A stretch of DNA of 64,000 nucleotides from Escherichia coli (GTDB lineage: Bacteria > Pseudomonadota > Gammaproteobacteria > Enterobacterales > Enterobacteriaceae): NCBI RefSeq assembly GCF_024223415.1, contig NZ_CP100500.1. The stretch is one strand, 5' to 3'. A model generated the notes under the pieces. The model did not search any database, had not been told where the DNA came from, and worked only from the letters and a program-made list of their open reading frames with translations. The translations under genes and the position numbers were made by a program. Positions 1-64,000 of the stretch are shown here, piece by piece. Numbering within the stretch: the stretch's first letter is position 1; each line of letters begins with the position of its first letter.

Positions 1-604
1 TCCGCTGGTCGGTCGTACTGCGCTGTATGCGGAAATCGAACCCACCGACCGCATGAAAAATCTGGTCTCCCGGGGTAAGAAAATTTACTCCAGTATTGAG
101 CTGGCACGAAATTTCACCCCTACGGGCACCCCGTATCTTATTGGCCTTGCCATGACAGACACCCCGGCAAGCATCGGCACGGAGCGTCTTCAGTTCGCCC
201 TGCAGCAGCGCCGTTCGGTCATGACCTTCAATAATCAGCAGACGGAAGCACCGATGTTCTCTGACGCCATTGAGGCTGAAGTGATCGAACTGACGGAGCG
301 CCGCAGCGAGGAAGGTGCGCAGTGGCTTAACCGCGTGATGAACATGATTGGGCGAGGACGCAGGGCTGACGACACCCGGTTCTCCCGCATTCATGACGCC
401 GTTGAGGGGATAGCCTCATCGCATGCCGACCTTCTCGACCGCTTCAGTGCACTGGAATCGCGCCATCAGGCAGACAGACAGAAAATCGCCACCCTGTCCA
501 CTGAGCTGGCAGAGCTGAAAAACAGACTGCGCGGACTGGACGCTGATCAGGAAAGTCGTTTTACGGCAACCGGCGGGCAGTCCAGACAACTGGCTGACTA
601 CTGA
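1..604 (+). CDS. Capsid scaffolding protein (P2 gpO-like), 5' end outside window
   Basis: Frame of ORF 53..604 is open back to base 2; position immediately upstream of major capsid gene; coiled-coil-like C-terminus. Confidence 0.55.
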   Translation, partial: PLVGRTALYAEIEPTDRMKNLVSRGKKIYSSIELARNFTPTGTPYLIGLAMTDTPASIGTERLQFALQQRRSVMTFNNQQTEAPMFSDAIEAEVIELTERRSEEGAQWLNRVMNMIGRGRRADDTRFSRIHDAVEGIASSHADLLDRFSALESRHQADRQKIATLSTELAELKNRLRGLDADQESRFTATGGQSRQLADY

Positions 605-632
605 CAGAAATAACCACAAGAGGTGATAACCG

Positions 633-1772
633 ATGAATCTGATCATGAGCGATGCCGCGCGGGCCGAGCTTTTTGCTTACCAGGCACAACAGGCGGAGAT
701 GAATAACATCACAATATCTGCGCTCTCCTCCCGCTTTTCGGTACAGCCGGCAGTGCAGCAGAGATTTGAAAACGCATCAAAGGAAAGCCATGATTTTCTT
801 CAGAAAGCCAACAGCATTGGTGTGACAGAGCAGAAAGGTGAAAAGGTACTCCTGGACACCACCGGGCCGGTTGCGCGCACGAACAGCAGTTATGACGGTA
901 CAAATCGTCGTAACCCGCTGAATGTGGTGGACATGAAAGCGCGACGCTATGAGTGCGAGCAGGTGAACTACGACACCTTCATCTCCTACCCTCAGCTTGA
1001 CATGTGGGCCGGACACCCTGACTTCCAGCTGCGTGTGAGTCGCCAGATTGCCAGACAGGTGGCACTTGATCGCATCATGACAGGTTTTAACGGTACGCAC
1101 CATGCGGAAGTCTCGGATATAAAAAAACACCCGCGACTTGAGGACGTCAATAAGGGGTGGCTGCAGGATATCAGGGACCAGGCCCCGCAACGCGTCATGA
1201 AAGACGTGATGCTGACTGCGCGCAATATGGACAATTCGGTGGCATACACAGGCAGATACGCCAATCCCGATGCACTGGTCCAGGATGCACGCTCATCCCT
1301 GCTTGACGAATGGCACAAGGACGCAGACGACCTCGTTGTCATCATGGGGCGAAACCTCTTTAACTCCCTGCGCCTGCCGGTCCTGAACAGTATCAGCATG
1401 CAGAATGCGAATGCCGAACTGCTTGCCGGACAGCTCATTGTGTCAACGCGGACCATTGGCGGCCTTGATGTGTACCTTGCGCCATTTTTCCCGGCTCAGT
1501 CAATGCTCATCACCTCATTCAGCAACCTGTCGGTTTACTGGCAGAAGGGGTCCATGCGTCGTCTCATGAAGGATGAGCCCGAATACAACCGTATCGCCAT
1601 CTATCAGTCCGTTAACGACTGCTATGTGGTTGAGGACCATGGTAAGTGCGCACTGATTGAGAATATCAGCTTTGCCACATATGACCATGACGCGCCGGAC
1701 TGGTACCGGGAGGACATAAAAGCACTGTCAGCGCAGGCTGAAGACAAGGATGCAGGGGAAGAGGAGGATTAA
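633..1772 (+). CDS. Major capsid protein (P2 gpN-like)
   Basis: 379-aa ORF in scaffold-capsid-terminase order typical of P2-family late operon; family resemblance from memory. Confidence 0.7.
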   Translation: MNLIMSDAARAELFAYQAQQAEMNNITISALSSRFSVQPAVQQRFENASKESHDFLQKANSIGVTEQKGEKVLLDTTGPVARTNSSYDGTNRRNPLNVVDMKARRYECEQVNYDTFISYPQLDMWAGHPDFQLRVSRQIARQVALDRIMTGFNGTHHAEVSDIKKHPRLEDVNKGWLQDIRDQAPQRVMKDVMLTARNMDNSVAYTGRYANPDALVQDARSSLLDEWHKDADDLVVIMGRNLFNSLRLPVLNSISMQNANAELLAGQLIVSTRTIGGLDVYLAPFFPAQSMLITSFSNLSVYWQKGSMRRLMKDEPEYNRIAIYQSVNDCYVVEDHGKCALIENISFATYDHDAPDWYREDIKALSAQAEDKDAGEEED

Positions 1773-1774
1773 CC

Positions 1775-2551
1775 ATGCTGACACCGGCACAGGCTCATTT
1801 CCAGCACGTGATGGCTTTACGGGCAGGAACGGCAGCAGAAAACGAGGATATCGTGGCCCGCACGGCTCATGAGCAGGTCCTTCACCGTCTGCGCCTGGCA
1901 CAGCAACGCATAAAGGGCGTCCAGGCAAAAGCGGCAAAGGCCGCGCTCAAGCGTGAAATGCTGCCGGGTTTTGCAGGCTGGATAGACGGCACGCTGGAAG
2001 CCGACGGCGGACAGCAGGATGAGGTGATAGCCACACTCATGGTGTGGGCCGTGGACTGTGGCGACCTGGCGCTTGCACTGCGCATCGGGGATTATGTGGT
2101 TCGCCACAACCTCACGATGCCTGACAACTTCGGGCGTACGGCAGCCACGGTACTGACCGAGGAAATCTGCAACCCTGTTCTGACACAGGCCGGAACGGAT
2201 GCACACGCCGATTTGTCCGGCTACATCGAACCGCTGGACACCCTCTGGCAAATTGTCGCGAACCGGGACATGCCCGATGAGGTCCGCGCCAAGCTGTGCA
2301 AGGCATGCGCCTTTGCCCGTCGTGGCCTGACCGATGCCGACAGCATGGCGGTGAGTCTGAAGCTGTTCCGTGAGGCAATGCACCTTAACCCGAATGCGGG
2401 GGTAAAACGTGAGATTGCCACGCTTTCACGGGCCCTGAAAAAGGCCGGACAGGATGAAGCCGCTGCCGCACAGGAGCCTGCGGCACAGAAAGATACAACC
2501 AGAGAACAGACCACGACGCCGAAGGCGAAAGCGAAGGCGAAACGTGGTTAA
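1775..2551 (+). CDS. Terminase small/endonuclease subunit (P2 gpM-like)
   Basis: 258-aa ORF directly after capsid gene; Lys/Ala-rich basic C-terminus. Confidence 0.55.
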   Translation: MLTPAQAHFQHVMALRAGTAAENEDIVARTAHEQVLHRLRLAQQRIKGVQAKAAKAALKREMLPGFAGWIDGTLEADGGQQDEVIATLMVWAVDCGDLALALRIGDYVVRHNLTMPDNFGRTAATVLTEEICNPVLTQAGTDAHADLSGYIEPLDTLWQIVANRDMPDEVRAKLCKACAFARRGLTDADSMAVSLKLFREAMHLNPNAGVKREIATLSRALKKAGQDEAAAAQEPAAQKDTTREQTTTPKAKAKAKRG

Positions 2552-2569
2552 CGGCTGACCCCGTCAGAA

Positions 2570-2639
2570 GGCGGCGTGCCGGGCGTTCCGGTTACGGTTT
2601 TCCGTTCCCCTTACACCCGGCACCCACCGCCTTTTTTTT
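2570..2639 (+). terminator. Candidate hairpin plus T9 tract between gpM-like and gpL-like genes (attenuator or terminator)
   Basis: Imperfect inverted repeat ggcggcgtgccggg / ccggcacccaccgcc followed by ttttttttt at 2632-2639. Confidence 0.25.
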
Positions 2640-2654
2640 CTGAAGGAGCGATTT

Positions 2655-3149
2655 ATGAGCATGGTCGCAAGACCGGAAGCCGCCCCTGCACGGGACGATA
2701 TCCCCGACACCGACGACGGCGACGCCACCATCACCGCCGGGGCATTCTGGCCGGAGATTGTGCTGCGGGAGCTGCGCCTTGCAGTACGCCTGCCGGGCCG
2801 CATCACCTCCACACGTCTGGCGCACGTTGCCACGGGAGCCGTGGCTCACGTCACGCGGGAGCTGGAAGAGTGGCAGAAGACGCAGTCTGCCGCAGGGTTC
2901 AGCATCCTCGCAGAAGTGCCTGCCGCCACCATCAACGGTGAGAGCGTCAACGTATGGCATTACCGCAACGCCGTCTACAGCGCCACCCGCGCCCTGATTC
3001 TGGAACGCTGGCGGGATGTGGACACCACTGATAAAGGGAACCGCCGGGCTGACGCACTGGATGAGCAGATGGAAGACTTATGGCGCGATGTGCGCTGGTC
3101 CGTGGCAGATATTCTGGGTCGCCCCCGTCTTTTTGCGGAGCTGGTGTGA
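2655..3149 (+). CDS. Head completion/stabilisation protein (P2 gpL-like)
   Basis: 164-aa ORF; position after terminase small subunit; stop overlaps next start (TGATG). Confidence 0.55.
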   Translation: MSMVARPEAAPARDDIPDTDDGDATITAGAFWPEIVLRELRLAVRLPGRITSTRLAHVATGAVAHVTRELEEWQKTQSAAGFSILAEVPAATINGESVNVWHYRNAVYSATRALILERWRDVDTTDKGNRRADALDEQMEDLWRDVRWSVADILGRPRLFAELV

Positions 3150-3346
3150 TGAAAGTGAGGGCACTCCAGGGGGATACCGTCGATTTACTCTGTTTCCGGC
3201 ACTACGGCACCACGCAGGGGGTGACCGCACAGGTACTTGATGCCAATCCCGGGCTCTGCCGCCAGGTAATTCTGGAAGCGGGACAGGAGGTGGAGATGCC
3301 GGAGCCGGAAAAGAAACAGCAACGCGAAAAGGTAAAGCTATGGTGA
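3149..3346 (+). CDS. Tail protein X (P2 gpX-like, LysM-like)
   Basis: 65-aa ORF starting MKVRALQGDTVDLLCFRHYG at ATG 3149, overlapping previous stop. Confidence 0.5.
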   Translation: MKVRALQGDTVDLLCFRHYGTTQGVTAQVLDANPGLCRQVILEAGQEVEMPEPEKKQQREKVKLW

Positions 3347-3630
3347 CGGGATTTTTTCAGCGCGTCAGTGACTGGATCACCTTCTGGGCGTCAGTGACGG
3401 CAACAACCATTGGTGTTATGACCATCAGCGAAAAAATTGCGCTGGCCGGGCTGCTTCTGGGGTCACTTTCCGCCATCCATGCCTGGTGCCACCGCAGGCG
3501 TACGGAGCAGGCAATGAAGCGCCGCAATGACCTTATCGCCCGCATCCTGGCACGTTCAGAAAACCGCGAGCTTCACGACGGTGAGAGACGGGCACTGGAC
3601 AGCGTGAGACAGGACGGAGAAGAGCGGTGA
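3340..3630 (+). CDS. Holin, two predicted transmembrane helices
   Basis: 96 aa with two hydrophobic stretches (WITFWASVTATTIGVMTI, IALAGLLLGSLSAIHAW) and charged C-tail; directly upstream of endolysin. Confidence 0.5.
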   Translation: MVTGFFQRVSDWITFWASVTATTIGVMTISEKIALAGLLLGSLSAIHAWCHRRRTEQAMKRRNDLIARILARSENRELHDGERRALDSVRQDGEER

Positions 3631-4172
3631 AACTGCCGGTAAAACGTTATGCGGTGGCGGCCATTGTGGCGCTGGGCGTCTCCATGGCACCCGGTGAACT
3701 GAGAACCTCACGGGAAGCACAGATAAAAATCGCCACCCGGGAAGAGTGCCGGGCGACACCGTACCGTGATATTGCAGGAGTAATGACCGTGGGATGTGGT
3801 TCAACAGGGGGCGTGGAGAACCGGGTTTACGGAGAAAAGGAGGTGGCCCGCCGCTGGGTGAATGACCTGCGGCACGCGGAAAACTGTATCAACCAGAACT
3901 TCAGCGGTGCCGCCATGCCCCAGTCCGCCTTTGAGGCGATGACCGACGCGGCGTTCAACGTCGGCTGTACCGGCCTGATGTGGTACCGGGACAGGAGCGG
4001 CAACCGGCAGCGCACCACCATCTGGAAGCACGCACAGGCGCACCGCTGGGTGGCGATGTGCGGGAGACTGACCGATTTTGTCAACAGTGGCGGACGCCGC
4101 TCACAGGGGCTGGTTAACCGCCGGGAGGAGTTCAGACAGTGGTGTCTTCGCGACACGGGAGGCAGCACATGA
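3627..4172 (+). CDS. SAR-type endolysin (T4/P1 Lyz-like lysozyme with N-terminal signal-anchor)
   Basis: N-terminal weakly hydrophobic Ala/Gly-rich segment MKLPVKRYAVAAIVALGVSMAPG followed by lysozyme-like motifs (EEC..TPYRD...CINQNF...AFNVGC...DFVNSGG); resembles P1 Lyz rather than P2 gpK. Confidence 0.65.
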   Translation: MKLPVKRYAVAAIVALGVSMAPGELRTSREAQIKIATREECRATPYRDIAGVMTVGCGSTGGVENRVYGEKEVARRWVNDLRHAENCINQNFSGAAMPQSAFEAMTDAAFNVGCTGLMWYRDRSGNRQRTTIWKHAQAHRWVAMCGRLTDFVNSGGRRSQGLVNRREEFRQWCLRDTGGST

Positions 4173-4576
4173 GACCGGTTTACGCCGTGATTGTTGCCCT
4201 CATGGTGACCACCCTGACGGCGGCGGCCATGTGGCAGTCATACCGGCTGGGGCGTGCCGGTGAGGCACGTGACGCCGCAGAGCAGCAGCTGGGCGAATAC
4301 AGCCGGGCGCTGCGTGAGTCCTCCGCCGTTATCAGCGATGCCTCCGCCGTACTGCATGAGGTGATGACGCAGCGACAGAAAAGGGCACAGGAAGGAGAAG
4401 TCAGACGTGAACAGCTTCGCGAAATTGCTGCGACGGATGAGTGCGCCGGCACTCTTCCTGACCACCGTTTTACTGACCGGCTGCGCGAACACACGGAACG
4501 CGCCACTGCCCGCGCCCTCCTTCCGGTTCATTCCGGCGGGACTGACGACGGGAACACGGCCCCCGCCCTTCCCTGA
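4169..4576 (+). CDS. i-spanin (Rz/LysB-like)
   Basis: ATG at 4169 with GGGAGG upstream; N-terminal TM helix then charged coiled-coil-like region; contains embedded out-of-frame lipoprotein ORF. Confidence 0.5.
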   Translation: MRPVYAVIVALMVTTLTAAAMWQSYRLGRAGEARDAAEQQLGEYSRALRESSAVISDASAVLHEVMTQRQKRAQEGEVRREQLREIAATDECAGTLPDHRFTDRLREHTERATARALLPVHSGGTDDGNTAPALP

Positions 4577-4721
4577 ACACCCCACCTGGGGAAATATCGG
4601 GATATGGAGCGACAGCCTCCTGGATGCACTGGAAACCTGCAACGCAGACAAACGGGCCATTGAGGCGATGGAGCGCCGGAGACTCAACCGACAGAACGGA
4701 GAGGCGCATGCTGAAAAGTAA
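4407..4721 (+). CDS. o-spanin lipoprotein (Rz1/LysC-like), starts inside i-spanin in another frame
   Basis: GTG 4407 preceded by AGGAG; lipobox LLTGC; Pro-rich mature part; overlaps i-spanin 3' end and tail completion gene start. Confidence 0.5.
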   Translation: MNSFAKLLRRMSAPALFLTTVLLTGCANTRNAPLPAPSFRFIPAGLTTGTRPPPFPEHPTWGNIGIWSDSLLDALETCNADKRAIEAMERRRLNRQNGEAHAEK

Positions 4722-5172
4722 ATCCCTGAGCACACACATGAGTACAGCGTGCCGGTGGTGCAGGGCCAACCCGGAAAAGTTCACCGTGTTCATTGAACGT
4801 GGCGGGATAGAGACCACCGGCGAGACGCCGACGTTCGTGTACAACTACCGGCTGGTGATGTTCGTGATGGACTACACGGGCGATCTGGACAACCTGACGC
4901 TTCCACTGATTGTCTGGCTGGCAGAGAACCAGCCGCAGTTGCTGCTTAATCCTGAGCGCAACAACGATATTCAGTTCACGGCGGCCATTAACGACGACGA
5001 CAGCGCGGACGTGCTGTTTGAGCTGCCGTTACGTGAACGCGTGCGCGTCACCCGCAGGGATGACGGCACCCTCATGACAGAACATCTACCGGAGCCGAAA
5101 TCACGCATCCCGCAGGACGGCGACTGGTCACACATTCTGGAGGATGTGACGTGGAACATTGTCACCGGATAA
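4708..5172 (+). CDS. Tail completion protein (P2 gpR-like)
   Basis: ATG 4708 with GGAGAGG upstream; 154 aa; position before gpS-like gene. Confidence 0.5.
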   Translation: MLKSKSLSTHMSTACRWCRANPEKFTVFIERGGIETTGETPTFVYNYRLVMFVMDYTGDLDNLTLPLIVWLAENQPQLLLNPERNNDIQFTAAINDDDSADVLFELPLRERVRVTRRDDGTLMTEHLPEPKSRIPQDGDWSHILEDVTWNIVTG

Positions 5173-5187
5173 CACGCGGAGAATGTT

Positions 5188-5844
5188 ATGGGGAAACTGA
5201 GATACCGTAACCTCGTTCCCGCTGAAGGAATGAGTAACATGTTTGTCAATATCCGGCTGGCAACCAGCCCGCAGGCAGTGAAGCGCATTGCCGCGCATGT
5301 GGGTAAGGAGCTGCGGCGCGTGAACCAGAGCCGGATGCGCGCCCAGAAAGCGCCGGACGGTTCGGTGTGGACACGCCGTAAACGCCGTATATCACGCCTT
5401 CAGGAGCGCATCAGCTTTATCTGGCAAAACCAGAACCGCACCCTGAAAAACTGGCATCACGGTTCAGGAAAATACGGCCAGACCATCACCGGCTGGGATG
5501 AAGACCGGAGCGGCATACGTACCTTTTACCGGAGTGATATCCTCCGTTTCCTTGAAATCAGGACACGCCGCATCAACCGTGACACCACAAAAACGGTGCC
5601 GATGTTTGCGAAGCTGCGCACGGCCCGTTATCTGAAAGTGAAGGCGGACGCATCAGGTGTGACGGTGGGCTACAGCGGCGTGGCGGCACGCATTGCCCGC
5701 GTTCACCAGTTCGGGGAGCGCGACCGGGTGGCCGCAGGGATGTATACGGATTATCCGGCCCGTGAACTTCTTGGAATAACACCGGCAGATGAACGACTTA
5801 TTCAGCGTATCATTATGGACAATATCGCGAGGGCTGTGGCATGA
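5188..5844 (+). CDS. Tail completion / virion morphogenesis protein (P2 gpS-like)
   Basis: 218-aa ORF with RBS; gene order R-S-V-W. Confidence 0.5.
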   Translation: MGKLRYRNLVPAEGMSNMFVNIRLATSPQAVKRIAAHVGKELRRVNQSRMRAQKAPDGSVWTRRKRRISRLQERISFIWQNQNRTLKNWHHGSGKYGQTITGWDEDRSGIRTFYRSDILRFLEIRTRRINRDTTKTVPMFAKLRTARYLKVKADASGVTVGYSGVAARIARVHQFGERDRVAAGMYTDYPARELLGITPADERLIQRIIMDNIARAVA

Positions 5845-6422
5845 ACGCGGAATTAATGCGCCTTATCAGCAACATCATCAGAACCGGCGTGATTTTCGAC
5901 GTGAACCCGCAGACCTGGGAGGTCCGGGTGCGCAGTGGCGGACTGGAGACAGGCTGGCTTCGCTGGAGCACCGCGCGGGCGGGCGCGTTCAGTGTCTGGG
6001 TGCCGCCAGCCACCGGTGAACAGGTGGCGTTCGTCTGTATCGGTGGTAATCCCGAAACCGCGATAATCATCGGCAGCCTCTGGAGCGATGATATCCCGGC
6101 ACCGGGCAGCACACTGAAGGAAATCATCATGACAGCACCGGACGGTGCGGTATTCCGCTACGATGCAGACGCCGGTGCACTGGAGGTTAAGGGGATTAAA
6201 ACAGCCAGCATTCAGGCCGACACGCGCATCACCCTGGACACGTCGGAGGTGGTGTGTACCCGCAAACTTATCACCGCCACCCTGGAGGTGCAGAACGGCG
6301 GCGAGATGCGCGGCAGCATATCCCACAGCGGCGGCAGCCTGACATCCAACGGTATCACCGTTCATACGCACACCCACGGTGGCGTCAGGACGGGCCCGGG
6401 CACCACGGGAGGCCCGCAATGA
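5841..6422 (+). CDS. Baseplate assembly/spike protein (P2 gpV-like)
   Basis: 193 aa; Gly-rich C-terminus HTHTHGGVRTGPGTTGGPQ; overlaps W start. Confidence 0.65.
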   Translation: MNAELMRLISNIIRTGVIFDVNPQTWEVRVRSGGLETGWLRWSTARAGAFSVWVPPATGEQVAFVCIGGNPETAIIIGSLWSDDIPAPGSTLKEIIMTAPDGAVFRYDADAGALEVKGIKTASIQADTRITLDTSEVVCTRKLITATLEVQNGGEMRGSISHSGGSLTSNGITVHTHTHGGVRTGPGTTGGPQ

Positions 6423-6769
6423 CCGCTGTTTACAGGGGGATGAACCCGCAGGGAACCGGCACGCTGAGCGACAGCGAACACCTGAAAAACAGCGTGCGGG
6501 ATATCCTGACCACACCGCCAGGCAGCCGGGTGATGCGCCGCGAATACGGCAGCCTGTTACCGGACCTCATCGACGAGCCCATGAACGACACCACGCGTTT
6601 ACAGTGCATGAGCGCCACGGTGACTGCGCTGGCGCGCCATGAACCCCGTATAGCACTGCAGAACGTCGATGTGAACTGGCGGGCTGGCGGACGCGCCGTG
6701 GTGACGTTATCCGGCATCATCACCGAAACCATGCAGAACATCACATTCAGTATCACCCTGAGGGAGTAA
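6419..6769 (+). CDS. Baseplate protein (P2 gpW / gp25-like)
   Basis: ATG 6419 overlapping V stop (ATGA); 116 aa. Confidence 0.65.
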   Translation: MTAVYRGMNPQGTGTLSDSEHLKNSVRDILTTPPGSRVMRREYGSLLPDLIDEPMNDTTRLQCMSATVTALARHEPRIALQNVDVNWRAGGRAVVTLSGIITETMQNITFSITLRE

Positions 6770-6772
6770 ATC

Positions 6773-7669
6773 ATGCCTTCCGTTGACCTGTCACAGTTAC
6801 CGGAACCGGCCATCATCGCGCAGCCGGATTTTGAGTCCATCCTGGCAGACATTAAAACCATGATGGTGAGCTCCTTCCCGGAAGAATACCGCGCCGCCGT
6901 CACCCGTGCCCTTACTCTGGAATCCGAGCCATTGAACATCATTTCCCAGGCCATGGCCTTTCGTGAAATGCTGCTTCGCCAGCGCATCAATGAAGCCGCC
7001 CGCGCCTGCATGCTCAGCCACAGCCGGGGCAGTGACCTGGACAATCTGGCCGCCAACAACAACACCCGCCGCCTGGTCATTCATCCGGCCACTGATACCA
7101 CGGAAGCAGTGATGGAAAGCGACACATCGCTGCGTCTGCGTGCCCAGTCAGCCTGGGACGGCCTGAGTGTGGCCGGACCGTCCGGCGCGTATGAGTATTT
7201 TGCCCGGAGCGCAAGCGGTCTTGTCCGTGATGCGCGCGCCATCAGCCCGTCACCGGCCACAGTCACCGTCTCCATCCTGTCAGCAGACGGTGACGGCACC
7301 GCCGGTGAGGCGTTACTGAACACGGTGCGCACCGCCCTGAATGCCGAGAACGTGCGCCCGGTTGCCGACCGCCTGACTGTGCAGAGTGCTACCATCGTGA
7401 ACTGGGTAATGGAAGCGAAGCTGTATTTTTATCCAGGGCCGGAGTCTGAACCCATGCTTGCGGCCGCTGACGCCGCTTTCCGTGCATGGCTGGCAGACCA
7501 GGGCCGTATCGGTCAGGACGTGGCCCTGTCAGCCATCACTGCAGCGCTGCATGTTCACGGTGTCCAGCGCGTTGAGGTCATAAAACCCACGCAGAACATC
7601 ACCATCAGTGACACTCAGGCAGCCAGATGTACCACATTCAGCATCAGCGAAGGAGGACGCAATGAGTGA
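6773..7669 (+). CDS. Baseplate assembly protein J (P2 gpJ-like)
   Basis: 298-aa ORF following W. Confidence 0.7.
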   Translation: MPSVDLSQLPEPAIIAQPDFESILADIKTMMVSSFPEEYRAAVTRALTLESEPLNIISQAMAFREMLLRQRINEAARACMLSHSRGSDLDNLAANNNTRRLVIHPATDTTEAVMESDTSLRLRAQSAWDGLSVAGPSGAYEYFARSASGLVRDARAISPSPATVTVSILSADGDGTAGEALLNTVRTALNAENVRPVADRLTVQSATIVNWVMEAKLYFYPGPESEPMLAAADAAFRAWLADQGRIGQDVALSAITAALHVHGVQRVEVIKPTQNITISDTQAARCTTFSISEGGRNE

Positions 7670-8225
7670 CAGGAAAAAAACAGACAGCGCACAGCACAGT
7701 ACATCACTGCTTCCACCGTCCGCAGGGCCATTCATGCGCGCCACAGAGGCGACAGGAGTACGCATCAGTACCATACCGGTGGACGCCGACACCCTGTGGT
7801 CGCCGGACCGCTGCCCTGCTCACCTCCTGCCCTACCTTGCATGGGCATGTTCCGTTGACAGCTGGGACCGCAACTGGCCGGAAGAGACCAGGCGACAGGT
7901 GATTCGGGACGCATGGATGATACATCGCCACAAAGGGACCATCAGTGCACTCCGCCGCATCGTTGAACCACTGGGCTACCTCATCCGTGTATCAGAATGG
8001 TGGGAGTTTGACGGCTCGCCCGGGACCTTCACCATTGAGATTGGCACACTTGAAACCGGAGTAAGTGAAGAGCTGCATGAAGAAATGGAGCGTCTGATTG
8101 CCGATGCGCGCCCCGTCAGCCGCCACCTCGTGGGGCTTAGTATCATCCAGGAAATACACGGTGCCATTTACGCCGCTGCCGCAGGTTACGACGGCGACAT
8201 CATCACCATTTACCCGGAAGACTGA
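7662..8225 (+). CDS. Baseplate/tail protein I (P2 gpI-like)
   Basis: ATG 7662 with AGGAGGA upstream, overlaps J stop; 187 aa. Confidence 0.65.
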   Translation: MSDRKKTDSAQHSTSLLPPSAGPFMRATEATGVRISTIPVDADTLWSPDRCPAHLLPYLAWACSVDSWDRNWPEETRRQVIRDAWMIHRHKGTISALRRIVEPLGYLIRVSEWWEFDGSPGTFTIEIGTLETGVSEELHEEMERLIADARPVSRHLVGLSIIQEIHGAIYAAAAGYDGDIITIYPED

Positions 8226-8228
8226 ACC

Positions 8229-10463
8229 ATGAGCACGAGAAAATTCAGAACCCTTATCACCGACATCGGGCTGGCAAAGCTGGCCGCAACAACGGCGCCT
8301 GGCGGTAGACCTGTACGCCTTACGCACATGGCTGTAGGGGACGGCAATGGAGAGCTTCGTCAGCCGCAGAAAAACCAGACATCGCTTTACAATGAGGTTT
8401 GGCGCCAGTCTGTCAACCGCGTCTTCACCGACCCGGAGAACCCGAACCGCCTCATCGCCGAACTGGTCATTCCTCCTGAAACCGGCGGATTCTGGGTGCG
8501 TGAAATTGGTGTGTTTGATGATACAGGTACAATGATTGCAGTAGGAAATACCGCTGAAAGTTACAAGCCCACCAGAGAGGAAGGTTCAGGGCGGGCGCAG
8601 ATATTCCGTGCAGTAATCACCGTCACCTCCGACGCCGTGGTGGAACTGGTCATGGACACAACAACAATTCTGCCGACCACGGACTACATTGATGAGAAAA
8701 TAGCGGAACACGCACGTTCCCGTAACCACCCTGACGCGACACTGACAGAAAAAGGATTCACCCAACTGAGCAGCGCCACAAACAGCACCTCTGAAACACT
8801 GGCCGCCACACCGAAGGCCGTCAAGGCTGCATATGACCTTGCAGCCGGTAAAGCACCCGCCAGCCACACCCACCCGTGGAATCAGATAACAGGTGTGCCA
8901 TCAGCCTCGCTGACGGCAAAAGGCACCGTACAGCTGAGCAGTGCCACAAACAGTGAGTCAGAGACTGAGGCCGCCACCCCCAAAGCGGTTAAAGCCTTAC
9001 ACGATATGGTGACGAGCAAGTATACAGGACAGGATGCAACCACCGGACGCAAAGGCATCGTACAGCTGAGCAGCGCCACAAACAGCAATTCCGAAACACT
9101 GGCGGCCACACCGAAGGCAGTAAGTGATGCACTGAGCATGGCGTTCGTGAAGCCAACAACATCCCTGGGGGAAACAGACCTGAACACTCTGGGGAGTAAG
9201 GAAGACGCGGGAGATTATTACCAGCAGAGTGACTCAGGTGCGAGAACAGACAGAAACTATCCTGTAGAGAAGGCAGGAGAGTTACGCATCCGTGTTGGTG
9301 CATGGGGATTCTGCCAGCATGAATACACGAGCTGGGATCCGCCACGAAAATTTATCAGGACAGTTACCGGAAACTTTAACGGTAACGGCCCATGGTCAGA
9401 GTGGGTGGAGGTGACAAACACAGATGCAACAACTGGACGCAAAGGCATCGTACAGCTGAGCAGCGATACAAACAGCAATTCCGAAACGCTGGCGGCCACA
9501 CCAAGAGCCGTCAAGGCTGCATATGACCTTGCAGCCGGTAAAGCACCCGCCAGCCACACCCACCCGTGGAATCAGATAACAGGTGTGCCATCAGCCTCGC
9601 TGACGGCAAAAGGCACCGTACAGCTGAGCAGTGCCACAAACAGTGAGTCAGAGACTGAGGCCGCCACCCCCAAAGCGGTTAAAGCCTTACACGATATGGT
9701 GACGAGCAAGTATACAGGACAGGATGCAACCACCGGACGCAAAGGCATCGTACAGCTAAGCAGCGCCACAAACAGCAATTCCGAAACGCTGGCGGCCACA
9801 CCAAAAGCTGTTAAAGCTGCGTATGACCTTGCCAACAGCAAAGCCTCGGCAGCCCACACTCATCGCTGGGCTCAGATCACAGACGCCCCTGTTTTTTCGT
9901 CTGTTGCCCGCGTCATCATGGGTAAACAAAGCATAAAAGATATTCTTGATTACCTTGGTTTAGGAGAAGGCTCGACGCTGCCAGTTGGCGTACCCGTTCC
10001 GTGGCCTTCGTCAAGACCACCTGAGGGGTGGTTACAGTGCAACGGTGCCGCATTCACGCGTACAAAATACCCAAAACTGGCGGTGGCCTACCCTGACCTC
10101 AGGCTACCAGATTTGCGCGGGGAATTTATTCGTGGATGGGATGACCTGCGAATGATTGACAGGGGACGCTTATTGTTATCCACACAGGAAGCAACATATA
10201 TTTGTACCGCCATACAGGCGTACCACGGCGTAGCGGGAGGTGCAGATATTCAGGCAGGGATTTCATTTGCATCACATGATAACGACATCATAAACATAAC
10301 CCCTGATCAACCCAGAACCGGTAACGGCATCCTGTACGGCACAAAACCAGTTGACAGATGGGCAATAGCCAGAGCCGGTAAGCTGGTGAGTAATGAAAAA
10401 GACAGATGGATAGCGATCAGACCGCGCAATATCGCTTTTAATTATATTGTGAGGGCAGTTTAA
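8229..10463 (+). CDS. Tail fibre protein (P2 gpH-like) with internal repeats
   Basis: 744 aa; three copies of motif TGRKGIVQLSSATNSNSETLAATPKAVK typical of phage tail-fibre repeats; followed by tail fibre assembly gene. Confidence 0.8.
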   Translation: MSTRKFRTLITDIGLAKLAATTAPGGRPVRLTHMAVGDGNGELRQPQKNQTSLYNEVWRQSVNRVFTDPENPNRLIAELVIPPETGGFWVREIGVFDDTGTMIAVGNTAESYKPTREEGSGRAQIFRAVITVTSDAVVELVMDTTTILPTTDYIDEKIAEHARSRNHPDATLTEKGFTQLSSATNSTSETLAATPKAVKAAYDLAAGKAPASHTHPWNQITGVPSASLTAKGTVQLSSATNSESETEAATPKAVKALHDMVTSKYTGQDATTGRKGIVQLSSATNSNSETLAATPKAVSDALSMAFVKPTTSLGETDLNTLGSKEDAGDYYQQSDSGARTDRNYPVEKAGELRIRVGAWGFCQHEYTSWDPPRKFIRTVTGNFNGNGPWSEWVEVTNTDATTGRKGIVQLSSDTNSNSETLAATPRAVKAAYDLAAGKAPASHTHPWNQITGVPSASLTAKGTVQLSSATNSESETEAATPKAVKALHDMVTSKYTGQDATTGRKGIVQLSSATNSNSETLAATPKAVKAAYDLANSKASAAHTHRWAQITDAPVFSSVARVIMGKQSIKDILDYLGLGEGSTLPVGVPVPWPSSRPPEGWLQCNGAAFTRTKYPKLAVAYPDLRLPDLRGEFIRGWDDLRMIDRGRLLLSTQEATYICTAIQAYHGVAGGADIQAGISFASHDNDIINITPDQPRTGNGILYGTKPVDRWAIARAGKLVSNEKDRWIAIRPRNIAFNYIVRAV
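8817..9067 (+). repeat. Direct repeat copy 1 inside tail fibre gene (identical to 9507-9757)
   Basis: Lines 8821-9060 are base-for-base identical to 9511-9750; offset 690 bp, in frame. Confidence 0.9.
9507..9757 (+). repeat. Direct repeat copy 2 inside tail fibre gene
   Basis: Same as above; first mismatch at about 9758. Confidence 0.9.
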
Positions 10464-11074
10464 TGAGTAACACTGCAGTTCTGGATGAAAACGGTATCGC
10501 CACTTTCGCAGGCGATATCACTGTATATCACTATGATGAGGAAACCCGGGAATACACCTCATCCTCTGTGGAGTATCTGGCCCTGGGGGTGGGTACCCCG
10601 GCACATTCATGCGCCGATGCCCCGCCAGAGGCAATGCCGGGTTACGTGATTTGCCGGACGTCCACGCTGGACGGGTGGGAGTATGTCCCCGATCATCGTG
10701 GAGAGACGGTATACAGCACAGAGAACGGTAATCCGGTCCAGATTACCCAACCAGGTGACTACCCGGAAGGGACAACGACAAAACAGCCTGCCACACCATG
10801 GGATACCTGGAACGGTGAGGCGTGGGTAACCGATACAGAACGGCAGCAAGCCGAAGAGCTGGAGGTTGCCAGACAGCAACGCAAGGAACGGGTGGATCAG
10901 GCGATGAAGTCCATCGACCTCATCAACCTTAAGTTGCGGGCAGGTCGCAGTCTGACACCAGAAGAAACGGCAAAACTGAATGCCGTGCTGGATTATATCG
11001 ACGAGCTGAACGCACTGGATATCAGCACGGAGCCTGAAATAAGCTGGCCGGAAACACCACCAGAAATGGAATGA
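10463..11074 (+). CDS. Tail fibre assembly protein (Tfa/gpG-like)
   Basis: 203 aa immediately after tail fibre gene (ATG overlaps stop). Confidence 0.65.
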   Translation: MSNTAVLDENGIATFAGDITVYHYDEETREYTSSSVEYLALGVGTPAHSCADAPPEAMPGYVICRTSTLDGWEYVPDHRGETVYSTENGNPVQITQPGDYPEGTTTKQPATPWDTWNGEAWVTDTERQQAEELEVARQQRKERVDQAMKSIDLINLKLRAGRSLTPEETAKLNAVLDYIDELNALDISTEPEISWPETPPEME

Positions 11075-11117
11075 GCGGGGAAAAGGAACGGGCATTCATA
11101 AATAATTCATCATGCAG

Positions 11118-11137
11118 GTGCCGCAAGAATGCGGCAC
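11118..11137. terminator. Hairpin between convergent G-like and U-like genes
   Basis: Perfect inverted repeat gtgccgca agaa tgcggcac in the 70-bp gap between convergent genes. Confidence 0.3.
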
Positions 11138-11144
11138 ATTACCT

Positions 11145-11633
11145 TCACATCAGATCATTTACGCCGCTTACTGTGGTATTCCAGACCGAACTTAACTTCC
11201 CTTTCATTCCCGAAAGCATATCAGACACCGGTGACGAGGCCATACTCTCCCGCAAATCCTCATCACAGCGTTCCAGACTGACAGTGAACTCAATTTTTTT
11301 GGCCTTACCGTGGCGGTCAAGTTCGCTTCGCGTTGTGCGGACAGCCGTTATCACATACATGCCGTATATCTGCCCCACACCGTCAATCAGCGGCCATGGG
11401 CGACCAGTGTAAGCCTGCGTCGTTAAAAGGCTGAGGGAAACCTCACCGCCGGTAATTTCGGGATAAAGCACACCGGACAACGTGATCTGGTCGTCACCCG
11501 CCCCGATATACTGCCAGCTGGCCGAACGATTGATGCGTTCATTTTTAACGTGGCGCCAGGTTTTATTATGTTGCAGTTGTTGATGAGGCAGCGTACGCAA
11601 CTCAAAAACAAACATGCCGTAAATCATCATCAT
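11145..11633 (-). CDS. Tail protein U (P2 gpU-like)
   Basis: 162 aa; downstream of tape measure gene on minus strand. Confidence 0.6.
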   Translation of the reverse strand: MMMIYGMFVFELRTLPHQQLQHNKTWRHVKNERINRSASWQYIGAGDDQITLSGVLYPEITGGEVSLSLLTTQAYTGRPWPLIDGVGQIYGMYVITAVRTTRSELDRHGKAKKIEFTVSLERCDEDLRESMASSPVSDMLSGMKGKLSSVWNTTVSGVNDLM

Positions 11634-11644
11634 GCGAGGTACTC

Positions 11645-14600
11645 CTAATCTCTGTCACGGAAACTACCGACTGTCTGGCGGATACGGCGTTCCATTTCCG
11701 CACGGACGGCATCACCCACCATTTTTGCCAGTTCGCGCGGGTTTTGCGTGTGAACATCATGCAGGTGAATATGCAGTTCGCCAGTTAATCCCCATGGTGC
11801 CGCCTCACTCTGGCGCGGTCGGGGCGATGCGGGGGATATGGGCTGGCGCACAGCCTCAACCACCGGACGGGATGTTGCCGCCATCACTGGTGTCATTAGC
11901 GGGGAGAACGTCGGCATGACATCGTGAGTCATAACCGGTTTGATCACCGGCGGAACCACTGGCGTAATATTACCGGACAGTACCGGACGGACGACCGGAG
12001 GAATAACCGGCACATTATTCACGGACACCACCGGCTTCACGACCGGCGACACGTTCGCCGTGGTGGATATCAGCGGCGAAACACTGACAGGCGGTGGCGC
12101 TGGCAGCGGTGGCAACGAAGGCACACTGACCGACGGCACCTGCGGCAGTCTGACAGGTGGCTCACTGACACTACCCGGTAACAGGGAAGCTGCGCGGTTA
12201 AAGCGTTCCTCCTTCCACTCACCACGAACGGCCAGCGCTTCCGGCAGGTTTTTAAAGATAATATCGCCGGGACCAGCGCGTTTTTTCGCCTGTTTCGCCT
12301 CATCCAGCAGACCACCGGTGTTATCGACGATTTTGTTCAGGCGGCGCATAGTGCCGGTATTCTCCCCCGTCAGGGGTGGTTGCCCCCCTTTGGGTTTTTC
12401 GCCGTATTTTTTATCCTCGTCCTTTTTCGGCGGATTAATGACGTTAACATCCGCCAGAAGCATGGCAGCTTTCTCGTTCAGCAACTCCTTCTGTTTTAGT
12501 TCTTCCGCTTTTTTCCGGGCGCGCTCAACCGCTGACGGAATCAGCCCGAGTTTTTCCAGCACCCGGGTTAATGAGTCAATCAGCAGCGTAACCGGACCGG
12601 TCACCAGATTGCTGATAAACTCCCCGACCTTCTGCCCGAACGTCCGCCCGGCTTCCGTGCACTTGTCCAGCTCATCCTTTGTTGTGCTTACCGGCGCGAA
12701 CAAATCCACGAACCACTGCCACACACGCCCGATTGTCTGCCCGACATACTCAAACAATGGTCCCAGTGGTGCCACAGCCTCGCGCAGTGGCGTAAGCCCC
12801 TGCCACAGGCCGGACAAGAACCCGCCCACGACAGCCTTCAGCTGGTCCCAGTGCCGCCAGATAAGCACTGCCGCACCGACCAGTGTCGCCACCACAAGGC
12901 CCACCGGACTTAACAGAAAACCCAGCGCCCCGCCAAGTGCGCCCACCGCACCACTCACCATCCCCCACAGTGCGGGCAGACCTGACAGTCTGAGCGCCAG
13001 TATTCCGATACCGCGCCCCAGTGAAATCAGTGCGCCGCCAGGTGAAGTGAACGCAGCCAGCAGACCACCACGCAGCGCGCCAAGTCCCGCCTGCACACCA
13101 CGAAGCCGCCCCGCAACTACGCCCAGCAGTGCAGCAAACCGTCCGGCACCGGAGGTGATACCGACAAACAGCACGCGCCAGCCACCGATACCGCCCAGCG
13201 GACCACCGAGTACGCCGCGCAGCTGCGTCAGTAACGGCAGCGCACGACCGAGGCCGGATGTGCCGGTCAGCAGGGCAAACCCAAGACGCAGTTTTGCCAG
13301 CGGCCCCATCAACACACCAGTGGCAAGTGACAGCGCCCCCATGGCCGCAACCGCAGCCAGCAGTACACCACCGGCAATCAGCAGTTGTTTTGTCAGTTCA
13401 GGGTGCGCCTGAGCCAGCGCGGTGACTTTCGCAATAACCCGGGTGAACGACTGCGTGACAGAACGCAGCGGCCCGTCAACGAGGTCAGCGATACGGATAC
13501 GCAGTCCTTCCCATGCGCTGTTCAGTGATTTCAGGTCACCGTCCAGGTTATCAACCATAACACGGGCAGTCTGATTAAGTTCCCCGGTGGCCAGTTCAAT
13601 CTCCTGCGTAAGACGGGGAAGATTATTTTCCCCCGCCGCAGTGACAAGATTCATCAGGGAAACATAGGACTCCTGCCCGGCAATAGCCCTGAAAAAGGAG
13701 ACCTGCGCGGCATTACCGTATTTTCGGGTGGCCTGGTACAGCTCATTCAGGATATTTTCCATCCGGCGCATGTTCCCGTAAGCATCCTGCGTCTCCACGC
13801 CAAGCTCTTTCAGTGCCATTGCAGCGGCCTTCGGCGGATCAACCAGACGTGACAGACTGGCACGCAGCGCCGTACCTGCATCACTTCCACGGATCCCCAC
13901 ACTGCCAAGGACACCCGTCATGGCTGCCGCCTGTTCAAGGGACAGGCCAAGTGAAGCTGCAACCGGCCCCGTGTACTTCATGGTTTCACCCAGCGAACGG
14001 AGATCCGTATTGGTTCGTGTGAAGGTGGCGGCCAGCGTGTCACCCACGCGATCCATCTGGTCAGCGGACAGACCAAACTGTGTGAGGATATTCGAACTGA
14101 TATCGGCAGTCTGTCCCAGGTCCATCCCTGCAGCCATTGCCAGATCAAGCACGCCGGGTAGCGCCGCCTGTATGGCCTGTGGTGTGAAGCTGGCCATGGC
14201 AAGGAACGCCTGACCGCTGGCAGCATCACCGGCGGTAAACTGCGTTTCAGAGCCCAGCTTAATGGCCTGTTCGCGCAGCGCCTTAAACTGCGGACTGTTT
14301 TTGTCAATACGGGTCAGCGCCTGGACGCGCGACATCTCCTTACCAAAACTGACCGCCGGTTGCAGGAAACGTCCGGCCGCATAGCCGCCTGCCGCCGCCG
14401 TACCAACCGCCGTAAGTCCGACCGTTTTAAGTTTTCCCGCCGTCTCCTGAGCACGGGAATATTGCTGGCGTGCCTGCGTGACACGTGCCAGCGCCTGCCG
14501 TTCGCGTTCCAGCTGGTCGTTGTATTGCTGTGTTCGCCGTATGGCCTGTTGAATGGTGTTGTCACTGCCGGAAAGCGCAATACCGTGGCGCCGCAGCTCA

Positions 14601-14992
14601 CCACCCAGTTCGCGCATTCGCTGAACTTCACGCGCACGGACCTCATTGAGACGCTCAAGTTTGAGGCTCAAATCGTTCATCAGCTTTTTCTGTTTGTCAG
14701 ACAGCACGGTTCCGGCGCGCTGAATTTGCTGAAGTGCGCTTAACTGGCGTTGCGCCCTGACAATGCCGTTTCCGGCCTTGTTTGCAGCCTCGCGGGCGCG
14801 ATCAAATGAACGGGCGTGGCGTTCCAGGTTTTTGATCGCACCCTGCGTTCTCTGTATGGAGTCGCCAAGCTGGCCCATCATGCGACGGGCGTTTTCGGTG
14901 GGACGGGTCAGCCTGTCAACAGCGCTGAAGGCGACCCGTATATCAAGCGTTTTCATGCTCTGCGTTCCCGCTGCGAAGGGCCGCCCGCTCAC
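11645..14992 (-). CDS. Tail tape measure protein (P2 gpT-like), with Pro/Val-rich C-terminal repeats
   Basis: 1115-aa ORF, long helical Ala/Gly-rich regions; alternative ATG start at 14956. Confidence 0.8.
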   Translation of the reverse strand: MSGRPFAAGTQSMKTLDIRVAFSAVDRLTRPTENARRMMGQLGDSIQRTQGAIKNLERHARSFDRAREAANKAGNGIVRAQRQLSALQQIQRAGTVLSDKQKKLMNDLSLKLERLNEVRAREVQRMRELGGELRRHGIALSGSDNTIQQAIRRTQQYNDQLERERQALARVTQARQQYSRAQETAGKLKTVGLTAVGTAAAGGYAAGRFLQPAVSFGKEMSRVQALTRIDKNSPQFKALREQAIKLGSETQFTAGDAASGQAFLAMASFTPQAIQAALPGVLDLAMAAGMDLGQTADISSNILTQFGLSADQMDRVGDTLAATFTRTNTDLRSLGETMKYTGPVAASLGLSLEQAAAMTGVLGSVGIRGSDAGTALRASLSRLVDPPKAAAMALKELGVETQDAYGNMRRMENILNELYQATRKYGNAAQVSFFRAIAGQESYVSLMNLVTAAGENNLPRLTQEIELATGELNQTARVMVDNLDGDLKSLNSAWEGLRIRIADLVDGPLRSVTQSFTRVIAKVTALAQAHPELTKQLLIAGGVLLAAVAAMGALSLATGVLMGPLAKLRLGFALLTGTSGLGRALPLLTQLRGVLGGPLGGIGGWRVLFVGITSGAGRFAALLGVVAGRLRGVQAGLGALRGGLLAAFTSPGGALISLGRGIGILALRLSGLPALWGMVSGAVGALGGALGFLLSPVGLVVATLVGAAVLIWRHWDQLKAVVGGFLSGLWQGLTPLREAVAPLGPLFEYVGQTIGRVWQWFVDLFAPVSTTKDELDKCTEAGRTFGQKVGEFISNLVTGPVTLLIDSLTRVLEKLGLIPSAVERARKKAEELKQKELLNEKAAMLLADVNVINPPKKDEDKKYGEKPKGGQPPLTGENTGTMRRLNKIVDNTGGLLDEAKQAKKRAGPGDIIFKNLPEALAVRGEWKEERFNRAASLLPGSVSEPPVRLPQVPSVSVPSLPPLPAPPPVSVSPLISTTANVSPVVKPVVSVNNVPVIPPVVRPVLSGNITPVVPPVIKPVMTHDVMPTFSPLMTPVMAATSRPVVEAVRQPISPASPRPRQSEAAPWGLTGELHIHLHDVHTQNPRELAKMVGDAVRAEMERRIRQTVGSFRDRD

Positions 14993-15469
14993 GCCAGGCG
15001 ACCACCTCGCCGGGATCCATCAGGAAGATTTCAGCGGGAGACCAGTTGAAAATAACGGCGATATCCGCCACAAAGTCTTCAATGTGCTCAAAGGGCACGA
15101 CGGTTATCAGCCTGCCGTCGCCGCCCCGCTCTTCCCGCCAGAGTCCTGACCGGCCAAAAAATTAACCGCCACCCCGCACAGCTGAATAAAATCAGCGGAC
15201 CCCATGCGCTTAAGCAGAACCTCGTCCAGTCGCGGCGAAGTGACGCGCGGGAGTAACTCAAACATCGCGTCCGTTTTCATGTTCAGCACGTCAAGCAGTG
15301 ACAGCCCGCGCAGTGAACCGGCCTGCTGTACAGCAGGCGTGATTTCCACATACGTGATTTTTTTGTTACCGAGCACAAGGGGCGTTTTCAGCGTCACGCC
15401 GCGCTCACTGGTCACGTCCGCCGCATCAGCACCGTCAGTAACAGGGGCAACAACCGGATTTTCTTTCAT
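14943..15469 (-). CDS. Tail assembly chaperone E+E' (predicted -1 frameshift product)
   Basis: After slip at T TTT TTG the -1 frame stays open for about 65 codons to TGA near 14943, overlapping tape measure start. Confidence 0.4.
15107..15469 (-). CDS. Tail assembly chaperone E (P2 gpE-like)
   Basis: 120-aa ORF between tube and tape measure genes. Confidence 0.6.
   Translation of the reverse strand: MKENPVVAPVTDGADAADVTSERGVTLKTPLVLGNKKITYVEITPAVQQAGSLRGLSLLDVLNMKTDAMFELLPRVTSPRLDEVLLKRMGSADFIQLCGVAVNFLAGQDSGGKSGAATAG
15155..15161 (-). other. Slippery heptamer T TTT TTG (programmed -1 frameshift site)
   Basis: Plus strand caaaaaa = minus ttttttg, in phase X XXY YYZ with codons N-F-L of chaperone E. 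Confidence 0.5.
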
Positions 15470-15519
15470 GCATAAAACCTCAAATCAGGGGGCGACGCCG
15501 CGCGCCGCCGTGGGAAACA

Positions 15520-16038
15520 TTAACCACCAAGACCAATCGCCGAGCGCACGCGGTCCGGGAAGACGTTTTTGCCGTCCTTGCGTTCGATGTGGTTCAGTAA
15601 ATCAATCTCCAGCACCGGACGGTCGTTAATGCTGAGTTTGTAGTAGGTACTCCTGACCGCATAGGTGTGAGACGTGACCTCACCCTGTTTTGCCTCCCCC
15701 GTATCAATTTCCGTCACGCGGCCGCGAAGCTCAATTTCATACAGGTCGCTCTGCTCTTCATCGTTGTAGTACTCACCGACAAAGCGCAGCAGCGTACCGT
15801 CGATCGTGCCGCCGTACTTAAGGAACAGTTCGCGGGTCGGCCCGCCCATGGTGAAACTCGCATCCAGCGCGCCGTCATCCAGACCAAGGTCGATATTCAC
15901 CGCGCCGGCCATACCACCACCGCGATAGGCTTCCGTTTTACGGGTCAGTTTGGGGGGCGTGAAGCCGGTCACCCTGCCAATCTGGTTCACCCCGTCAGTA
16001 AACAGCGTGAACACCCTGAGATTTTTTGGTACGGCCAT
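15520..16038 (-). CDS. Major tail tube protein (P2 gpFII-like)
   Basis: 172 aa, immediately downstream of sheath gene (TAATG overlap). Confidence 0.8.
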   Translation of the reverse strand: MAVPKNLRVFTLFTDGVNQIGRVTGFTPPKLTRKTEAYRGGGMAGAVNIDLGLDDGALDASFTMGGPTRELFLKYGGTIDGTLLRFVGEYYNDEEQSDLYEIELRGRVTEIDTGEAKQGEVTSHTYAVRSTYYKLSINDRPVLEIDLLNHIERKDGKNVFPDRVRSAIGLGG

Positions 16039-17321
16039 TAAGCACCTCCAAGCGTCGCAAATGCAGGACCAAAGAATTCATCAGTAAACGTCTGGTAAAG
16101 TTCCATATCCTCAAGCGGCGGAACGGGCGTGTACTTGTAGCGGATACGCACGCGTCCCTGACGAAGTTCCGTGGTGCTGTTATCCACCACGTCATACCAG
16201 CACTCCGCACCAATGAGACGTCCTGACGTAACCAGCGCATCCAGTTTTGCGCGAATTGCGCTTAACACGTCTTTCACATTAGCAGGGGTCAGCGGGGCAT
16301 CAATCGTTTCAAACTGCGCTTCCGCAATGGAATCAGCCAGCACCTGAGCGGTTCGCGTGTACACCTCAAAGATATACGCCTTCGTTTCCGGCGTACGGTT
16401 GCCCCAGAAGCGGAAACCGTTACGGCAAATGATGGTAGTGATTTCCTTGTTGTTGAGATTGTTGGCATCGCTGTCTTCGGACTGAAGGGACCAGAACACC
16501 GGGCTGGAAATACCCAGCACATTTGTTACCGGCACGTTGGACAGCGATTTATGCCAGCCCTGTTCGTGGTCAATACGTGCACGTAAACCGCAGGCGTACG
16601 CCGCAGCCGGGAAGACCTCATTAGCGCCGGATTTCGGGTTATAGGCGATGAAGTCAGGCCAGAGCAGCATAAGTTCGCGCTCGTTAAATCTGGCGCGGTA
16701 GCTGATTGCATCAGCGGGCTTCTTGCAGTTGTGACAGCCCGCGTAGACAAATGCGCGAAGTTTTTCTGCAATTACACACAGGGATTTTGTGACAGCTTCA
16801 GTATCCAGTCCGGGAGCTGCGATGATGCGCGGACGGTAACCGATGGCATCATCCTGTTCAGCTATCAGAAGTGCATACATACCGGTATAATTACCGTCGC
16901 CATCCGTGCCACCAATGACATACTGGTCCTGCGTTTTGTGTGGGTATACAGGATGTGCATCTTCAGACTCATCAATACCAAAAAATGCCCTGTCTTCAGG
17001 ATCCAGATGACCGAATGATGTAACTCCTGTATCCGGGGCGCCCTGAGAACTGGTATCAGGAACGCGCACCACAATCACCTTCGTGCTCACCTGGTCGGCG
17101 ACAGCCTTAAGCGATTTGTAAAGCGTCCCCTTTGTGCCGGCCTTACCCAGCACATCACTGACGCGGGTCAGCAGTGTGGGTTTGTTCAGCGGGAACAGAG
17201 TTTCATCCGCGTCATCTGCCGTAGCCACAATACCAATAACACTGGAATCCACATCATTAATGGCGGTGGCAAGGCCGGTACTTTCCCTTACGCGCGCACC
17301 ATGAAAGCGTGTTTCACTCAT
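16038..17321 (-). CDS. Tail sheath protein (P2 gpFI-like)
   Basis: 427 aa from ATG at 17321 (MSETRFHGARV...); track ORF extends further upstream without support. Confidence 0.8.
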   Translation of the reverse strand: MSETRFHGARVRESTGLATAINDVDSSVIGIVATADDADETLFPLNKPTLLTRVSDVLGKAGTKGTLYKSLKAVADQVSTKVIVVRVPDTSSQGAPDTGVTSFGHLDPEDRAFFGIDESEDAHPVYPHKTQDQYVIGGTDGDGNYTGMYALLIAEQDDAIGYRPRIIAAPGLDTEAVTKSLCVIAEKLRAFVYAGCHNCKKPADAISYRARFNERELMLLWPDFIAYNPKSGANEVFPAAAYACGLRARIDHEQGWHKSLSNVPVTNVLGISSPVFWSLQSEDSDANNLNNKEITTIICRNGFRFWGNRTPETKAYIFEVYTRTAQVLADSIAEAQFETIDAPLTPANVKDVLSAIRAKLDALVTSGRLIGAECWYDVVDNSTTELRQGRVRIRYKYTPVPPLEDMELYQTFTDEFFGPAFATLGGA

Positions 17322-17433
17322 ATGTTTCACCCTTGTCTGGCTGGTTGATTTTGCGTAATCATTACCCACACACGCGGTAATCTCACCCCTTTGATGTTGT
17401 CTCCTGACAGCGACAACAAAACAGCCATTCAAC

Positions 17434-17451
17434 GCCGCTGCGGTGCATGAA
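17434..17451 (-). promoter_or_regulatory. TGT-N12-ACA dyad, candidate Ogr-dependent late promoter element for the sheath operon
   Basis: tgtCTCCTGACAGCGaca, centre about 55 nt upstream of a transcript start that would give a roughly 65-nt leader to the sheath ATG. Confidence 0.35.
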
Positions 17452-17482
17452 ACCATTACAGAACGCACCAGGAGAGAACACC

Positions 17483-18574
17483 ATGAAAGAGCTGTCAGTT
17501 ACCGTTCCGTCACCGGATATCGACATCACCATCAACAACAACACACTGGCAAACCTCACAGAGCGACTCATGACGCTGACCCTGACGGATAACCGGGCCT
17601 TTGAGGCAGACCGCGTCACCCTCACCCTTGACGATACGGACGGGCAGTTACAGTTGCCACCACGTGGCGCACGCCTGAGAGTGATGATTGGCTGGCGAGG
17701 AGAATCACTGGTTAACAAGGGCACCTACGTCGTTGATGAGGTTGCGTGGGAAGGACCTCCAGATAAACTGATCATCACCGCCAGCAGCGCAGATTTTCGG
17801 GAAGAGTTCAACGTGAGGCGGGAGGTATCCTGGCACGACGTGACCGTAAAACAGGTTGTGTCAGCCATCGCTCACCGCTACGGCCTGAAGACACAGATAA
17901 GCGAAATCCTCATGGATATCGAAATTGACCACGCTGACCAGACCGAAGAGAGCGATATATCCTTCCTGACCCGCATGGCTGAAATGCTGGGTGCGATTGC
18001 CACCGTAAAAAACGGCAGCCTGTTATTCATTCTGCCGGGTGGCGGAACCGGGCCGGACGGAAGAGCCCTGCCTTCGTTCGCCATTACCCGCAGCAGCGGC
18101 GACAGTCACCGCTTTCGCATTGCTGACCGTGATGCGTATACGGGGGTCCGGGCGCACTGGCTCGATCTGAAGTTCGGGCAAAAGAAAAAAGTGAACGTGA
18201 AGCGACGCAGGGAAGCCGGGAAACAGAAACAGGAGAAGAGCAGCAGCCGGGAGGGTGATTACATGGAAGGCGCGGAAGGGAACGTCTACGTTCTGCGCAG
18301 GACTTACCAGAATGAAGAAACCGCACGACGTGCAGCTGCGGCAAAGTGGCAGGAGTTACAGCGGGGAGCAGCGGCATTCTCCATCACTCTGGCACGGGGT
18401 CGTGCCGACCTGTACCCCGAAATGCACGGCAGGGTAACAGGTTTTAAAAGCGAGGTGGACAATCAGGACTGGATTATTGCCAGGGTGGAGCACATCATAG
18501 ATGAAAGCGGCTTCACCACACAACTGGAGCTGGAAGCGAAAATCCCCGAATGGATAGCAGATTCAGGCGGATAA
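17483..18574 (+). CDS. Tail protein D (P2 gpD-like late control protein)
   Basis: ATG 17483 with GGAGAG upstream; 363 aa. Confidence 0.7.
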   Translation: MKELSVTVPSPDIDITINNNTLANLTERLMTLTLTDNRAFEADRVTLTLDDTDGQLQLPPRGARLRVMIGWRGESLVNKGTYVVDEVAWEGPPDKLIITASSADFREEFNVRREVSWHDVTVKQVVSAIAHRYGLKTQISEILMDIEIDHADQTEESDISFLTRMAEMLGAIATVKNGSLLFILPGGGTGPDGRALPSFAITRSSGDSHRFRIADRDAYTGVRAHWLDLKFGQKKKVNVKRRREAGKQKQEKSSSREGDYMEGAEGNVYVLRRTYQNEETARRAAAAKWQELQRGAAAFSITLARGRADLYPEMHGRVTGFKSEVDNQDWIIARVEHIIDESGFTTQLELEAKIPEWIADSGG

Positions 18575-18617
18575 AATTAAAATGAGCCATCTCCACTCAG
18601 CCAGATAAGGAGAAGCC

Positions 18618-18869
18618 ATGTTCCGTTGTCCCCTATGCGGTGCATCCGCACGTATCCGCACCAGTCGCAATGAAAATGATTCAGGCACAGTTCGCCTGAA
18701 GTACTACCAGTGCAATAACCTCGAATGCGGGATCGGCTTTACCACACTGGAGGGTTTTAACAAATTCACATCAAAACGCGCCCCGTCGCCGCAGGGTACA
18801 GAGCGGATACCGTGGGAAGATTTTCCGGGATCTCACAGGGGGAATACTCAGATTAATCTTGATATTTAA
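18618..18869 (+). CDS. ogr: Ogr/Delta-family zinc-finger late-gene activator
   Basis: 83 aa; CPLC...C(x4)C arrangement MFRCPLCGASARIRTSR...YYQCNNLECG; last gene before prophage junction. Confidence 0.75.
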   Translation: MFRCPLCGASARIRTSRNENDSGTVRLKYYQCNNLECGIGFTTLEGFNKFTSKRAPSPQGTERIPWEDFPGSHRGNTQINLDI

Positions 18870-18980
18870 GAACAATAATCAGGTTGAGAGGACATCATAA
18901 GGCAAGTAGATTAACGGCAGATACTTTCCCGCAACCACGGGCAAGTATTTAATTATCCATGATGAAATATGACCTAAATT

Positions 18981-19014
18981 GTTTTTTGCCCGCCGGAAAG
19001 CGGGCATTTTTTTA
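18981..19014 (+). terminator. Intrinsic terminator, candidate prophage attR core
   Basis: gcccgc cggaaa gcgggc hairpin flanked by T runs on both sides; same element recurs 7 more times downstream. Confidence 0.6.
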
Positions 19015-19227
19015 TTCTTTTGTGGTTATGGGGTCATCAGGAACCACGTGCAGATTATATTTTTGTTTTTTTGGCGTTCCTCCGGCAGCAACGAGTTCAT
19101 CAATAAGACACTGACACGCCTGAACATCCCGGGCATGTCTTAGTTTCACCTTTATTGATTTAACCTTATCCTCACCGGAGGAGAAATGCAGTTCAATCTC
19201 AATATCGTTTCTTCGGAACAATCTCAT
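19012..19227 (-). CDS. Hypothetical small protein (71 aa) in module M
   Basis: ATG at 19227 preceded by AGGGGG; intact only in this copy, truncated or degenerate in the other two M copies. Confidence 0.25.
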   Translation of the reverse strand: MRLFRRNDIEIELHFSSGEDKVKSIKVKLRHARDVQACQCLIDELVAAGGTPKKQKYNLHVVPDDPITTKE

Positions 19228-19398
19228 ACGCCCCCTGAATATATCAGAAATACTAGTATCGAAAAATGAGAAAACAGTTAGACAGGAGAAACATATTAAC
19301 ACAAATCATTTATACCTATAGATGAAATTATAATTTCATTCATGAATATGATAGATAACTATATTGTGAACAAAATGAAAAATGGCTAAATTAAAAAT

Positions 19399-19478
19399 GG
19401 GCATGGAGGAATGCCCGGTTATCAATATAATGTGACGTAGATCATTGTTTTGCCCGCCGGAGAGCGGGCATTTTTTTT
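19399..19478 (+). ncRNA. Candidate small RNA S1
   Basis: Promoter-like TTGTGA(19364)-N17-TAAATT(19387), about 80-nt unit with internal hairpin gggcatggaggaatgccc, ends in intrinsic terminator. Confidence 0.35.
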
Positions 19479-19678
19479 GCGCCTGCCATCGAGGCGCCTT
19501 CCCTGGCGCACACAAAGCAGCCCTGATTTTCCATGAAAACTTCAGGGTTGAGCTGCGGGCACAAAGTGAGTAGATTAGCTACGGGTACCTCCCCCTGACA
19601 ACAGGAAGGGTGTCCATTATCCATGATATACAAACGAAAAGTCTTGTTTTTTGCCCGCCGAAGCGCGGGCATTTTTTT
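19479..19678 (+). ncRNA. Candidate structured RNA U1 (about 200 nt)
   Basis: Bounded by two terminators; internal hairpins gcgcct..aggcgc, ccctga..tcaggg, ccttcc..ggaagg; 4 copies in window. Confidence 0.3.
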
Positions 19679-19723
19679 ATGCATCAGACAAGATACAGCC
19701 CACCCCAACTGACACCTGAAATA

Positions 19724-19752
19724 TTGCCGCAACAAAAAGAAACAGTTAAATT
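19724..19752 (+). promoter_or_regulatory. Sigma70-like promoter for hok1 transcript
   Basis: TTGCCG-N17-TAAATT, about 145 nt upstream of hok1 ATG. Confidence 0.4.
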
Positions 19753-19804
19753 ACGCGCGGGTGCCTTTCGGCTGATGGCCGGAGGGAAAACCTGAAGGCC
19801 GGAT

Positions 19805-20038
19805 GTGGAAAGGCCCCGGAAAACATTTCTGTTTAACCGAGGCCCTAACCGCATTACCTTGACAAGTGAAAGGTTAGCGCCTCTCCGGAAAAGGAGCAAG
19901 TGCTATGTCGCAAAAATCGCTTACGGCCATCACGTTCTGCGTGACGGCAATCCTCATCATCTGGATATTGCACGGTTCGCTGTGCGAAATACGGATGAGC
20001 TTCTGGGGAGCGGAGTTTGCGGCGTTCTTACAATGTAA
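19805..20038 (+). CDS. mok-like overlapping reading frame
   Basis: 77-codon frame overlapping hok1 in a different frame, as in hok/mok loci. Confidence 0.3.
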   Translation: MERPRKTFLFNRGPNRITLTSERLAPLRKRSKCYVAKIAYGHHVLRDGNPHHLDIARFAVRNTDELLGSGVCGVLTM

Positions 20039-20045
20039 GAAGTAA
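19905..20045 (+). CDS. Hok/Gef-family type I toxin (46 aa)
   Basis: MSQKSLTAITFCVTAILIIWILHGSLCEIRMSFWGAEFAAFLQCKK: TM helix plus SLCEI..AAFL.CK signature; AAGGAG 8 nt upstream. Confidence 0.6.
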   Translation: MSQKSLTAITFCVTAILIIWILHGSLCEIRMSFWGAEFAAFLQCKK

Positions 20046-20133
20046 GGAAACCGCGACGGGGGAGCAATCCCCCGTCAATCGGTTGCCAGGGTAAGGTCGA
20101 TAAGGCACCCTATCTCACAGACATGAACAAACA

Positions 20134-20167
20134 AACCCGCAGCATAAAAACTGCGGGTTTTCTTTTT
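20134..20167 (+). terminator. Intrinsic terminator after hok1
   Basis: cccgcag cataaaaa ctgcggg followed by ttttcttttt. Confidence 0.5.
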
Positions 20168-20571
20168 GGTGTCCTCACCGACTTGAAACAGTGATCAGAC
20201 TATAAGACAAAGCCCGCAATGTTGCGGGCTTACTCTACCTCTCGAAAATGTGGTCACTGCGTGGACATACGCTGATACAAATCCTTTATATCAATAAATT
20301 AAATCTTTGTTTTTTTCATCAACAATGATTTAACCTTATCCTCACCGGAGGAGAAATGCAGTTCAATCTCAATATCGTTTCTGTGGAACAGCCTCATAAG
20401 ACAACCTCCTGAATTCATCAGAAACACAGTCAACTGAAAACCAGAAAGCAGACAAACAGTGGACACACATTAATACAAATCATTTATACCTATAGATGAA
20501 ATTGCAGTTTCATCTATAACATGACAGGTAACAATATTGTGAAAAAACTCAAAACTCGTTAGATTAAAGAC

Positions 20572-20651
20572 GGACAGAGCAATGCTACTTTATCAATAAC
20601 ATGTAACCTGTACTTCCTTATTTTGCCCGCCGAAGCACGGGCATTTTTTTT
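20572..20651 (+). ncRNA. Candidate small RNA S2
   Basis: TTGTGA(20537)-N17-TAGATT(20560), terminator at 20625-20651; central region differs from S1. Confidence 0.3.
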
Positions 20652-20849
20652 GCGCCTGCCATCGAGGCGCCTTCCCTGGCGCACACAAAGCAGCCCTGAT
20701 TTTCCATGAAAACTTCAGGGTTGAGCCAAAAGCACAAAGACAGTAGATTAACCACGGGTGCCTTCCACCTGACAACAGGAAGGGTGTCCAGTATCAATGA
20801 CAGACAACTCACATTGCTGTTTTGCCCGCCGGAAAGCGGGCATTTTTTT
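20652..20849 (+). ncRNA. Candidate structured RNA U2
   Basis: Copy of U unit ending in terminator 20821-20849. Confidence 0.3.
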
Positions 20850-21219
20850 ATTCTTTTGTGGTTATTGGGTCATCAGGAACAACATGCAGATTATGCTTTG
20901 ATTTTTTTGGTGTTATTACAGCAGCAACGAGTTTATTAATAAGACACTGACATGCCTGAACATCCCTGACATATCATAATATCACTTTATTTTTTTAGCT
21001 TGTCCTTTCTGGAGCAGAAATATCTCAACATCGTTTCTGTGGAACAACCTCATTTGCCCTTGAATGTATCATAAATATCAGCATCGGAAAACCAACAGCA
21101 ATACAGAAGAAACATGTTAATGCAAATCACTTATACCTATAGATGAAATTACAGTTTTGTTCATAAATATGATAAGTAACTATATTGTGAATAAAATGAA
21201 AACTAGCTAAATTAAACGT

Positions 21220-21300
21220 GGGCATGGTGGAATGCCTCGTAATCAATAATACATGATCCGTACTTCCTTGTTTTGCCCGCCGGAAAGCGGGCATTTTTTT
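21220..21300 (+). ncRNA. Candidate small RNA S3
   Basis: TTGTGA(21185)-N17-TAAATT(21208), hairpin gggcatggtggaatgcc, terminator to 21300. Confidence 0.3.
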
Positions 21301-21497
21301 GGCGGTTACCATCGCCTCACCTTCCTGGTTCACATGAAGCAACCCTGATTTTCCATGAAAACTTCAGGGTTGAGACAAAAGCACAAAGACAGTAGATTAA
21401 CCACGGGTACCTTCCACCTGACAACAGGAAGGCTGTCCAGTATCAATGACAGACAACTCACATTGCTGTTTTGCCCGCCGGAAAGCGGGCTTTTTTT
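21301..21497 (+). ncRNA. Candidate structured RNA U3
   Basis: Copy of U unit, terminator 21469-21497. Confidence 0.3.
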
Positions 21498-21698
21498 GGC
21501 AGTTATCATAGCCGCACCTTCCTGGCACATATGAAGCAACCCTGATTTTCCATGAAAACTTCAGGGTTGAGACAAAAGCACAAAAACAGTAGATTAACCA
21601 CGGGTGCCTGCCACCTGACAACAGGAAGGGTGTCCATTATCCATGATATACAAACGAAAAGTCTTGTCTTTTGCCCGCCAAAGCGCGGGCATTTTTTT
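21498..21698 (+). ncRNA. Candidate structured RNA U4 (hok-associated subtype)
   Basis: Copy of U unit with the same 3' end as U1, terminator 21671-21698. Confidence 0.3.
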
Positions 21699-21909
21699 AT
21701 GCATCAGACAAGATACAGCCCACCCCAACTGACACCTGAAATATTGCCGCAACAAAAAGAAACGGGTGCCTTTCGGCTGATGGCCGGAGGGAAAACCTGA
21801 AGGCCGGATGTGGAAAGGCCCCGGAAAACATCTGTGTTTAACCGAGGCCTGACCCTTCCTACCGTGACAAGTGGAAGGTTAGCGCCTCTTTGTAAAAGGA
21901 GCAAGCGCT

Positions 21910-22050
21910 ATACCGCAAAAAACGATTATTGTTGGCATTTTATGCCTGACAATAACCCTGGTCATCTGGATGGTCCACGATTCGTTATGTGAATTCAGCT
22001 TTGATATCTGGGGAGCGCGTTTTGCGGCGTTCTTGCAGTGTAAACCGTAA
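21910..22050 (+). pseudogene. Hok-family toxin remnant: start codon ATA, promoter -10 deleted
   Basis: Frame encodes PQKTIIVGILCLTITLVIWMVHDSLCEFSFDIWGARFAAFLQCKP after AAGGAG, but first codon is ATA and an in-frame TAG lies 10 codons upstream. Confidence 0.55.
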
Positions 22051-22200
22051 GAAACCGCAGCGGGGGAGAAATTCCCCGCTATCCGGTTGTTGGGGTGGGC
22101 CGATATGGCGCCCTTTCCCTGTAGAGACAAAACAAAAAACCAGATTTGCCCGCCATTGAGAGGGCTTTTTTGTCACCCTCACCAGTGAGGGCATCATCAT

Positions 22201-22428
22201 TCAGAGGCGCGTAAGCCACCCGGCGTTAACATCCTGCCTGTCAACCCTGGCCGCAGAGTCTGAACGGCAGGTACCGGAAGGAGTACCAAAAACATCCCTG
22301 ACAAGTTCCGCCACCTTCCCGATATCATCAGGTGTCACATTCCTCACCTCGGCAGTGATCCGTGGCGTACCATCATCGTTAACAAGAGTGGCTTTAAAGC
22401 TGGTGCGAAGGGAAAACAACATCAACAT
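22201..22428 (-). CDS. Hypothetical protein (75 aa)
   Basis: ORF only; no recognisable motif. Confidence 0.2.
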   Translation of the reverse strand: MLMLFSLRTSFKATLVNDDGTPRITAEVRNVTPDDIGKVAELVRDVFGTPSGTCRSDSAARVDRQDVNAGWLTRL

Positions 22429-22626
22429 CCCCTCCCTTTGGTTCGTTGCACTGACGGCACGACACCATCAGGAAAAAGAAAAGCCCACAACGTCAGTATT
22501 GTGGACTTTTTTCTTCAAAGATGGACATTATCTGGACACATGAAAATAAAATCCATTTATTTTCATATAGTTAAGTACCATGCAAAAGCGCCCGCAGGCG
22601 CTTTTTAGATTCAGAAAAATTAGGTA

Positions 22627-23940
<1,314 letters not shown>

Positions 23941-24009
23941 TTAAATGGGAGATGTGGCCACAGCCTGCGACCACAGGGATACAGTAACAACATTACCGCA
24001 ACGATAACA

Positions 24010-25353
24010 TTAACGGTAGCGTTTTATGGGGCTATTTTGATCCTGTTCAGCCAGCCAGGCGAGCTTTTCGCCAATCTTGCCTTCAAGGCCCCTGTTTGTC
24101 GGGAAATAATAGCGTGTTTGTGCTATTTCCGGCGGGAAGTAAACCTCACCGGCAGCATAAGCGTTTGATTCATCATGAGCGTAACGATATTCCTGCCCGT
24201 AGCCCATTTCCTTCATTAATTTCGTCGGCGCATTACGCAAATGAACCGGCACGTCATAATCCGGGCGTTCGCGAGCATCGGCCAGCGCGGCTTTAAACGC
24301 AGTGTAGACAGCGTTGCTTTTTGGCGCGCAGGCCAGGTAAACAATCGCCTGAGCAATGGCGCGTTCACCTTCCGCCGGGCCAACGCGAGTAAAGCAATCC
24401 CAGGCCGCAATTGCCACCTGCATCGCCCGTGGATCGGCATTACCGACGTCTTCAGACGCTATCGCCAAACAGCGACGCGCGACATATAACGGATCGCCAC
24501 CAGCGGTAATAATTCGCGCATACCAGTAGAGCGCCGCATCGGGTGCGCTACCACGTACCGACTTATGCAGTGCGGAAATCAGATCGTAAAAGCGATCGCC
24601 TTTGTTATCAAAGCGGGCGCTACGTTCACCGGCGATTTCGGTCAGTAATTCAGGCTTCAGGACCCGCTTACCGCTATCATCGACTTCGGCCATATCCGCC
24701 ATCATTTCCAGCGTATTTAACGCCCGGCGCGCGTCGCCATTCACCAGTTCTGCAATGGCACGTCGTGTTTCATCTGGCAGAACAATATCCTGACCACCAT
24801 AGCCACGGGTTTTGTCTTCCATCGCCTGAGTTAGTACTTGCTCAATATCCTCTGTACTCAGGGATTTCAACAGATAAACACGGGCACGGGAAAGCAGTGC
24901 CGAATTAAGCTCAAACGACGGGTTTTCAGTGGTTGCGCCAATAAAAGTGATGGTGCCGTCTTCAATATGTGGCAGAAATGCATCCTGCTGGCTTTTGTTG
25001 AAACGGTGAACTTCGTCAACAAAAAGAATAGTGCGGCGACCTGCATTGCGGTTTTGCCGGGCGCGCTCGATCGCCTCGCGAATCTCTTTCACGCCAGAGG
25101 TGACGGCAGAAATACGTTCCACATCAGCGTTCGCATAGCGGGCAATCACTTCAGCGAGGGTTGTTTTGCCGGTACCCGGTGGCCCCCAGAGGATCATAGA
25201 ATGCAAATGCCCGGCTTCGATAGCGCGCGGCAGCGGCTTCCCCGCAGCCAGCAAATGTTGCTGGCCGATATACTGTGCTAAATTTTCTGGCCGCATACGC
25301 GCGGCCAGAGGTTGAAAAGTATTATCCGAAAAATCGAGCGACAGATTGCTCAC
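24010..25353 (-). CDS. rarA: Replication-associated recombination protein A (AAA+ ATPase)
   Basis: 447 aa; Walker [10 protein letters not shown]; conserved serS-rarA-lolA-ftsK synteny. Confidence 0.93.
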
Positions 25354-25363
25354 TCAGGTGCCT

Positions 25364-25975
25364 CTACTTACGTTGATCATCTACCGTGACGCCTTGCGGC
25401 GGGGTGAAGGTAAATTTCGCTGCATCCACAGCCCCATTTTGCTGGGATTTCAGCTGATAACTGCTGCGCTGATCGTCCTGCTCCACCGCGCTAAACTGAT
25501 GGATTGTGCCATCACGTCCCACGTTAATGGTGAACTGCTTCAGATTGCCATTGCTGGCTTTCGGCGTCAGGACAAAGTCATCGCCATTCTGTTTGATATT
25601 GTACTGCTGCCAGTCGCTGGACTGGTTGCGGGCAATCAGCATAAACGGCGTATTACCGGTGGCATCTTTCAGCCAGGTTGCCGTAGCTTGCTCAACGAAC
25701 GGGTTATAGAACCACAGTGTTTTACCGTCAGAAACCAGAATGCTTTCATCAGGTTGTGTCATATGCCAGTTGAATAAGTTTGGACGTTTCACCCACAGAT
25801 CGCCCTGACCTTCCTGCACCGCCGCGCCGCTACCGTCAGTCACTTTTTGTGTGAAGCTGGCGTGGAAGCTGCTGACTTTATCCAGGCGGCTTTTCAGATC
25901 GCTTGCGGCATCAGCCCAAACGCTGCTTGCTACTAAGCTTGAGAGTAATGCACAGGTGATGGCAATTTTTTTCAT
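25364..25975 (-). CDS. lolA: Outer-membrane lipoprotein carrier protein LolA
   Basis: 203 aa from [21 protein letters not shown] signal peptide. Confidence 0.93.
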
Positions 25976-26133
25976 CATTATTCCTCAAATTACGTCACTC
26001 CCGATCGGGAGTTCCCTCTACTCTCTATTCCAGGCTAATAATCAGCTTGAGGAAAGAAGAAAATACTGAATTTTCAGTTGATAGAGTGCCGGATGCGACG
26101 CTACCGCGCCTTATCCGGCATACGATGCATTAA

Positions 26134-29100
26134 TTAGTCAAACGGCGGTGGGGCCAGCACTTCACGATTACCGTTGTGCCCCTGTTCGCTGACAATCCCC
26201 TGCGCTTCCATCTGTTCGATAATACGCGCTGCACGGTTATAACCAATGCGGAACTGACGCTGTACGCCAGAAATTGACGCTTTGCGTTTTTCAGTGACAA
26301 ACTGCACCGCCTGATCGAACAACGGATCCAGTTCTTCAGCGCCATCGAAACCACCCGCACCACCTTCGCTTTCGCTGTCGGAGGTGATGCCATCAACATA
26401 CTGTGGGCGACCACGCGCTTTCCAGTCCTGCACCACGGCATGAACTTCCTGATCGCGAACAAAAGCACCATGGACACGTACCGGCAACGTGGAGTTCGGC
26501 CCAGAGTAGAGCATATCCCCCATACCCAGCAGTGATTCCGCGCCAGCCTGATCAAGAATGGTACGTGAGTCAATCTTACTGGATACGGTAAAGGCGATAC
26601 GGGTCGGAATATTCGCTTTAATCAGACCAGTAATAACATCAACCGATGGACGCTGAGTTGCCAGTACGAGGTGGATACCCGCGGCACGGGCTTTTTGCGC
26701 CAGACGTGCTATCAGCTCTTCCACTTTTTTACCTACCGTCATCATCAGGTCGGCAAATTCATCCACCAGCACCACAATGTATGGCTCTTTTTTCAGCACC
26801 GGATGCTGAGCATCCATACTGTCACCCGGCTTCCAGTACGGGTCTGGAATCGGACGCATCATGCGATCGGCTTCAGCAATTTTTTCGTTATAACCCGCCA
26901 GATTACGCACACCCAGCGCAGACATCAGTTTATACCGACGCTCCATCTCGTTAACACACCAGCGCAGCGCGTTGGCGGCATCTTTCATATCAGTAACGAC
27001 TTCCGTTAACAGATGCGGAATGCCTTCATAAACCGAAAGCTCCAGCATTTTCGGGTCGATCATGATGAAACGCACATCTTCTGGCTGCGCTTTATAAAGC
27101 ATGCTCAGGATCATCGCGTTCACACCGACAGACTTACCGGAACCGGTAGTCCCCGCAACCAACAAGTGCGGCATTTTCGCCAGATCGGCAACCACCGGCT
27201 CACCGGCGATATCTTTACCCAGCACCACGGTTAATGGCGACGGATTATCGCGGAATTTGGCGTTATCCAATACTTCGCGCAGATAAACGGTTTGTCGTTT
27301 TTTATTCGGTAACTCCAGACCTACATAGGGTTTGCCAGGAATAACTTCAACGACACGCACCGCCACCGTCGAAAGTGAACGGGCAAGGTCCCGTGACAAG
27401 TTAGAAATGCGCGCCGCTTTTACGCCCGGTGCCAGGTTAAGTTCAAAGCGAGTGATAACCGGCCCCGGAGAGTAATTGACGACATCGGCTTTAATACGGA
27501 AATCAGCCAGACGTGCTTCCACCAGACGCGCCATTTGTTCAAGCGCAAAGGTATCTACCGGCTCCACTTCGCTCGGCGGCGGTGTCAGCAAATCCAGAGA
27601 AGGCAGCGGCGTCGTCGGTTTATGCAACGGACGGCTGTCGCCATTACGCATCAACAGCGGATGAAGCAGAGTATCCTGCGGCTGTGGCGCAACTGGCTGT
27701 TGCGGCTGCTGATATTGCGGCTGTGGTGCAGCCGATTGTTGTGGCTGCTGATACTGCGGCTGCGGCGCAACTGGCTGTTGCGGCTGCTGATATTGCGGCT
27801 GCGGTGCAACCGGTTGTTGCGGCTGCTGATATTGCTGCTGCGGTGCAACCGGTTGTTGCGGCTGCTGATATTGCTGCTGTGGCGCAACCGGCTGTTGTGG
27901 CTGCTGATACTGCTGCTGCGGTGCAACCGGTTGTTGCGGCTGCTGTACAGGTTCAACAATTGGCGTAAACAACGGTTCGTGTGGACCATCATCCAGCAAC
28001 GCTTTCATTGGCGAAAATTCAAAATCATCCAGCGAGAACGGATTCGCCCCAGCCGGTTGTTCGCCGGAATAACGTTGTTGTTGAGTTTGCGCAAACTGAC
28101 GAGCCAGTTCAGCCTCTGCCGCAGCATCTGCATCTTCTGCGTTTACGGGCACATCATGTTGATACTGTTCGCCATAGCGTTGCTGCTGTGTCTGGGCGAA
28201 CTGACGTGCCAGTTCATCCTGCTGCATCGCATCGATTTCATCATCGTTATACTGATCGCCAGAATCGTACTGATTGCGCTGGGCTTCACGGGCTTTTTCT
28301 TCCGCCGCACGCTGTGAGGGCAGCTTAATACCGTAAGACGCCAATTCACGACGAGTTGGCACGCGGATACGTTTCGGTCGTGGCAACTGCGGGCCAATCC
28401 CCTCTTTGACCTGCGGACGCGGTCCACCGCTATTTGCCAGACTGAAGACTGGCGCGGCAACGGTTGCGGCAGCCCCCGTCGCCAGTGTCGCTTTTTTCAC
28501 GCCAGATGCCAGCGGAGAAACAGCGGCAGCGGCTTCTACTGGAGGTACTGCTGCAACAGAAGGTGCTTTCAGCGAAGATTTGATCGGTTCTGGTTCTTTA
28601 ACCGGTTCTGGAATCGGTTGATACCAGGCCGCAAGTTGTTCACGTTCACGGGCTCGCTTCTCTTCCACTTCTTCAAAGTAGTAAAGCGGCGGACGCGCGG
28701 GTTTTGTCTCTTCTACAACGGGTTCAGGCTCCACAATAGGCTGCTGTTCAACAGGTTGCTGCTGTTGGTACAACGGCTCCTGAGCGGCTGGCTGCTGATA
28801 AGTTTGCTCAGTCTGGTATGTAGACTGTGGAGCAAAAGTGGATTGCTGCTCTTCGGCTTGCCAGGCGTTACCTGCCACCGGTTGTTCTGGCGCAGGGGCA
28901 TAATACGGCTGTTGCGCAGGCTGTTCCGGCGCAGTTGCGTAATACGGTTGCTGAACAGGTTGTTCCGCCGCAGGAGCGTAGTAAGGTTGTTGCGCAGGTT
29001 GTTCAGCTGCAGGTGCATAATACGGCTGCTGCGGCTGTACTGGTTGTTGCAGCGGCTCATTATATTGCACTGCAGGCTGCGCATATTGTGACTGCTGTGG

Positions 29101-30240
29101 GTAACCTTCCGGTGCAGGAGCAATAACCGGCTCTCCCGTTTGTGGACCCGGTACAGGCTGCCAGGCTACTGTAGGTTGCGCAGGTGGAACATCAACAGAG
29201 GCAACAGGTGGCGTCTGAGTCACAGGTTCAACCGGTGCAGCCCAGCTTTGCGTCGCCGTGGTAGCAGCAGCTGCTACAGCGACAGGTTCGGTAATTGGCG
29301 CACCGTTTAATAATGGATCGTATTCGTCATATTCTGGCTGCGTTGCACGATTGCCCGAAAATAGGACGTCGTCCGGGTCGGCAGCCACACCGCGTGCAGT
29401 GTAGGTAATCTCTTCGTCATCATCCATCCGCTTACCGGAGAACAACGCAGCGTCTGTTTGCCGCCCCATCGGATTAATGAATTTTTCCGCCAACCGTTTA
29501 CGACGCGCTAGCGCGCCGCGAAGAATACGGGCACGGCGTGATTCATGCTGTTTGCCGTGATTTTCATCTTCATACTCTTCGTCGTCTTCATACTCATCTT
29601 CATCGACCCAGGTATCATCGCGACGGGTACGATTACTGGCGAAGGTGAGAATGTTTAAAATCCAGCCGCCGAGTTTTTCAGCAATGGTCACCCATGACCA
29701 ACCGGTGAACAACGTCAGGCCCGCTGCCCAAACGCAGAGCAGCGCAATAGTTCCCCCGCTACTGTGTAGCAGTGGTTGTAGCGTAGTGCTTAGTAAGCTG
29801 CCAATGACGCCACCGGAGGCAAAATACCAGATATCGTCAGCGTTGATTGCCGCCAGACCACAGGAGGTAAGGATGAGCGCCAAAACGCCAATGATGCGTA
29901 GCGAAACGGCAAAATAATCAATGTATTCGTCGCTGGACTGATGACGCCAGGCAAACCAACAACCGCCGACAATAATGACGGGAATGGTGTAAGCCATCAC
30001 GCCAAAAATAAAGAACAGCGTATCTGCCAACCACGCACCGGGCATCCCACCTAAATTATGGATAGGTTCATGCCAGGCCGTTTGCGACCAGCTGGGGTCC
30101 GAAGGGTTAAAGCTTAGTAAGGCAGCCATCAACCAGACGGCAAACAGGACAATAAGGATCAGCAACGCCTCCAGAAGGCGGCGGCCGCTACTTAACTTTG
30201 TCAATGTGACTTCTTTGTCTTCAGTGTATTCCTGGCTCAA
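26134..30240 (-). CDS. ftsK: DNA translocase FtsK
   Basis: 1368 aa: N-terminal membrane domain, Pro/Gln-rich linker, C-terminal motor with Walker A GTTGSGKS. Confidence 0.95.
27680..27950 (-). repeat. Tandem 42-bp repeats encoding the PQ-rich FtsK linker
   Basis: About 6 near-identical units ([14 protein letters not shown]) visible as repeated ctgcggctgctgatattgcggctg... Confidence 0.8.
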
Positions 30241-30374
30241 GAAAGGCTCTCCAGGTTACAGGCTTTTCCTGCCCGATGCTAAAACGGACAACAGTACCAG
30301 GTTACCCCAGTACTGTTGCTGTATGGATTAACAGGAGTGTAATCAAAATACGCCGATTTTGCACCTGTTCCGTG

Positions 30375-30869
30375 TTAGCGCGTCTTAATAACCAGACGAT
30401 TACTCTGCTTGACTTCTTCCATAACAACGTATGTCCGTGTGTCATTGACGCCAGGCAGACGCAGCAGGGTTTCCCCCAGCAACTTACGGTAAGCTGACAT
30501 ATCCGGCACGCGTGTTTTCAACAGGTAGTCGAAATCACCGGATACTAAATGACACTCCTGAATTTCTTCAAGTTTTTGTACAGCGGTATTGAATTGTTCA
30601 AACACATCCGGTGCGCCACGATTCAGAGTAATCTCAACGAATACCAGAAGTGATGCATCCAGATAATGGGGGTTCAGCAGCGCCGTATAGCCCTGAATAA
30701 ACCCTTGTCTTTCCAGCCGACGCACACGCTCAAGGCACGGCGTTGGGGAAAGTCCCACACGTTTAGAAAGCTCGACGTTAGAAATACGCCCATCCTTTTG
30801 CAACTCATTAAGAATGTTACGATCGATACGGTCGAGATCTTTGCCAGGGCGCTTCTTGCTATCTACCAT
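30375..30869 (-). CDS. lrp: Leucine-responsive regulatory protein
   Basis: 164 aa from MVDSKKRPGKDLDRIDRNILNELQKDGRIS; AsnC-family HTH. Confidence 0.95.
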   Translation of the reverse strand: MVDSKKRPGKDLDRIDRNILNELQKDGRISNVELSKRVGLSPTPCLERVRRLERQGFIQGYTALLNPHYLDASLLVFVEITLNRGAPDVFEQFNTAVQKLEEIQECHLVSGDFDYLLKTRVPDMSAYRKLLGETLLRLPGVNDTRTYVVMEEVKQSNRLVIKTR

Positions 30870-31296
30870 TATTATTGTCTCTCTGTATTCCTTCCCTACT
30901 CCTGTCTGACCCTGAAACATCACTGTTCAGAGTCGCTACCCGTCACGATAGACCGAAATCATGAAGATTCACGGCGCGCAATGCCTGGGTCTACGGTGAG
31001 AAGACCGTTGCCTTGTGGCAGCTATCGACATCACGAATGGCGTCTGTCCACGCCATACGTAGATTTCACTAGCACGGTAAACATGGTATTTACATGCATG
31101 GTTATGCGCATATAAGAATACTGTTTTTTTTCTTCCTCGAATGTTTTCGCAAAACACCAGGGGATTGTCAAAGCAAAACATCGATTTTTAGTACAACATG
31201 CCAGATATTCATTAACAGGGGCGTTTATTCATCATTTAATCGGCTTATAAAGCGGGAAATTTAAGTAGCAGAGGTGATAATGACGGGAGAATTTGA

Positions 31297-32379
<1,083 letters not shown>

Positions 32380-32501
32380 TTTTACAAATCAGTAACAAAA
32401 GTAAAGAAGGCGACACCATGCGACTATGGGTCGCCTTTATTTTTTCCCCGTTGTAACATTGCTCTGCAAATAATTCTGATAACTCACCTGCTAAGCGTGC
32501 A

Positions 32502-34268
32502 ATGAATAAATCTCGTCAAAAAGAGTTAACCCGCTGGTTAAAACAGCAAAGCGTCATCTCCCAACGTTGGCTGAATATTTCTCGTCTGCTGGGCTTTGTG
32601 AGCGGCATATTGATCATTGCCCAGGCATGGTTCATGGCGCGAATTCTGCAACATATGATTATGGAGAATATTCCCCGTGAAGCCCTGCTGCTTCCCTTTA
32701 CGTTACTGGTTCTGACCTTTGTACTGCGCGCATGGGTGGTCTGGTTACGCGAACGGGTGGGTTATCACGCCGGGCAGCATATCCGCTTTGCCATCCGCCG
32801 TCAGGTTCTCGACCGTCTGCAACAAGCAGGGCCAGCGTGGATTCAGGGTAAACCTGCGGGGAGCTGGGCGACGCTGGTACTCGAGCAAATTGACGATATG
32901 CATGATTACTATGCACGCTATCTGCCGCAAATGGCGCTGGCAGTGTCGGTGCCGTTGCTGATTGTGGTGGCGATCTTCCCCTCTAACTGGGCTGCGGCGC
33001 TCATTCTGCTGGGCACAGCACCGCTAATTCCGTTGTTTATGGCGCTGGTTGGAATGGGGGGTGCCGATGCTAACCGACGTAACTTTCTCGCTCTTGCTCG
33101 CTTAAGTGGGCATTTCCTCGATCGCCTGCGCGGCATGGAAACATTGCGTATTTTTGGTCGTGGTGAAGCTGAAATTGAAAGTATTCGTTCTGCTTCGGAA
33201 GATTTCCGCCAACGGACAATGGAAGTGCTACGGCTGGCGTTTTTATCCTCCGGCATTCTCGAATTTTTTACCTCGCTGTCAATTGCTCTGGTGGCGGTCT
33301 ACTTTGGTTTTTCCTATCTCGGCGAGCTGGATTTTGGTCACTACGATACTGGCGTGACGCTGGCTGCGGGTTTTCTGGCCCTGATCCTTGCGCCAGAGTT
33401 TTTCCAGCCATTACGCGATCTCGGTACGTTTTATCATGCTAAAGCCCAGGCTGTTGGCGCAGCTGACAGTCTGAAAACGTTTATGGAAACCCCGCTCGCC
33501 CATCCGCAGCGCGGTGAGGCGGAATTAGCATCGACCGATCCGGTGACCATTGAGGCCGAGGATCTGTTTATCACGTCGCCGGAAGGTAAAACGCTGGCCG
33601 GACCGCTGAACTTTACTTTGCCAGCAGGCCAACGTGCAGTGTTGGTTGGTCGCAGCGGTTCAGGTAAAAGCTCACTGCTGAACGTGCTTTCTGGTTTTCT
33701 CTCATATCAGGGATCATTACGAATCAACGGGATAGAATTACGTGATTTATCACCAGAATCATGGCGTAAACATCTCTCCTGGGTTGGGCAAAACCCACAA
33801 TTACCGGCAGCAACATTGCGGGATAACGTACTACTGGCGCGACCTGATGCCAGCGAACAAGAATTACAAGCAGCGCTGGATAACGCCTGGGTCAGCGAGT
33901 TTCTACCGCTCCTGCCACAAGGCGTTGATACACCTGTTGGCGACCAGGCTGCCCGCCTTTCCGTGGGGCAGGCGCAGCGCGTGGCGGTGGCCCGTGCGTT
34001 ACTAAATCCCTGTTCGCTATTACTGTTGGATGAACCCGCTGCCAGCCTTGATGCTCACAGTGAACAGCGCGTAATGGAGGCGCTGAATGCCGCCTCTCTG
34101 CGTCAGACAACGTTAATGGTCACCCACCAGTTAGAAGATCTTGCTGACTGGGATGTCATTTGGGTTATGCAGGATGGCCGGATTATTGAGCAAGGACGTT
34201 ACGCGGAATTAAGTGTGGCTGGTGGCCCATTCGCCACATTACTTGCCCATCGTCAGGAGGAGATTTAA
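32502..34268 (+). CDS. cydD: Cysteine/glutathione ABC exporter subunit CydD
   Basis: 588 aa; TMD plus NBD (GRSGSGKSSL). Confidence 0.92.
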   Translation: MNKSRQKELTRWLKQQSVISQRWLNISRLLGFVSGILIIAQAWFMARILQHMIMENIPREALLLPFTLLVLTFVLRAWVVWLRERVGYHAGQHIRFAIRRQVLDRLQQAGPAWIQGKPAGSWATLVLEQIDDMHDYYARYLPQMALAVSVPLLIVVAIFPSNWAAALILLGTAPLIPLFMALVGMGGADANRRNFLALARLSGHFLDRLRGMETLRIFGRGEAEIESIRSASEDFRQRTMEVLRLAFLSSGILEFFTSLSIALVAVYFGFSYLGELDFGHYDTGVTLAAGFLALILAPEFFQPLRDLGTFYHAKAQAVGAADSLKTFMETPLAHPQRGEAELASTDPVTIEAEDLFITSPEGKTLAGPLNFTLPAGQRAVLVGRSGSGKSSLLNVLSGFLSYQGSLRINGIELRDLSPESWRKHLSWVGQNPQLPAATLRDNVLLARPDASEQELQAALDNAWVSEFLPLLPQGVDTPVGDQAARLSVGQAQRVAVARALLNPCSLLLLDEPAASLDAHSEQRVMEALNAASLRQTTLMVTHQLEDLADWDVIWVMQDGRIIEQGRYAELSVAGGPFATLLAHRQEEI

Positions 34269-35990
34269 ATGCGCGCTTTGCTACCCTATCTGGCACTGTA
34301 TAAACGTCATAAATGGATGTTAAGTCTTGGTATTGTGCTGGCAATTGTGACGCTGCTCGCCAGTATCGGTCTGTTGACACTTTCCGGCTGGTTCCTCTCG
34401 GCCTCAGCGGTTGCGGGGGTTGCCGGACTGTACAGCTTCAACTATATGCTACCCGCTGCGGGCGTGCGTGGTGCAGCAATCACCCGTACTGCCGGGCGTT
34501 ATTTTGAACGTCTGGTAAGTCACGACGCGACTTTCCGCGTGTTGCAGCATCTGCGCATTTACACCTTCAGCAAATTGTTGCCCCTCTCCCCTGCCGGACT
34601 GGCGCGCTATCGTCAGGGCGAATTGCTCAACCGCGTGGTGGCGGATGTTGATACGCTCGATCATCTTTACCTGCGCGTTATCTCGCCGCTGGTGGGCGCT
34701 TTTGTGGTGATTATGGTGGTGACAATCGGGTTAAGTTTCCTTGATTTCACCCTCGCCTTTACGCTGGGCGGCATTATGTTACTGACGCTTTTCCTGATGC
34801 CACCGCTGTTTTATCGTGCGGGAAAAAGCACCGGGCAAAATCTGACTCATCTTCGCGGACAGTATCGCCAACAACTGACGGCCTGGCTGCAAGGGCAAGC
34901 TGAGCTGACCATTTTTGGTGCCAGCGATCGTTATCGCACGCAACTAGAGAATACAGAAATTCAATGGCTGGAAGCGCAACGCCGTCAATCTGAACTGACC
35001 GCATTGTCGCAAGCGATAATGCTGCTCATTGGCGCGTTAGCGGTGATCCTGATGCTGTGGATGGCGTCTGGCGGCGTTGGCGGCAATGCTCAACCCGGCG
35101 CGTTAATTGCCCTGTTTGTCTTCTGCGCGTTAGCCGCGTTTGAAGCACTGGCACCAGTAACGGGTGCATTTCAGCATCTGGGGCAAGTCATTGCCTCTGC
35201 CGTTCGGATCACTGATTTAACGGATCAAAAACCGGAGGTCACCTTCCCTGATACCCAAACTCGTGTTGCCGATCGCGTTTCGCTGACGTTACGGGATGTT
35301 CAGTTCACTTATCCGGAGCAATCTCAACAGGCACTTAAAGGGATTTCTCTTCAGGTAAACGCCGGGGAACATATAGCGATTCTCGGGCGAACCGGATGCG
35401 GCAAATCAACACTGTTACAACTGCTGACCCGCGCATGGGACCCGCAACAGGGCGAGATTTTGCTTAACGATAGCCCCATATCCAGCCTGAATGAAGCGGC
35501 TCTACGACAGACCATCAGCGTTGTTCCTCAGCGAGTGCATCTGTTTAGCGCCACGCTGCGTGATAATCTGTTACTCGCCTCGCCTGGCAGTAGTGATGAG
35601 GCTCTGTCGGAGATCTTGCGTCGCGTTGGTCTGGAGAAGCTGCTCGAGGATGCAGGTCTCAACAGTTGGTTAGGTGAAGGCGGACGCCAGCTCTCCGGTG
35701 GTGAACTGCGCCGTCTGGCTATCGCCCGTGCGCTGTTACATGATGCGCCACTGGTGTTGCTGGATGAACCTACCGAAGGCTTAGATGCCACAACCGAAAG
35801 CCAGATCCTTGAATTGCTTGCAGAAATGATGCGTGAGAAAACGGTGTTAATGGTCACCCATCGACTTCGCGGACTCTCTCGTTTCCAACAAATAATAGTG
35901 ATGGACAACGGGCAAATTATTGAGCAAGGTACTCACGCAGAACTGCTTGCCAGACAGGGGCGTTATTACCAGTTCAAGCAGGGTTTGTAA
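34269..35990 (+). CDS. cydC: Cysteine/glutathione ABC exporter subunit CydC
   Basis: 573 aa; TMD plus NBD (GRTGCGKSTL); adjacent to cydD. Confidence 0.92.
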   Translation: MRALLPYLALYKRHKWMLSLGIVLAIVTLLASIGLLTLSGWFLSASAVAGVAGLYSFNYMLPAAGVRGAAITRTAGRYFERLVSHDATFRVLQHLRIYTFSKLLPLSPAGLARYRQGELLNRVVADVDTLDHLYLRVISPLVGAFVVIMVVTIGLSFLDFTLAFTLGGIMLLTLFLMPPLFYRAGKSTGQNLTHLRGQYRQQLTAWLQGQAELTIFGASDRYRTQLENTEIQWLEAQRRQSELTALSQAIMLLIGALAVILMLWMASGGVGGNAQPGALIALFVFCALAAFEALAPVTGAFQHLGQVIASAVRITDLTDQKPEVTFPDTQTRVADRVSLTLRDVQFTYPEQSQQALKGISLQVNAGEHIAILGRTGCGKSTLLQLLTRAWDPQQGEILLNDSPISSLNEAALRQTISVVPQRVHLFSATLRDNLLLASPGSSDEALSEILRRVGLEKLLEDAGLNSWLGEGGRQLSGGELRRLAIARALLHDAPLVLLDEPTEGLDATTESQILELLAEMMREKTVLMVTHRLRGLSRFQQIIVMDNGQIIEQGTHAELLARQGRYYQFKQGL

Positions 35991-36031
35991 GCTATTATTG
36001 AACGATCCGACTTGCGTGGAGTTTTGCGGTC

Positions 36032-36736
36032 ATGCGCCTGGTTCAGCTTTCTCGCCATTCAATAGCCTTCCCTTCCCCGGAAGGCGCATTACGTGAGCCT
36101 AACGGCCTGCTGGCACTTGGGGGCGATCTTAGCCCTGCGCGCCTGTTAATGGCTTACCAGCGTGGTATTTTTCCGTGGTTTTCTCCAGGCGACCCCATCC
36201 TCTGGTGGTCGCCAGATCCCCGCGCGGTGCTATGGCCAGAATCACTGCATATCAGCCGTAGTATGAAGCGATTTCATAAACGCTCGCCCTATCGTGTCAC
36301 GATGAATTACGCTTTTGGTCAGGTCATTGAAGGCTGTGCCAGCGATCGCGAAGAAGGAACCTGGATCACGCGTGGCGTGGTCGAAGCCTACCATCGCCTT
36401 CACGAACTCGGTCATGCCCACTCCATTGAAGTCTGGCGTGAAGATGAGCTTGTCGGCGGTATGTACGGCGTGGCCCAGGGAACGCTATTTTGTGGCGAGT
36501 CCATGTTCAGCCGGATGGAAAATGCGTCTAAAACGGCGCTTCTGGTATTCTGTGAGGAATTTATCGGTCATGGCGGTAAGCTTATCGACTGCCAGGTCCT
36601 TAACGATCACACAGCATCGCTTGGTGCCTGCGAAATTCCCCGCCGGGATTACCTTAATTATCTCAATCAAATGCGCCTCGGACGATTGCCGAATAATTTC
36701 TGGGTACCACGATGCTTGTTTTCACCACAAGAATGA
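36032..36736 (+). CDS. aat: Leucyl/phenylalanyl-tRNA-protein transferase
   Basis: 234 aa, matches E. coli Aat N-terminus [20 protein letters not shown]. Confidence 0.93.
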
Positions 36737-37017
36737 ATGTTTTCGGCACATTTCTCCCCAGAGTGTTATAATTGCGGTCGCAGAGTTGGTTACGCTCATT
36801 ACCCCGCTGCCGATAAGGAATTTTTCGCGTCAGGTAACGCCCATCGTTTATCTCACCGCTCCCTTATACGTTGCGCTTTTGGTGCGGCTTAGCCGTGTGT
36901 TTTCGGAGTAATGTGCCGAACCTGTTTGTTGCGATTTAGCGCGCAAATCTTTACTTATTTACAGAACTTCGGCATTATCTTGCCGGTTCAAATTACGGTA
37001 GTGATACCCCAGAGGAT

Positions 37018-37239
<222 letters not shown>

Positions 37240-37492
37240 TTGTTTTACCGCCTGATGGGCGAAGAGAAAGAACGAGTAAAAGGTCGGTTTAACCGGCCTT
37301 TTTATTTTGTGATATGTAGGAAGTACTTTGGAAGTATAAGTCCATAACTTGTCTCGATGTAGATATACTGCACAACTTGTTTACAGTATGAGCAAACAAT
37401 AATTATCATTAAAATTCTTCTTGACCGTTTTACTCCAACTCCCTATAGTAGCGCCCCGTTGCCCCCCATGAGGTCAGGCAACAAAACAATTT

Positions 37493-37580
37493 GGTGAGGT
37501 GTCCGAGTGGCTGAAGGAGCACGCCTGGAAAGTGTGTATACGGCAACGTATCGGGGGTTCGAATCCCCCCCTCACCGCCA
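37493..37580 (+). tRNA. serW: tRNA-Ser (anticodon GGA)
   Basis: 88-nt GGTGAGGTGTCCGAGTGGCTGAAGGAGCACGCCTGGAAAGTGTG...GGTTCGAATCCCCCCCTCACCGCCA with long variable arm; downstream of infA as for serW. Confidence 0.93.
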
Positions 37581-37587
37581 GATATTG

Positions 37588-37622
37588 AGCGCATGTTATT
37601 GTTTAACATGCGCTTTTTTTAT
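37588..37622 (+). terminator. Intrinsic terminator after tRNA-Ser
   Basis: gagcgcatgtta ttg tttaacatgcgc followed by ttttttt. Confidence 0.6.
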
Positions 37623-37731
37623 TTTTCCTTCCAGGCAGTATGCCACAGGGTATGCCATCTGAAACCGGTTTGTATGAGCCTCGATCACATCTTATCAGAC
37701 AATTTCCGATCTTTGAGCATACAGGGCAAAG

Positions 37732-38574
37732 CTATACTGCCAGCATGTCAGGATAGTGTCTGACGATAATATCATTCAGTCTGTCAACCAGTTCCGGTTT
37801 CCTGAACGTGATATGCGCGGAGCCTTTCCTGAAGTATCTGATGCTGAACATCTCATCCTCATAGCATGCTTCACCCTGAACGGACCGGATGTGCTCATCC
37901 AGACGAATGAGGATATTGTCCCGGTCAGTGGGTATGGGTTTACCGCTGAACAGATACAGTATCCTTTCCAGGTCGGCAAGCCGCCCGGCCTGCGGACCAT
38001 GGTTCAGACCAAATACCCACCAGTCCCATTTCACCAGGTTGTTGAGGATAATCTTACTGCCGAATTTACAGGGTGACCCGCTGTTGTGCGTCCGGCTCAG
38101 TCCTCTGAAGAGGTTGATGACGCCCCGTTCAGCCATTTCATCCCTGTTACGGTGCAGTTGTTCAGACGTACTCAGGATATTCGCTTCGCTGATTTCCGGA
38201 AAATTATCCTCCTCCAGTGAACGGTACCATTCATCACGCGCCTGTGCATCCATCAGACTCAGCATCCCGGAGCGTTGCATCAGGTCACGCCAGATTTCAC
38301 GGTCAAGGTTCCGGGTGATGGCTTTCATTGCGGTTTCCGGTTTTTCCATCAGCCAGCAGCCACAGCGAAAATCCTGTTTCACGGCCCAGTCCCGGGCCGT
38401 TTTACCTCCGATGCTTTCTGTCATTACTGAGATTTCTGCCAGTTGCCGGATAAGCCTTTCGGTTTGTTGCAGTGCTTCATTCCGTACCGTCACAACGTGC
38501 CGGATACTGGTTGAGCAGATAACGTCCGTATGTCCGTTAAGCGTTTCCGGACGGGAGACTGTGATATCAGACAT
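37732..38574 (-). CDS. Hypothetical island protein (280 aa), possibly DUF4942-type
   Basis: Long ORF at the tRNA-proximal end of the island; family assignment from memory only. Confidence 0.4.
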   Translation of the reverse strand: MSDITVSRPETLNGHTDVICSTSIRHVVTVRNEALQQTERLIRQLAEISVMTESIGGKTARDWAVKQDFRCGCWLMEKPETAMKAITRNLDREIWRDLMQRSGMLSLMDAQARDEWYRSLEEDNFPEISEANILSTSEQLHRNRDEMAERGVINLFRGLSRTHNSGSPCKFGSKIILNNLVKWDWWVFGLNHGPQAGRLADLERILYLFSGKPIPTDRDNILIRLDEHIRSVQGEACYEDEMFSIRYFRKGSAHITFRKPELVDRLNDIIVRHYPDMLAV

Positions 38575-38670
38575 AACCGATATTCCTTTTTGCAGATAAA
38601 TGAAAACGCCAGCCGTATTCGGACTGGCGTCAGTGGAATGAATCGTGGTGAGTGAGATGATGAGTGAGAC

Positions 38671-38868
38671 TCACAGGTTCTGGTGCTGAAGCTGCAGCTG
38701 GCGCAGGGTGCGGATATCCTCCCTGGCCTGTTCGATACAGGGCAACAGTGCTGCCGAATCCGTTTTATCCTCATCGTTGTCGAAGATAATGCAGGAGCCG
38801 CAGTCGATATTGTCCTGCAGCCACGCAATCAGAATATCCGGTGCTGTTTCTGTGGTTAATGATTTCAT
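38671..38868 (-). CDS. Hypothetical small protein (65 aa)
   Basis: ATG at 38868; Cys-containing acidic protein MKSLTTETAPDILIAWLQDNIDCGSCIIFDNDEDK. Confidence 0.3.
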   Translation of the reverse strand: MKSLTTETAPDILIAWLQDNIDCGSCIIFDNDEDKTDSAALLPCIEQAREDIRTLRQLQLQHQNL

Positions 38869-38887
38869 ACGGTGTCTTTTGTCCCGG

Positions 38888-39376
38888 TTACCAGTCGAAA
38901 GTGGGAAAACCCGGCAGACATTCAGCGCCGGCATCCAGATGAATGAGACTGACGCCATAACGCCGGATGAGAGTGACAACCAGACGACGAAACGTTTTTG
39001 ACAGACCCAGGCGTTTAAGCCGCAGAGCCGGGTACGACCACGCATCAGTACGTAACAGATATCCGCTGCCTGTAAAATGAATCCATTCTGATTCGCCGTT
39101 GTCATTCGTCTGATGCGACAGCGAGTACAGCCAGGCATTGTCCTGCTCCGTGATATGTGCGGTACTGCAGCGTATGCCGGTAAGGGCCGCAAATGGTGGC
39201 ATGCAGTCTGCTGAGGTCCGGTCAGATTCATCAGCAACACGAAGGGAACAGCCATTATCGCAGACCACGTTAATCAGTTCAGCGAGATTAACACCATCGA
39301 CGTCAGCGACAATGCGCCCCATGTTCAGTGCCTGTACGTTAACGCTGTCGGCTTCCAGTGTCAGGGACAGTTTCAT
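38888..39376 (-). CDS. Hypothetical protein (162 aa) translationally coupled to cbtA (YeeW-position)
   Basis: Start overlaps cbtA stop (ATGA). Confidence 0.35.
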
Positions 39377-39750
39377 GGTTTCACCTCACAGTGTTTACCC
39401 AGGGTGATGTTGTTCACCATTCTGTAGTGGCTGCGGGTCATCAGGCCGGTCGCCCGGCGGGCCCGGAGAATATCAATGCTGCTGATTAACTGCGATGAAG
39501 CTCCTGCGCTGAATCCCGGCTGGTCGGTACGCACCAGCGCGTATTTTTCCACAAGAAAGTTCACCGCATCACACAGTGAAATACCCGCCTCAATATGCTG
39601 CTCAATCACACGTTCATCGGCGAACGGTGTGTCATTCAGCGTGAGGCCGTAGTGCTGGTCCAGCAGCCGGGTGAGCAGTGTCTGCCAGATTTCAACCGGA
39701 GACGGGCAGCGCGATGTTGCCCGTACGTGTGTGTCGGGGAATGTTTTCAT
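39373..39750 (-). CDS. cbtA: CbtA/YeeV-family cytoskeleton-binding toxin
   Basis: 125 aa from ATG 39750; [66 protein letters not shown] matches YeeV/CbtA family. Confidence 0.75.
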
Positions 39751-39808
39751 CTTAAGTACTCTGTAACAGGTGATGATAAAGAAGTGCTGTCCGGGGTTAT
39801 GCGGTGGT

Positions 39809-40174
39809 TCAGGGTGTTGCCGGTGTCGGATAAATGGCGATATACACGTAACCACAACTGCCGAGGGTGTCGGCATCGCAGGTCAGCCCTTTCGCATACA
39901 GTGTCACGGTATGCTGATGGCGGGGACTGAGTTCACCGCTGGTGAGCATGAGTTCCAGCTGTTTCATCAGCAGCGGAAAGGCCTGGTCCAGGTGGTACGC
40001 ATCTGCGTCGCTGAACCGGCCTCTGATACCGGCGCGGTCTGCAAGGTAATGCAGGCGGTTACCCTCCTGCACCAGACGGGCACCAAAACAGGGTGTCACG
40101 GTGCAGGGCAGTCCCCACTAGGGGCGGTCGCTGTTGTCGTCAGGATGCGTTGTCCCGGTGAGTGTGTCTGACAT
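39809..40174 (-). pseudogene. cbeA: CbeA/YeeU-family antitoxin interrupted by in-frame amber codon
   Basis: ATG 40174 (GAGGA upstream) reads MSDTLTGTTHPDDNSDRP then TAG (plus 40118-40120) where family has W; remainder GLPCTVTPCFGARLVQEGNRLHYLADRAG... is intact. Confidence 0.55.
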
Positions 40175-40224
40175 GATAAAGTCCTCACTGATAATCGGTT
40201 AAGAATGGTTTTAACAATGACGGG

Positions 40225-40881
40225 TCAGCCGGTGCGCAGACCGGCTTCGGTGAAGGTGTATCCGTTGATGAGAAGGGCCTCATCCACGGCGTCGTCTGAG
40301 GTCAGCCAGTCGTACTCGTTTTCCAGTTGACTGTATAACCAGAAGGCAAGGTCCCGCAGGGCGTCACAGACAACGGTTTCCGCGCTGGCTGTCATTGCCT
40401 GTCCGGTCGGACTGTCCCGGGTGACGGTGATATCCATGCTGTACGGATGGCAGTAGTGTCCCCGGTGGCGGATTTCAGCCTGAAGCTGCCGGAAGTTACG
40501 CTTCTGCACCGCCTGCAGGGCATCCGCGATACGATGAAGCTCACGGTCCTGCGGGGCATATTCCCTGATTTTCCGGGGTGCCGCTGGCTGCCAGCGCCAG
40601 CGTCCTTCAAAACAGGCTCCGTCCCCCTGGCTGCAGAATCCGCTGAACCAGATGCACGGCTCTTCCATAAACCTGCCGTTGCTGAGCCGGATAACACGCT
40701 GGCGGAGGGCAATCCCGACAATCTCACAGACCGTCCTGAAGTCCTCATACACGTTTTCATACCAGTTGCTGTCAGCATGATGCTGACGGTACCATTCACG
40801 GGCCTTCTCCCGTGCTGTGGCGGAAAGTTCATCCGGCGTATACACGGTGGTGATGATAATTCTGCTCATCCGCATCTCCAC
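40225..40881 (-). CDS. Hypothetical Cys/His-rich protein (218 aa) between yeeT-like and cbeA-like genes
   Basis: Intact ORF, ATG 5 bp after yeeT-like stop; motifs CIWFSGFCSQGDGACFEG and HRGHYCHPYSM. Confidence 0.45.
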   Translation of the reverse strand: MEMRMSRIIITTVYTPDELSATAREKAREWYRQHHADSNWYENVYEDFRTVCEIVGIALRQRVIRLSNGRFMEEPCIWFSGFCSQGDGACFEGRWRWQPAAPRKIREYAPQDRELHRIADALQAVQKRNFRQLQAEIRHRGHYCHPYSMDITVTRDSPTGQAMTASAETVVCDALRDLAFWLYSQLENEYDWLTSDDAVDEALLINGYTFTEAGLRTG

Positions 40882-40885
40882 TGAC

Positions 40886-41107
40886 TCAGTTCAGGGTGAC
40901 GCTCATCAGCCGGACATACGGGCCAAAACTGTCCTTCCGGCGTTCGGCAAACACGGCAAGCACACCGGGGATATCCTGCACTTCACGACCGGTATACGCT
41001 TCAGCACTGCCGTGCCAGCGGTATTTACCGGTACAGAACGGAAAAAGACGGGATGACGGATACTGACGGTGAACGCGCATGGCTTCACCACGGGTGATGA
41101 TTTTCAT
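40886..41107 (-). CDS. yeeT: YeeT/YpjJ-family protein (DUF987)
   Basis: 73 aa MKIITRGEAMRVHRQYPSSRLFPFCTGKYRWHGSAEAYTGREVQDIPGVLAVFAERRKDSFGPYVRLMSVTLN. Confidence 0.75.
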   Translation of the reverse strand: MKIITRGEAMRVHRQYPSSRLFPFCTGKYRWHGSAEAYTGREVQDIPGVLAVFAERRKDSFGPYVRLMSVTLN

Positions 41108-41196
41108 GAGAACAGTCCTCCTGAATGTGAAAGTGAGAAACAGCTGAGAAAGAGAAACTGAAGTGACAATATGAAGGTGGCTGTGACGGTGACGGA

Positions 41197-41673
41197 TTAA
41201 AGCAGACCGTGTTCCGCAAAGGAGAACACCCGGCTGCCACCGACTATCAGATGGTCCGGTACCCGGATATCCACCAGGGCCAGTGCCTGTACCAGACGTT
41301 CAGTGATAAGGCGGTCTGCCTTACCGGGTGTGACCTCACCGGACGGATGATTGTGCGCCAGCACCACGGCAGCGGCATTGTGGTACAGGGCGCGTTTAAC
41401 CACCTCCCGGGGATGCACTTCCGTGCGGTTGATGGTACCGGTGAAGAGGGTTTCACCGGCAATCAGCTGATTCTGGTTGTTCAGGTACAGCACCCGGAAC
41501 TCTTCCCGCTCCAGTCCCGCCATGTGCAGAATCAGCCATTCCCGTGCCGCATGCGTGGAGGTGAAGGCCACGCCGGGTTCATGAAGATGGCGGTCCAGGG
41601 TTTTCAGGGCCCGCTGAATGAGGCTGCGCTCGCCGGGCGTCATCGCGCCGGGCAGAAAGGAAATCTGTTGCAT
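41197..41673 (-). CDS. yeeS: RadC-like JAB/MPN domain protein (YeeS/YfjY family)
   Basis: JAMM motif HNHPSGEVTPGKADR; start ATG 41673 (MQQISF) with GAGG upstream. Confidence 0.7.
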   Translation of the reverse strand: MQQISFLPGAMTPGERSLIQRALKTLDRHLHEPGVAFTSTHAAREWLILHMAGLEREEFRVLYLNNQNQLIAGETLFTGTINRTEVHPREVVKRALYHNAAAVVLAHNHPSGEVTPGKADRLITERLVQALALVDIRVPDHLIVGGSRVFSFAEHGLL

Positions 41674-41684
41674 AACCTCACCCC

Positions 41685-42158
41685 TCAGTCGATGATGCGC
41701 ATAATGGCGCTGCATTCCGGATGCTGCAGGGCGTAATCCCGCAGCCGGTAATAATGGACCGTCATGGCATAATGCTCCGTACGGCAGGCGTGATGACTGT
41801 AGGCCATCAGGCAGGCGGCAATGCCGGCGGCTTCAGGGCTCATTTCCGCGCGGTTGCCGTTCATGGTGTTAAACAGTGCCCATGTTTCGTCATCATCGTC
41901 ACCCGGTTCGGGAGCCATAAATGCGCCGCCGTTGTTCAGGGTGTACATATTCCAGATACCCCCACTGTAGTCTTCACACAGACGGTCCATCCAGCCGAAG
42001 ATTCGGGGCTCAAGGGTCACCCACTGCGGAATGAGGCCAAAGTGCTGCGGCCAGAAGCTGATGCGCTGTTCGTCAGGCACTGGGCTGGCAACCAGCTGAG
42101 GTGGATTATTCCCGGATGCAGTGGTTGCGGAAACAGAGTCATGCGAAACCGTTTTCAT
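41685..42158 (-). CDS. Antirestriction-like protein (YfjX/YafX/KlcA family)
   Basis: 157 aa acidic protein in the conserved CP4-island position upstream of radC-like gene. Confidence 0.5.
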   Translation of the reverse strand: MKTVSHDSVSATTASGNNPPQLVASPVPDEQRISFWPQHFGLIPQWVTLEPRIFGWMDRLCEDYSGGIWNMYTLNNGGAFMAPEPGDDDDETWALFNTMNGNRAEMSPEAAGIAACLMAYSHHACRTEHYAMTVHYYRLRDYALQHPECSAIMRIID

Positions 42159-42262
42159 AAGTGAAATCCTTAAGTGAATAAGTGAACAAGTGAATTAAGG
42201 AAATAAGTGAATGAATAAGTGAATAAGAGAGAAAAGACAGGGCACTGACAGCGTCGCGTTAA

Positions 42263-43081
42263 TCAGCGCATGCTCTCCAGCAGCGTTTCTGCCATCACCC
42301 ACAATGCGCGGTTGAGTTTTATATCGGTATCAATGCTGTGAATGGCCCGGGTATGGATACGTTTTCCTTTTGCACTGCGACCGGAAATCCCGCCTTTCAG
42401 CATATTCTCCTGGATGGTCTGATAAGCACTCCACAGGTCCTTACCGTAATCCTCCCGGCGTCGTGGTGTCAGAATGTCGGCGGTGGTGACGGGCTGATGT
42501 TCGTCACCATAACGGTAAGTCAGTGCCGCCTGTGCCAGCGCCTGGCGTGCCGGTGGCGGCAGGACCAGCGACTGCATGGCATCACGCTTCTCCTCTATCC
42601 GGTCAAACACGCCCACCACCTCGTAAGCCCCTTCAATGACTCTGTCCACCACATTTCCCCGGTGCGGAACACGCACTTCCCCCAGAGACTGACCGCAGAC
42701 GCATCCGTTCTGGCAGACGAACCTGAAGTAACCCGGCAGCATCTGGTAGCTGGAGGTACCGTCATGAGAGTTGAGCAGAATAATTTCAGGGACATGTTGT
42801 CCGTTTATCTCCCCGTCACGGCGCAGACGCAGCATGTGTTTGGTATACCCCCGGCGGCCCGGGTCCCGCACGCGGGTCTGGCAGGCAAAGAAGGGCTGAA
42901 AGCCTTCCCGCTGCAGGCTTTCCAGCACGGTAATGGTGGGGATGTATGTATAGTTCCGGCTCCGGGAGGTGTGCTTATCTTCCCCGAAAATCCCGGGCAC
43001 ATGGTGCATCAGTTCTTCATGTGTCAGCGGACGGTCACGGCGTATCTGGTTCGCATAACCAAAACGACTGGCTAATCGCAT
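42263..43081 (-). CDS. DUF932-family protein (YfjQ-like)
   Basis: 272 aa; N-terminus MRLASRFG...PLTHEELMHHVP and overall pattern recalled for YfjQ family. Confidence 0.5.
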   Translation of the reverse strand: MRLASRFGYANQIRRDRPLTHEELMHHVPGIFGEDKHTSRSRNYTYIPTITVLESLQREGFQPFFACQTRVRDPGRRGYTKHMLRLRRDGEINGQHVPEIILLNSHDGTSSYQMLPGYFRFVCQNGCVCGQSLGEVRVPHRGNVVDRVIEGAYEVVGVFDRIEEKRDAMQSLVLPPPARQALAQAALTYRYGDEHQPVTTADILTPRRREDYGKDLWSAYQTIQENMLKGGISGRSAKGKRIHTRAIHSIDTDIKLNRALWVMAETLLESMR

Positions 43082-43124
43082 ACTTTGCTCCTTATCAGTG
43101 GTTAAGACTGACTGACGTAATCAA

Positions 43125-43157
43125 TGAAAAAGCCGCGTCTCCCGGAGAAGACGCGGC
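43125..43157 (-). terminator. Intrinsic terminator upstream of DUF932 gene
   Basis: Minus strand gccgcgtct tctccggg agacgcggc followed by ttttt. Confidence 0.4.
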
Positions 43158-43605
43158 CTGATGGATGAAATGAATGAGGGTTTACCGAAGTCCTTCAGCA
43201 TTGAGGTGAAGCCGCCGGAAATGTGTTCCCGGGTCATCTTCGATAAATACATTGCGGTAAGCTGTTATGGCAGAAACCGCCTGCACGTGTGAGAAAGGTC
43301 TTCGCTTAAGACGTACTCTGTGTGATCCGGTATTTCTGGTTTCTCCTGATTAATAGCCTCTGCCACAAAGTGTGGAAGAGGCTGAATCATGGTATTTACT
43401 TCTTTCATCATGGTGGTATTCCGGTGTATTAACCGGGATCTGATTCCGGAAAATAAGGAATAAACGTAAAGGAGCAGAATGCTCGTTATGCCAGACACGC
43501 AGGGGGTAATGCCTCTTCCGGGTGGTTAACCATATTGCCGGGATGTGATGCTTCATATTCCATAACAGAGCGTTGCCTGATGATACTGACTACCAGTGGT
43601 TTGAT

Positions 43606-44060
43606 TCACATATTGGTCGCTGCCCGTTGCTGTACGCCGGCGGCGAAAATGATCTCCAGAGCATTCTGATCGATAACACGGGCCAGATTCGCGTTCAGAT
43701 TTTCAGTTTCATTTTCGGTCAGCAGGAAACTGACGGCAAGCCACGTCACCTGCTCCTGAATCATGGCAGGAATTTTGATGCGCTCCTCTTCAGCCAGAGT
43801 ACCGGCAATTTTTCCTGATACCACTGCAATCATTCCTCCCGGAACGCCGCCCGCCAGCGAATATGAAATAACCGGGGTATGCGTTCAGTGATACAGCCAG
43901 CCAGTAAAGCCGGACCGGACAGACACAGCAATATGAGTCCTGCCAGCACAGACGCTGTGCTGGTTAATGCTCTGAACAAAAAGCGAAGAATGGCAAATCC
44001 TGCGATAAGCAGGATCAGCACGCCGACTATCTGTAACATAGTCCCCCTGATAAATATCAT
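43606..44060 (-). pseudogene. YeeR-like membrane protein remnant split into two overlapping ORFs
   Basis: Two 75-aa ORFs in different frames overlapping by 4 nt downstream of antigen 43. Confidence 0.3.
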
Positions 44061-44159
44061 GTTATTGTTAATGCCAGCGAATGTGGCGTTGAATATCCGT
44101 TGCGCCGGTCCGGGTCCCGATCATGATGACCGGGACCACAAAGAGGCAATGCAGAATTG

Positions 44160-47100
44160 TCAGAAAGTCACATTCAGCGTGGCCTGACCGTTATAACCTT
44201 CAGCGCTGCTGCCGCTGACGCTGCGGGCATAACCGGCCTGAACACCCAGGGTGATATTTTCCCGGACACGGGCTTCCAGTCCGGCCTGCAGGTCCAGTGA
44301 TGTGCCATTCTGTGACGGTGAGAACATCATGTTACTGCCGGCTGCGGCTGTACCCATGCTCATGTCTCCCCGGGAGCTGAAGGTGCGGATAACAGAAGGC
44401 TGTACCCACCCGTTCACCGGCAGTTCACTCACACTGTGTCTGGCACTGCCGCGCAGGGTGTCACGGGATGAGCTGCCTTCACCAAAGCTCATATCGTTGT
44501 GGCTGCCCAGACGGAAACCGGCACGCACATGTTGTGCACTGCCATGCCCGAACTTCACATAACCGGCGTTATCCTGGCCGTCATCCAGGGAGAGTCCCTG
44601 CCAGGTGTACTGCAGTTGTGGCTCCAGCATCAGATGGTCAGTGATACTGAAGGGCAGACCGGTTTCCAGTGAGCCCAGCCAGCCCCGGCCCCGGGCGCGG
44701 AAGTCGTTACTGTCCGATGACGCTTTCATGCTGTGGCGGGTTTCCTGTGCCACAAGGTCAGCCCACAGGCCGGAGGACGTGTGTACCAGATTCAGGTATC
44801 CGCCCAGGCTGCCGGCATCATCCCGGACCGTGCCGGCGCGGGAGCCGTTATCATCCCTGACATCAACGGCAGAATGACCCGCAGCACCATATACCCCTGC
44901 GGTCACAGACATACCGGCAACCTCTGTTCTCAGCAGGTCCCCCTCCAGACGGACGAAGCCATAGCTGCCGCTGCTTTCCGGCGTGGCCCCACGGACAATA
45001 CCGCCGTTGTTACCGTGACCGAGATGACCGCCCTGAATGCTGAGGCGGACGCTGTTATTTTCACCGTTCACATCGCTCTGATGGCTGCGGGAGCCTGCCA
45101 GAATCCGGTCGTAGTCCATCCCCTGCGTCAGCATGGAGGCGTACAGGGGGACTTCCGCGCGATAACGCGTTTCACTGCGCAGATACCAGCTCTGGTCACC
45201 GTCACGGGTCAGGGTGTAGTCATACACCCCGGCCTGCAGCGGGTTGCCCTGAACAAAAGCGCCTTCCTCCGTGGTGGCACCATTAATGGCCTCCACCACC
45301 TGAATGCCCTTACCGGTGGTCGCCAGCCCCGACGCACTGTTGCCGGCGTTCACCAGGTTCAGGGTGGTTTTCCCGGTGGCACTGCCACCGTCAATCACCA
45401 GCCTGTCGGCATTGTGCTGTGCCAGGTCAGGGCGGACACGCAGGGTGATGCTGCCGTTCTGTCCCCGGAGATTTTTCACCGTCAGGGTGGCCGGCGTGAA
45501 GGCTCCGCTGCGGGTGCTGACGAAGTTAATCTTCCCGGCATGACGGAGTTCATCCACCACCGATTTCACCGTGGCGTTGTCCGGAATGTTCCAGGTGGCA
45601 CCGGAGGTGAGGGTGACATCCGTGGGGTCAATGGCACCGGTCAGCACGGTGCTGCCGGTCAGGCTCAGGGTGGTACCGCGCCGGGCAATGATATCCGTGG
45701 TGACGGTACTGTCGGCCAGCGTCAGTGCGCCTTCGTTAAGGCTGACGGCGTTCCGGGTGAGAGTGGTGTTGCTGACAGTGAGTGTGCCGCTTCCTGATTT
45801 TTCCACCCTGCCGTTACCGGTGAGTACGCCCCCCTGCAGAAGCGCATCGCCTTCACGGGTGACCAGGGTGCCGTCATTCACCGTCTTCCCGGAGAGGGTC
45901 AGCGTGGCACCGTTATTCAGCGTGGTGGTGCCGGTCAGGGTTCCGCCCTGCGCGGTGAGCTGCCCGCCGTTCACGGTGGTGTCACGGGCGCTGTCGCCGG
46001 CCTTCAGGGTAAAGGCGCTTCCCTTGCCCAGCGCGAGTCCTGAGGCGTGTCCGCTGCCGATACTGAAGGCACCGCCACCGTCATACTGACCGCTGACAGT
46101 GGCACCGGAATCGGCCAGCAGCATACCGCCTCTGCCCATGGATACCGTGGTGGCTGTACCACCGGTCAGGACTGCCAGCGTGCCCCCGTCATCCACCCGG
46201 GTGTCAGTGGCCGTGTGACCGTTCAGTACATCAAGACGACCGCCTGACTCCAGCAGCACGCCGTCAGCCTTTCCGTCTGCCACGGAAAAGTGGCCCGCAC
46301 GGTTTGTGCCGGAGACGGTGGCTGCCGTACCGGTAACCAGCGCACCGCCCGTATTCTGGGTGACGGCGGTGGCCTTACCACCGGCATTCACCTGCAGCTT
46401 TCCTTTCTGATTGATGGTGGTATTCTCAGCCACCGCTCCCGTCTTCACCACCTGCCAGCCACCGTCGTTAATCACCGTGTTCTGTGCCACACCGCCCTGA
46501 TGAACATACTGGTTGCCGCCGTTAAGGGTGGTGGACAGAGCGTGACCATGTACCGACTGGTCGCCACCGGCCTGTATGGTGGTTTCTCCTGCCATACCTT
46601 CGCCCGCAATGACCTGCCGCCCGTTTCTGTTCACGGTGGTGGAGAGTGCCATCCCTGCCACGAGCTGACCGGTGGCATCGTTATCAGAGTCCGGCCCGCC
46701 TTCAGCGCCGGTATTCACAACGGTGTCGGTTGCCACTGCGCCGGGTTTAACGGTCTGATAACCGTCGCGGTTAATGACAGTACCGACAGCCCTGCCTCCC
46801 TGATGTACCCACTGCTCACCACCGTTCAGGGTGGTGTTCACCGACTGCCCCCGGAGGCTCTGCCCCCCGCCGGCATGGATAACGGTGTCAGTGGCTGTAC
46901 CGCCCGTCATCACAACCTGACGACCATTTGCGGTGACCGTGGTGTTGCTGGCTGTCCCGCCATTATCTATCCACTGCCCACCGTTGTTTTCCTCACTGTC
47001 CGGCCCCAGCTCCAGCCCGGTACTAATGGTCATGCCACTGGCCGTACCGAAGACAATCTGGTTGTCGTGATTTGTCAGCGTACCGCCATTCACTGTATCT

Positions 47101-47279
47101 CCTGCCTGTACAGCGCTGTCAGCAGCCGGCGCGGGCGCTGACATGACTGCAGCAAGGGACAGTGCGGCAGCCACGCCCGCACGCTTCCCCCGCGTGCGGG
47201 CCAGTTCAGAGGCCACCGCGAAGGTGCCCGTGACGTGATTCCATACCAGCCGGTAACTGGTGTTCAGATGTCGCTTCAT
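44160..47279 (-). CDS. flu: Antigen 43 (Flu/Cah) self-associating autotransporter
   Basis: 1039 aa; signal peptide, Thr/Gly-rich beta-helix repeats, C-terminal beta-barrel ending QATLNVTF. Confidence 0.9.
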   Translation of the reverse strand: MKRHLNTSYRLVWNHVTGTFAVASELARTRGKRAGVAAALSLAAVMSAPAPAADSAVQAGDTVNGGTLTNHDNQIVFGTASGMTISTGLELGPDSEENNGGQWIDNGGTASNTTVTANGRQVVMTGGTATDTVIHAGGGQSLRGQSVNTTLNGGEQWVHQGGRAVGTVINRDGYQTVKPGAVATDTVVNTGAEGGPDSDNDATGQLVAGMALSTTVNRNGRQVIAGEGMAGETTIQAGGDQSVHGHALSTTLNGGNQYVHQGGVAQNTVINDGGWQVVKTGAVAENTTINQKGKLQVNAGGKATAVTQNTGGALVTGTAATVSGTNRAGHFSVADGKADGVLLESGGRLDVLNGHTATDTRVDDGGTLAVLTGGTATTVSMGRGGMLLADSGATVSGQYDGGGAFSIGSGHASGLALGKGSAFTLKAGDSARDTTVNGGQLTAQGGTLTGTTTLNNGATLTLSGKTVNDGTLVTREGDALLQGGVLTGNGRVEKSGSGTLTVSNTTLTRNAVSLNEGALTLADSTVTTDIIARRGTTLSLTGSTVLTGAIDPTDVTLTSGATWNIPDNATVKSVVDELRHAGKINFVSTRSGAFTPATLTVKNLRGQNGSITLRVRPDLAQHNADRLVIDGGSATGKTTLNLVNAGNSASGLATTGKGIQVVEAINGATTEEGAFVQGNPLQAGVYDYTLTRDGDQSWYLRSETRYRAEVPLYASMLTQGMDYDRILAGSRSHQSDVNGENNSVRLSIQGGHLGHGNNGGIVRGATPESSGSYGFVRLEGDLLRTEVAGMSVTAGVYGAAGHSAVDVRDDNGSRAGTVRDDAGSLGGYLNLVHTSSGLWADLVAQETRHSMKASSDSNDFRARGRGWLGSLETGLPFSITDHLMLEPQLQYTWQGLSLDDGQDNAGYVKFGHGSAQHVRAGFRLGSHNDMSFGEGSSSRDTLRGSARHSVSELPVNGWVQPSVIRTFSSRGDMSMGTAAAGSNMMFSPSQNGTSLDLQAGLEARVRENITLGVQAGYARSVSGSSAEGYNGQATLNVTF

Positions 47280-47281
47280 TA
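47274..47281. repeat. Target-site duplication CTTCATTA (copy at antigen 43 start codon)
   Basis: Identical 8 bp flank both IS ends (also 49724-49731). Confidence 0.8.
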
Positions 47282-47318
47282 GTAAGCGTACAGCGAGAGC
47301 CGTATTGACGGGGATGTG

Positions 47319-48857
47319 TTATTCAGCTGGCAGTGCTATGCGCCACGGAAGCAGTTCGCTGACCCGGTTGACCGGCCAGTCTGCTATGACGCCAAGCACA
47401 TGGCGAAGGTAGCTTTCTGGATCCACGTCATTCAGTTTGCACGTCCCTATCAGGCTGTACAGTAGCGCTCCCCGCTCACCACCATGGCCAGAGCCGAAGA
47501 ACAGGAAGTTTTTACGACCCAGACTTACCGCCCGCAGGGCATTTTCAGCGATGTTGTTGTCGATTTCCACCCAGCCATCGTTCGCATAGTACGTCAGTGC
47601 CGGCCACTGGTTAAGTGCGTACGCGAACGCCTTCGCCAACTCTGAGTGTCGCGACAGGGTCTTCATCTTTTCACGCAACCAGCTTTCCAGGGATTTCAAC
47701 AGCGGTTTCGTTTTTCGCTGACGTTCAGCAAGCCGCTGCTCTGCCGGCATTCCCCTTATATCCGCCTCTATGGCGTACAACTGACCGATCTGCTCCAGGG
47801 CTTCTTCCGTCAGTGCTGACGGGATGCGGACGTGCACATCGTGGATCTTTCGGCGGGCATGAGCCCAGCAGGCAGCTTCCGTTATCCCACCATTGCGATA
47901 CAGCTCGTTGAACCCGGCGTACGCATCCGCTTGCAGCACACCGCTGAAGCAAGCAAGATGAGTCTGCGGATGGATGCCTTTTCTGTCCGGGCTGTAAGCG
48001 AACCACACTGCAGGTGCCAACGCTGACCCGGCATTGCGGTCATCACGAACATACGCCCACAACCGCCCGGTCTTCGTCTTCTTATTACCCGGCATCAGTA
48101 CCTGGACCGGGGTATCATCGGCATGGAGTTTGCCGTCAGTCATGACATAGCCATGAAGCGCCTCTTCCAGCGGAGACAGCAGCCGGCAGCATGCATCCAC
48201 CCAGCCCGACAGCAGTGAACGGCTCAGCTCCACACCTTGCCGGCCGTATATTTCTGACTGGCGATACAGCGGGGTGTGCTCTGCATACTTCGAGGTCAGC
48301 ACGCGGGCCAGCAGCCCCGGTCCGGCGATACCCCGCTCGATGGGCCGCGAAGGTGCAGGTGCCTGCACGATGGCATCGCACTGAGTACAGGCATGTTTTT
48401 CCCGTACCGTCCGGATAACCCGGAAGGCGCTACGCATCAACTCCAGCTGTTCGGCGGTATCCTCGCCCAGATAGCTCAGTGAACCGCCGCAGTTCGGGCA
48501 GCACGGCGCCGCAGGCAACAGTCGCTTTTCGTCACGGGGTAGTGATTCAGGGAACGGCTTACGGATGCGGGTCTGACGCAACGGACGCTGTACTGCCGGG
48601 TCATACACCCTACCAGTCAGCGTATCGCTCTCTTTCTGAAGCTGGTTCAGATCGGCTTCCATTTGTGCGATACGGCGGGAGACTTTTTCGGAACGACTGC
48701 CGAAGTTCATCCGGCGGAGTTTATCCAGCTGCGCCTGCAGATGGTCTATTTCGCGCTCCCGGTTGCTCAGCTTTTCCTGCAGGGCGTGGATCAGCGCTTC
48801 CTGTTCGGCCAGGCGCTGTTTCAGCAGGAAGATGTCGTCAGAAGAGATGTCGTTCAT
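47319..48857 (-). CDS. IS66-family transposase (TnpC/orfC)
   Basis: 512 aa with leucine zipper N-terminus, CxxC zinc motif and conserved DDE-like core. Confidence 0.9.
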
Positions 48858-48906
48858 AAGCCCGTATTTTACCGGGCTTATTCTGTGACAACCAGGATAA
48901 AGAGAT

Positions 48907-49254
48907 TTACAGCATGGTCAGGGAGGTCAGCAGCCGCTTAGGCTGTCGCCAGTCGATACCTTCCAGCAGCATCGCCAGCTGCGCCTGTGTAAGGAACACT
49001 TTGCCATCACGGGCTGACGGCCAGGCGAAGCGCCCACGCTCCAGCCGTTTGGTCAGGAGGCACAGTCCGTCACCGGTGGACCACAGCAGTTTAACCTGAC
49101 TGCCGCTGCGGCCCCGGAAAATGAAAACATGGCCGGACATGGGATCGTCTTTCAGCGCCGTCTGTACTTTCGCAGCCAGGCCGTTGAAGCCATTTCTCAT
49201 ATCGGTGATACCGGCAACCAGCCAAATTTTGGTCCCGGAAGGTAAAGGGATCAT
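48907..49254 (-). CDS. IS66 Orf2 (TnpB) accessory protein
   Basis: 115 aa [31 protein letters not shown]... Confidence 0.85.
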
Positions 49255-49652
49255 CGCTTCAGTTCCTGTATCAGCAGAGTCAGGAGCTTTTCGCTGACAT
49301 TGCCATTGAAGCGGAGCGTCCCGTGCCGGAACGTTACCTCACAGCTGATACTGAGGGTTTCCGGGTCCTCTGCGAGCGATTCTGGCTGTTCGGCAGCTGC
49401 ATCGAGAGTCACAGGAAGTAGCTGGGGGCTCTCTGAAGAAGGTAATAGCAGCTTTCCCTCGCGCCATTGTTGTCGCCATTTGAACAACAGATTGGCGTTA
49501 ATGCCATTTTCAAGAGCAAGTTTTGAGATGGATATCCCGGGTTCACAGGAGGCAGCAACGAGCTGCTGTTTAAATTCGGGAGGATAATTAGGGCAGCCTT
49601 TTCGCCTGCCGGGAGTCACATTTTTCTGCATATCTGACACTTTGGTTCCCAC
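49251..49652 (-). CDS. IS66 Orf1 (TnpA) HTH accessory protein
   Basis: 133 aa; overlaps orf2 start (ATGA). Confidence 0.8.
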   Translation of the reverse strand: MGTKVSDMQKNVTPGRRKGCPNYPPEFKQQLVAASCEPGISISKLALENGINANLLFKWRQQWREGKLLLPSSESPQLLPVTLDAAAEQPESLAEDPETLSISCEVTFRHGTLRFNGNVSEKLLTLLIQELKR

Positions 49653-49723
49653 TACTTATTTGGTGGACACCACTTTGTCTAATTCGTCAGATTCTGACCA
49701 GACGGTTCAGGCTGTACGCTTAC

Positions 49724-64000: not shown

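Follow-up and report, generated by a model that had tools for sequence, protein, structure and literature searches.

A hairpin followed by a run of T residues, lying within a late operon that has yet to reach its lysis and tail genes, raises the question of whether transcription ends at this point or whether the structure has another role in the message. Such a locus is found at the start of the 64-kb stretch of DNA analysed here (hereafter, the window), in a P2-like prophage of Escherichia coli that is 99.7–100% identical to prophages of chicken and human E. coli isolates and has about 73% DNA identity with phage P88 (Xuanwuvirus), the gpL proteins of the two being 75% identical in amino-acid sequence. 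An earlier note on this DNA had described an imperfect inverted repeat with a T tract between the terminase and head-completion genes of the late operon. The repeat and tract between gpM and gpL are real, as judged from the sequence, folds and shuffles, and the location given was right, since the ORFs form one continuous block on the plus strand. The details require adjustment: the run consists of eight T residues rather than nine, and the "20 bp upstream" of the gpL start is approximate, the run starting 23 nt and ending 15 nt before the ATG. The genes and the parts of the element are as follows, all on the plus strand.

Window start, plus strand: scaffold gene O, 3' end only, first gene in the window
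633–1772, plus strand: capsid gene N
1775–2551, plus strand: gpM, terminase small subunit, with its TAA stop codon at 2549–2551 (ORF list; RefSeq name in identical E. coli prophages)
2555–2567, plus strand: hairpin H1, CTGAC and GTCAG around a CCC loop (sequence)
2568–2569, plus strand: AA, extension of base stem P1, which can pair with the first two U of the T-run
2570–2574, plus strand: GGCGG, 5' arm of base stem P1, paired with CCGCC at 2627–2631 (folds)
2575, plus strand: unpaired C, 5' side of a 1x3 internal loop, opposite the CCA at 2624–2626
2576–2583, plus strand: GTGCCGGG, 5' arm of upper stem P2, paired with 2616–2623
2584–2615, plus strand: variable, imperfect apical part with pyrimidine-rich internal loops and an ACGG-UUUU-CCGU tip (folds)
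2616–2623, plus strand: CCCGGCAC, 3' arm of upper stem P2 (folds and comparative alignment)
2624–2626, plus strand: unpaired CCA, 3' side of the internal loop
2627–2631, plus strand: CCGCC, 3' arm of base stem P1 (folds and comparative alignment)
2632–2639, plus strand: T8 run abutting the stem, which resembles the tail of a terminator and at the same time forms the U-rich segment just before the gpL ribosome-binding site (sequence)
2643–2648, plus strand: AAGGAG, gpL Shine-Dalgarno sequence (sequence; anti-SD duplex of -6.3 kcal/mol)
2655–3149, plus strand: gpL, head completion/stabilisation protein (head-tail adaptor Ad1), with its ATG at 2655–2657 (ORF list, RefSeq)

The long imperfect hairpin has a length of 62 nt (2570–2631) and lies in an M-L gap of 103 nt (2552–2654), about 3.4 kb into the operon and after three genes. 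L is followed, also on the plus strand, by gene X, by the lysis genes and by those for tail completion, the baseplate and the fibres, and from O to the tail-fibre assembly gene there is a single unbroken plus-strand block of about 11.3 kb, in which S and V overlap. The promoter scan called no promoter-like site between M and L, and a late promoter, for which there is also no room, was rejected as an explanation of the sequence.

The earlier note had allowed that the predicted folding energy might prove too weak, and the folds answered this concern. The hairpin with its tail (2568–2641) gave -39.4 kcal/mol, against -20.5 +/- 2.9 kcal/mol for 200 dinucleotide shuffles (z = -6.44), none of which was as good, and the entire M-L gap gave -47.6 kcal/mol (z = -5.0). 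The site was within the top 15 of 25,574 sliding 66-nt segments covering both strands of the 64 kb (mean -15.4, sd 5.6), and when the antisense strand was folded it ranked top among segments of this size. An inverted-repeat search returned 22-nt arms that were 73% complementary, and only four T-runs of eight residues are present on the plus strand of the window.

The anatomy of an intrinsic terminator is recognisable here. The stem-loop on the transcribed strand is stable and G+C-rich (GGCGG/CCGCC), and the U8 lies within the 0–2 nt of the stem in which a U-rich tract (about five or more of eight residues) is expected, a tract that most homologues lack. Because the U-run directly abuts the base stem, the window copy and its P88-like cousins have full intrinsic-terminator anatomy. 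However, the hairpin is not of the compact type (stem of about 5–20 pairs, loop of 3–8 nt), since it extends over 62 nt, is interrupted by several internal loops and has a 3-nt bulge five pairs above the U-run. The check by terminator prediction that the earlier note had proposed gave a divided answer: the stem and U8 are those of a terminator, but a simple consensus scan of the window did not list the M-L hairpin, because the loop limit of the scan is 3–8 nt. Any termination at this site must in addition be leaky, because the late genes downstream form one plus-strand block that depends on read-through, and it must be partial, because a promoter would not fit into the 15 nt that separate the T-run from the L ATG. 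A full terminator would cut off essential downstream genes, and the attenuator or RNA-processing site suggested in the earlier note is therefore the more plausible reading, although the "terminator" itself is a trait of this lineage, most relatives having no U-tract.

The distribution of the U-run bears directly on the latter point. Of 92 distinct versions, only 5 had six or more U residues beside the stem, and these belong to the lineages of the window prophage and of P88 and to a single metagenomic phage; U4 was found in 26, and 46 had no run of more than one U. Among individual phages, the run is U8 in the window prophage and strain GF60, U6–7 in the P88 lineage and U4 in P2, and there is no U-tail in 186, phiCTX, KS5 and the Ralstonia and Mannheimia phages. 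Since most relatives have a short U-run or none, termination cannot be the conserved function; the sequence comparisons indicate that selection keeps the hairpin and its unpaired bases rather than the terminator, and that the tail is lineage-specific. Enteric members generally have U3–U8 just upstream of the L Shine-Dalgarno sequence, so the T-run may serve translation rather than termination, and it may perhaps have grown out of a translational feature. The homologous hairpin of Mannheimia phage 1127AP1 was annotated as a rho-independent terminator with MFold, independently, by the depositors of that record.

We collected gpL relatives from IMG/VR and GenBank phages by single-protein searches, which provided 58 IMG/VR loci (gpL 34–99% identical) and 88 further loci; P2 gpL as the query returned near-identical copies only. 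At nearly every locus collected, M and L were separated by a gap of 87–123 nt with both hairpins. The M-L gaps of P2 (99 nt), 186 (92 nt) and P88 (101 nt) each folded independently into the identical two-hairpin architecture, which in the family consists of a small hairpin with a CCC-containing loop and a long hairpin of about 55–65 nt, within a range of 48–69 nt. In the latter, a G+C-rich base stem, about 6 bp in length, is joined to an upper stem of 6–11 bp through a 1x3 internal loop, in which a single C faces CCA or UCA. We define the Peduoviridae M-L intercistronic element as one that lies after the gpM stop and before the gpL start, whose H1 has CCC as its loop, whose base stem ends in GG and which further contains an unpaired C, an upper stem, an unpaired YCA and a closing arm that begins with CC; the window copy (2555–2631) has every one of these features. 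The full core was present in phages Burkholderia KS5, Ralstonia YO077_2 (Aresaunavirus), Shewanella M16-3, Pseudomonas phiCTX and Acidovorax Alfacinha1, and was recognised by inspection in the A+T-rich Mannheimia phage 1127AP1. In P2 (NC_001895), the equivalent positions are 5929 for the bulged C and 5973–5975 for the CCA.

The unpaired bases of the element are nearly invariant. In the 93 distinct intergenic sequences with a located core, the base on the 5' side of the loop was C in 92, and the 3' side was CCA in 81 and UCA in 11. A descriptor scan in which the identity of the loop was not imposed also gave C/CCA as by far the commonest combination (219 matches, in the gpL, or sense, orientation), and the string GG-C...YCA-CC is nearly invariant across the family. 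The apical sequences are unlike between clades; the hairpin nonetheless retains a length of 48–69 nt, and the total helical length is about 20–29 base-pair equivalents in all clades despite the sequence turnover. Short single-stranded motifs recur on either side, namely CGA ahead of H1 and ACCU beyond the long hairpin. H1 lies 3 to more than 30 nt from the M stop, and 13 to 37 nt, with a median of 21 nt, separate the end of the stem from the AUG.

Few loci depart from this arrangement. M and L overlap, leaving no gap, in a Zymomonas element (L071, by 4 nt) and in HP1 (by 8 nt), and HP1 and K139 have a long hairpin at the M/L junction but without the C/CCA core. An apparent Burkholderia-phage deletion variant, with a gap of 69 nt and no hairpin, proved to be an artefact, caused by a false ORF in the wrong frame of G+C-rich DNA, and the element is intact there. 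A search of viral contigs for the H1 motif CCGAGCG-N0-2-CCCCGCG gave, among the matches listed, mostly chance G+C-rich sequences; nine of the listed matches had the hairpin core, of which eight were genuine, all of them at M-L junctions, and the ninth (L276) was a chance match. Neither the descriptor scan nor the covariance model found a second copy in the 64-kb window; an antisense descriptor match (30992–31057) was rejected as an extra copy, as it has one mismatch and lacks covariance-model support. In the other genomes, all copies were at the M-L junction, with one per phage genome, and a dispersed REP-like repeat is therefore excluded.

The pairing is maintained by compensatory change. For this analysis, the alignment was anchored on the internal loop and on a covariance model, as MAFFT/RNAalifold alignments of whole intergenic regions mis-registered the phiCTX-like group. 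In 34 distinct cores, 12 of the 14 pairs had changes on both sides. The covariation score was 0.70, compared with 0.17 in shuffles (none of 500 reached the observed value) and at most 0.14 with slid partners; the percentage of paired positions is partly a product of construction, because cores were chosen for pairing, but the diversity of pair types is not. The base stem P1 occurs as GGCGG/CCGCC, CGCCGG/CCGGCG, AAGGGG/CCCCUU, GGAUGG/CCAUCC and UGACGG/CCGUCA, and all of the distinct cores (34–35) have G-C at the two P1 pairs that adjoin the internal loop. In the upper stem P2, all eight pairs had changes on both sides, and a double compensatory change (CCGG/CCGG to GCGG/CCGC) separates the window copy from that of P88. 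The H1 stem also changes while remaining paired, as GCGC/GCGC in P2, GCUC/GAGC in 186, CGUGC/GCACG and CGCC/GGCG in two further loci (L112 and L140, respectively) and GCGU/ACGC in the Mannheimia phage, with changes on both sides of four of the four pairs in the model-based alignment.

A covariance model trained on 16 enteric sequences only, the window copy among them, detected (E < 0.01) the M-L junctions of Burkholderia, Ralstonia, Acidovorax, Pseudomonas and Shewanella phages. Within the 64-kb window it found one site, at 65.7 bits (E = 2e-13), a score to be read with the window copy being a training sequence. Pair counts on the model-based alignment agreed with the loop-anchored result. This enteric-trained model did not detect the Mannheimia, HP1 and K139 versions.

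The covarying structure could in principle act as RNA or as DNA, and thermodynamics alone does not decide the strand, because the antisense RNA fold of the hairpin (-45.4 kcal/mol) is at least as stable as the sense fold. In the 12 well-paired positions, wobbles on the sense strand were 13 G.U and 2 A.C, an excess that favours sense-strand RNA, although the sequences are related and the excess is support rather than proof. The location of the U-run 3' of the stem on the coding strand and the constant position between a stop codon and a start codon within one operon also favour sense-strand RNA. A DNA-level element, that is, a cruciform or single-strand hairpin for replication priming, or a conserved module boundary at which recombination of the head genes with the rest is favoured, could make use of the ability of both strands to fold. 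Furthermore, in a 2026 survey in which P2-like hallmark genes were paired with gpP, the gpL phylogeny was the most discordant and gpM-gpN the most concordant (PMC13100340), a result compatible with recombination near the M-L junction. However, the compensatory changes keep the pairing and not the sequence, the sense-strand wobbles are far more often G.U than A.C, and there is one copy per genome, always flanked by the stop and start codons. The hairpin also travels with the structural operon. Replication modules differ among P2-like phages. Taken together, these observations make a role at the DNA level very improbable.

We therefore consider the element to be a conserved cis-acting feature of the late mRNA that in the window prophage is probably also a leaky intrinsic terminator and 3'-end stabiliser, a reading on which we are evenly balanced when it is taken as a whole. 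The two-hairpin structure, its fixed position, its conservation and its covariation are observed; termination, leakiness and stabilisation would follow from the anatomy described above. During transcription of the U-run, GGCGG/CCGCC would close under the already folded upper hairpin, and a fraction of the transcripts would be released. The released product would be an O-N-M mRNA, encoding the scaffold, the capsid and the small terminase subunit, with a nuclease-resistant hairpin at its 3' end, and other polymerases would read through, allowing the expression of L, X and the lysis and tail genes. Attenuation of this kind would determine how many head-shell transcripts are made relative to downstream ones.

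The family-wide role of the element does not depend on the U-run, and the invariance of the unpaired nucleotides implies that in this role they are specifically recognised by a nuclease or a protein. The candidates are processing by RNase P or RNase III, control of the translation of L, and protein binding. An RNase P punctuation site, in which the upper helix and the unpaired CCA mimic an 8-bp tRNA-His-type acceptor end that is cut 5' of the upper helix, would end the O-N-M mRNA after H1, and the mRNA for L and the genes downstream would start with a protective 5' hairpin. This explanation gives both hairpins a role without requiring the U-run, and it accommodates the nearly invariant unpaired CCA or UCA directly 3' of a helix of at least 7–8 bp, together with the invariant unpaired C 5' of that helix. 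A hairpin-like substrate of the enzyme is expected to have a helix of at least 7 bp, a single-stranded (R)CCA adjoining it on the 3' side and an unpaired nucleotide 5' of the cleavage site; in the element, the CCA or UCA adjoins an upper helix of 7–11 bp, which the unpaired C precedes. There is also precedent, since the E. coli enzyme cleaves hairpin-like substrates without a T-loop (4.5S RNA, phi80 M3 RNA, P4 CI RNA and P1/P7 C4 RNA) and cuts tRNA-His at -2/-1 to leave an 8-bp stem (PMC5499578). However, the covarying P1 pairs the leader with the trailer, which should hinder cleavage and leaves the conservation of P1 unexplained, and the CCA is internal, without a free discriminator base. The element has no T-loop-like feature, ARAGORN identified no tRNA-like gene at the M-L gap, and the Rfam C4 and tRNA models did not match, so we consider cleavage by RNase P unlikely. 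Processing or retroregulation by RNase III, in which a cut in the asymmetrically interrupted helix, about two turns long, would separate the O-N-M from the downstream mRNA and set their stabilities, is also independent of the U-run and would fit the constant dimensions of the hairpin, since all clades keep a helix of about 20–29 base-pair equivalents in a hairpin of 48–69 nt, and RNase III signals have roughly 20 bp or more of helix, often with an internal loop where the enzyme cuts. The asymmetric internal loop is conserved and the enzyme is present in every host group. To our knowledge, RNase III sites do not need an invariant C/CCA loop flanked by G-C pairs, and this loop is left without explanation, as are H1 and the conserved flanking motifs (CGA on the 5' side of H1, ACCU on the 3' side of the stem), so that RNase III appears to us a rather improbable agent.

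Translational control of L, in which the structured gap couples or tunes initiation at the L start codon, could take several forms: a compact hairpin could bring ribosomes from the M stop near the L start, the structure could be a standby or S1 platform, or the U-run could be a translational enhancer. The Peduoviridae without a gap (L071 and HP1) overlap M and L instead, which is the classical coupling arrangement, and when the L starts alone were scored, the L Shine-Dalgarno sequence was weak or absent (dG above -5 kcal/mol) in 55 of 92 versions, including Burkholderia, Ralstonia and phiCTX-like phages. For L, the genome paper on KS5 likewise gives no more than a poor ribosome-binding site. 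The U3–U8 directly upstream of the Shine-Dalgarno sequence in enteric members and the constrained 13–37 nt between stem end and AUG point in the same direction. However, the variable distance between the M stop and H1 does not, and the sequence-specific C/CCA core is unaccounted for, which leaves control of L translation as improbable, in our estimation, as cutting by RNase III. The processing, translational and DNA-level explanations are all compatible with a terminator role in the window prophage, and none is mutually exclusive with it.

A broader possibility, which we put forward tentatively and with some doubt, is that the M-L hairpin pair is an undescribed cis-RNA of Peduoviridae that is recognised in a sequence-specific manner, and that a conserved host enzyme, for which RNase P is the most specific candidate, or a phage protein uses it to split or gate the late mRNA. 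If this is true, the element would be a punctuation mark that fixes the stoichiometry of the head shell and the downstream products, and the U-run would be a secondary, lineage-specific addition. With regard to the window prophage, the feature may be classed as an intrinsic-terminator-like attenuator built on a conserved RNA motif that is apparently undescribed. P2 and 186 are textbook phages, the late operons of which are thought to be understood through their promoters and end-of-operon terminators. An element conserved from A+T-rich Mannheimia phages to Burkholderia and Pseudomonas phages (66% G+C), at the boundary between the scaffold-capsid-terminase genes and the other virion and lysis genes, points to an unrecognised step of post-transcriptional control. 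The terminator label in Mannheimia 1127AP1 and the absence of annotation in P2 and 186 would then both probably miss its main role. The covariance model provides a ready marker for P2-like head modules, and the function could readily be tested, directly in P2.

With respect to databases and the literature, none of the 4227 Rfam 15 models matched the element when compared with the M-L region, the whole window and seven relatives; the best matches were chance-level miRNA hairpins (E 0.3–0.9), far below the gathering score. Rfam-type cis-regulatory phage motifs resemble the M-L element in their covariation, conserved unpaired nucleotides and fixed genomic context, but it differs from all those represented by these models. 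No description of an M-L hairpin was found in the literature on P2-like phages, although an early mention is possible in older papers outside the scope of our search, and the P2 (NC_001895) and 186 records have nothing annotated between M and L, though other terminators and an attenuator are annotated.

Several known types of site were considered and rejected. A put/nut-type antiterminator RNA would be promoter-proximal, whereas the M-L element is about 3.4 kb into the operon, and no boxA-like sequence was seen. A Chi-like site was suggested by GGTGG in the antisense sequence, which however departs from GCTGGTGG at two positions, and the structure covaries. An ops/RfaH site has GGCGG alone in common with the element, and a K-turn would require tandem G.A pairs, which are absent.

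The closest known parallels are provided by four other kinds of system. Intra-operon attenuators, such as the putative lysC attenuator and the O-operon terminator of P2 (NC_001895), also combine a G+C stem-loop with a U-run in a late operon in which the distal genes are needed, but the M-L element differs by its 62-nt hairpin, its conserved 1x3 loop, the second hairpin upstream and the lack of a U-run in most homologues. Like this element, the REP/BIME sequences are imperfect intercistronic palindromes with possible 3' exonuclease protection and partial termination. These extragenic palindromes stabilise upstream cistrons, as in malE-malF. However, they occur as dispersed copies, whereas the M-L element is single-copy and inherited with the M-L junction. 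The RNase III intercistronic signals of the T7 R1.1 type and lambda sib are the systems with which a helix and asymmetric loop can be compared. The M-L element has no sequence similarity to these signals, and its loop is only 1x3 and sequence-invariant; by analogy, however, it may be likened to them, because it too lies between cistrons of a polycistronic phage mRNA as a helix of roughly two turns into which an asymmetric internal loop is set, and processing would provide the upstream message with a stabilising 3' hairpin. The RNase P hairpin substrates (4.5S precursor, P4 CI and P1/P7 C4; PMC5499578) differ in that the CCA of the M-L element is internal, before a stem that pairs with the leader, in that the element is part of an mRNA and not of a small RNA precursor, and in that Rfam C4 does not match it. 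Nevertheless, these substrates likewise lack a T-loop and have an unpaired sequence of the CCA type after a long helix, and since P4 is a satellite of P2, there is a phage/satellite RNase P precedent in the same ecosystem.

In the Mannheimia phage vB_MhM_1127AP1, the homologue of the M-L hairpin (part of the conserved two-hairpin RNA element between terminase gene M and head-completion gene L) lies at NC_047750 6035-6076 (1016-1057 of the locus L069). The depositors of this genome annotated a 'promoter similar to the MhaA1-PHL101 consensus' over the hairpin and, over the same hairpin, also a 'rho-independent terminator (MFold)'; no U-run was found 3' of the vB_MhM_1127AP1 hairpin. In phage HP1, in which the junction region corresponds to NC_001697 about 16440-16600 (2440-2600 of the locus L240), the annotated M ORF (281 aa) extends across the long junction hairpin, with an 8-nt overlap with the L start. 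Either the HP1 hairpin is translated, or the M stop is mis-set.

The 5' part of the gpL gene also folds into a 40-nt near-perfect hairpin on its antisense strand (window 2683-2723, minus strand). The antisense 76-nt segment at this site folds at about -40 kcal/mol (z = -2.6), and nothing unusual is seen on the sense strand (z = 0). In this stretch, rich in GGTG/GTCG and coding for an Asp-rich protein segment, the pairing depends on G.U pairs; the hairpin is probably a by-product of what the sequence encodes. The sliding-window scan of the window revealed further 66-nt folds of high stability, from -37 to -40 kcal/mol, at four sites; two RNA features were also located, the Rfam match in the chromosomal part:
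7245-7310, minus strand, very stable fold
14960-15030, minus strand, very stable fold
27801-27866, plus strand, very stable fold
47140-47235, minus strand, very stable fold
37493-37580, plus strand, tRNA-Ser(GGA) gene
49751-49947, minus strand, IS102 RNA (Rfam match, 88 bits)

Immediately past the prophage Ogr-like gene, a patch of diverged direct repeats occupies window 18900-22100, with unit families of 70-230 nt present in 2-4 copies at a spacing of ~1170-2005 nt. T7-T8 runs cluster in this patch because every repeat unit contains a strong terminator (GCCCGCCGG..CGGGCATTTTTTTT). The patch looks like several serial hok/sok-type toxin-antitoxin modules. One gene in it is annotated by RefSeq:
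~19905-20045, Hok/Gef family gene

The region at window 11630-14960 corresponds to L242 23633-26956 in an identical prophage, whose tail tape-measure gene RefSeq describes as incomplete, with the C-terminus missing. In that prophage, ~1.1 kb without an annotated gene separates it from the adjacent tail gene; the truncation and the gene-free stretch could reflect a disrupted gene or an insertion. Two other late genes are adjacent to each other:
5188-5844, S-like gene (virion morphogenesis)
5841-6422, V-like gene (baseplate)
These genes overlap by 4 nt, and the prophage therefore lacks the post-S interval of P2. In P2, that interval holds a terminator, orf30 and the P_V promoter. From O through to the gene for fibre assembly, the late genes of this E. 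coli prophage appear to make up a single block of ~11.3 kb.

Follow-up and report, generated by a model that had tools for sequence, protein, structure and literature searches.

A lysis cassette with a SAR-type endolysin and a putative pinholin among the late genes of a P2-like Escherichia coli prophage

Between the tail genes X and R of a P2-like (Xuanwuvirus-like) prophage of Escherichia coli, we found a set of four genes that probably constitutes a complete and functional lysis cassette of the type known from Haemophilus phage HP1, located in the late operon. The window, that is, the whole stretch of DNA that was analysed, comprises 64,000 nt of contig NZ_CP100500.1, and only the right part of the prophage falls inside it. 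The combination of a pinholin with a SAR endolysin is an already established design, including in the P2-like phage HP1 (PMC7312051), and the cassette is no new departure. Since the same combination has been proven experimentally in this related phage, we consider the cassette real but ordinary, and of little weight for general phage biology.

Gene content and genomic context

The cassette consists of four genes in the list of ORFs of the window, all of them present at the positions that the earlier note on this DNA had assigned to them. These genes and the two that border them are the following:

3149..3346, + strand: tail protein X gene, the upstream edge of the cassette, whose stop overlaps the holin start (PF05489 Phage_tail_X, 1.5e-20)
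3340..3630, + strand: holin, 96 aa (PHROG 1350 'holin', 7e-23)
3627..4172, + strand: endolysin, 181 aa, T4/P1-Lyz-type muramidase with a GTG start at 3627, beginning MKLPVKRYAVAAIVALGVSMAPG (PF00959, 1.4e-21)
4169..4576, + strand: i-spanin (LysB-like), 135 aa (PHROG 214 'Rz-like spanin', 1.3e-25)
4407..4721, + strand: o-spanin (LysC), 104-aa precursor with a GTG start (Pfam LysC PF23793, 4.6e-13, 49.3 bits with the cut-off at 27)
4708..5172, + strand: tail completion gene R, the downstream edge of the cassette (PF06891, 3.9e-38)

Stop and start codons overlap at the X/holin (ATGGTGA), holin/endolysin (GTGA) and endolysin/lysB (ATGA) junctions and, given such an overlap at each junction, the four genes look translationally coupled and appear to form one block rather than a collection of chance ORFs. 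According to profile searches, the neighbours of the cassette are P2-type, with M, L and X upstream and R and S downstream. The list of ORFs of the window contains none between the endolysin gene and lysB, and lysA is absent. An Rfam search of the whole window at the gathering threshold returned a tRNA and IS102 RNA alone, with no match inside the cassette.

The cassette had been proposed to differ from the P2 paradigm. This stands for the holin and the endolysin, which show no similarity to P2 Y and K, but not for the spanins, which are of the P2 overlapped type. BLASTP comparisons of the holin, endolysin and spanins with P2 Y, K and LysA detected no similarity. P2 Y is assigned to PF04550, a family with three TMDs, and the description of P2 gpK as a lambda-R-like enzyme proved correct (1AM7 and 3D3D at 4e-44), with no BLASTP similarity between gpK and the window endolysin. 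The cassette resembles the P2 Y-K-lysA-lysB-lysC region in occupying the same X-R slot, in its overlapped lysB and lysC genes running into R and in the Pfam family of its LysC, whereas P2 has a three-TMD Y, a soluble lambda-R-like K and a lysA gene, none of them homologous to the window cassette. Among complete E. coli genomes the cassette is rare, being present in 25 out of 5,426, against 1,482 out of 5,426 for the P2 Y-K pair.

Family, fold and catalytic site of the endolysin

The features of the endolysin that are discussed below are located as follows:

3627..3695, + strand: SAR-type segment, residues 1–23, with the basic residues K2, K6 and R7 followed by 16 uncharged residues
3684..3686, + strand: internal ATG (Met20), the PGAP start of the lysozyme in NZ_CP128970
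3741..3788, + strand: catalytic triad E39 (3741–3743), D48 (3768–3770) and T54 (3786–3788), E-x8-D-x5-T as read from the sequence

The assignment as a T4/P1-Lyz-like lysozyme, which the earlier note had made dependent on the outcome of a profile search, held up: the endolysin scored 77.6 bits against Pfam Phage_lysozyme PF00959, for a cut-off of 22.3. Its closest solved structure is that of P1 Lyz, the prototype SAR endolysin (1XJT and 1XJU), with 7e-36 and 45% identity to 1XJT, while phage 21 R, the other enzyme proposed for alignment, is 27% identical (R21 PDB entry, E 1e-4). The AF2 model of the endolysin (pLDDT 88.9) superposes on active P1 Lyz with a TM score of 0.88 and an rmsd of 2.1 Å, compared with a TM score of 0.59 for the inactive form, and a Foldseek search with this model matched T4 lysozyme entries besides 1XJT. 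The Pfam, 1XJT and Foldseek matches all identify a GH24/T4-lysozyme-like domain.

The E-x8-D-x5-T triad corresponds to the Glu-x8-Asp/Cys-x5-Thr triad of T4-lysozyme-type SAR endolysins (PMC3556154, PMC9239132), and its spacing equals that of P1 Lyz. Two cysteines are found in this region: C41 (3747–3749), the equivalent of P1 C44, lies within the triad span, and C57 (3795–3797) is just downstream of it. E39, C41 and T54 are invariant in the alignment of the endolysin with 35 homologues.

The N-terminal segment and the start codon of the endolysin

In SAR domains, 2–3 basic residues precede a stretch without charges that is weakly hydrophobic and abounds in Ala, Gly, Ser and Thr (PMC9239132); in Mu gp22 this stretch spans roughly 20 aa (PMC9239132). 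The N-terminus of the endolysin has this composition, with an uncharged stretch after K2, K6 and R7, YAVAAIVALGVSMAPG, in which 8 of the 16 residues are Ala (5), Gly (2) or Ser (1), although at 16 aa the stretch is shorter than the one of Mu gp22. It is also less hydrophobic than its counterparts, the best 15-residue Kyte-Doolittle window scoring 1.91 (2.44 in P1 Lyz and 2.20 in R21) and the best 19-residue window 1.44 (2.07 and 2.11, respectively). The sequence features of the SAR-type segment proposed in the earlier note are thus present, and they suggest SAR behaviour, for which the definitive test is whether export depends on Sec and whether the enzyme is tethered to the membrane and then set free by depolarisation or a pinholin (PMC9239132).

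A cleavable Sec signal peptide, which would yield a soluble periplasmic lysozyme restrained by other means, as in fOg44 Lys44, seems quite improbable. The shortness of the hydrophobic stretch, reminiscent of an h-region, is in its favour, and cleavage after G17-V18-S19, before M20, would satisfy the -3/-1 rule. SignalP also called the homologous N-terminus of HP1 Lys a signal peptide, while experiments indicate that this protein is a SAR endolysin (PMC7312051), so the verdict of such a predictor would not settle the matter. On the other hand, the sole AxA-like site (SMA|P) is directly followed by P22, a residue that all 35 of 35 homologues share, and within class A conservation of the segment is no lower than that of the catalytic domain (77.5% vs 72.5%). 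The alignment with P1 Lyz extends through part of the SAR segment, which is uncleaved in P1 Lyz, and in the AF2 model the N-terminal helix (residues 10–20, pLDDT 96) is packed as in active P1 Lyz, an agreement that is not independent given that AF2 was trained on P1 Lyz. Moreover, in the sister class the presence of a Cys in the segment goes hand in hand with that of the catalytic Cys, which is sensible only if the mature enzyme keeps the segment, and a free secreted muramidase would be expected to cause premature lysis of the host.

Still less credible is the start annotated in RefSeq, where PGAP places the beginning of the lysozyme of NZ_CP128970 at the internal ATG 3684. The resulting 162-aa protein loses the SAR segment and would be a soluble cytoplasmic lysozyme requiring a large-hole holin. 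ATG is commoner than GTG as a start codon, but no SD-like sequence precedes ATG 3684, whereas an SD-like GGAG stands 7 nt 5' of GTG 3627, which in turn overlaps the holin stop. Residues 1–19 are conserved in frame among homologues down to 54% identity, the 181-aa form is called in other annotations (P0001), and wrongly called starts of lysis genes have been documented as a problem (PMC6139136). ATG 3684 is probably a mis-called start, and we read the protein as a 181-aa enzyme that begins with a SAR-type segment.

Cysteine content and regulation of the endolysin

Xu et al. in 2005 reportedly described the thiol-disulfide switch of P1 Lyz, which involves Cys13 and Cys51. In this thiol-disulfide isomerisation, Cys13 of the SAR domain frees the catalytic Cys51 (PMC3556154). 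The window endolysin contains no Cys in residues 1–38 and has an Asp at position 48; it therefore has neither a SAR Cys nor a disulfide-caged catalytic Cys, and the switch that defines P1 Lyz is missing. With no SAR Cys and with Asp in the triad, its restraint cannot depend on the P1 switch and would have to lie in topology or conformation, as in R21. The SAR domain of R21 is likewise devoid of Cys and its triad is E-x8-D-x5-T, a likeness that makes membrane tethering followed by refolding the presumable mode of regulation. To judge from its residues, the endolysin is P1-Lyz-like in sequence but not P1-type in regulation.

Kuty et al. in 2010 are said to have defined a Lyz103 subclass by Cys residues flanking the catalytic Glu on either side and a further Cys in the SAR domain. 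Caging of this type was rejected for the window endolysin, in which residue 38 is Arg, C41 alone flanks E39, and the SAR segment has no Cys.

In the close family (35 homologues), the co-variation of these positions is perfect: 13 sequences combine Y8, D48 and C57, and 22 combine C8 and C48 with I, L or M at position 57. A Cys in the SAR segment accordingly accompanies the catalytic Cys in 22 of 22 sequences of the second group and in 0 of 13 of the first. When surveyed at 50% identity, the C41 and C57 combination recurred in lineages that are 24–45% identical to one another, and was in no case accompanied by a SAR Cys. By its residues, the endolysin can be placed in a small, recurrent Cys41+Cys57 subclass. 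This recurrence suggests that the redox switch may have been swapped repeatedly, by convergence, for a fixed disulfide, so that only membrane tethering would remain as a means of control. We also put forward, as a tentative reading that we hold possible rather than probable, that these enzymes form an undescribed subclass of P1-Lyz-like SAR endolysins in which the thiol switch was dismantled as a unit and the new C57 (Thr+3) became the permanent partner of the conserved C41 (Glu+2). From the cysteine co-variation comes a testable idea of how redox control and purely topological control are interchanged in SAR endolysins.

The holin

The two TM helices attributed to the 96-aa protein were recovered both as two hydropathy peaks and as two helices in the AF2 model (residues 2–26 and 29–75, pLDDT 74). 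By hydropathy, TMD1 covers approximately residues 12–29 and is Thr/Ser-rich and weakly hydrophobic, while TMD2 covers approximately residues 33–50 and carries a G37xxxG41xxxA45 motif; the two are joined by an invariant, tight turn, S30-E31-K32. After TMD2 comes a highly charged C-terminal tail of 46 aa, which starts with HRRR. The protein shares with pinholins a small size, two TMDs, a basic C-terminal tail and a gene that adjoins and overlaps that of a SAR-type endolysin, features from which we consider it most likely a pinholin. Its match to the Pfam HP1-holin family PF16080 (8e-4, 19.8 bits) is below the cut-off of 28.8, and this family is a sub-threshold match in 7 of the 9 members of the holin family. 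In direct hhalign comparisons, it was related to HP1 Hol with 75% probability (E 2.5e-5, over 60 columns) and unrelated to S21-68 (1.4%).

In P1, a SAR endolysin works with a canonical holin. In Mu, it works with a releasin, and a pinholin is not strictly required (PMC9239132). Because SAR endolysins also operate with such partners, the pairing observed here is no proof of a pinholin, and the 96-aa protein might instead be a canonical large-hole class II holin that frees the SAR endolysin by destroying the membrane, as the P1 holin does for P1 Lyz. We regard this as unlikely, though by no means negligible. The hydropathy of TMD1 (1.45 over 17 residues on the Kyte-Doolittle scale) exceeds that of the SAR-like TMD1 of S21-68, which stays below 1.0, and both the lack of similarity to S21-68 and the sub-threshold membership of the HP1 holin family would fit a large-hole holin. 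Against it, the TMD2 of pinholins bears a GxxxGxxxA-like face that the TMD2 described here resembles, and in each of the 16 phage records with a homologue of the holin gene, this homologue was directly upstream of one of the endolysin gene. The holin also shows a distant kinship to HP1 Hol, which leaked no beta-galactosidase in a reporter assay (PMC7312051). These points argue for a pinholin, and it is with this function that the protein enters the scheme proposed below.

Two other roles were rejected. The gene begins with ATG-GTG, yet both products would have equal charge, which is at odds with a dual-start antiholin. A Mu-type releasin, considered in view of the long charged cytoplasmic tail, is not supported by a DUF2730 match, and two TMDs are predicted, not one.

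The spanins

The i-spanin has an N-terminal TMD (residues 3–22, Kyte-Doolittle peak 2.24) followed by a helical periplasmic domain, and its gene is preceded by an SD sequence, GGAGG, 6 nt upstream. LysC has the characteristics of an o-spanin, namely membership of the LysC family and a lipobox, LLTGC (4470–4484), read as LLTG|C with no Asp at +2. After processing, the lipoprotein would have 79 aa, of which 11% are Pro; Ala occupies position +2, and mature position 53 is a second Cys. The GTG start of lysC has an SD sequence, AAGGAG, 9 nt upstream, and the same GTG start is found in the unannotated homologue of phage P88.

The out-of-frame lipoprotein that was seen to run past the stop of the i-spanin gene is indeed there: lysC is read in the +1 frame relative to lysB, has 170 nt in common with it, extends 145 nt past the lysB stop and enters R by 14 nt. 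The earlier note was mistaken, however, in calling the spanins embedded. In an embedded architecture, as in lambda Rz/Rz1, the o-spanin gene would sit wholly inside the i-spanin gene, whereas lysC ends at 4721 and lysB at 4576, which makes the two genes overlapped. Overlapped spanins are the arrangement of P2 LysB/LysC (PMC6139136, PMC3091744), and P2 LysC also matches PF23793 (6e-18), the Pfam family that the two LysC proteins have in common, while the direct BLASTP comparison between them was insignificant (E 0.16). Since both the arrangement and the family of LysC are those of P2, the spanins are not different in kind from their P2 counterparts.

Module exchange and related phages

3330..4387, no strand assigned: exchanged segment, comprising the holin gene, the endolysin gene and the 5' two-thirds of lysB (blastn gap against Xuanwuvirus P88)

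A megablast search of the cassette against the phage collection gave no match, and its relatives emerged with blastn and tblastn. The module exchange that had been suggested for this region was corroborated: similarity to P88 in blastn covers 2533–3329 (75%) and 4388–5154 (72%), with no alignment in between, and the holin-endolysin pair resembles that of Enterobacter phage phiT5282H, to which positions 3081–4120 align at 66%. In comparison with P88, amino acid identity is 78% for X, 71% for R and 42.5% for LysB. The lysB gene is chimeric, its 5' part (4169–4387) being unlike P88 and its 3' part P88-like. The holin-endolysin pair and the 5' part of lysB were gained by recombination, in place of whichever pair held the slot before, and the tail genes, lysC and the 3' part of lysB were retained. 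Exchange of lysis modules among P2-like phages has been reported (PMC3091744), and the locus is a clean natural example of recombination. One of the junctions lies inside lysB, just upstream of the lysC start, a position that leaves the o-spanin linked to the i-spanin portion with which it shares its coding DNA.

The nearest sequenced relatives of the pair are found in phiT5282H (Novemvirus) and in the Klebsiella P2-like prophages Kp4845-1 and ST16-OXA48phi5.4, with 52% identity for the holin and 66–69% for the endolysin; in phiT5282H the values are 52% for the holin and 69% for gp30, the endolysin. These elements also share the gene order between X and lysB and a P2-like late operon. They differ in that the endolysin belongs to the P1 cysteine class (C8, C48 and I57, as checked for phiT5282H), and their L, X and R are further from those of the window than are those of P88.

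HP1 (Peduoviridae, Hpunavirus) belongs to the same phage family, and its pinholin and Sec-dependent SAR endolysin are experimentally supported (PMC7312051). Its cassette has the same order of holin, endolysin and overlapped spanins, with an overlap between hol and lys. The HP1 holin is likewise small and two-helical, ends in a charged tail and lacks a dual start, but it has 78 aa, compared with 96 aa in the window, and the two are only distantly related. HP1 Lys is P1-Lyz-like and 40% identical to the window endolysin (E 1.5e-33), and its N-terminus likewise includes an uncharged segment; it differs in having the SAR Cys and the catalytic Cys of the P1 type where the window endolysin has Y8, D48 and C57. 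The HP1 cassette also follows the tail tube gene, whereas the one described here lies between X and R. With phage 21 (S21-68/R21), the likeness lies in the functional scheme, while the holins are unrelated and the window has no dual-start antiholin.

Proposed lysis mechanism

On these grounds, the following course of events is plausible. The 181-aa lysozyme would be exported by Sec and held restrained at the inner membrane, presumably tethered by its weakly hydrophobic SAR segment. Meanwhile, the 96-aa holin would build up in the membrane, trigger at a set time and depolarise it, most likely through small holes. The SAR segment would then exit the bilayer and refold into the body of the enzyme, as in active P1 Lyz, and the freed muramidase (E39/D48/T54) would degrade the wall. 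Disruption of the outer membrane would come last, carried out by the LysB/LysC complex of an inner-membrane subunit and an outer-membrane lipoprotein.

Annotation of the cassette genes

In RefSeq, the holin and LysB are left as 'hypothetical', and some homologues of the holin are named 'phage tail protein'. PGAP starts lysC at 4530, which yields a 63-aa product and eliminates the lipobox. The RefSeq truncation of the lysozyme and of LysC thus removes exactly the N-terminal signals that define their functions, the SAR segment in the former and the lipobox in the latter.

Cassette layout and module exchange

Between P2-type tail genes lie four overlapping ORFs, and both the coordinates and the peptides that the earlier note had quoted for this lysis cassette match them exactly.

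1775-3346, P2-type M, L and X genes, upstream flank of the cassette
3340-3630, +, 96-aa ORF (holin)
GTG 3627 to 4172, +, 181-aa ORF (endolysin)
4169-4576, +, 135-aa ORF (i-spanin, lysB)
GTG 4407 to 4721, +, 104-aa ORF (o-spanin, lysC), in the +1 frame relative to the 135-aa ORF
4708-5844, P2-type R and S genes, downstream flank

Stop and start codons overlap at each junction (ATGGTGA, GTGA and ATGA), and the lysC ORF shares 14 nt with gene R. The backbone is closest to the Xuanwuvirus P88 (amino acid identity of 76% for L, 78% for X and 71% for R), whereas the holin (52%) and the endolysin (69%) are closest to the Novemvirus phiT5282H; in P88, the same slot is filled by a lambda-S-like holin and an M15 peptidase. 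DNA similarity to P88 extends from 2533 to 3329 and returns from 4388 onward, which bears out the module exchange proposed in the earlier note and delimits the exchanged block to 3330-4387. As the second junction falls inside lysB, 19 nt before the lysC start, the i-spanin is chimeric, its 3' part (the C-terminal third), which shares DNA with lysC, having been kept with the tail genes.

Of 5426 complete E. coli genomes, 25 carry the cassette at 95-100% identity and 1482 carry the P2 Y-K pair. Earlier work on P2-like phages has described lysis modules moving between them by horizontal transfer, and mutually dissimilar sets of holin, endolysin and antiholin (PMC3091744). The design itself is already known from Haemophilus phage HP1, a member of the same family, and sequenced P2-like phages from Enterobacter and Klebsiella carry it as well; similar cassettes were described in work on Klebsiella phages (PMC9902359). 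The observation made earlier is confirmed, and its interpretation is essentially right apart from the spanin type and the prior existence of the design.

A P1-Lyz-like endolysin

The endolysin matches Pfam Phage_lysozyme above threshold (1.4e-21). Among solved structures, P1 Lyz is the closest (1XJT; 7e-36, 45% identity), with a much weaker match to R21 (1e-4), while P2 gpK is lambda-lysozyme-like (1AM7 and 3D3D, 4e-44). BLASTP of the window endolysin against P2 gpK gave no similarity. The proposed contrast between a P1-Lyz-like and a lambda-like enzyme holds. The catalytic triad, taken straight from the DNA, is E39-x8-D48-x5-T54, in agreement with the published definition (PMC3556154, PMC9239132). 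The AlphaFold model (pLDDT 88.9) superposes on active P1 Lyz with the N-terminal helix included (TM 0.88, rmsd 2.1 A), and more poorly on the inactive form (TM 0.59). The catalytic Glu is directly preceded by Arg (residue 38, 3738-3740) in the window protein and its 99% identical database twin, and by Trp, Phe or Tyr in all 33 other aligned homologues.

Whether the N-terminus is a signal-anchor-release (SAR) domain or a cleavable signal peptide was judged from its composition and four indirect arguments. Three basic residues (K2, K6 and R7) precede 16 uncharged ones, of which Ala, Gly and Ser make up half, a composition that fits the published SAR-domain description (PMC9239132); the SAR domains of P1 and R21 are longer and more hydrophobic. 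After the sole AxA-like site, S-M-A, comes a proline, invariant across 35 close homologues, and a proline at +1 prevents cleavage by signal peptidase I. Conservation of the segment in the subclass to which the query belongs (77.5%) is no lower than that of the catalytic domain (72.5%), which is not what a disposable signal peptide would show. Perfect co-variation links a segment Cys to the catalytic Cys in the sister subclass, as in P1 Lyz, which argues that the segment must remain on the mature enzyme. The segment can also be aligned to part of the P1 SAR domain, and its model packs into the fold (pLDDT 96), but AlphaFold has seen P1 Lyz, and this is not independent evidence. Signal-peptide prediction is not decisive here, since SignalP called the N-terminus of HP1 Lys a signal peptide, yet experiments point to a SAR endolysin (PMC7312051).

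Cysteine pattern

Xu et al. 2005 are said to have found the catalytic Cys of P1 Lyz held inactive in a disulfide that a SAR-domain thiol resolves. A published account likewise describes inactivity through a disulfide on this Cys, which is freed by the SAR-domain thiol (PMC3556154). In the window endolysin this switch is absent, since residues 1-38 contain no Cys and the catalytic position is occupied by Asp. The sites concerned are:

3648-3650, +, Y8
3747-3749, +, C41
3768-3770, +, D48
3795-3797, +, C57

Among the 35 close homologues, co-variation is binary and perfect, with Y8/D48/C57 in 13 and C8/C48/[I,L,M]57 in 22, and C41 is invariant across both subclasses. In a wider survey of SAR-like enzymes having C41, taken as representatives at 50% identity, an N-terminal Cys occurs in none of the four with C57 and in 43 of the 44 without it (Fisher's p = 2.6e-5; 2.5e-4 with the query left out). 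The four C41+C57 representatives share only 24-45% identity, and each of the others is less similar to the query than P1 Lyz is; the pattern therefore probably has more than one origin. On the simplest hypothesis, C57 would be a fixed partner for C41, and control would be purely topological, as in R21.

The holin

The 96-aa protein matches the PHROG 1350 'holin' profile (7e-23) and has hydrophobic helices at about 12-29 and 33-50, an invariant Ser-Glu-Lys turn between them and a 46-residue charged tail. Its family is small, comprising 13 database clusters, none with a Pfam assignment and some named 'phage tail protein'. A nine-member profile aligns with the HP1 holin across both helices (hhalign 75%, E 2.5e-5), and seven of the nine members give sub-threshold matches to PF16080, the HP1 holin family. 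In all 16 phage records containing a homologue, it lies directly upstream of an endolysin homologue. HP1 Hol, which is required for lysis, kills cells while beta-galactosidase is retained, and Lys-dependent lysis in HP1 requires Sec (PMC7312051). Together, the HP1 likeness, the constant endolysin adjacency and the HP1 experiments make a pinholin the most likely reading, held with slightly better than even confidence; its main rival is a canonical class II holin. A search for a relation to the phage 21 pinholin S21-68 returned none.

Overlapped spanins

The third ORF encodes an Rz/LysB-like i-spanin whose N-terminus holds a TMD. The product of the fourth scores above threshold for Pfam LysC, to which P2 LysC also belongs, and carries a lipobox (LLTG|C) with Ala at +2 and a mature part containing 11% proline. 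Because lysC starts within lysB and extends 145 nt beyond its stop into R, the pair is 'overlapped', as in P2, the type example, and not 'embedded', as in lambda and as the earlier note had it (PMC6139136, PMC3091744). On this point the cassette keeps to the P2 paradigm.

Start codons and annotation

Beyond its low general interest, the cassette is of value for the cysteine co-variation and for its annotation errors. Automatic annotation is known to miscall starts in lysis genes and to miss o-spanins (PMC6139136). In the RefSeq/PGAP-annotated record of the same cassette (NZ_CP128970), the lysozyme starts at Met20 (ATG 3684; 162 aa), losing the hydrophobic, putative SAR segment, and LysC is called from an ATT at 4530 (63 aa), losing the lipobox. 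We consider both starts wrong. For the lysozyme, GTG 3627 overlaps the holin stop with GGAG 7 nt upstream, no Shine-Dalgarno-like sequence was found upstream of ATG 3684, in-frame conservation of residues 1-19 extends to homologues with as little as 54% identity, and the 181-aa form is also called in databases (P0001). For LysC, AAGGAG lies 9 nt upstream of GTG 4407, and the unannotated P88 LysC starts at the equivalent GTG.

The same record annotates the holin and LysB merely as 'hypothetical'. The o-spanin is unannotated in the reference records used for P88 (2651-2971) and phiT5282H (3275-3589) despite a clear LysC homologue with a lipobox; the sole CDS annotated in the phiT5282H stretch is a 30-aa hypothetical.

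Other features of the window

R matches positions 1-153 and S positions 165-366 of the 367-position profile PHROG 36427 (window 4708-5844), as though some phages carried a fusion of the two; S is 204-218 aa long here, against 150 aa in P2. Between the prophage end (ogr-like gene) and serS, a block of diverged direct repeats (18980-22115) consists of units of about 0.6-1.2 kb that share 66-95% identity. Every unit has a terminator-like hairpin, and the block includes a 197-nt tandem repeat (21269-21653). No Rfam family matched the block, and the corresponding region of strain TUM1886 carries an annotated Hok/Gef family gene. A tRNA at 37493-37577 (+; tRNA-Ser in a related genome) precedes an island differing from TUM1886, where similarity falls to 87-90% and is patchy beyond about 39.7 kb. 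At 49751-49947 (-) there is a match to an IS102 RNA, and the TUM1886 island carries cbtA/yeeU-type toxin-antitoxin and antirestriction genes.

What the first reader, a model, noticed from the sequence alone, without database searches (positions are those of the whole stretch)
8817..9757. Perfect 251-bp in-frame direct duplication inside the tail fibre gene
8817-9067 is identical to 9507-9757 (offset 690 bp = 230 codons), within a broader triplicated TGRKGIVQLSSATNSNSETLAATPKAVK motif. Zero divergence implies a very recent duplication or ongoing gene conversion, and the repeat is a ready substrate for RecA-mediated expansion or contraction of the fibre shaft. The identical antisense ORFs 8882-9187 and 9572-9859 are a by-product.
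Basis: seen in the sequence. Interest (0 to 1): 0.4.

Follow-up and report, generated by a model that had tools for sequence, protein, structure and literature searches.

The report
Shuffled repeat modules in prophage tail fibre
The perfect 251-bp repeat is real and sits in the tail-fibre gene of a P2-like E. coli prophage whose shaft is built from interchangeable repeat modules; the duplication is old and widespread, and only its perfect identity is special to this genome, so this is an ordinary example of how phage fibres evolve by recombination between repeats.

Summary
Observation confirmed: window 8817-9067 equals 9507-9757 exactly (251 bp, offset 690 bp = 230 codons). Both copies lie in gene H (8229-10463, 744 aa) of a P2-like E. 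coli prophage.

The shaft has six Phage_fiber_2 modules in the order 56 aa, 44 aa, motif plus pyocin-type Knob, 56 aa, 44 aa, then motif plus gp37-like collar/tip. The repeat is the tail of a 56-aa module, a whole 44-aa module and the start of the next motif. The Knob between the copies is not repeated, so this is not a tandem duplication.

The same 744-aa architecture occurs in 22 complete E. coli genome records. In all seven I read, the copies differ at three sites. The duplication is therefore neither an assembly artefact nor private to this strain.

Chromosome-scale relatives show intermediate haplotypes; CP070393.1 is one conversion tract away from the window. That points to short-tract gene conversion. 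An assembly or polishing artefact for the last differences is not excluded (about 0.2).

Sister alleles of 626, 756, 800, 812 and 901 aa, some on near-identical prophage backbones, show that modules are gained, lost and swapped. The predicted 230-codon deletion appears only in short-read assemblies, partly with impossible haplotypes, so it is unverified.

Known kind of feature; low interest.

The parts
8229..10463 (+). Tail fibre gene (P2 gene H homologue), 744 aa
   Evidence: Single ORF. Pfam Phage_tail_fib N-terminal domain at aa 4-151 (6e-50), six Phage_fiber_2 repeats and a Collar domain at aa 587-634. 58.6% identity to P2 gpH over 65% of the query. Annotated 'tail fiber protein' in 22 E. 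coli genome records.
8229..8750 (+). N-terminal baseplate-attachment domain (aa 1-174)
   Evidence: PF12571 match. This 522-bp N-terminal coding segment differs by 0-3 nt among sister alleles of different length.
8751..8918 (+). Shaft module 1, 56-aa type: motif KGFTQLSSATNSTSETLAATPKAV plus a tail containing HTH
   Evidence: Module parsing. Phage_fiber_2 best stretch at aa 171-210.
8817..9067 (+). Copy 1 of the perfect 251-bp repeat: last 2 codons of motif 1, the 32-aa tail of module 1, the whole of module 2 and the first 5.7 codons of module 3
   Evidence: Exact identity to 9507-9757. In relatives this copy reads T, G, G at 8891, 8972, 9009.
8919..9050 (+). Shaft module 2, 44-aa type (KGTVQLSSATNSESETEAATPKAV plus KALHDMVTSKYTGQDATTGR)
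   Evidence: P2 gpH has its two motifs at the same 44-aa spacing.
9051..9122 (+). Motif of module 3 (KGIVQLSSATNSNSETLAATPKAV)
9123..9440 (+). Internal pyocin-type Knob domain (aa 299-404). It is unique sequence between the two repeat copies.
   Evidence: No Pfam or NCBIfam hit. 276 representative clusters hold relatives, often internal and in several copies. A profile of it matches R2/R1 pyocin fibres 6ct8, 6cl6 and 6cl5 at E 1.7e-9 to 1.6e-5, over the Knob2 region. AF2 model pLDDT 89. Best Foldseek PDB hits are 6ct8, 6cl6 and 6cl5 with TM 0.60.
9441..9608 (+). Shaft module 4, 56-aa type (motif KGIVQLSSDTNSNSETLAATPRAV plus a tail containing HTH)
9507..9757 (+). Copy 2 of the perfect 251-bp repeat
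   Evidence: In relatives this copy reads A, C, C at 9581, 9662, 9699.
9609..9740 (+). Shaft module 5, 44-aa type. This is the one truly duplicated module; the sister 756-aa allele has a 56-aa module here.
   Evidence: Alignment of the window with L029 (P0101): identical on both sides and diverging only across this module.
9741..10460 (+). Module 6 motif plus the C-terminal receptor-binding part (third HTH, Collar domain, gp37-like tip)
   Evidence: Pfam Collar at aa 587-634. T4 gp37 tip 2xgf at 2.2e-12 and Mu fibre S 5yvq at 1.7e-7.
10463..11074 (+). Tail fibre assembly chaperone (P2 gene G / lambda Tfa type)
   Evidence: Pfam Caudo_TAP 4.5e-27. Annotated 'tail fiber assembly protein' in relatives.
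6773..8225 (+). Baseplate genes J (6773-7669) and I (7608-8225), directly upstream
   Evidence: Pfam Baseplate_J and Tail_P2_I. Same order as in P2.

Best explanation
The repeat lies in gene H, the tail fibre of a P2-like (Peduoviridae) prophage of E. coli.

Architecture (shown). The fibre has an N-terminal baseplate-attachment domain, a modular shaft and a C-terminal gp37-like collar/tip, which is served by the Tfa chaperone encoded downstream. Every shaft module begins with the same 24-aa Phage_fiber_2 motif (72 bp of DNA). It continues either with a 32-aa tail carrying an HxH motif ('56-aa module'), with a 20-aa tail ('44-aa module'), or with a pyocin-type Knob domain. This allele reads 56, 44, Knob, 56, 44, C-terminus.

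What the 251 bp is (shown). It consists of the tail of a 56-aa module (already near-identical in all such modules), one complete 44-aa module and the first bases of the next motif.

Origin (inferred). The two-block arrangement arose by homologous recombination or gene conversion in register at the conserved motifs. That event placed a copy of the 44-aa module in the second array, where a sister allele has a 56-aa module.

Age (shown). The event is old relative to this strain. The same architecture is widespread in E. coli, with copy 1 reading T, G, G and copy 2 reading A, C, C at three sites.

Perfect identity here (inferred). It is most likely the end product of short-tract gene conversion between the two blocks. 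These are host RecA-type events in the prophage, possibly involving a co-resident related prophage. A relative one step away exists.

Function (inferred by analogy with P2, T4 gp37 and R-type pyocin fibres). Module number sets shaft length and the spacing between the Knob, a possible second glycan-binding site, and the tip. Recombination at the motifs therefore generates fibre length and Knob variants.
For: Architecture:
- Pfam N-terminal domain, six Phage_fiber_2 repeats and Collar; Tfa downstream; J and I upstream.
- Module coordinates.
- Knob identified by profile and by fold.
- gp37 and Mu S matches. P2 gpH has two motifs 44 aa apart.

The duplication is real and old:
- 22 complete E. coli genome records hold the full 2235-bp gene at 99.7-99.8% identity with no length change.
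- In seven of them that I read, the copies differ at 8891/9581, 8972/9662 and 9009/9699, and the longest exact run is 80 bp.
- The prophage is colinear with strain DG341-1 over 19,463 bp with 20 SNPs. Three of these fall in the 502 bp of repeat (binomial P = 0.014).

Exchange rather than mutation:
- The same variant bases segregate in homologous modules of other alleles.

Conversion intermediates in chromosome-scale contigs:
- CP070393.1 has copy 2 = A, C, G. The window equals this plus one tract, 8891-8972, copied from copy 2 into copy 1.
- L032 and L018 have copy 1 = T, G, C.
- L016 carries the derived base 8856G in both copies (P210A plus P440A) while the other sites stay different.
- L031 carries an 812-type variant (8942C) in copy 1.

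Module swap:
- The 756-aa allele L029 is identical to the window on both sides of module 5 and differs only there.

Module-number polymorphism in chromosome-scale assemblies:
- 626, 744, 756 (two orders), 800, 812 and 901 aa.
- The 626-aa Knob-less allele sits in a prophage that differs from the window by 2 of 3000 bp upstream, 0 of 522 bp in the N-terminal segment and 1 of 581 bp in the C-terminal segment.

HxH iron sites in fibres: Buth et al. 2018, PMC6116203.
Against: - The direction of change cannot be proven. At 9195 the window has a private base, and at 9954 the relatives have the derived base. The window could therefore in principle retain an ancestral identical state.
- Short-read assemblies of this gene show both copies carrying the same per-site mosaic (T,C,C; A,G,G). 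They also show collapsed 514-aa forms with haplotypes impossible for one crossover. Assemblers can therefore manufacture 'perfect identity' here. The reads and the assembly method of the window's genome are unknown.
- No length variant is seen among near-identical 744-aa prophages, so expansion and contraction are not fast.
- L018 shows a patchy, non-contiguous pattern (9009 and 9098 converted, 9068 not), which needs more than one simple tract.
- Fibre trimer structure, the iron sites, Knob binding and the role of length are all inferred, not tested.
Confidence: 0.68

Rival explanations
1. The copy number is real, but the zero divergence is an assembly or polishing artefact. On this reading the true genome has 2-3 differences between the copies, like its relatives. 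A collapsed graph edge used twice, or short-read polishing, wrote one consensus into both copies.
For: - The window haplotype A, C, G in both copies is a per-site mixture of the usual copy-1 (T,G,G) and copy-2 (A,C,C) states.
- The same kind of 'identical mosaic' occurs in metagenome scaffolds and in a 4-kb draft contig: T,C,C, A,G,G, and T,G,G plus 8967A.
- Collapsed 514-aa forms occur only in short-read assemblies. Three of nine carry haplotypes (T,C,G and A,G,G) that no single crossover can give.
- The exact window protein is known from a single contig only.
Against: - The window comes from a 5.56-Mb chromosome-scale contig.
- A complete genome (CP070393.1) has the immediate intermediate, differing only at 8891 and 8972 within the repeat. 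One ordinary contiguous conversion tract therefore suffices.
- With that parent the copies share no stretch longer than 95 bp, so a k=127 graph would not collapse them (my reasoning, not tested).
- Other chromosome-scale contigs show simple partial conversions.
Confidence: 0.2
2. The window preserves the pristine product of the original duplication, with identical copies. On this reading the common T,G,G / A,C,C state of relatives arose later, by import of variants from other alleles.
For: - At 8891 and 9954 the window base agrees with the sister alleles L001-L004, while the 744-aa relatives carry a different base.
- Any fresh duplication starts with identical copies.
Against: - It needs at least three later changes, fixed together in nearly all other 744-aa alleles on several continents.
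- The window allele is a singleton and has its own private substitution at 9195 (S323).
- Its nearest relative, CP070393.1, already has differing copies.
- The reading still requires inter-module exchange, so it changes only the direction of change, not the mechanism.
Confidence: 0.08
3. A very recent, strain-private tandem duplication of a 690-bp unit, or an expansion artefact of assembly.
For: Perfect identity and an in-frame offset.
Against: - The same 2235-bp gene is in 22 complete genome records and many other contigs.
- Only about 370 of the 690 bp is repeated, and the Knob is not.
- TRF finds no tandem array, although its longest period is 500 bp.
Confidence: 0.02
4. A programmed diversification device: a diversity-generating retroelement template/variable-repeat pair, or an invertase-driven shufflon like the Mu G or P1 C segments.
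For: Tail fibres are the classic targets of both kinds of system.
Against: - The copies are direct repeats, and both are coding within one ORF.
- Differences between the copies in relatives are T/A, G/C and G/C, not adenine-specific.
- No reverse transcriptase or invertase is annotated anywhere in the colinear prophage.
- The only inverted repeat found is a weak pair, 27 nt at 70% complementarity.
Confidence: 0.02

Closest known systems
Phage P2 tail fibre gpH and the Pfam Phage_fiber_2 (PF03406) repeat family. Conserved fibre motifs were proposed as recombination sites by Haggard-Ljungquist et al. 1992 and Sandmeier 1994; I cite both from memory and from reference lists, because I could not read them.
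   Same: - N-terminal domain PF12571, and gene order J-I-H-G.
- The motif KG.(V/T)QLSSATNS.SETLAATPKAV directly after the N-terminal domain.
- The 44-aa motif spacing is also present in P2 gpH.
- 58.6% identity over 65% of the protein.
   Different: - Six modules instead of two, in two alternating lengths (56 and 44 aa).
- Three HxH motifs, where P2 gpH has none.
- An internal Knob domain.
- A gp37-like collar/tip instead of the P2 C-terminus.
- No isolated phage in the phage collection covers at least 80% of the protein.
R1/R2 pyocin fibre Knob domains (Buth et al. 2018, PMC6116203; PDB 6CL5, 6CL6, 6CT8)
   Same: - Profile match at E 1.7e-9 over the Knob2 region.
- These are the best fold matches, TM 0.60.
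- A globular domain interrupting a thin trimeric fibre. The paper argues that repeats let fibres adjust length and that Knob2 contributes to target specificity.
   Different: - One Knob, not a tandem pair.
- It is flanked on both sides by Phage_fiber_2 modules.
- The distal domain is a Collar/gp37-like tip, not the lectin-like 'foot'.
- The Knob is present or absent among sister alleles; the 626-aa allele lacks it.
- Binding function was not tested.
Motif-mediated recombination in T-even distal fibre genes gp37/gp38 (Tetart et al. 1998, from memory)
   Same: Short conserved motifs inside fibre genes act as homologous crossover points that reshuffle segments.
   Different: In the T-even case the exchange is between phages and swaps adhesin specificity. 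Here the documented exchange is between modules of one gene, or of sister prophage alleles. It changes module number and order, and homogenises copies.
Intragenic repeat-number variation in bacterial surface proteins (for example Legionella, PMC2639597)
   Same: In-frame coding repeats whose number differs between strains through recombination or slippage.
   Different: The repeats here are long (132-168 bp), of two kinds, interspersed with a unique domain and not strictly tandem. The gene belongs to a prophage virion.

Membership tests
P2 gpH-type tail fibre (Peduoviridae) | N-terminal baseplate-attachment domain (Pfam PF12571) | tested here: met
   aa 4-151, E 6e-50.
P2 gpH-type tail fibre (Peduoviridae) | Gene position: after baseplate genes J and I, and before a fibre-assembly chaperone | tested here: met
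   Baseplate_J, Tail_P2_I and Caudo_TAP neighbours. Same order in P2 and in annotated relatives.
P2 gpH-type tail fibre (Peduoviridae) | Sequence similarity to P2 gpH itself | tested here: met
   tblastn gives 58.6% identity over 65% of the query (aa 5-623), E 7e-75. The C-terminal tip is not shared.
P2 gpH-type tail fibre (Peduoviridae) | Assembles as a trimeric fibre on the baseplate and binds the host receptor | not testable with these tools
   Needs virions, adsorption assays or cryo-EM.
Phage_fiber_2 repeat proteins (PF03406) | Repeated roughly 40-aa motif | tested here: met
   Six stretches, total 342 bits, E 9e-105. Motif positions aa 175, 231, 275, 405, 461 and 505.
Pyocin-type Knob domain | Sequence-profile similarity to solved R1/R2 pyocin Knobs | tested here: met
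   A profile of 34 homologues matches 6ct8 at 1.7e-9, 6cl6 at 3.8e-9 and 6cl5 at 1.6e-5.
Pyocin-type Knob domain | Knob fold (antiparallel beta-sheet of 5-6 strands with loops) | tested here: met
   AF2 monomer model pLDDT 89, five strands. Top Foldseek PDB hits are 6ct8, 6cl6 and 6cl5 with TM 0.60 and probability 1.0, but E only 7e-3.
Pyocin-type Knob domain | R-pyocin fibre architecture: two tandem Knobs, then Shaft, then lectin-like foot | tested here: not met
   Single Knob between Phage_fiber_2 modules, with a Collar/gp37-like C-terminus. It shares the domain, not the fibre family.
Pyocin-type Knob domain | Binds surface saccharide | not testable with these tools
   Inference from Buth et al. 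2018 only.
Simple tandem duplication | The whole unit is repeated head to tail | tested here: not met
   At offset 690 only 8751-9123 is similar; 9124-9440 has no second copy. TRF finds nothing, though its maximum period is 500 bp.
Diversity-generating retroelement target | Template and variable repeats that differ at adenines, with a nearby reverse transcriptase | tested here: not met
   Copy differences in relatives are T/A, G/C and G/C. No reverse transcriptase is annotated in the colinear prophage.
Invertible fibre segment (Mu G, P1 C, Min) | Inverted crossover sites and a Gin/Cin-type invertase | tested here: not met
   The repeats are direct. The only inverted pair found is weak, 27 nt at 70%. 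No invertase is annotated in the relative.

The most novel reading that the evidence does not exclude
The modular shaft could be a recombinase-free variation device. On this reading, frequent RecA-dependent exchange at the 72-bp motifs would continually produce subpopulations of prophages with fibres of different length, and with or without the Knob. Induced phage bursts would then be heterogeneous in host range, a form of bet-hedging. The perfectly homogenised 251-bp blocks would raise the switching rate in this particular strain.
Probability: 0.1. Interest if true: 0.55.

Novelty: new member of a known kind. Interest (0 to 1): 0.22.

Why it matters
- For annotation, this is an ordinary P2-type tail fibre, and the repeat needs no special feature call.
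- For phage biology, it is a clean natural series. On near-identical prophage backbones there are at least seven shaft architectures supported by chromosome-scale assemblies, a Knob that comes and goes, and stepwise conversion intermediates. The series shows how fibres change length and domain content by recombination at one conserved motif. The module boundaries could guide fibre engineering.
- For methods, the gene is a trap. Short-read assemblies give collapsed 514-aa genes and chimeric copy haplotypes. Variation in this gene should therefore be taken only from long reads.

Tried and rejected
- Pfam and NCBIfam gave nothing for the Knob segment. It was identified only through an exhaustive HMMER search, a profile-versus-PDB search and a fold search.
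- The 73 distinct 744-aa protein variants looked at first like strong evidence for recurrent homogenisation. At aa 261/491 they are V/L in 48, L/L in 14, V/V in 11 and L/V in none, and there are paired substitutions E247K+E477K and P210A+P440A. I down-weighted this. The DNA of several variants comes from short-read assemblies in which both copies carry the same per-site mosaic. Only chromosome-scale contigs are used for the conclusion.
- The exact predicted deletion product (514 aa) is in the protein collection in three variants. I do not accept it as proof of contraction. All contigs are short-read (MEGAHIT k141, metagenome scaffolds, drafts of 3-30 kb), and three of nine have haplotypes impossible for a single crossover.
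- The predicted triplication (974 aa) was not found.
- The exact window protein (P0027) has no entry in the contig index. Its accessions, UTJ24874.1 and WP_254539300.1, say nothing about the assembly method.
- The P2 fibre paper PMC206541 is not held. Sandmeier 1994 is known to me only through reference lists.
- No Chi site lies in the prophage part of the window.
- DGR, invertible-segment, strain-private duplication and copy-number-artefact readings were rejected (see rivals).
Full report
**1. Observation**

Window 8817-9067 and 9507-9757 are identical. The exact run is maximal at 251 bp and the offset is 690 bp, or 230 codons. BLAST of the segment against the whole 64-kb window finds only these two perfect copies plus weak motif matches. 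The repeat finder independently reports a 300-nt pair at spacing 690 and a four-member 160-nt family at spacings 300, 390 and 300.

Both copies lie in one ORF, 8229-10463 on the + strand, 744 aa. Similarity at offset 690 rises through 8751-8816 (16 mismatches in 66 bp). It is perfect for 251 bp and stays high to about 9123, where all 6 mismatches are at third codon positions. It then disappears.

**2. What the gene is**

- Pfam finds the P2-type fibre N-terminal domain (aa 4-151, 6e-50), six Phage_fiber_2 repeats and a Collar domain (aa 587-634). The neighbours are baseplate J and I upstream and a Caudo_TAP fibre-assembly protein downstream.
- The region is colinear, without a single indel, with an annotated P2-like prophage of E. 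coli DG341-1 over 19,463 bp, with 20 SNPs.
- P2 gpH matches at 58.6% identity over 65% of the protein. No isolated phage in the phage collection covers 80% of it.
- The C-terminal part resembles the T4 gp37 tip collar (2xgf, 2e-12) and part of the Mu fibre S.

**3. Module anatomy**

After the 174-aa N-terminal domain the shaft is a string of modules. Each begins with the 24-aa motif KG.(V/T)QLSS.T.S.SE..AATP.AV.

| Module | aa | Type |
|---|---|---|
| 1 | 175-230 | 56 aa, tail KAAYDLAAGKAPASHTHPWNQITGVPSASLTA |
| 2 | 231-274 | 44 aa, tail KALHDMVTSKYTGQDATTGR |
| 3 | 275-404 | motif plus a 106-aa non-repeat domain |
| 4 | 405-460 | 56 aa |
| 5 | 461-504 | 44 aa |
| 6 | 505-744 | motif plus the C-terminal region |

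The 251-bp repeat is therefore the last two codons of a motif, the tail of a 56-aa module, one whole 44-aa module and the first 17 bases of the next motif. P2 gpH itself has two motifs 44 aa apart, so the module is a family trait. The 56-aa tails and the C-terminal region carry HTH. HxH motifs form buried iron sites in T4 gp37, P2 gpV and R-pyocin fibres (Buth et al. 2018). That this holds here is an inference.

**4. The domain between the copies**

Pfam and NCBIfam are silent on aa 299-404. An exhaustive HMMER search finds 276 representative clusters, usually internal to long fibre-like proteins and in up to 13 copies. A profile of 34 homologues hits the R2 and R1 pyocin fibres at E 1.7e-9 to 1.6e-5, over the part that Buth et al. 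call Knob2. An AF2 model (pLDDT 89) has those same chains as its best PDB fold matches, with TM 0.60.

The fibre therefore carries one pyocin-type Knob flanked by repeat modules. This Knob-coding DNA (9123-9440) is not repeated, so the feature is not a tandem 690-bp duplication. TRF finds no array either.

**5. Is the duplication recent or an artefact of copy number? No.**

- The complete 2235-bp gene is present at 99.7-99.8% identity, with no length change, in 22 complete E. coli genome records. These have about 15 distinct chromosome lengths and come from chickens and humans in Europe and Asia.
- In all seven that I read, the two copies differ at 8891 T versus 9581 A, 8972 G versus 9662 C, and 9009 G versus 9699 C. 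Two of the seven also have 8856 G. The longest exact run is 80 bp.
- The protein search shows the 744-aa form to be the commonest allele. One variant is on 444 contigs and another on 162.
- The window's exact protein is known from a single 5.56-Mb E. coli contig.

**6. Where the extra module came from**

A sister 756-aa allele on a 5.68-Mb contig is identical to the window from the Knob through module 4, and again from the motif of module 6 onward. It differs only in between, where it has a 56-aa module and the window has the 44-aa module identical to module 2. The junctions lie in the motif sequences.

The 'duplication' is thus a module replacement or insertion by recombination, or a conversion patch, in register at the motifs. 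The rest of the 251 bp is the 56-aa-module tail that is near-identical in all such modules anyway.

**7. Why the copies are identical here**

- Of the 20 SNPs between the window and DG341-1, three fall in the 502 bp of repeat (expected 0.5; P = 0.014). Each makes the window's copies alike.
- The alternative bases at these sites also segregate in homologous modules of other alleles. They are therefore being moved around, not created anew.
- Chromosome-scale contigs show intermediates:

| Contig | Copy 1 | Copy 2 | Note |
|---|---|---|---|
| Majority of relatives | T,G,G | A,C,C | |
| CP070393.1 (5.59 Mb) | T,G,G | A,C,G | Only three bases from the window allele |
| Window | A,C,G | A,C,G | CP070393.1 plus one contiguous tract, 82 to about 250 bp, copied from copy 2 into copy 1 |
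| L032 (487 kb) | T,G,C | A,C,C | |
| L018 (4.76 Mb) | T,G,C | A,C,C | Also 8856G, and a patchy pattern at 9009/9068/9098 |
| L016 (5.57 Mb) | T,G,G | A,C,C | Derived base 8856G/9546G in both copies |
| L031 (981 kb) | A,C,C | A,C,C | Copy 1 also carries 8942C, a variant typical of the 812-aa alleles, so it was imported from another allele |

- Several chromosomes carry both a 744- and an 812-aa allele (matching contig lengths). Co-resident prophages can therefore serve as donors.

I conclude that short-tract gene conversion is the most likely cause of the perfect identity (about 0.7).

**8. The caveat that matters**

Short-read assemblies of this gene are unreliable.

- Three alleles from metagenome scaffolds or a 4-kb draft contig also have 251 bp of perfect identity. 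Their haplotypes (T,C,C; A,G,G; T,G,G plus a new variant) appear in both copies. Genuine conversion would need two complementary, abutting tracts each time. A collapsed consensus gives this in one step.
- The exact 514-aa product predicted for recombination between the two copies exists in the protein collection in three variants. All nine contigs read are short-read assemblies. Their hybrid haplotypes are A,C,C (three contigs), T,G,C (two), T,C,C (one), T,C,G (two) and A,G,G (one). The last two are impossible for a single crossover between T,G,G and A,C,C.

I therefore treat these forms as unverified. I also keep an assembly or polishing artefact as a live rival (about 0.2) for the window's zero divergence. 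Against it stand the chromosome-scale source and the one-step intermediate in CP070393.1.

**9. Expansion and contraction**

Architectures backed by chromosome-scale assemblies are listed below.

| Length (aa) | Module order after the N-terminal domain |
|---|---|
| 626 | 56-44-56-56-C (no Knob) |
| 744 | 56-44-K-56-44-C |
| 756 | 56-44-K-56-56-C |
| 756 | 56-56-44-K-56-C |
| 800 | 56-56-44-K-56-44-C |
| 812 | 56-56-44-K-56-56-C |
| 901 | About ten modules, with a different tip |

Here K is the 130-aa motif-plus-Knob module and C is the motif plus C-terminal region.

The Knob-less 626-aa allele sits in a prophage that differs from the window by 2 of 3000 bp upstream, 0 of 522 bp in the N-terminal segment and 1 of 581 bp in the C-terminal segment. 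Shaft rearrangements therefore outpace point divergence. Yet none of the near-identical 744-aa prophages shows a length change.

**10. Antisense ORFs**

The ORFs 8882-9187 and 9572-9859 share only the 186 bp that lie inside the repeat. They have no family match and are two of five antisense ORFs that tile the gene. Mismatches between the copies' flanks sit mostly at third positions of the + frame (14 of 22). They are by-products.

**11. Comparison with the known, and verdict**

This is a member of the P2 gpH / Phage_fiber_2 fibre family with an inserted pyocin-type Knob. That conserved fibre motifs act as recombination sites is long established (Haggard-Ljungquist 1992 and Sandmeier 1994, cited from memory and reference lists). 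So is the view that fibres evolve by duplicating repeat units (Buth 2018). DGR and invertase mechanisms fail their defining tests.

The finding is real, correctly located and mostly correctly interpreted, but ordinary: a new member of a known kind. Interest 0.22.

Noticed in passing
window 11145-17468 (minus strand), with 17447-18574 and about 18.6-18.9 kb on the plus strand: The tail genes U, T (tape measure), E, FII (tube) and FI (sheath) lie on the minus strand, between G (+) and D/ogr (+). In phage P2 the genes H, G, FI, FII, E, T, U, D and ogr are all on one strand. The FI-U block is therefore inverted relative to P2 in this prophage lineage.
   Followed up: partly
window 11645-14992 (minus strand): The tape-measure ORF is an uninterrupted 1115 aa here. 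In the colinear, indel-free relative, PGAP annotates only the part equivalent to 12761-14956 as 'partial, missing C-terminus'. About 1.1 kb is left unannotated. Other contigs call products of 1103-1173 aa. This is probably an annotation problem, or an unusual C-terminal extension.
   Followed up: partly
database entries for the protein of window 8229-10463 (P0029, P0037, P0043 and others): Several sources name this tail fibre 'short-chain fatty acid transporter'. This is a propagated misannotation.
   Followed up: no
E. coli chromosomes of 5,645,544, 5,712,798 and 5,386,575 bp (L010): The same chromosomes appear to carry both a 744-aa and an 812-aa allele of this fibre, that is, two related P2-like prophages. 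These would give ectopic donors for module exchange.
   Followed up: partly
L013-L015 and L020-L028 (short-read contigs of the same gene): Short-read assemblies yield a collapsed 514-aa gene and copies with chimeric SNP haplotypes. Some are impossible for a single crossover. This gene is a reproducible assembly trap.
   Followed up: yes
L031 positions equivalent to window 8942 and 9098: In a 981-kb contig, copy 1 carries 8942C, a variant otherwise typical of the 756/812-aa alleles, together with A,C,C. This indicates import from a different allele rather than intragenic conversion.
   Followed up: partly
window 8868-8876, 9558-9566 and 9858-9866 (aa 213-215, 443-445, 543-545): There are three HTH (HxH) motifs, one per 56-aa module tail and one in the C-terminal region. 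HxH motifs bind iron in T4 gp37, P2 gpV and R-pyocin fibres. P2 gpH has none.
   Followed up: partly
RefSeq records H3-H10: Eight 'complete genome' records share the identical length of 5,067,659 bp (four DG3xx strains and four OZ3924xx records). They look like the same or near-identical genomes deposited twice, which inflates genome counts.
   Followed up: no
window 37493-37580: tRNA-Ser (GGA) is the only tRNA in the window. It lies far outside the prophage part that I compared (1-19463).
   Followed up: no

Follow-up and report, generated by a model that had tools for sequence, protein, structure and literature searches.

In phage P2 the late tail genes are organised in the F operon, in which FI, FII, E, E', T, U and D are transcribed from pF and are followed by ogr. 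The whole operon including D is co-directional with H and G, and U and D overlap. A different order is found in P88, P88_4B11 and Citrobacter phage phiSM (Xuanwuvirus), which carry H and G on the plus strand, U-T-E'-E-FII-FI on the minus strand and D and ogr on the plus strand. P88 was described as a mitomycin-inducible, plaque-forming phage with a burst size of about 65 (PMC5285337). Likewise, phiSM was reported to be a functional temperate phage that forms plaques (PMC6456863). The inverted order is also present in 3LV2017 (Reginaelenavirus), phiT5282H (Novemvirus) and Serratia phage KSP20.

In our study we analysed a stretch of 64,000 nucleotides from the Escherichia coli contig NZ_CP100500.1, hereafter the window. 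Next to serS lies a P2-like (Peduoviridae) E. coli prophage that looks intact and whose sheath, tube, chaperone, tape measure and U genes form the operon examined here. H and G lie on the plus strand, followed by U-T-E/E'-FII-FI on the minus strand and by D and ogr on the plus strand. The co-directional order H-G-FI-FII-E-T-U-D is absent here; it characterises P2, 186, Felsduovirus and Gegavirus but not the family as a whole. The first-pass annotation had proposed that the FI-to-U operon is inverted in place relative to P2 and that the arrangement is stable and intact, which agrees with our results. Its gene identities and strands were likewise borne out by PHROGs, by NCBIfam and by the annotation that PGAP gives for an identical prophage. 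As the window does not include the left part of the prophage, intactness was judged on a 99.7% identical copy in strain TUM1886. The T gene of the TUM1886 copy is flagged as a pseudogene by PGAP.

The late gene set H, FI, FII, E/E', T, U, D and Ogr is Peduoviridae-like, each gene having the expected function and its P2 homologue at 32-63% identity (BLASTP, E <=1e-14). In BLASTP against P2, FI, FII, E, T and U are 43, 40, 36, 32 and 50% identical and D and Ogr 46 and 42%, all seven with E <=1e-14. The tail fibre gene H (8229-10463, +) matches PHROG tail fibre families (E 1e-195), is 63% identical to P2 H across the N-terminal 260 aa and is the penultimate gene of the rightward late transcription unit. 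It is followed by a tail fibre assembly gene in the position of G (10463-11074, +; phrog_105 tail fiber assembly, E 2e-87), which PGAP names 'tail fiber assembly protein'. BLASTP found no match of this gene to P2 G or P88 G, and P2 G is a member of another Tfa family.

On the minus strand, U (11145-11633; phrog_76 tail protein, E 3e-71) is the final gene of the inverted operon and is 80% identical to P88 U. The tape measure gene T (11645-14956; phrog_28) encodes 1103 aa from the ATG at 14956, scores 254 bits against TIGR01760 (NCBIfam cutoff 28.8) and shares 59% identity with P88 T. E (15107-15469; phrog_103) is the tail assembly chaperone, and E' (14943-15098) is its -1 frameshift extension, the frame-0 continuation of which reads as a GpE-family extension. 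The slippery sequence TTTTTTG (T6G) lies in E at about 15155-15161, and PGAP places a 'GpE family phage tail protein' at the equivalent position. The major tail tube gene FII (15520-16038) matches the TIGR01611 tail_tube equivalog with 118 bits (cutoff 102.75); its PHROG label 'head closure' is the wording of that library. The tail sheath gene FI (16038-17321; phrog_23 tail sheath, E 5e-120) encodes 427 aa with 78% identity to P88 FI. Its true start is the ATG at 17321, preceded by the Shine-Dalgarno sequence AAGGGTGA, and PGAP uses the same ATG. The GTG at 17468, which is the mechanical start of the open reading frame, was rejected as the start of FI, as the start codons of all relatives align with the ATG at 17321. 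All tail reading frames within the window are open and the E/E' slippery site is intact.

On the plus strand, D (17483-18574; late control D/baseplate hub, phrog_52, E 2e-148) begins with the ATG at 17483, as in PGAP, with the Shine-Dalgarno sequence AGGAGA at 17470, and is 78% identical to P88 D. Downstream of it, ogr (18618-18869; phrog_603, E 7e-15 to P2 Ogr) encodes an Ogr/Delta zinc-finger late-gene activator, named 'ogr/Delta-like zinc finger family protein' by PGAP.

The first-pass annotation had started from the premise that all known relatives of P2 are co-directional. This premise was wrong, since a large subgroup that has already been described regularly shows the inverted order, a finding that the first-pass annotation had itself named as one that would overturn its reading. 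It is common to Xuanwuvirus, Reginaelenavirus, Novemvirus, KSP20 and many prophages. The head-to-head junction of FI and D was found in 1139 of 5426 complete E. coli genomes, i.e. about a fifth, and a single match covers the 5' ends of both genes in 41 phage records. All informative IMG/VR loci with a D at least 67% identical (79/79) are inverted, and all 88 inverted loci share one orientation relative to D/ogr and to H/G. The order spans hosts of the genera Escherichia, Citrobacter, Klebsiella, Enterobacter and Serratia, with D identities down to 61-67%. The D proteins fall into bands, with 48 phage records at 60-80% identity and the next records at 52% or below. The D of the window groups with the inverted clade (78% to P88, 68-74% to Klebsiella, Enterobacter and Serratia members), whereas the colinear phages form the lower tier, with Gegavirus and Felsduovirus at about 52% and P2 at 46-48%. 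The layout is thus already known as the normal, fixed order of a large catalogued group of working P2-like phages, namely P88 and its relatives.

An assembly error would require the 6.3-kb block to be misoriented at about 11.1 and 17.4 kb, a possibility the first-pass annotation had named as fatal to its reading. We found nothing in favour of such an error, and it has next to no probability here: in 26 independent complete E. coli genomes, 9 kb align with the window as one colinear piece at >=99% identity, and the same stretch is colinear in two IMG/VR contigs (L010 and L011). Moreover, the same order recurs in more than 80 diverged relatives, and both junctions carry conserved functional-looking signals.

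Alternatively, a recent inversion specific to this strain could have uncoupled D and left a defective (cryptic) prophage. D does stand apart from U in comparison to P2, and T is flagged as a pseudogene by PGAP in one near-identical copy. A recent event is nevertheless highly unlikely, as the arrangement is common to five host genera with D identities down to 61-67% and phages with the inverted layout form plaques. Besides, the tail reading frames and the frameshift site of the window are undamaged, and D has its own conserved promoter signals as described below. The inverted FI-U block is very likely the clade-typical and functional layout of an enterobacterial clade that includes Xuanwuvirus, Reginaelenavirus and Novemvirus. 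It would represent an old, inherited trait of the P88-type clade, with its orientation fixed opposite to that of P2.

Invertase genes are found next to this block in related phages, just upstream of FI in Felsduovirus and just downstream of U in Xuanwuvirus. We also considered a programmed invertible segment comparable to Mu G or P1 C, which a site-specific invertase would turn and of which one of two orientations would have been caught here. P88-type relatives indeed carry a DNA invertase and an invertible tail fibre cassette adjoining the U end, and in the colinear Felsduovirus SEN8 the invertase lies directly upstream of FI. In the window, however, G and U are separated by a gap of 70 bp without an invertase gene, and we looked for an inverted repeat pairing the block ends and found none. 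All inverted loci (88/88) have one orientation, and all near-identical E. coli copies (26/26) are colinear with the window. A Hin/Gin/Cin-type segment was rejected on these observations, and we consider a programmed switch extremely improbable. More speculatively, the inversion may have arisen by aberrant invertase action, as hinted by the breakpoint adjoining the tail fibre invertase.

At the left junction, G and U had been proposed to converge on a shared hairpin. The hairpin at 11118-11137 is real and consists of a perfect 8-bp stem (GTGCCGCA/TGCGGCAC) with a 4-nt loop, located 43 nt past the G stop and 7 nt past the U stop. It occupies the position where relatives carry terminators: in most of them the U stop is followed within 0-70 nt by a GC-rich hairpin, which is often flanked by A/T tracts on both sides and varies in sequence between lineages. 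The window hairpin has no flanking T-run on either strand and was not called by the terminator scan, so that its activity as a terminator is uncertain. The FI-U operon probably terminates or has its 3' end at this hairpin, and the H-G transcript may do so too.

The right junction is the 161-bp spacer between FI and D. Mid-way in this spacer lies the TGT-N12-ACA dyad (17398-17415) of the first-pass annotation, which extends to a perfect GTTGT-N12-ACAAC at 17396-17417. With 10 occurrences in the window against 18.6 expected, the bare 6-base pattern shows no enrichment; what counts is the extended form together with its position. The perfect extended form occurs once within positions 1-19000, with 0.007 copies expected from shuffles, and the sole other perfect dyad of the whole prophage lies in the divergent spacer of P and O. 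The dyad had been placed correctly upstream of the FI ATG but not at the right distance, since its centre is 85 nt and its far edge about 96 nt from the ATG at 17321 instead of about 110 bp. In P2-like phages, the late promoters that depend on Ogr/Delta have a TGT-N12-ACA dyad centred near -55. For P2 pF the distance from the dyad centre to the FI ATG is 83 nt. This similar spacing supports the assignment as an Ogr site, and on sequence evidence an Ogr-type TGT-N12-ACA element is present both at the P2-like distance from FI and in the P/O spacer. The dyad was found at the same place in 72 distinct relatives, in which the ACAAC arm is invariant and the spacer sequence varies; in the P88 lineage the left arm is imperfect (GTTCT). 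The distance from its centre is 81.5-88.5 nt to the ATG of FI and 67.5-76.5 nt to that of D in 71 of these relatives, the single outlier (39.5 nt) being due to the D start codon chosen by our script. That this dyad serves the FI promoter as its Ogr site is very probable.

Conserved blocks were found on both sides of the dyad. On the FI side, 78 distinct relatives have a hexamer G/A-A-N-N-A-T 44-49 nt from the dyad centre, in which A2, A5 and T6 are each conserved in 71 of 78, and this geometry agrees with that of P2 pF and pP. The window has AATGAT at 17358-17363 (-), the predicted -10 hexamer of the leftward late promoter P(FI), with a predicted transcription start near 17351. On the D side, a TG is located at +41/42 from the dyad in 73 of 78 sequences, followed by a hexamer R-A-Y-C-A-T at +44 to +49 (A2 in 78/78, T6 in 73/78). 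In the lineage of the window this D-side block is offset by 1 nt. The corresponding TG-A-AACCAT at 17448-17456 (+) is the predicted extended -10 of P(D), a rightward promoter from which D and ogr would be transcribed, with a predicted start near 17463. Both AATGAT and AACCAT match TATAAT weakly, as expected of activator-dependent promoters.

D had been supposed to lack its usual promoter as a consequence of the inversion. This was not confirmed, as a conserved extended -10 lies at a fixed distance from the dyad. Moreover, P2 provides a precedent for one activator site serving the divergent pP and pO: a single site is annotated there as 'activator binding site; pO, pP promoters', and the two transcription starts are 56 and 55 nt away from its centre, one on each side. 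We therefore lean towards a shared dyad that would drive both the FI and the D promoter. A start of D transcription at 56 nt from the centre of the dyad would leave most relatives with a D leader of no more than about 12-14 nt, which is short but feasible.

Within the clade-typical inversion, D and ogr could also be expressed independently of the shared dyad, D having a constitutive or early promoter to itself or depending on ogr-type signals only, and TGnRAYCAT having another role. The very short D leader in most relatives, the weak match of the D-side hexamer to the -10 consensus and the own promoter known for P2 ogr speak for this possibility. Nevertheless, 73-78 of 78 variants keep the spacing between the dyad and the TG/hexamer constant as the neighbouring sequence drifts, and the geometry of the D side mirrors that of the FI side. 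P2 pP/pO demonstrates that one site can serve two promoters, and D is a late structural gene for which late expression is needed. Expression of D and ogr without the shared dyad thus appears rather unlikely.

With a shared dyad, a single Ogr-binding site at 17396-17417 would activate two divergent late promoters from about -56. The leftward transcript would comprise FI-FII-E/E'-T-U and end at or near the hairpin at 11118-11137, the region where H and G would end from the opposite side. The rightward transcript would comprise D and ogr. A hairpin with a T7 run downstream of ogr (18987-19013, +), identified by the terminator scan, is a candidate for its end, and in P2 a terminator that serves both ogr and the F operon is annotated at the corresponding position. 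The first unit of a repeated small-RNA-like module (repeat family D2) also has this hairpin as its terminator.

Turning FI-U around would have put the pF activator site next to D. Whether the inversion was tolerated, or perhaps even enabled, by a symmetric Ogr dyad that acts both ways, so that one site drives FI-U as well as the new D-ogr unit, is an evenly balanced question in our view. If this is true, ogr stays under its own positive control via the shared FI/D site. We found no description or test of a bidirectional P(FI)/P(D) promoter in the literature. The symmetric and conserved spacer predicts a second bidirectional Ogr-dependent promoter built like P2 pP/pO, and P(FI)/P(D) would show that an operon inversion can be absorbed without loss of late control of D. 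Apart from this, the significance of the layout is small beyond correct annotation: a comparison with P2 only makes a normal P88-type arrangement look like an inversion, and it reflects neither damage nor misassembly.

Compared with the closest named phages, the window shares with P88, P88_4B11 and phiSM proteins of 59-80% identity and an FI/D spacer of similar length (157-158 bp in these phages), in which the offsets of the dyad and of the two -10 blocks are the same. P88-type phages differ in having the invertible tail fibre cassette and DNA invertase between G and U, where the window has a 70-bp gap with the hairpin, and in the length of T (935 aa, 1103 aa here) and FI (394 aa, 427 aa here). 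Under the ICTV criterion, members of a genus share about 70% nucleotide identity genome-wide. In megablast, no more than 15% of the 9-kb query (window 10000-19000) aligned with P88-type phages, at about 78%, which places it outside Xuanwuvirus, although this value is indicative as the window contains the prophage only in part. The prophage probably represents a separate genus-level lineage. The inverted FI-U block and the divergent FI/D spacer with a central dyad are also shared with 3LV2017, phiT5282H and KSP20, which are more distant (D 68-74% identical), have different hosts and carry other tail fibre modules and other hairpin sequences for the terminator after U. In the P2 F operon the homologous genes have the same internal order, with the Ogr dyad at about 83-85 nt upstream of the FI ATG, the E/E' frameshift and ogr downstream of D followed by a terminator, whereas the window has FI-U in the inverted orientation and D-ogr as a divergent unit of its own. 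In its design the FI/D spacer resembles P2 pP/pO, where one dyad lies mid-way between divergent late units with starts about 55-56 nt either side. P2 documents this shared-site design for pP/pO alone, and conservation suggests that the P88-type clade uses it at FI/D as well.

The window is E. coli chromosome; its flank at 22.6-30.3 kb (serS-rarA-lolA-ftsK) found a match in 5425 of the 5426 complete E. coli genomes. From position 1 to about 19,000 runs a P2-like prophage, whose right-hand portion falls within the window while the left portion lies outside. A PHROG scan placed H (8229-10463) and a tail fibre assembly gene in the G position (10463-11074) on the plus strand. These are followed on the minus strand by U (11145-11633), the tape measure gene T (mechanical ORF 11645-14992), E (15107-15469), FII (15520-16038) and the sheath gene FI (mechanical ORF 16038-17468), and again on the plus strand by D (mechanical ORF 17447-18574) and ogr (18618-18869). 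The true starts of FI, D and T were taken from a reading of the sequence together with the PGAP annotation of the 99.7% identical prophage of E. coli strain TUM1886, which gave ATG codons at 17321, 17483 (with an AGGAGA Shine-Dalgarno sequence ahead) and 14956, respectively. The GTG at 17468 that opens the mechanical ORF of FI would make the gene run into the D promoter region and is not the real start. Besides, a plus-strand ORF of 113 aa antisense to U (11071-11412) had no family match and was treated as spurious.

Among the NCBIfam models, TIGR01611 (tube) scored over its cutoff and the tape measure domain was also confirmed, D and Ogr gave sub-cutoff matches only, and no match was obtained for U, E, FI or the G-position gene. 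Therefore, the identities rest on PHROGs, on BLASTP to P2 and P88 and on the PGAP names. By BLASTP, FI, FII, E, T, U, D and Ogr showed 32-50% identity to P2 and 59-80% to the counterparts in phage P88. The -1 frameshift site of E/E' (TTTTTTG) and the E' extension are both intact. With 1103 aa compared with 935 in P88 and 815 in P2, T encodes a long tape measure; it is a single uninterrupted ORF in the window and is flagged by PGAP as an incomplete pseudogene in TUM1886 (22762-24957 of that prophage locus). The sheath has 427 aa, some 30 residues more than the 394-396 aa in P88 and P2, and the G-position gene belongs to a tail fibre assembly family other than that of P2 or P88 G.

The P2 record, read directly as the reference, has V-W-J-I-H-G, fun(Z), pF, FI-FII-E-E'-T-U-D and ogr all on one strand. 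The strands reported in the first-pass annotation hold, and the inversion of the U-T-E-FII-FI block relative to P2 is real. An assembly error was ruled out by 26 independent complete E. coli genomes, in which the 9 kb from 10000 to 19000 are colinear in a single piece at 99% identity or more, and by conservation throughout the clade described below. We also considered a flip-flop segment that switches between two orientations. This was ruled out as well, since a search for an inverted repeat pairing the two block ends found none, the 70-bp gap between G and U has no invertase gene, and a single orientation was present at every locus examined.

Synteny comparison and a search of other genomes recovered the same arrangement in many genomes and named phages. 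Of 5426 complete E. coli genomes, 1139 covered at least 80% of a 1-kb probe over the head-to-head FI/D junction, and the annotation beneath the match named sheath and D. In the phage collection, one match spanned the 5' ends of FI and D in 41 records. According to the annotated maps, the layout is shared by Escherichia phages P88 and P88_4B11 (Xuanwuvirus), Citrobacter phage phiSM, Klebsiella phage 3LV2017 (Reginaelenavirus), Enterobacter phage phiT5282H (Novemvirus) and Serratia phage KSP20. Scanning IMG/VR with a D-protein alignment yielded 80 loci whose D is 67-100% identical to that of the window; in each of the 79 informative ones, tblastn classification gave FI, FII, T and U the opposite orientation to D and ogr. 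In the phage collection, D identities form a band of 60-80% (48 records) and then drop to 52% or less, and the first records beneath this gap (Gegavirus ST15-OXA48phi14.1, Felsduovirus SEN8) share the colinear order of P2. One further record of this collection, filed as a Klebsiella 'plasmid' (CP052639.1), was disregarded. It is P2-like, with the sheath gene in two pseudogene pieces and a scrambled order in which FII-U is co-directional with D, and probably reflects permutation or misassembly rather than a true colinear clade member.

Given the layout shared by genomes, phage maps and IMG/VR loci and the gap in D identity, the inversion marks a distinct and widespread clade that has already been classified. 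By the terms of the first-pass annotation itself, an order this frequent within a described subgroup of P2 relatives counts against its reading. Viruses with the inverted layout work: P88 is mitomycin-inducible and plaque-forming, its burst size is about 65, and electron microscopy shows a contractile tail (PMC5285337); phiSM is temperate, spontaneously released and plaque-forming (PMC6456863). In this large subgroup the inversion is the standard and functional arrangement and already known, in the sense of deposited, classified genomes and published maps rather than of a written description; our literature search found no paper explicitly treating the FI-U inversion, and the P88 paper is silent on it. 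Within the clade, the window prophage probably forms a separate genus-level lineage, judging from the just 15% of the 9 kb that aligns at the DNA level to any isolated phage despite tail proteins 59-80% identical to those of P88. Of the 5426 complete E. coli genomes, 26 carry this lineage, as do two IMG/VR contigs (L010 and L011).

The tail fibre invertase lies directly upstream of FI in the colinear SEN8 and directly downstream of U in P88-type phages, which implies that one breakpoint of the ancient inversion adjoins this gene and the cassette on which it acts. The second one separates U from D, genes that overlap in P2. As a speculation, an aberrant invertase event would be compatible with these positions, which give a hint of such an origin at most. 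Between G and U, P88-type relatives have a DNA invertase together with an alternative tail fibre cassette (loci L001 5934-8082, L002 6168-8079 and L007 1741-3652); in the window lineage only the 70-bp gap separates G from U.

The hairpin described earlier between G and U exists (11118-11137) and has a perfect 8-bp stem and a 4-nt loop, 43 nt past the G stop and 7 nt past the U stop. In relatives, a GC-rich hairpin is almost always found within 0-70 nt after the U stop; its sequence differs by lineage, and A and T tracts often lie on both sides, as would be expected of intrinsic terminators that act in both directions. The window hairpin occupies the same position but is without a T-run, and the terminator scan gave no call. 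It probably marks where the FI-U transcript ends and may do the same for the H-G transcript. A further terminator-like signal is located in the 103-bp gap between M (terminase) and L (head completion) at 2552-2654, where a long GC-rich inverted repeat precedes T8 (…GGCGGCGTGCCGGGCG…CACCCGGCACCCACCGCCTTTTTTTT), midway along a group of genes that forms one O operon in P2.

Other features were noted beyond the late genes. The stretch from ogr to serS (18880-22200) is AT-rich (42-44% GC) and has nine copies of a hairpin with a T-run (TTTGCCCGCCGGAAAGCGGGCATTTTTTT). It comprises five paralogous units, each with a near-consensus promoter (TTGAGN-17 nt-TAGATT), about 95 nt and then one of these hairpin terminators, which look like an array of small-RNA genes without an Rfam family. 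Two hok/sok-like loci (19759-19918 and 21764-21921) matched Rfam sok at E values of about 1e-8, under the gathering score; at the gathering threshold Rfam gave nothing in the prophage. The hairpin array is limited to the window prophage, TUM1886, L010 and L011 and is absent from P88-type loci. Outside the prophage, an Rfam IS102 RNA match (88 bits, minus strand, 49751-49947) adjoins a GC-rich region at 44000-49000 (58-63%) that contrasts with the host sequence around it and probably represents an IS element or some other island.

The first-pass annotation also reported a TGT-N12-ACA dyad about 110 bp upstream of the sheath ATG. The dyad is present (17398-17415), but the distance was wrong, as its centre lies 85 nt from the minus-strand FI ATG. 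The bare motif is uninformative, with 10 occurrences in the window compared with 18.6 expected, and we relied instead on the extended dyad and its positional conservation. Two bases further out on each side, the match is a perfect GTTGT-N12-ACAAC (17396-17417), and these ten bases are unique within the prophage part of the window (0.007 expected from shuffles). The FI/D spacer was taken from 88 loci, giving 78 distinct sequences that represent 72 versions of the spacer proper, and every version has such a dyad. Its ACAAC arm is invariant, the opposite arm reads GTTGT, GTTCT or GGTCT, and the 12 nt between them vary freely. Across versions the dyad centre is 81.5-88.5 nt from the FI ATG, comparable to the 83 nt at pF of P2, and 67.5-76.5 nt from the D ATG in 71 of 72; the single outlier (39.5 nt) results from the D start codon picked by the script.

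It had further been proposed that D would lack its promoter. This was not borne out, since a conserved -10-like block lies at a set distance from the dyad on the D side as well. In dyad-anchored alignments, the FI side has a G/A-A-N-N-A-T hexamer 44-49 nt from the centre (A2, A5 and T6 each in 71/78), corresponding in the window to a predicted -10 AATGAT at 17363-17358 (minus strand). The D side has TG, one base and R-A-Y-C-A-T, with the hexamer likewise at 44-49 nt and an invariant spacing (TG 73/78, A2 78/78, T6 73/78). The predicted extended -10 of the window consists of TG at 17448-17449 and AACCAT at 17451-17456 (plus strand), shifted by 1 nt. We regard the two blocks as conservation signatures of predicted -10 elements symmetric about one activator site, the D-side element being TG-extended. 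Transcription would start at about 17351 (minus) from P(FI) and about 17463 (plus) from P(D), and D and ogr would form a rightward unit ending at a hairpin with T7 (18987-19013). As the predicted Ogr site is a symmetric dyad, the inversion would have handed D a usable activator site.

No pV-type Ogr dyad was found upstream of the baseplate gene V (5173-5900), and no dyad outside the FI/D spacer scored 9/10 or more. As S and V moreover overlap (5841-5844), V-W-J-I-H-G may be read from the O promoter, whereas P2 has a separate pV. For the FI/D spacer itself, P2 provides an analogy: its record gives one feature for both promoters, 'activator binding site; pO, pP promoters', and transcription of P begins 56 nt and that of O 55 nt from the centre, on opposite sides. 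The full TUM1886 prophage (29.5 kb) contains exactly two perfect GTTGT-N12-ACAAC dyads, one each in the divergent P/O and FI/D spacers. Spacer conservation and the analogy to pP/pO of P2 suggest that, most likely, one predicted Ogr site would activate both P(FI) and P(D).

Follow-up and report, generated by a model that had tools for sequence, protein, structure and literature searches.

Results

The prophage and the gene E region

The analysed window, a stretch of 64,000 nt from the Escherichia coli contig NZ_CP100500.1, comprises part of the chromosome in which a P2-family (P88/Xuanwuvirus-like) prophage resides. The contractile-tail module of this prophage has sheath, gpU, gpD and Ogr in addition to the following genes, which are found in the P2-like order FII (tube), E, T (tape measure):

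15520–16038, minus strand: gene FII, tail tube protein, directly upstream of E (Pfam PF04985 Phage_tube, 1.8e-44)
15107–15469, minus strand: gene E, tail assembly chaperone (open reading frame and translation; 120 aa, 12.5 kDa)
11645–14956, minus strand: gene T, tape measure protein, 1103 aa (Pfam PF10145, 1.4e-51)

Gene E extends from ATG 15469 to TGA 15109–15107. Gene T begins with an ATG at 14956–14954 and aligns end to end with T of phage P88. Copies of this sequence with an identity of at least 99% were recovered from 24 complete E. coli genomes, and the matching E. coli record lists intact CDSs for head, baseplate, fibre, sheath, tube, U, D and ogr. A GC hairpin between FII and E, located where a partial terminator (tI) is annotated in phage 186, folds no better than shuffles (z = -0.34) and has no U-tract.

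The product of gene E was assigned to PHROG 103 (‘tail protein’, 4.7e-31), shares 36% identity over 87 residues with gpE of P2 (BLASTP, E = 7e-14) and retains all invariant columns of the family. Pfam PF10109 (Phage_TAC_7) was not matched by it even at E <= 10, no Pfam or NCBIfam threshold was reached for this N-terminal part, and NCBIfam gave no match for either E or the E+E' fusion described below; the sole Pfam match of E at E <= 10, to DUF6573, was regarded as chance. PF10109 was matched by E of P2 (2.6e-12) and by 14 of 18 reconstructed fusions of the family, and the miss is ascribed to the divergence of this subfamily and to model sensitivity; homology was established pairwise and by PHROG.

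The slip site

15155–15161, minus strand: slippery heptamer T TTT TTG, in phase with gene E (aaT TTT TTG = N103 F104 L105)
15162–15164, minus strand: TAA stop of the -1 frame, directly 5' of the heptamer

The heptamer forms codons 103–105 of gene E and is followed by 15 sense codons and the stop of the gene, and the initial annotation had its position, phase (N-F-L) and distance from the chaperone stop right. As the -1 frame is closed by the TAA at 15164–15162, the heptamer is the first position at which a -1 shift can yield an extension. Both frames overlap for 55 nt, the permissive shift window, and TTTTTTG is the sole XXXYYYZ motif within it.

As a bare heptamer TTTTTTG is not rare (19 copies in the window, 12.5 ± 3.7 expected); only this copy of the 19 has, together, at least 100 open codons upstream, a stop in the zero frame within 15 codons and a -1 frame that stays open for 70. 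Among codon-shuffled versions of E, 7% had an in-phase XXXYYYZ motif of any kind among their last 19 codons and 0.1% had TTTTTTG there; the remaining doubt about a chance origin is removed by the conservation in relatives reported below. Three other in-phase motifs in the window were set aside: the plus-strand GGGCCCG/CCCGGGC at 6392–6401 belongs to an ordinary junction of overlapping genes (CDSs annotated at 5841–6422 and 6419–6769), and the CDSs annotated around the minus-strand AAACCCG at 3822–3828 lie on the other strand.

The E' extension and the predicted composite product

14943–15155, minus strand: E' extension, 70 codons of the -1 frame and TGA (14945–14943) (translation, Pfam, PHROG)
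14943–15469, minus strand: composite E+E' coding region, predicted fusion of 175 aa and 19.1 kDa

With G15155 read a second time, the -1 frame comprises 70 sense codons (GRSGLWREERGGDGRLITVVPFEHIEDF...NAEHENA) before its TGA. An open -1 frame of about 65 codons had been proposed initially; it is indeed open, and re-translation revealed no early stop near the slip site, but its length had been underestimated. Its end lies 14 nt inside gene T, and thus just within the tape measure start as anticipated. The expected similarity to E' proteins was also recovered: the extension matched Pfam PF06528 (Phage_P2_GpE; E = 4e-12, 45.8 bits where the cutoff is 23) and PHROG 1756 (1e-32), is 49% identical to E' of P2 over 41 residues (E = 7e-16), and lacks none of the family's invariant residues.

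In tblastn searches the fusion matched 396 phage records, typically in two pieces jointly covering most of the query, which is consistent with two reading frames, and PF06528 was matched by all 18 reconstructed fusions (18/18). The AlphaFold model of the fusion (mean pLDDT 86.9, pTM 0.76) displayed confident structure across the junction. A profile search of PDB sequences gave no match (best E = 0.59) and a Foldseek search of the PDB with the confident model none at E <= 0.001, so that no experimental structure was found for the family.

RefSeq annotates gene E as ‘hypothetical protein’ (WP_000662443.1) and E' separately as WP_001115715.1, a 51-aa ‘GpE family phage tail protein’ starting with GTG 15098. 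Most phage records of this lineage likewise present the extension as a stand-alone ORF of inconsistent length next to an upstream gene named ‘hypothetical’ or ‘phage tail protein’, and a collection of about 15 billion proteins contained no entry for the predicted 175-aa E+E' product.

Conservation of the heptamer and selection on the overlap

An in-phase slippery heptamer was found in the E/E' overlap of all 20 diverse phage loci compared (TTTTTTG in 15/20, including P2 and 186) and of all 80 loci retrieved from IMG/VR, 71 of them unique, with TTTTTTG in 48/71 unique loci. Variants in relatives were C CCT TTC and A AAT TTT (eight unique loci each), G GGA AAG in Mannheimia PHL101, and T TTT TTC/A/T. 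Within Peduoviridae, T TTT TTG, which is not listed as efficient in E. coli, alternates with the efficient-class heptamers C CCT TTC, T TTT TTC and G GGA AAG. In the nucleotide alignment, with a mean identity of 42%, the heptamer is the sole well-conserved block.

The substitution pattern was analysed in the following stretch:

15107–15154, minus strand: dual-coding overlap, from the heptamer to the stop of E

Compared with P88, seven of 11 substitutions fall on third positions of the -1 frame and one on third positions of the zero frame, and amino-acid identity amounts to 12/16 in the -1 frame versus 8/15 in the zero frame; this pattern recurs in most of the other relatives. The prevalence of substitutions at -1-frame third positions, in a stretch that precedes every candidate start codon, argues that this frame is translated upstream of the separate GTG start given by RefSeq, and the pattern indicates purifying selection on the -1 frame in the overlap, over 16 codons upstream of GTG 15098 and inside gene E.

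Stimulatory elements and shift efficiency

No stable hairpin or pseudoknot 5–9 nt downstream of the heptamer, as in stimulated bacterial -1 signals of the dnaX/IS3 type, was indicated, the 95 nt after the heptamer folding at -32.8 kcal/mol versus -31.0 ± 3.2 in shuffles (z = -0.56). A terminator-like hairpin in E' (15071–15055) is situated downstream of the heptamer at a distance of more than 80 nt, coincides with the codons of the conserved ADIAVIF motif and was taken as coincidental. Upstream, where such signals have an SD-like sequence at 6–17 nt, one candidate was found:

15168–15176, minus strand: SD-like CGGGGTGGC, 6 nt upstream of the heptamer, candidate weak stimulator

Its duplex with the anti-SD (-6.6 kcal/mol) ranks in the top 1% of 9-mers in gene E. 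Twelve of 20 loci have a comparable element, the closest relatives P88 and Chuche lack one, and the elements are confounded by conserved K/E-V codons, so a role as weak stimulator is only suggestive. The heptamer seems to act mostly alone, and the upstream element may add a little. In the list of most efficient motifs in E. coli given by Sharma et al. (2014; PMC4066793), U_UU.U_UU.G does not appear. Since the motif falls outside the efficient list and no convincing stimulator was found, shift efficiency is probably low, which we infer would fit the ratio of a chaperone.

Discussion

A probable programmed frameshift and its alternatives

We consider the site, with a probability of roughly 0.9 and on sequence evidence, to be a P2 E/E+E'-type case of programmed -1 ribosomal frameshifting, situated in the tail assembly chaperone gene of a P2-family prophage, which supports the reading put forward in the initial annotation. 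Most ribosomes would pass T TTT TTG in frame and terminate after 15 further codons, releasing the 120-aa chaperone E, while a minority, having decoded TTT (Phe) and TTG (Leu), would slip back by one base, the P-site and A-site tRNAs re-pairing on TTT TTT, and would then translate another 70 codons of the -1 frame (GGC CGG...) to produce the 175-aa E+E'. By analogy with E/E+E' of P2 and G/GT of lambda, the shared N-terminal part may bind the tape measure protein and the E' domain may recruit the tail tube subunit; tail assembly would require a fixed, low ratio of long to short form, and neither protein would be expected in the virion. The tryptic junction peptide MGSADFIQLCGVAVNFLGR is predicted for E+E' made by tandem slippage after Leu decoding, MGSADFIQLCGVAVNFFGR for slippage in the P-site only or for an extra U in the mRNA, and MGSADFIQLCGVAVNFLAGQDSGGK would mark unshifted E.

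An extra U could be provided by transcriptional slippage, with RNA polymerase stuttering on the seven T and adding one U to some mRNAs, so that the junction would read ...NFFGR rather than ...NFLGR. The homopolymeric run is present, and one added nucleotide leads to the same downstream frame; however, seven T are short for efficient slippage by the E. coli RNA polymerase. Moreover, relatives recode with C CCT TTC, A AAT TTT and G GGA AAG, tandem-slippage motifs that contain no long homopolymer and fit re-pairing of tandem tRNAs, by which a ribosomal mechanism is favoured, and the phase and 3' G of the motif are conserved although polymerase slippage requires neither. The event in P2 is also described as translational (PMC3091744, citing Christie, 2002). 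Taken together, a transcriptional origin is improbable. It is still less probable that E' is an independent 51-aa protein initiated at GTG 15098 without any recoding, as the annotation by PGAP and several phage records implies. Records of at least 999 contigs include exactly this 51-aa sequence, and a weak SD-like AGG (best anti-SD duplex -5.7 kcal/mol, spacing 11 nt) precedes the GTG; yet purifying selection acts on the -1 frame for the 16 codons upstream of this start, that frame opens exactly at the conserved heptamer, and residues 106–125, encoded upstream of the GTG, belong to confident structure in the AlphaFold model. Furthermore, the called starts differ between records (cluster members of 29–55 aa, some flagged as partial), and in P2, phiT5282H, 3LV2017, phi52237, RS-AB1, PHL101 and MAR no annotator called a separate ORF at all.

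The flagging of the adjoining tape measure gene as a pseudogene by RefSeq could suggest that heptamer and open -1 frame are inherited remnants of a defective prophage from which no product is made. This we regard as scarcely credible, for the window contains an intact tape measure ORF that is alignable with that of P88 over its entire length, E and E' have lost none of the invariant residues, and the intact structural CDSs of the matching record as well as the near-identical copies in 24 complete genomes speak against decay.

Comparison with known systems

The programmed ribosomal frameshift preferred here has its model in P2, for which a -1 shift at TTTTTTG resulting in E (91 aa) and E+E' (142 aa) is described in PMC3091744 (citing Christie et al., 2002, J Bacteriol 184:6522); the two proteins are said there to have a common N-terminus, to be both required for tail assembly and to be both absent from virions (citing Christie, 2002), and the downstream hairpin is given as absent in P2 and in KS5/KS14/KL3 (citing Christie, 2002; Xu, 2004). 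Re-analysis of the P2 sequence confirmed the same heptamer in the same phase. The P2 geometry claimed initially therefore holds: T TTT TTG is identical and equally phased (x-F-L), E is placed between FII and T, E and E' are homologous, the E' stop lies a few bases inside T, and a downstream hairpin is missing in both. In contrast to P2, E has 120 instead of 91 aa and begins with an additional, disordered stretch of about 20 residues, and its N-terminal part remains below the PF10109 threshold; the heptamer is separated from the E stop by 15 rather than six codons; the extension has 70 rather than 57 codons, the approximately 14 additional linker residues being modelled as a beta-hairpin; and the block FI-FII-E-T-U has, as in P88, the opposite orientation to H/G and D/ogr. 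The prophage is a P88/Xuanwuvirus-type relative and not a close copy of P2.

The nearest sequenced phage relatives are P88/Xuanwuvirus gp47-gp46 (NC_026014), with 73% nucleotide identity across the region and with gene order, inversion, heptamer and 70-codon extension in common. P88 differs in an additional, overlapping A AAT TTT, in a -1 frame that opens 30 nt earlier and in lacking the SD-like element, and its record lists two separate ‘tail protein’ CDSs with no frameshift annotated. The same heptamer and geometry were met in phage 186 (orf51/orf52, gene H), the Burkholderia phages KS5 (gp16/gp17) and FLC5 (ORF20/ORF19), which differ in their short extensions of 56–57 codons and are 32–34% identical to the fusion of the window. 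A joined CDS is annotated in GenBank for KS5 and FLC5, and the record of phage 186 contains the wording ‘probably produced by a translational frameshift’.

The comparison with lambda G/GT that had been drawn initially applies to logic and position: ribosomes shift by -1 close to the end of a chaperone gene that precedes the tape measure gene, by which a minor long product arises. The heptamer of lambda G/GT is G GGA AAG, which among the homologues compared was present only in Mannheimia PHL101, and the tail of lambda is non-contractile. Lambda-type chaperone families were not among the Pfam matches, the fusion matching PF06528 only, and no sequence homology to gpG or gpT was found, so that the resemblance, judged by these searches, is functional and geometric only. 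For lambda, assembly depends critically on a G:GT ratio of about 30:1, and the virion contains neither protein (PMC5009743).

A further -1 tandem slippage on an X XXY YYZ heptamer is that of E. coli dnaX, to which the possible upstream SD-like stimulator would be analogous. There, A AAA AAG is combined with a strong downstream hairpin and gives rise to a shorter product, whereas the present site has no significant downstream structure and a longer product.

Annotation and significance

The locus is an unannotated instance of the P2 E/E+E' frameshift, real but ordinary, and its correct annotation would be a joined CDS with ribosomal slippage at 15155. Orphan E' ORFs have also been taken as ‘small proteins’ in metagenomic surveys (PMC12856327). 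The biological gain is small, as the frameshift of P2 E/E+E' became known in 2002 and is documented to be conserved among P2-like phages. It is conceivable, though rather unlikely, that choice and context of the heptamer are tuned lineage by lineage in Peduoviridae and thereby set the ratio of E to E+E'. If the SD-like element truly stimulates, the shift rate of this prophage would differ from that of P88, and such a difference, if true, could be tied to the longer tape measure protein (1103 aa versus 935 aa in P88).

Tail gene organisation

Chromosomes of E. coli match the window at 100%, and its coordinates correspond 1:1 to NZ_CM144243.1, in which the P2-family prophage adjoins serS. The closest phages belong to the P88/Xuanwuvirus group, with about 73% nucleotide identity. 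The following genes surround the tail assembly chaperone gene E:

18618-18869, plus strand: Ogr (Pfam PF04606)
17447-18574, plus strand: gpD (Pfam PF05954)
16038-17321, minus strand: sheath (Pfam PF04984)
15520-16038, minus strand: tube, FII (Pfam PF04985)
15469-15107, minus strand: gene E, 120-codon ORF from ATG at 15469 to TGA at 15109-15107
11645-14956, minus strand: tape measure, T (Pfam PF10145)
11145-11633, minus strand: gpU (Pfam PF06995)

Whereas P2 possesses a collinear FETUD operon, the FI-FII-E-T-U block of the prophage (11145-17321, minus strand) is inverted and runs opposite to the fibre genes H/G (8229-11074, plus strand) and to D/ogr (17447-18869, plus strand). The same inverted layout is found in P88 (Xuanwuvirus) and is therefore a lineage trait rather than an anomaly; with this layout, promoters in the FI-D interval (17321-17447) should be divergent.

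RefSeq marks T as a pseudogene ('incomplete; missing C-terminus') with an annotated span of 12761-14956 only. However, the window contains an intact ORF of 1103 aa (11645-14956, minus strand), and its alignment with the 935-aa P88 T covers both proteins from end to end; the RefSeq flag is probably artefactual. The additional length consists of two insertions, one Gly/Ala/Leu-rich and hydrophobic (residues ~505-600), the other a Pro/Val-rich repeat (~940-1020); from a T of this size a longer tail would be expected. An in-frame GTG at 14992 (minus strand), preceded by the SD-like CGAGGTGGT, was observed 36 nt 5' of the annotated ATG, with an anti-SD duplex of -8.0 kcal/mol vs -4.3 at the ATG, which is the start used by homologues and PGAP; either of the two codons may initiate T.

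Slip site and predicted products

Codons 103-105 of E read AAT TTT TTG (N-F-L) in the minus-strand translation, which places TTTTTTG (15161-15155) in X XXY YYZ phase, and the stop of E follows after 15 more sense codons. From G15155 the -1 frame runs through 70 sense codons (GRSGLWREERGGDGRLITVVPFEHIEDFVADIAVIFNWSPAEIFLMDPGEVVAWRERAALRSGNAEHENA) to a TGA at 14945-14943, and with the T start ATG at 14956-14954 this E' extension reaches 14 nt into T. The initial annotation had proposed a programmed -1 frameshift here, and re-translation reproduced its coordinates, its description of the site and a -1 frame without stops near it, while the extension, put at about 65 codons, had been counted too short. 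A -1-frame TAA (15164-15162) abuts the heptamer directly on its 5' side, which makes the heptamer the earliest point for a productive -1 shift in a permissive window of 55 nt in all. The computed masses are 12.5 kDa for E and 19.1 kDa for the fusion E+E'.

Similarity of the extension to E' proteins, also anticipated, was borne out by a match to Pfam PF06528 'Phage P2 GpE' (45.8 bits, cutoff 23) and 49% identity to P2 E' over 41 residues; PHROG 1756 was matched as well. The N-terminal part is related to P2 gpE (36% identity, E = 7e-14) and matches PHROG 103; it stayed below every Pfam and NCBIfam threshold. PF10109 (Phage_TAC_7) is matched by P2 gpE and by 14/18 reconstructed fusions of the family, and in the alignment of these 18 the window protein retains all invariant residues, N-terminal as well as C-terminal to the junction. 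P88-like, Reipivirus, Novemvirus and Reginaelenavirus proteins share a linker that exceeds the one of P2 by about 14 residues. Within the E' coding sequence a terminator-like hairpin (15055-15071, minus strand; GTGGCGGATATCGCCGT followed by TATTTTC) coincides exactly with ADIAVIF, the most conserved E' motif, and is probably a coding coincidence.

Conservation of the heptamer

A bare TTTTTTG is common rather than rare in the window (19 copies vs 12.5 +/- 3.7 expected). Only the copy at 15161-15155, however, is preceded by at least 100 open codons and followed, no more than 15 codons on, by a zero-frame stop, with the -1 frame open over a long distance. Shuffling the codons of E placed an in-phase XXXYYYZ of any kind among the final 19 codons in 7% of trials; for TTTTTTG the figure was 0.1%. 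Eleven of the 19 copies are grouped at 18900-22600 between ogr and serS, where a Hok/Gef toxin gene (19905-20045, plus strand) and about 2.5 kb without annotated gene are located; this interval presumably represents the end of the prophage or its attachment region.

The decisive evidence against chance is the comparison with relatives. A tblastn search with the fusion matched 396 phage records, typically in two pieces, which is consistent with two reading frames. For 19 diverse loci and the window, the zero-frame ORF, the -1 ORF and all in-phase XXXYYYZ within their overlap were located; each of the 20 possesses at least one such heptamer, T TTT TTG in 15 (among them P2, 186, KS5 and FLC5), and re-analysis of the P2 locus with T TTT TTG yielded the published 91-aa and 142-aa products. 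The remaining phage loci display T TTT TTT, T TTT TTC, A AAT TTT, C CCT TTC or G GGA AAG. An IMG/VR scan gave 80 loci (71 unique); a slippery heptamer lies in phase within the overlap of every one and is TTTTTTG in 48 of the unique ones. In the nucleotide alignment (42% mean column identity) the T-run with its G is the only nearly invariant block. The substitutes occupy the position of T TTT TTG: Klebsiella Reipivirus-like phages use C CCT TTC and P884B11-like phages A AAT TTT (8 unique loci each), and Mannheimia PHL101 has G GGA AAG; T TTT TTA/C/T are also among the replacements. Relatives with alternative heptamers are:

L020, 894-900
L007, 831-837
L015, 888-894
L023-L036 and L053-L060 (IMG/VR loci)

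Alternative explanations

E' is annotated as its own CDS in RefSeq and most phage records, here as the 51-aa WP_001115715.1 ('GpE family phage tail protein'; 14943-15098, minus strand) from GTG 15098. Against a separate gene stands the 48-nt stretch from the heptamer to the E stop, upstream of this GTG, in which the window differs from 21 related sequences mainly at third positions of the -1 frame; compared with P88, 7/11 substitutions are of this kind vs only 1 on a zero-frame third position, and the -1 frame shares 12/16 amino acids with P88 vs 8/15 for the zero frame. This pattern argues for translation of the -1 frame upstream of GTG 15098. Moreover, stand-alone start calls are inconsistent (members of one 90% cluster range from 29 to 55 aa, some flagged partial), and several records, P2 included, call no separate E' ORF. 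A confident AlphaFold model of the fusion (mean pLDDT 86.9, pTM 0.76) places residues 91-107, which span the junction, in a helix and predicts a structured hairpin in the part of the linker encoded ahead of GTG 15098; it is supporting evidence only, as its input alignment consisted of our own reconstructed fusions. The exact 175-aa E+E' is absent among about 15 billion catalogued proteins, and each half is present on at least 999 contigs.

The T7 homopolymer would also suit transcriptional slippage, with RNA polymerase adding a U, but this is very improbable: lineages that no longer have the homopolymer (C CCT TTC, A AAT TTT, G GGA AAG) retain two triplets on which tandem tRNAs can re-pair, heptamer phase and 3' G are conserved, and the P2 event is described as translational in PMC3091744, citing Christie 2002. 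The family evidence thus favours ribosomal slippage. The models would differ in the junction residue: Leu would mean tandem slippage, and Phe either slippage in the P site only or a U added to the mRNA.

Possible stimulators, expected efficiency and inferred function

Folding of the 95 nt 3' of the heptamer is no more stable than that of shuffled sequences (z = -0.56), in agreement with P2, KS5, KS14 and KL3, for which PMC3091744 reports that hairpins are absent. An SD-like CGGGGTGGC (15176-15168, minus strand) lies 6 nt 5' of the heptamer, with an anti-SD pairing of -6.6 kcal/mol, which ranks among the best 1% within the gene. Comparable elements, present in 12/20 loci, coincide with conserved K/E-V codons, and stronger versions were found in P2 (TAAGGTGGT), SEN8, RS-AB1 and KS5; among the 20 loci, the closest relatives P88 and Chuche possess no SD-like element upstream of the heptamer. 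CGGGGTGGC could be a dnaX-like stimulator or merely reflect the K/E-V codons. The most efficient E. coli motifs listed in PMC4066793 include H_HH.U_UU.Y but not U_UU.U_UU.G, and hence a low shift rate is expected. By analogy with lambda, for which PMC5009743 gives a G:GT ratio of ~30:1, this would suit the need for a long product in minor amounts.

At the level of sequence, the signal, both frames, homology, site conservation and selection on the -1 frame are shown here. By analogy with P2 and lambda, the N-terminal domain common to E and E+E' would coat the tape measure protein and the E' domain would recruit tube protein, both proteins acting as assembly chaperones absent from virions. The site belongs to a well-characterised kind but lacks annotation as such, which makes it an annotation gap, not a discovery. 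The consequence of this gap is illustrated by a 2025 ocean metagenomic small-protein survey, in which GpE-family small proteins are presented as noteworthy (PMC12856327).

Follow-up and report, generated by a model that had tools for sequence, protein, structure and literature searches.

Loci of the hok/sok type are described from plasmid R1, from the chromosome (hokA-E) and from phages (MokW-like or Hok/Gef). In the 64-kb stretch of Escherichia coli DNA analysed here (the window), locus H1 is a member of this family, with a Hok ORF, a leader that scores below threshold with the sok model and complementary ends, and locus H2 is a decayed member. Eight further units have the hok/sok promoter and terminator type, and those of the U subtype also about 34 nt of its leader, but they differ in having no mok, hok or sok. 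Phages P88 and Chuche carry hok/sok in the same position, directly after ogr. To our knowledge, a run of hok promoter-leader-terminator derivatives has not been described before.

Tandem repeats of type I toxin-antitoxin loci are found on the E. coli chromosome as LDR (ldr/rdl), QUAD (ibs/sib) and zorO-orzO. Like the array in the window, these are head-to-tail paralogous loci whose copy number varies between strains. Whereas they keep toxin ORF and antisense RNA and are chromosomal, most copies here are without a toxin and are carried by a phage. The prophage Hfq-type small RNAs DicF, IpeX and AgvB/AsxR resemble the units as stand-alone promoters with an RNA of ~60–100 nt in a prophage accessory region, and share with the units' predicted RNAs the succession of 5' hairpin, single-stranded stretch and intrinsic terminator with a U-tail. 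However, they show no sequence or covariance-model match to the units, and they differ from an array in which eight paralogues stand together.

P2 has an attP with Int arm-type repeats, and its locI lies beside the cyaR terminator. The prophage in the window agrees with the P2 family in having int beside attL, ogr on the attR side, TGGACA direct arm-type repeats and a short core in an intrinsic terminator that is rebuilt by the phage. It differs in its core, AAAAGCGCCCGCAGG, which lies in the serS terminator (the rraA/zapB terminator offers a secondary site), and in carrying ~3.7 kb of cargo between ogr and core. The array is accessory cargo inside this P2-like prophage and consists of hok/sok loci and eight hok-derived short promoter-to-terminator RNA genes.

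The repeat array and its minigene units

The repeat array that a preliminary description of this DNA had reported is real, lies where it had been placed in the window (18.9–22.2 kb) and stands far above chance. Its module set was also given correctly, with three M, three S, four U and two hok modules. Of the terminator, eight copies had been claimed; eight are indeed intact, but a degenerate ninth copy, T9, is also present, so that one family terminator occurs in nine co-oriented copies between 18.9 and 22.2 kb. Scanning for GCCCGC-N6-GCGGGC with up to 2 mismatches yielded 15 sites in the 64-kb window versus 4.5 ± 2.3 expected. Of this total, ten fall within 18988–22165, on the plus strand only. 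Nine of the ten represent the family terminator, TTTGCCCGCC..GGGC(A)T-run, with starts at 18988, 19452, 19653, 20625, 20824, 21275, 21473, 21673 and, for the degenerate copy, 22148; the tenth, at 20212, is a different terminator. Terminator-like sites in 18.5–22.7 kb number 17 versus 5.0 ± 2.3 expected. To the left of T1, phage DNA had been thought to replace a U unit; the sequence there is instead a paralogous unit (recorded as the ninth), R0 at 18884–19013, with the same promoter and terminator. The units are as follows.

18884..19013, plus strand: R0; -35 TTGAGA at 18884, 17-bp spacer, -10 TAGATT ending at 18912; predicted RNA of ~95 nt (18919–19013); terminator T1 at 18987–19006
19364..19477, plus strand: S1; -35 TTGTGA, 17-bp spacer, -10 TAAATT (19387); predicted RNA 19399–19477; T2 at 19451–19470
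19548..19677, plus strand: U1; -35 TTGAGC, -10 TAGATT (19571); predicted RNA 19583–19677; T3 at 19652–19671
20537..20650, plus strand: S2; promoter and T4 (20624–20643, one mismatch) kept, 5' hairpin decayed
20721..20848, plus strand: U2; -10 at 20744; predicted RNA 20756–20848; T5 at 20823–20842
21185..21299, plus strand: S3; -10 at 21208; predicted RNA 21220–21299; T6 at 21274–21293
21370..21497, plus strand: U3; TTGAGA-17-TAGATT; predicted RNA 21405–21497; T7 at 21473–21490
21567..21697, plus strand: U4; TTGAGA-17-TAGATT; predicted RNA 21602–21697; T8 at 21672–21691

Alignment together with a promoter and terminator scan identifies R0, S1–3 and U1–4 as paralogous minigenes, each ending in the common terminator. 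Their plan runs from a -35 box (TTGAGA/TTGTGA), a 17-bp spacer and a -10 box (TAGATT/TAAATT) through a 5' hairpin and a single-stranded UAUC(A/C)AU segment to the terminator. Each has its own predicted promoter and an intrinsic terminator with 6–8 T and U-rich flanks, and the predicted RNAs measure 79–96 nt, all of these being consensus matches only. In single-sequence folds the 5' hairpins are formed by three unrelated sequences; R0 folds with -27.7 kcal/mol (z -3.4) and S2 with -14.3 kcal/mol (z -0.96). A covariation check found the terminator invariant and the 5' hairpins out of register in the MAFFT alignment. The units are only 115–130 bp long and contain no Hok-like ORF, mok, hok or sok. 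Between 17000 and 24000 no Rfam family matched at or above its gathering score, and a permissive threshold gave only sub-threshold sok matches and terminator-driven noise. A literature search by sequence found no mention of the units.

Interleaved with the minigenes are the hok loci and copies of an orphan gene, M, following the last backbone gene, ogr.

18618..18869, plus strand: ogr, late transcription activator (phrog_603, E 7.6e-14; RefSeq Ogr/Delta-like zinc finger protein), the last backbone gene before the accessory region
19012..19227, minus strand: M1, intact 71-aa orphan ORF (WP_001236182.1; phrog_14142, E 4.9e-12, profile positions 72–127)
19322..19339, no strand: palindrome ATGAAATT-AT-AATTTCAT between the M1 start and the S1 promoter
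19724..20170, plus strand: H1, intact hok/sok-type locus; promoter TTGCCG-17-TAAATT, hok CDS 19905–20045, terminator 20133–20160
20314..20397, minus strand: M2, 5' part of an M gene cut by a nested insertion, 89% to M1
20849..21060, minus strand: M3, degenerate M copy with no intact reading frame, from repeat comparison
21699..22172, plus strand: H2, decayed hok/sok locus; -10 box deleted, hok start changed from ATG to ATA, ORF not intact, T9 at 22148–22165 (direct comparison with H1)

The mRNA of H1 begins at 19759 with the 5' end GGGUGCCUU, and its first element, GGGTGCCTT at 19759–19767, is perfectly complementary to the 3' fold-back element AAGGCACCC at 20102–20110. The hok ORF matches phrog_251 (E 8.5e-22) and is a Hok/Gef family protein in RefSeq; against the NCBIfam HokA model it scores 30.7 bits (E 2.4e-7), under the cut-off of 89. 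With the full sok model (Rfam RF01794), H1 reaches 46.2 bits (E 2.4e-8) and H2 48.1 bits (E 7.4e-9), both below the gathering score of 59. The degenerate T9 is the terminator of H2 itself.

Ungapped over 76 nt, the U units are 54–63% identical to four hok promoter and leader regions (U1 38–47%), against a null with a mean of 25% and a maximum of 43–47%, and over its first 34 transcribed nt U2 shows 62–74% identity to the same four regions. Searched with nhmmer, a profile of the units matches the hok promoters of a unit-free prophage (E 1.8e-5 and 2.3e-4), in which the first hok terminator is TTTGCCCGCaatatGCGGGC. Since the unit promoter and the first 34 transcribed nt are homologous to hok, the units can be described as hok loci minus mok, hok and sok. 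Their 3' body shows no significant similarity to the 3' untranslated region of hok, so this deletion model is shown for promoter, leader and terminator only. By these alignments, the units are hok derivatives that have lost mok, hok and sok, and not members of the hok/sok family. In related phages, the ogr-attP interval is occupied by one or two type I toxin-antitoxin loci of the hok/sok kind. In the present lineage, this interval holds an intact H1, a decayed H2, eight minigenes and three interleaved M copies, with the minigenes retaining a hok-type sigma-70 promoter and a hok-type intrinsic terminator and the U units also ~34 nt of hok leader as their 5' hairpin.

M1 matches the C-terminal half of a family of 128–133 aa whose members lie at P2/HP1-like prophage ends and also in P4-like satellites, with P0009, P0010 and P0011 as distant homologues; Pfam, PADLOC and NCBIfam gave no match. 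M and S are divergent with a palindrome between them, of which the copy at M2 has perfect 14-bp arms (20491–20518), and they always co-occur. This arrangement would fit a type I toxin-antitoxin pair like tisB/istR or zorO/orzO, made of the M ORF and the divergent S RNA. However, M is not hydrophobic and resembles half of a soluble protein, the C-terminal half of one of 128 aa, and the complementarity of S to the M mRNA is no better than in shuffled controls, which makes such a pair very improbable.

The attachment site of the prophage

The right end of the prophage carries the following features.

22201..22428, minus strand: 75-aa ORF, conserved beside the attachment site in the serS, zapB and copA variants (WP_029490443.1 in CS5L)
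22479..22510, no strand: bidirectional terminator-like hairpin that separates the 75-aa ORF from the attachment arm
22522..22538, plus strand: Int arm-type direct repeats TGGACAttatcTGGACA, the P arm of the resident phage, with a third copy beside int at attL
22584..22598, no strand: attR core AAAAGCGCCCGCAGG, a 15-bp direct repeat of attL, which rebuilds the serS terminator (hairpin 22588–22601, T-run to 22606)

Profile searches gave no family match for the 75-aa ORF. The phage-host junction had been placed at T1 and the end of the array at 22200, but the true attR is the serS terminator at 22584–22598, 3.6 kb further right, and the accessory region reaches 22598. The int gene (L001 7671–8666) adjoins attL, which reads ...aaaaaaaGCGCCCGCAGG|agatttaacgg beside int, and the window at 22584–22606 beside serS reads ...gcaaaaGCGCCCGCAGG|cgcttttt. 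The empty serS-dmsA site of K-12 is exactly the left side of attL joined to the right side of attR. The same relation holds for the secondary site, seen in SCU-115, with respect to the K-12 rraA/zapB terminator, which is common to both genes. The motif TGGACA-N5-TGGACA occurs at L001 7682 and at 22522 in the window, with 0.01–0.02 expected by chance; arm repeats of the form TGGWCA-N5-TGGACA occur only at attL, in a relic arm within the array and at the true attR, twice in the 64 kb (0.02 expected).

Under this placement, a P2-type integrase inserts the phage into the loop of the serS terminator, with the phage bringing the half-hairpin that rebuilds it, and attP would join int to ...catgcaaaaGCGCCCGCAGG and not to T1. 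The earlier proposal of integration into the 3' terminator of a small gene is borne out insofar as the site is the loop of a 3' terminator, but the terminator is that of serS (secondarily of rraA/zapB) and not that of the array. With all backbone modules annotated, the prophage appears complete. Searches of IMG/VR and of metagenomes did not recover the excised attP junction, and phage activity is therefore inferred from the two integration sites only.

These data bear directly on the earlier model, which takes the array for host DNA bordering the prophage, its terminator for the attachment core and its modules for stacked remnants of integrations at that core. In favour of this model, every module ends in one hairpin, one relic attachment arm is present within the array, and the array terminator and the true core GCGCCCGCAGG have GCCCGC-GG in common. 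The sequence to the right of T1 does equal that to the right of T5, as had been noted (18984–19152 versus 20820–20988, 87% identical). However, the array terminator is absent from attL, which reads gacaaaaaaaGCGCCCGCAGG|agatttaacgg, half of the serS terminator and not TTTGCCCGCCGGAAAGCGGGC. Prophages at four other sites have an identical T1-M1 junction, K-12 lacks the array in its prophage-free serS-dmsA interval, the true attR and arm sites lie at 22522–22598, and the relic arm borders gene M and not a terminator. Altogether, the earlier model is most improbable. The region 18884–22598 is neither a host locus nor a junction; it is very probably the accessory (moron) region between ogr and the attachment site of an apparently complete P2-like prophage, with units derived from hok.

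The relic arm of a second phage and the distribution of the array

The relic arm belongs to a second phage.

20205..20313, plus strand: relic right arm of a Chuche/P88-type P2-like phage; terminator 20210–20231, Int arm-type repeats TGGTCActgcgTGGACA at 20251–20267, core remnant ending ...catcaacaa at 20313

Up to catcaacaa, this relic is near-identical both to the attP of Chuche and to a natural attR located next to flk, with a few substitutions and single-base indels. It lies at the end of a 1.17-kb insertion in gene M (19144–20313), and one metagenome contig (L144) keeps the uninterrupted M allele. A Chuche-type phage very probably entered gene M, and a collapse between the two phage backbones then added the 1.17 kb. 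Of the repeated integration and decay events that had been invoked for the array, one nested integration followed by collapse accounts for this 1.17 kb, as marked by the relic arm and core at 20251–20313; its site, however, was gene M and no terminator. Paralogous units that were duplicated and underwent unequal crossing-over explain the rest of the modularity. Promoter and terminator, the best-conserved parts of the paralogues, very probably serve as substrates for unequal homologous crossing-over, which accounts for the modular look of the region.

The same ogr-R0-T1-M1 junction and array occur in related prophages at rraA/zapB, copA, ihfA and a tRNA site, R0 adjoining ogr unchanged at all four, and the ogr-R0-M1 junction is also identical in IMG/VR prophage contigs. 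The R0-M1-S1 block and the U unit are present in exactly the same 30 of 5426 E. coli genomes and, beyond these, in a handful of IMG/VR and metagenome contigs. The serS-dmsA site is uninterrupted in 5073 of the 5426 genomes, and a different P2-like prophage uses the identical serS core without such units. Copy-number alleles with 4 to 8 units were seen, and an R0-M-S-U-U core is retained in every allele and all integration contexts seen. The alleles are 90–100% identical, and conservation thus says little about selection.

Candidate functions of the minigene RNAs

In the lysogen, each minigene would be transcribed constitutively into an RNA of ~80–95 nt with a 5' hairpin, a single-stranded UAUC(A/C)AU stretch and a U-rich region, hairpin and U-tail of the Hfq-binding kind. 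The chances that these RNAs are functional base-pairing regulators, as opposed to inert relics, appear evenly balanced to us. Searched against the translation-initiation regions of the prophage, the mRNA of M and the window itself, the units showed no more complementarity than shuffled controls did.

The same null result would suit inert debris, that is, hok deletion derivatives multiplied by unequal crossing-over, harmless and hence tolerated, and transcribed or not without consequence. The derivation of the units from hok and their narrow distribution (30 of 5426 genomes and few contigs) are consistent with this reading, as is the decay of S2 (hairpin), H2 (promoter and start codon), M2 and M3. 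Chromosomal hok loci, too, are commonly found inactivated. On the other hand, three diverged subtypes have all retained a promoter that is close to consensus and spaced by 17 bp, an intact terminator flanked by U-rich sequence, the UAUC(A/C)AU motif and a 5' hairpin built from different sequences, and the R0-M-S-U-U core recurs throughout. We consider inert debris a substantial possibility, at somewhat below even probability.

AgvB, a prophage RNA of enterohaemorrhagic E. coli, titrates the small RNA GcvB, and the C/A-rich single-stranded stretch of U2 and U3 might act as a sponge in the same way. The middle region of U2/U3 pairs with the G/U-rich region of GcvB at -22.8 kcal/mol (z about -2.2), a value that 2% of shuffles reach or surpass, but GcvB was picked by eye, eight RNAs were tested and the p-value fails correction. 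Weak Rfam matches to AgvB (17–23 bits, mostly over the terminator) point the same way, yet they lie far under the gathering score of 56, and the other units show no pairing with GcvB. A sponge for GcvB is therefore highly unlikely.

Returning to the minigenes as RNA genes of the phage, it is possible, though we hold it doubtful, that they form a small-RNA family assembled from the two ends of the hok mRNA and driven by strong hok promoters, acting either as Hfq-type regulators or as mimics of the hok fold-back. As regulators, they would target host or rival-phage mRNAs via the conserved single-stranded UAUC(A/C)AU region. As mimics, they would act in trans to keep hok mRNAs silent, whether these come from their own phage or from competing plasmids and phages, and a type I toxin would thereby come under a second layer of control that does not depend on sok.

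Prophage ends and attachment sites

By comparison of its ends with empty sites, the region at 18.9-22.6 kb is cargo of a P2-like phage, consisting of hok/sok loci and minigenes derived from hok. The layout of the right end is as follows.

17447-18574: P2-like tail gene D
18618-18869: ogr
between ogr and the 75-aa ORF: repeat region
22201-22428, minus strand: 75-aa ORF, then serS, rarA and lolA, all on the minus strand

In NZ_CM144243, a near-identical genome, the prophage spans from an integrase gene adjoining dmsA to ogr. The attL of the serS-site prophage reads gacaaaaaaaGCGCCCGCAGG joined to agatttaacggtac and lacks the array terminator. Immediately adjoining the serS stop codon, positions 22584-22606 read gcaaaaGCGCCCGCAGG joined to cgctttttagattcag. 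The 238-bp serS-dmsA interval of K-12 contains gacaaaaaaagcgcccgcaggcgctttttagattcag, the serS terminator, which is the exact empty site composed of attL-left and attR-right. The inserted element therefore reaches 22598 and includes the whole array. In 49.5 kb there are just three matches to the P2-type Int arm repeat (TGGWCA-N5-TGGACA), where 0.01 would be expected.

adjoining int at attL: P2-type Int arm repeat
22522-22538: P2-type Int arm repeat
20251-20267: relic P2-type Int arm repeat

A preliminary description had placed the phage-host junction at T1, the first terminator of the array, with foreign phage DNA to its left. The comparison of attL, attR and the K-12 empty site puts the element boundary at 22598 instead, and alignment identifies the sequence left of T1 as R0, a ninth paralogous unit. 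The prophage boundary in about 25 serS-site lysogens thus lies 3.6 kb further right than is apparent, and the map is corrected accordingly. The predicted attP junction of the excised form (...gttaagtaccatgcaaaaGCGCCCGCAGGagatttaacggtac...) was not found in IMG/VR or metagenomes.

The same phage occurs in E. coli SCU-115 between rraA and zapB, with an identical ogr-R0-T1-M1 junction and an array of 2.2 kb. Its attL (aaaaGGCACCGCAAGG joined to agatttaacgg) and attR (gcaaaaGCGCCCGCAGG joined to tgcctttttt) exactly rebuild the K-12 rraA/zapB empty site aaaGGCACCGCAAGGTGCCtttttt. The order ogr-R0-M-S-U-U also recurs in related prophages at copA, at ihfA (with hicAB) and adjoining a tRNA gene. The array is therefore not tied to the host serS-dmsA locus, which lacks it in K-12, and, with attL free of the array terminator, the original attachment-site reading falls on both counts. 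Two of its elements survive in altered form, namely integration into a terminator and a single nested integration event. At both of its sites, the serS terminator and the bidirectional rraA/zapB terminator, this integrase uses the loop of an intrinsic terminator hairpin. The two sites were read at window 22584-22606, L004 6503-6535, L132 4985-5005 and L146 2810-2845.

The rraA/zapB terminator matches the core with mismatches, and the half-hairpin that restores the serS terminator comes from the phage.

Among 5426 complete E. coli genomes, the serS-dmsA site is uninterrupted in 5073. About 350 genomes have an interrupted interval versus about 25 with this array, so the serS terminator appears to be a hot spot for integration in general. 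A U unit is found in only 30 of the 5426, and R0-M1-S1 in exactly these 30. In strain JNEC-KY203 the serS core is occupied by another P2-like prophage, which lacks the units and has two tandem hok loci in the order ogr-hok-hok-attR (L142). A search of a phage collection returned matches to the hok portions of the array only, with no units and no M. Related phages have other cargo swapped in between attP and the units or hok.

L133 3484-4084: hicAB, cargo of the ihfA-site phage
L010 2050-2992: com and a DNA methyltransferase gene, cargo of phage Chuche
L143 469-1454: two uncharacterised ORFs (202 aa and 126 aa) that leave a hok locus truncated, cargo of the tRNA-site contig

Phage variants at serS, zapB and copA all keep the 75-aa ORF beside the attachment arm; this ORF has no family match and is annotated in some genomes only.

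Anatomy of the units

The terminator repeats and the module inventory of the preliminary description (three M, three S, four U and two hok) were recovered as described. With at most 2 mismatches allowed, the 64 kb contain 15 copies of the pattern GCCCGC-N6-GCGGGC, where 4.5 +/- 2.3 would be expected, and 10 of these copies fall within 18988-22165, all ten on the plus strand. Nine of the ten represent the family terminator, TTTGCCCGCC...GGGC followed by a T-run. RefSeq calls only M1 and one hok gene in the 3.6-kb stretch by which the prophage boundary moves.

We aligned eleven units, eight from the window and three from strain CS5L, at a mean column identity of only 70%. All have a -35 box of TTGAGA or TTGTGA with an invariant TTG, a 17-bp spacer, a -10 box TA(G/A)ATTA and an invariant terminator. 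The motif AUC(A/C)AU, soon after the 5' hairpin, is nearly invariant (AUUAAU in one copy and AUCAGU in another). Folding of the predicted 79-96-nt transcripts gives a 5' hairpin, a single-stranded A/U-rich stretch, and a U-rich segment with hairpin and U-tail. Judged by consensus matches, the predicted RNAs are built like Hfq-type small RNAs, whose layout is well established. The 5' hairpins are built from three unrelated sequences, AGAUACUU/AAGUAUUU in R0, GGGUGCCUU/AGGGUGUCC in U and GGGCAU/AUGCCC in S, and S2 has lost its hairpin; in consensus folding of a MAFFT alignment, the subtypes were out of register at this position.

A conserved inverted repeat, CCCTGATTTTCCATGAAAACTTCAGGG, abuts the -35 box of each U promoter on the upstream side and is centred near -50. 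It may be bound by a regulator or may fold in read-through transcripts. U1 and U2 have a further hairpin, GCGCCTgccatcgAGGCGC, upstream.

19500-19546: inverted repeat before a U promoter
20673-20719: inverted repeat before a U promoter
21322-21368: inverted repeat before a U promoter
21519-21565: inverted repeat before a U promoter

Whether the units are functional small RNAs or tolerated relics is, in our judgement, about evenly balanced. Promoter, hairpin, motif and terminator are kept across three diverged subtypes and the R0-M-S-U-U core is kept in every allele, as expected of functional RNAs; however, some copies are visibly decayed, the distribution is narrow, and the alleles are recent and closely related. 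A k-mer search for targets gave chance-level matches only, prophage translation-initiation regions and the M mRNA yielded nothing above shuffles, and pairing with GcvB reached a z of only about -2.2. If expressed, the minigenes would constitute an unannotated small-RNA family traceable to a toxin mRNA, which would bear directly on how new regulatory RNAs arise.

Rfam at gathering and permissive thresholds returned nothing but sub-threshold sok, and full-text literature searches gave nothing relevant on the terminator sequence, on P2-like or ogr small RNAs, or on serS/dmsA prophage sites. A degenerate terminator pattern was too generic across 100,044 species genomes, with at least 120 unrelated single terminators. 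It surfaced a conserved, small-RNA-like intergenic element of Rahnella (L056 6600-6710; L076 310-420; other Rahnella loci) with TATAAT, a hairpin GUGCUCACCCCCGAGGGAGUAC, an A/U-rich stretch and a nearly identical terminator; as these features are generic to small RNAs, we do not regard it as related. Four further readings were dropped on sequence: CRISPR-repeat mimics (the units do not resemble the repeats of the E. coli I-E and I-F systems), a type III ToxI-like array (units of ~200 bp and toxN absent), integron attC-like cassettes (recombination of paralogues by homology is enough) and small ORFs within the units (no ribosome-binding site, and the terminator would need read-through).

Relation of the units to hok

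In phages P88 and Chuche, ogr is directly followed by a hok promoter. With alignments fixed at the -10 box and ungapped over 76 nt, U2-U4 share 54-63% identity with four hok promoter/leader regions and the more diverged U1 38-47%; 4000 random window segments average 25% and reach 43-47% at most. Over its first 34 transcribed nt, U2 shows 62-74% identity to hok leaders, with GGGUGCCUU at +1 part of the shared sequence. A unit profile matches the two hok promoters of JNEC-KY203 (E 1.8e-5 and 2.3e-4), the first of these loci terminates in TTTGCCCGCaatatGCGGGCtttttt, and the family terminator recurs, as a degenerate ninth copy, at the end of H2. Of the two hok/sok loci, H1 is intact and H2 no longer has its -10 box or its start codon. 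On the similarity in promoter, leader and terminator, the units are therefore hok loci cut down to promoter and terminator, with the leader hairpin kept in U. The unit 3' body and the hok 3' untranslated region show no significant similarity, so a simple single-deletion picture is only partly supported. Whole-unit local alignments with H1 and H2 under stringent scoring stayed at the null maximum, and the homology is clear only with -10-box anchoring and further hok loci.

ORF M and growth of the array

M1 encodes an orphan protein of 71 aa with close relatives in E. coli only and no Pfam, NCBIfam or PADLOC assignment. Distant relatives of 128-133 aa align with M in their C-terminal half, and a 57-aa form occurs in a P4-like satellite. 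The genomic context of a 128-aa relative contained no RNA units like these, and no antisense pairing of M with the S RNA was seen. A palindrome, a putative operator, lies between the S promoter and the start of M.

20491-20518: palindrome with perfect 14-bp arms, TATAGATGAAATTG/CAGTTTCATCTATA
19322-19339: other copy of the palindrome

Alleles differ in unit number: R0-M-S-U-U, R0-M-S2-U2-M3-S3-U3-U4-H2 (contigs L144 and L145), that of SCU-115, and that of the window. SCU-115 lacks 1173 bp between U1 and U2, and spacings of 1170-1174 bp in self-comparison mark a large internal duplication. Duplication boundaries fall in conserved promoter-upstream segments and terminators, the outcome expected of unequal homologous crossing-over.

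Positions 20205-20313, with terminator, arm repeats and core, are near-identical to the Chuche right arm and to a natural attR beside flk, in both cases up to ...catcaacaa. Beyond this point the window turns into the 5' part of M (tgatttaacc...), where Chuche attP has ggatttttaacc. In the metagenome contig L144, an uninterrupted M gene directly follows R0-T1, and its 5' part matches M2. A Chuche-type phage with ogr-R0-M1-S1-U1-H1 may have inserted into a resident phage's M gene by way of a pseudo-site, after which homologous recombination between the two backbones would have removed everything between. We infer this nested integration and collapse as the simplest history, with before and after alleles both observed. 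Overall, hok/sok loci have been duplicated, cut back to promoter-leader-terminator minigenes and rearranged through unequal crossing-over. The locus thus offers a worked example of cargo growth in P2-like phages, with before and after alleles of a two-phage hybrid in public data.

Elsewhere in the prophage, RefSeq calls the tail tape-measure gene (11645-14992, minus strand; L001 35142-37337) an incomplete pseudogene in three genomes. Since the window has it as one intact ORF of 1115 aa, the call is probably an annotation artefact.
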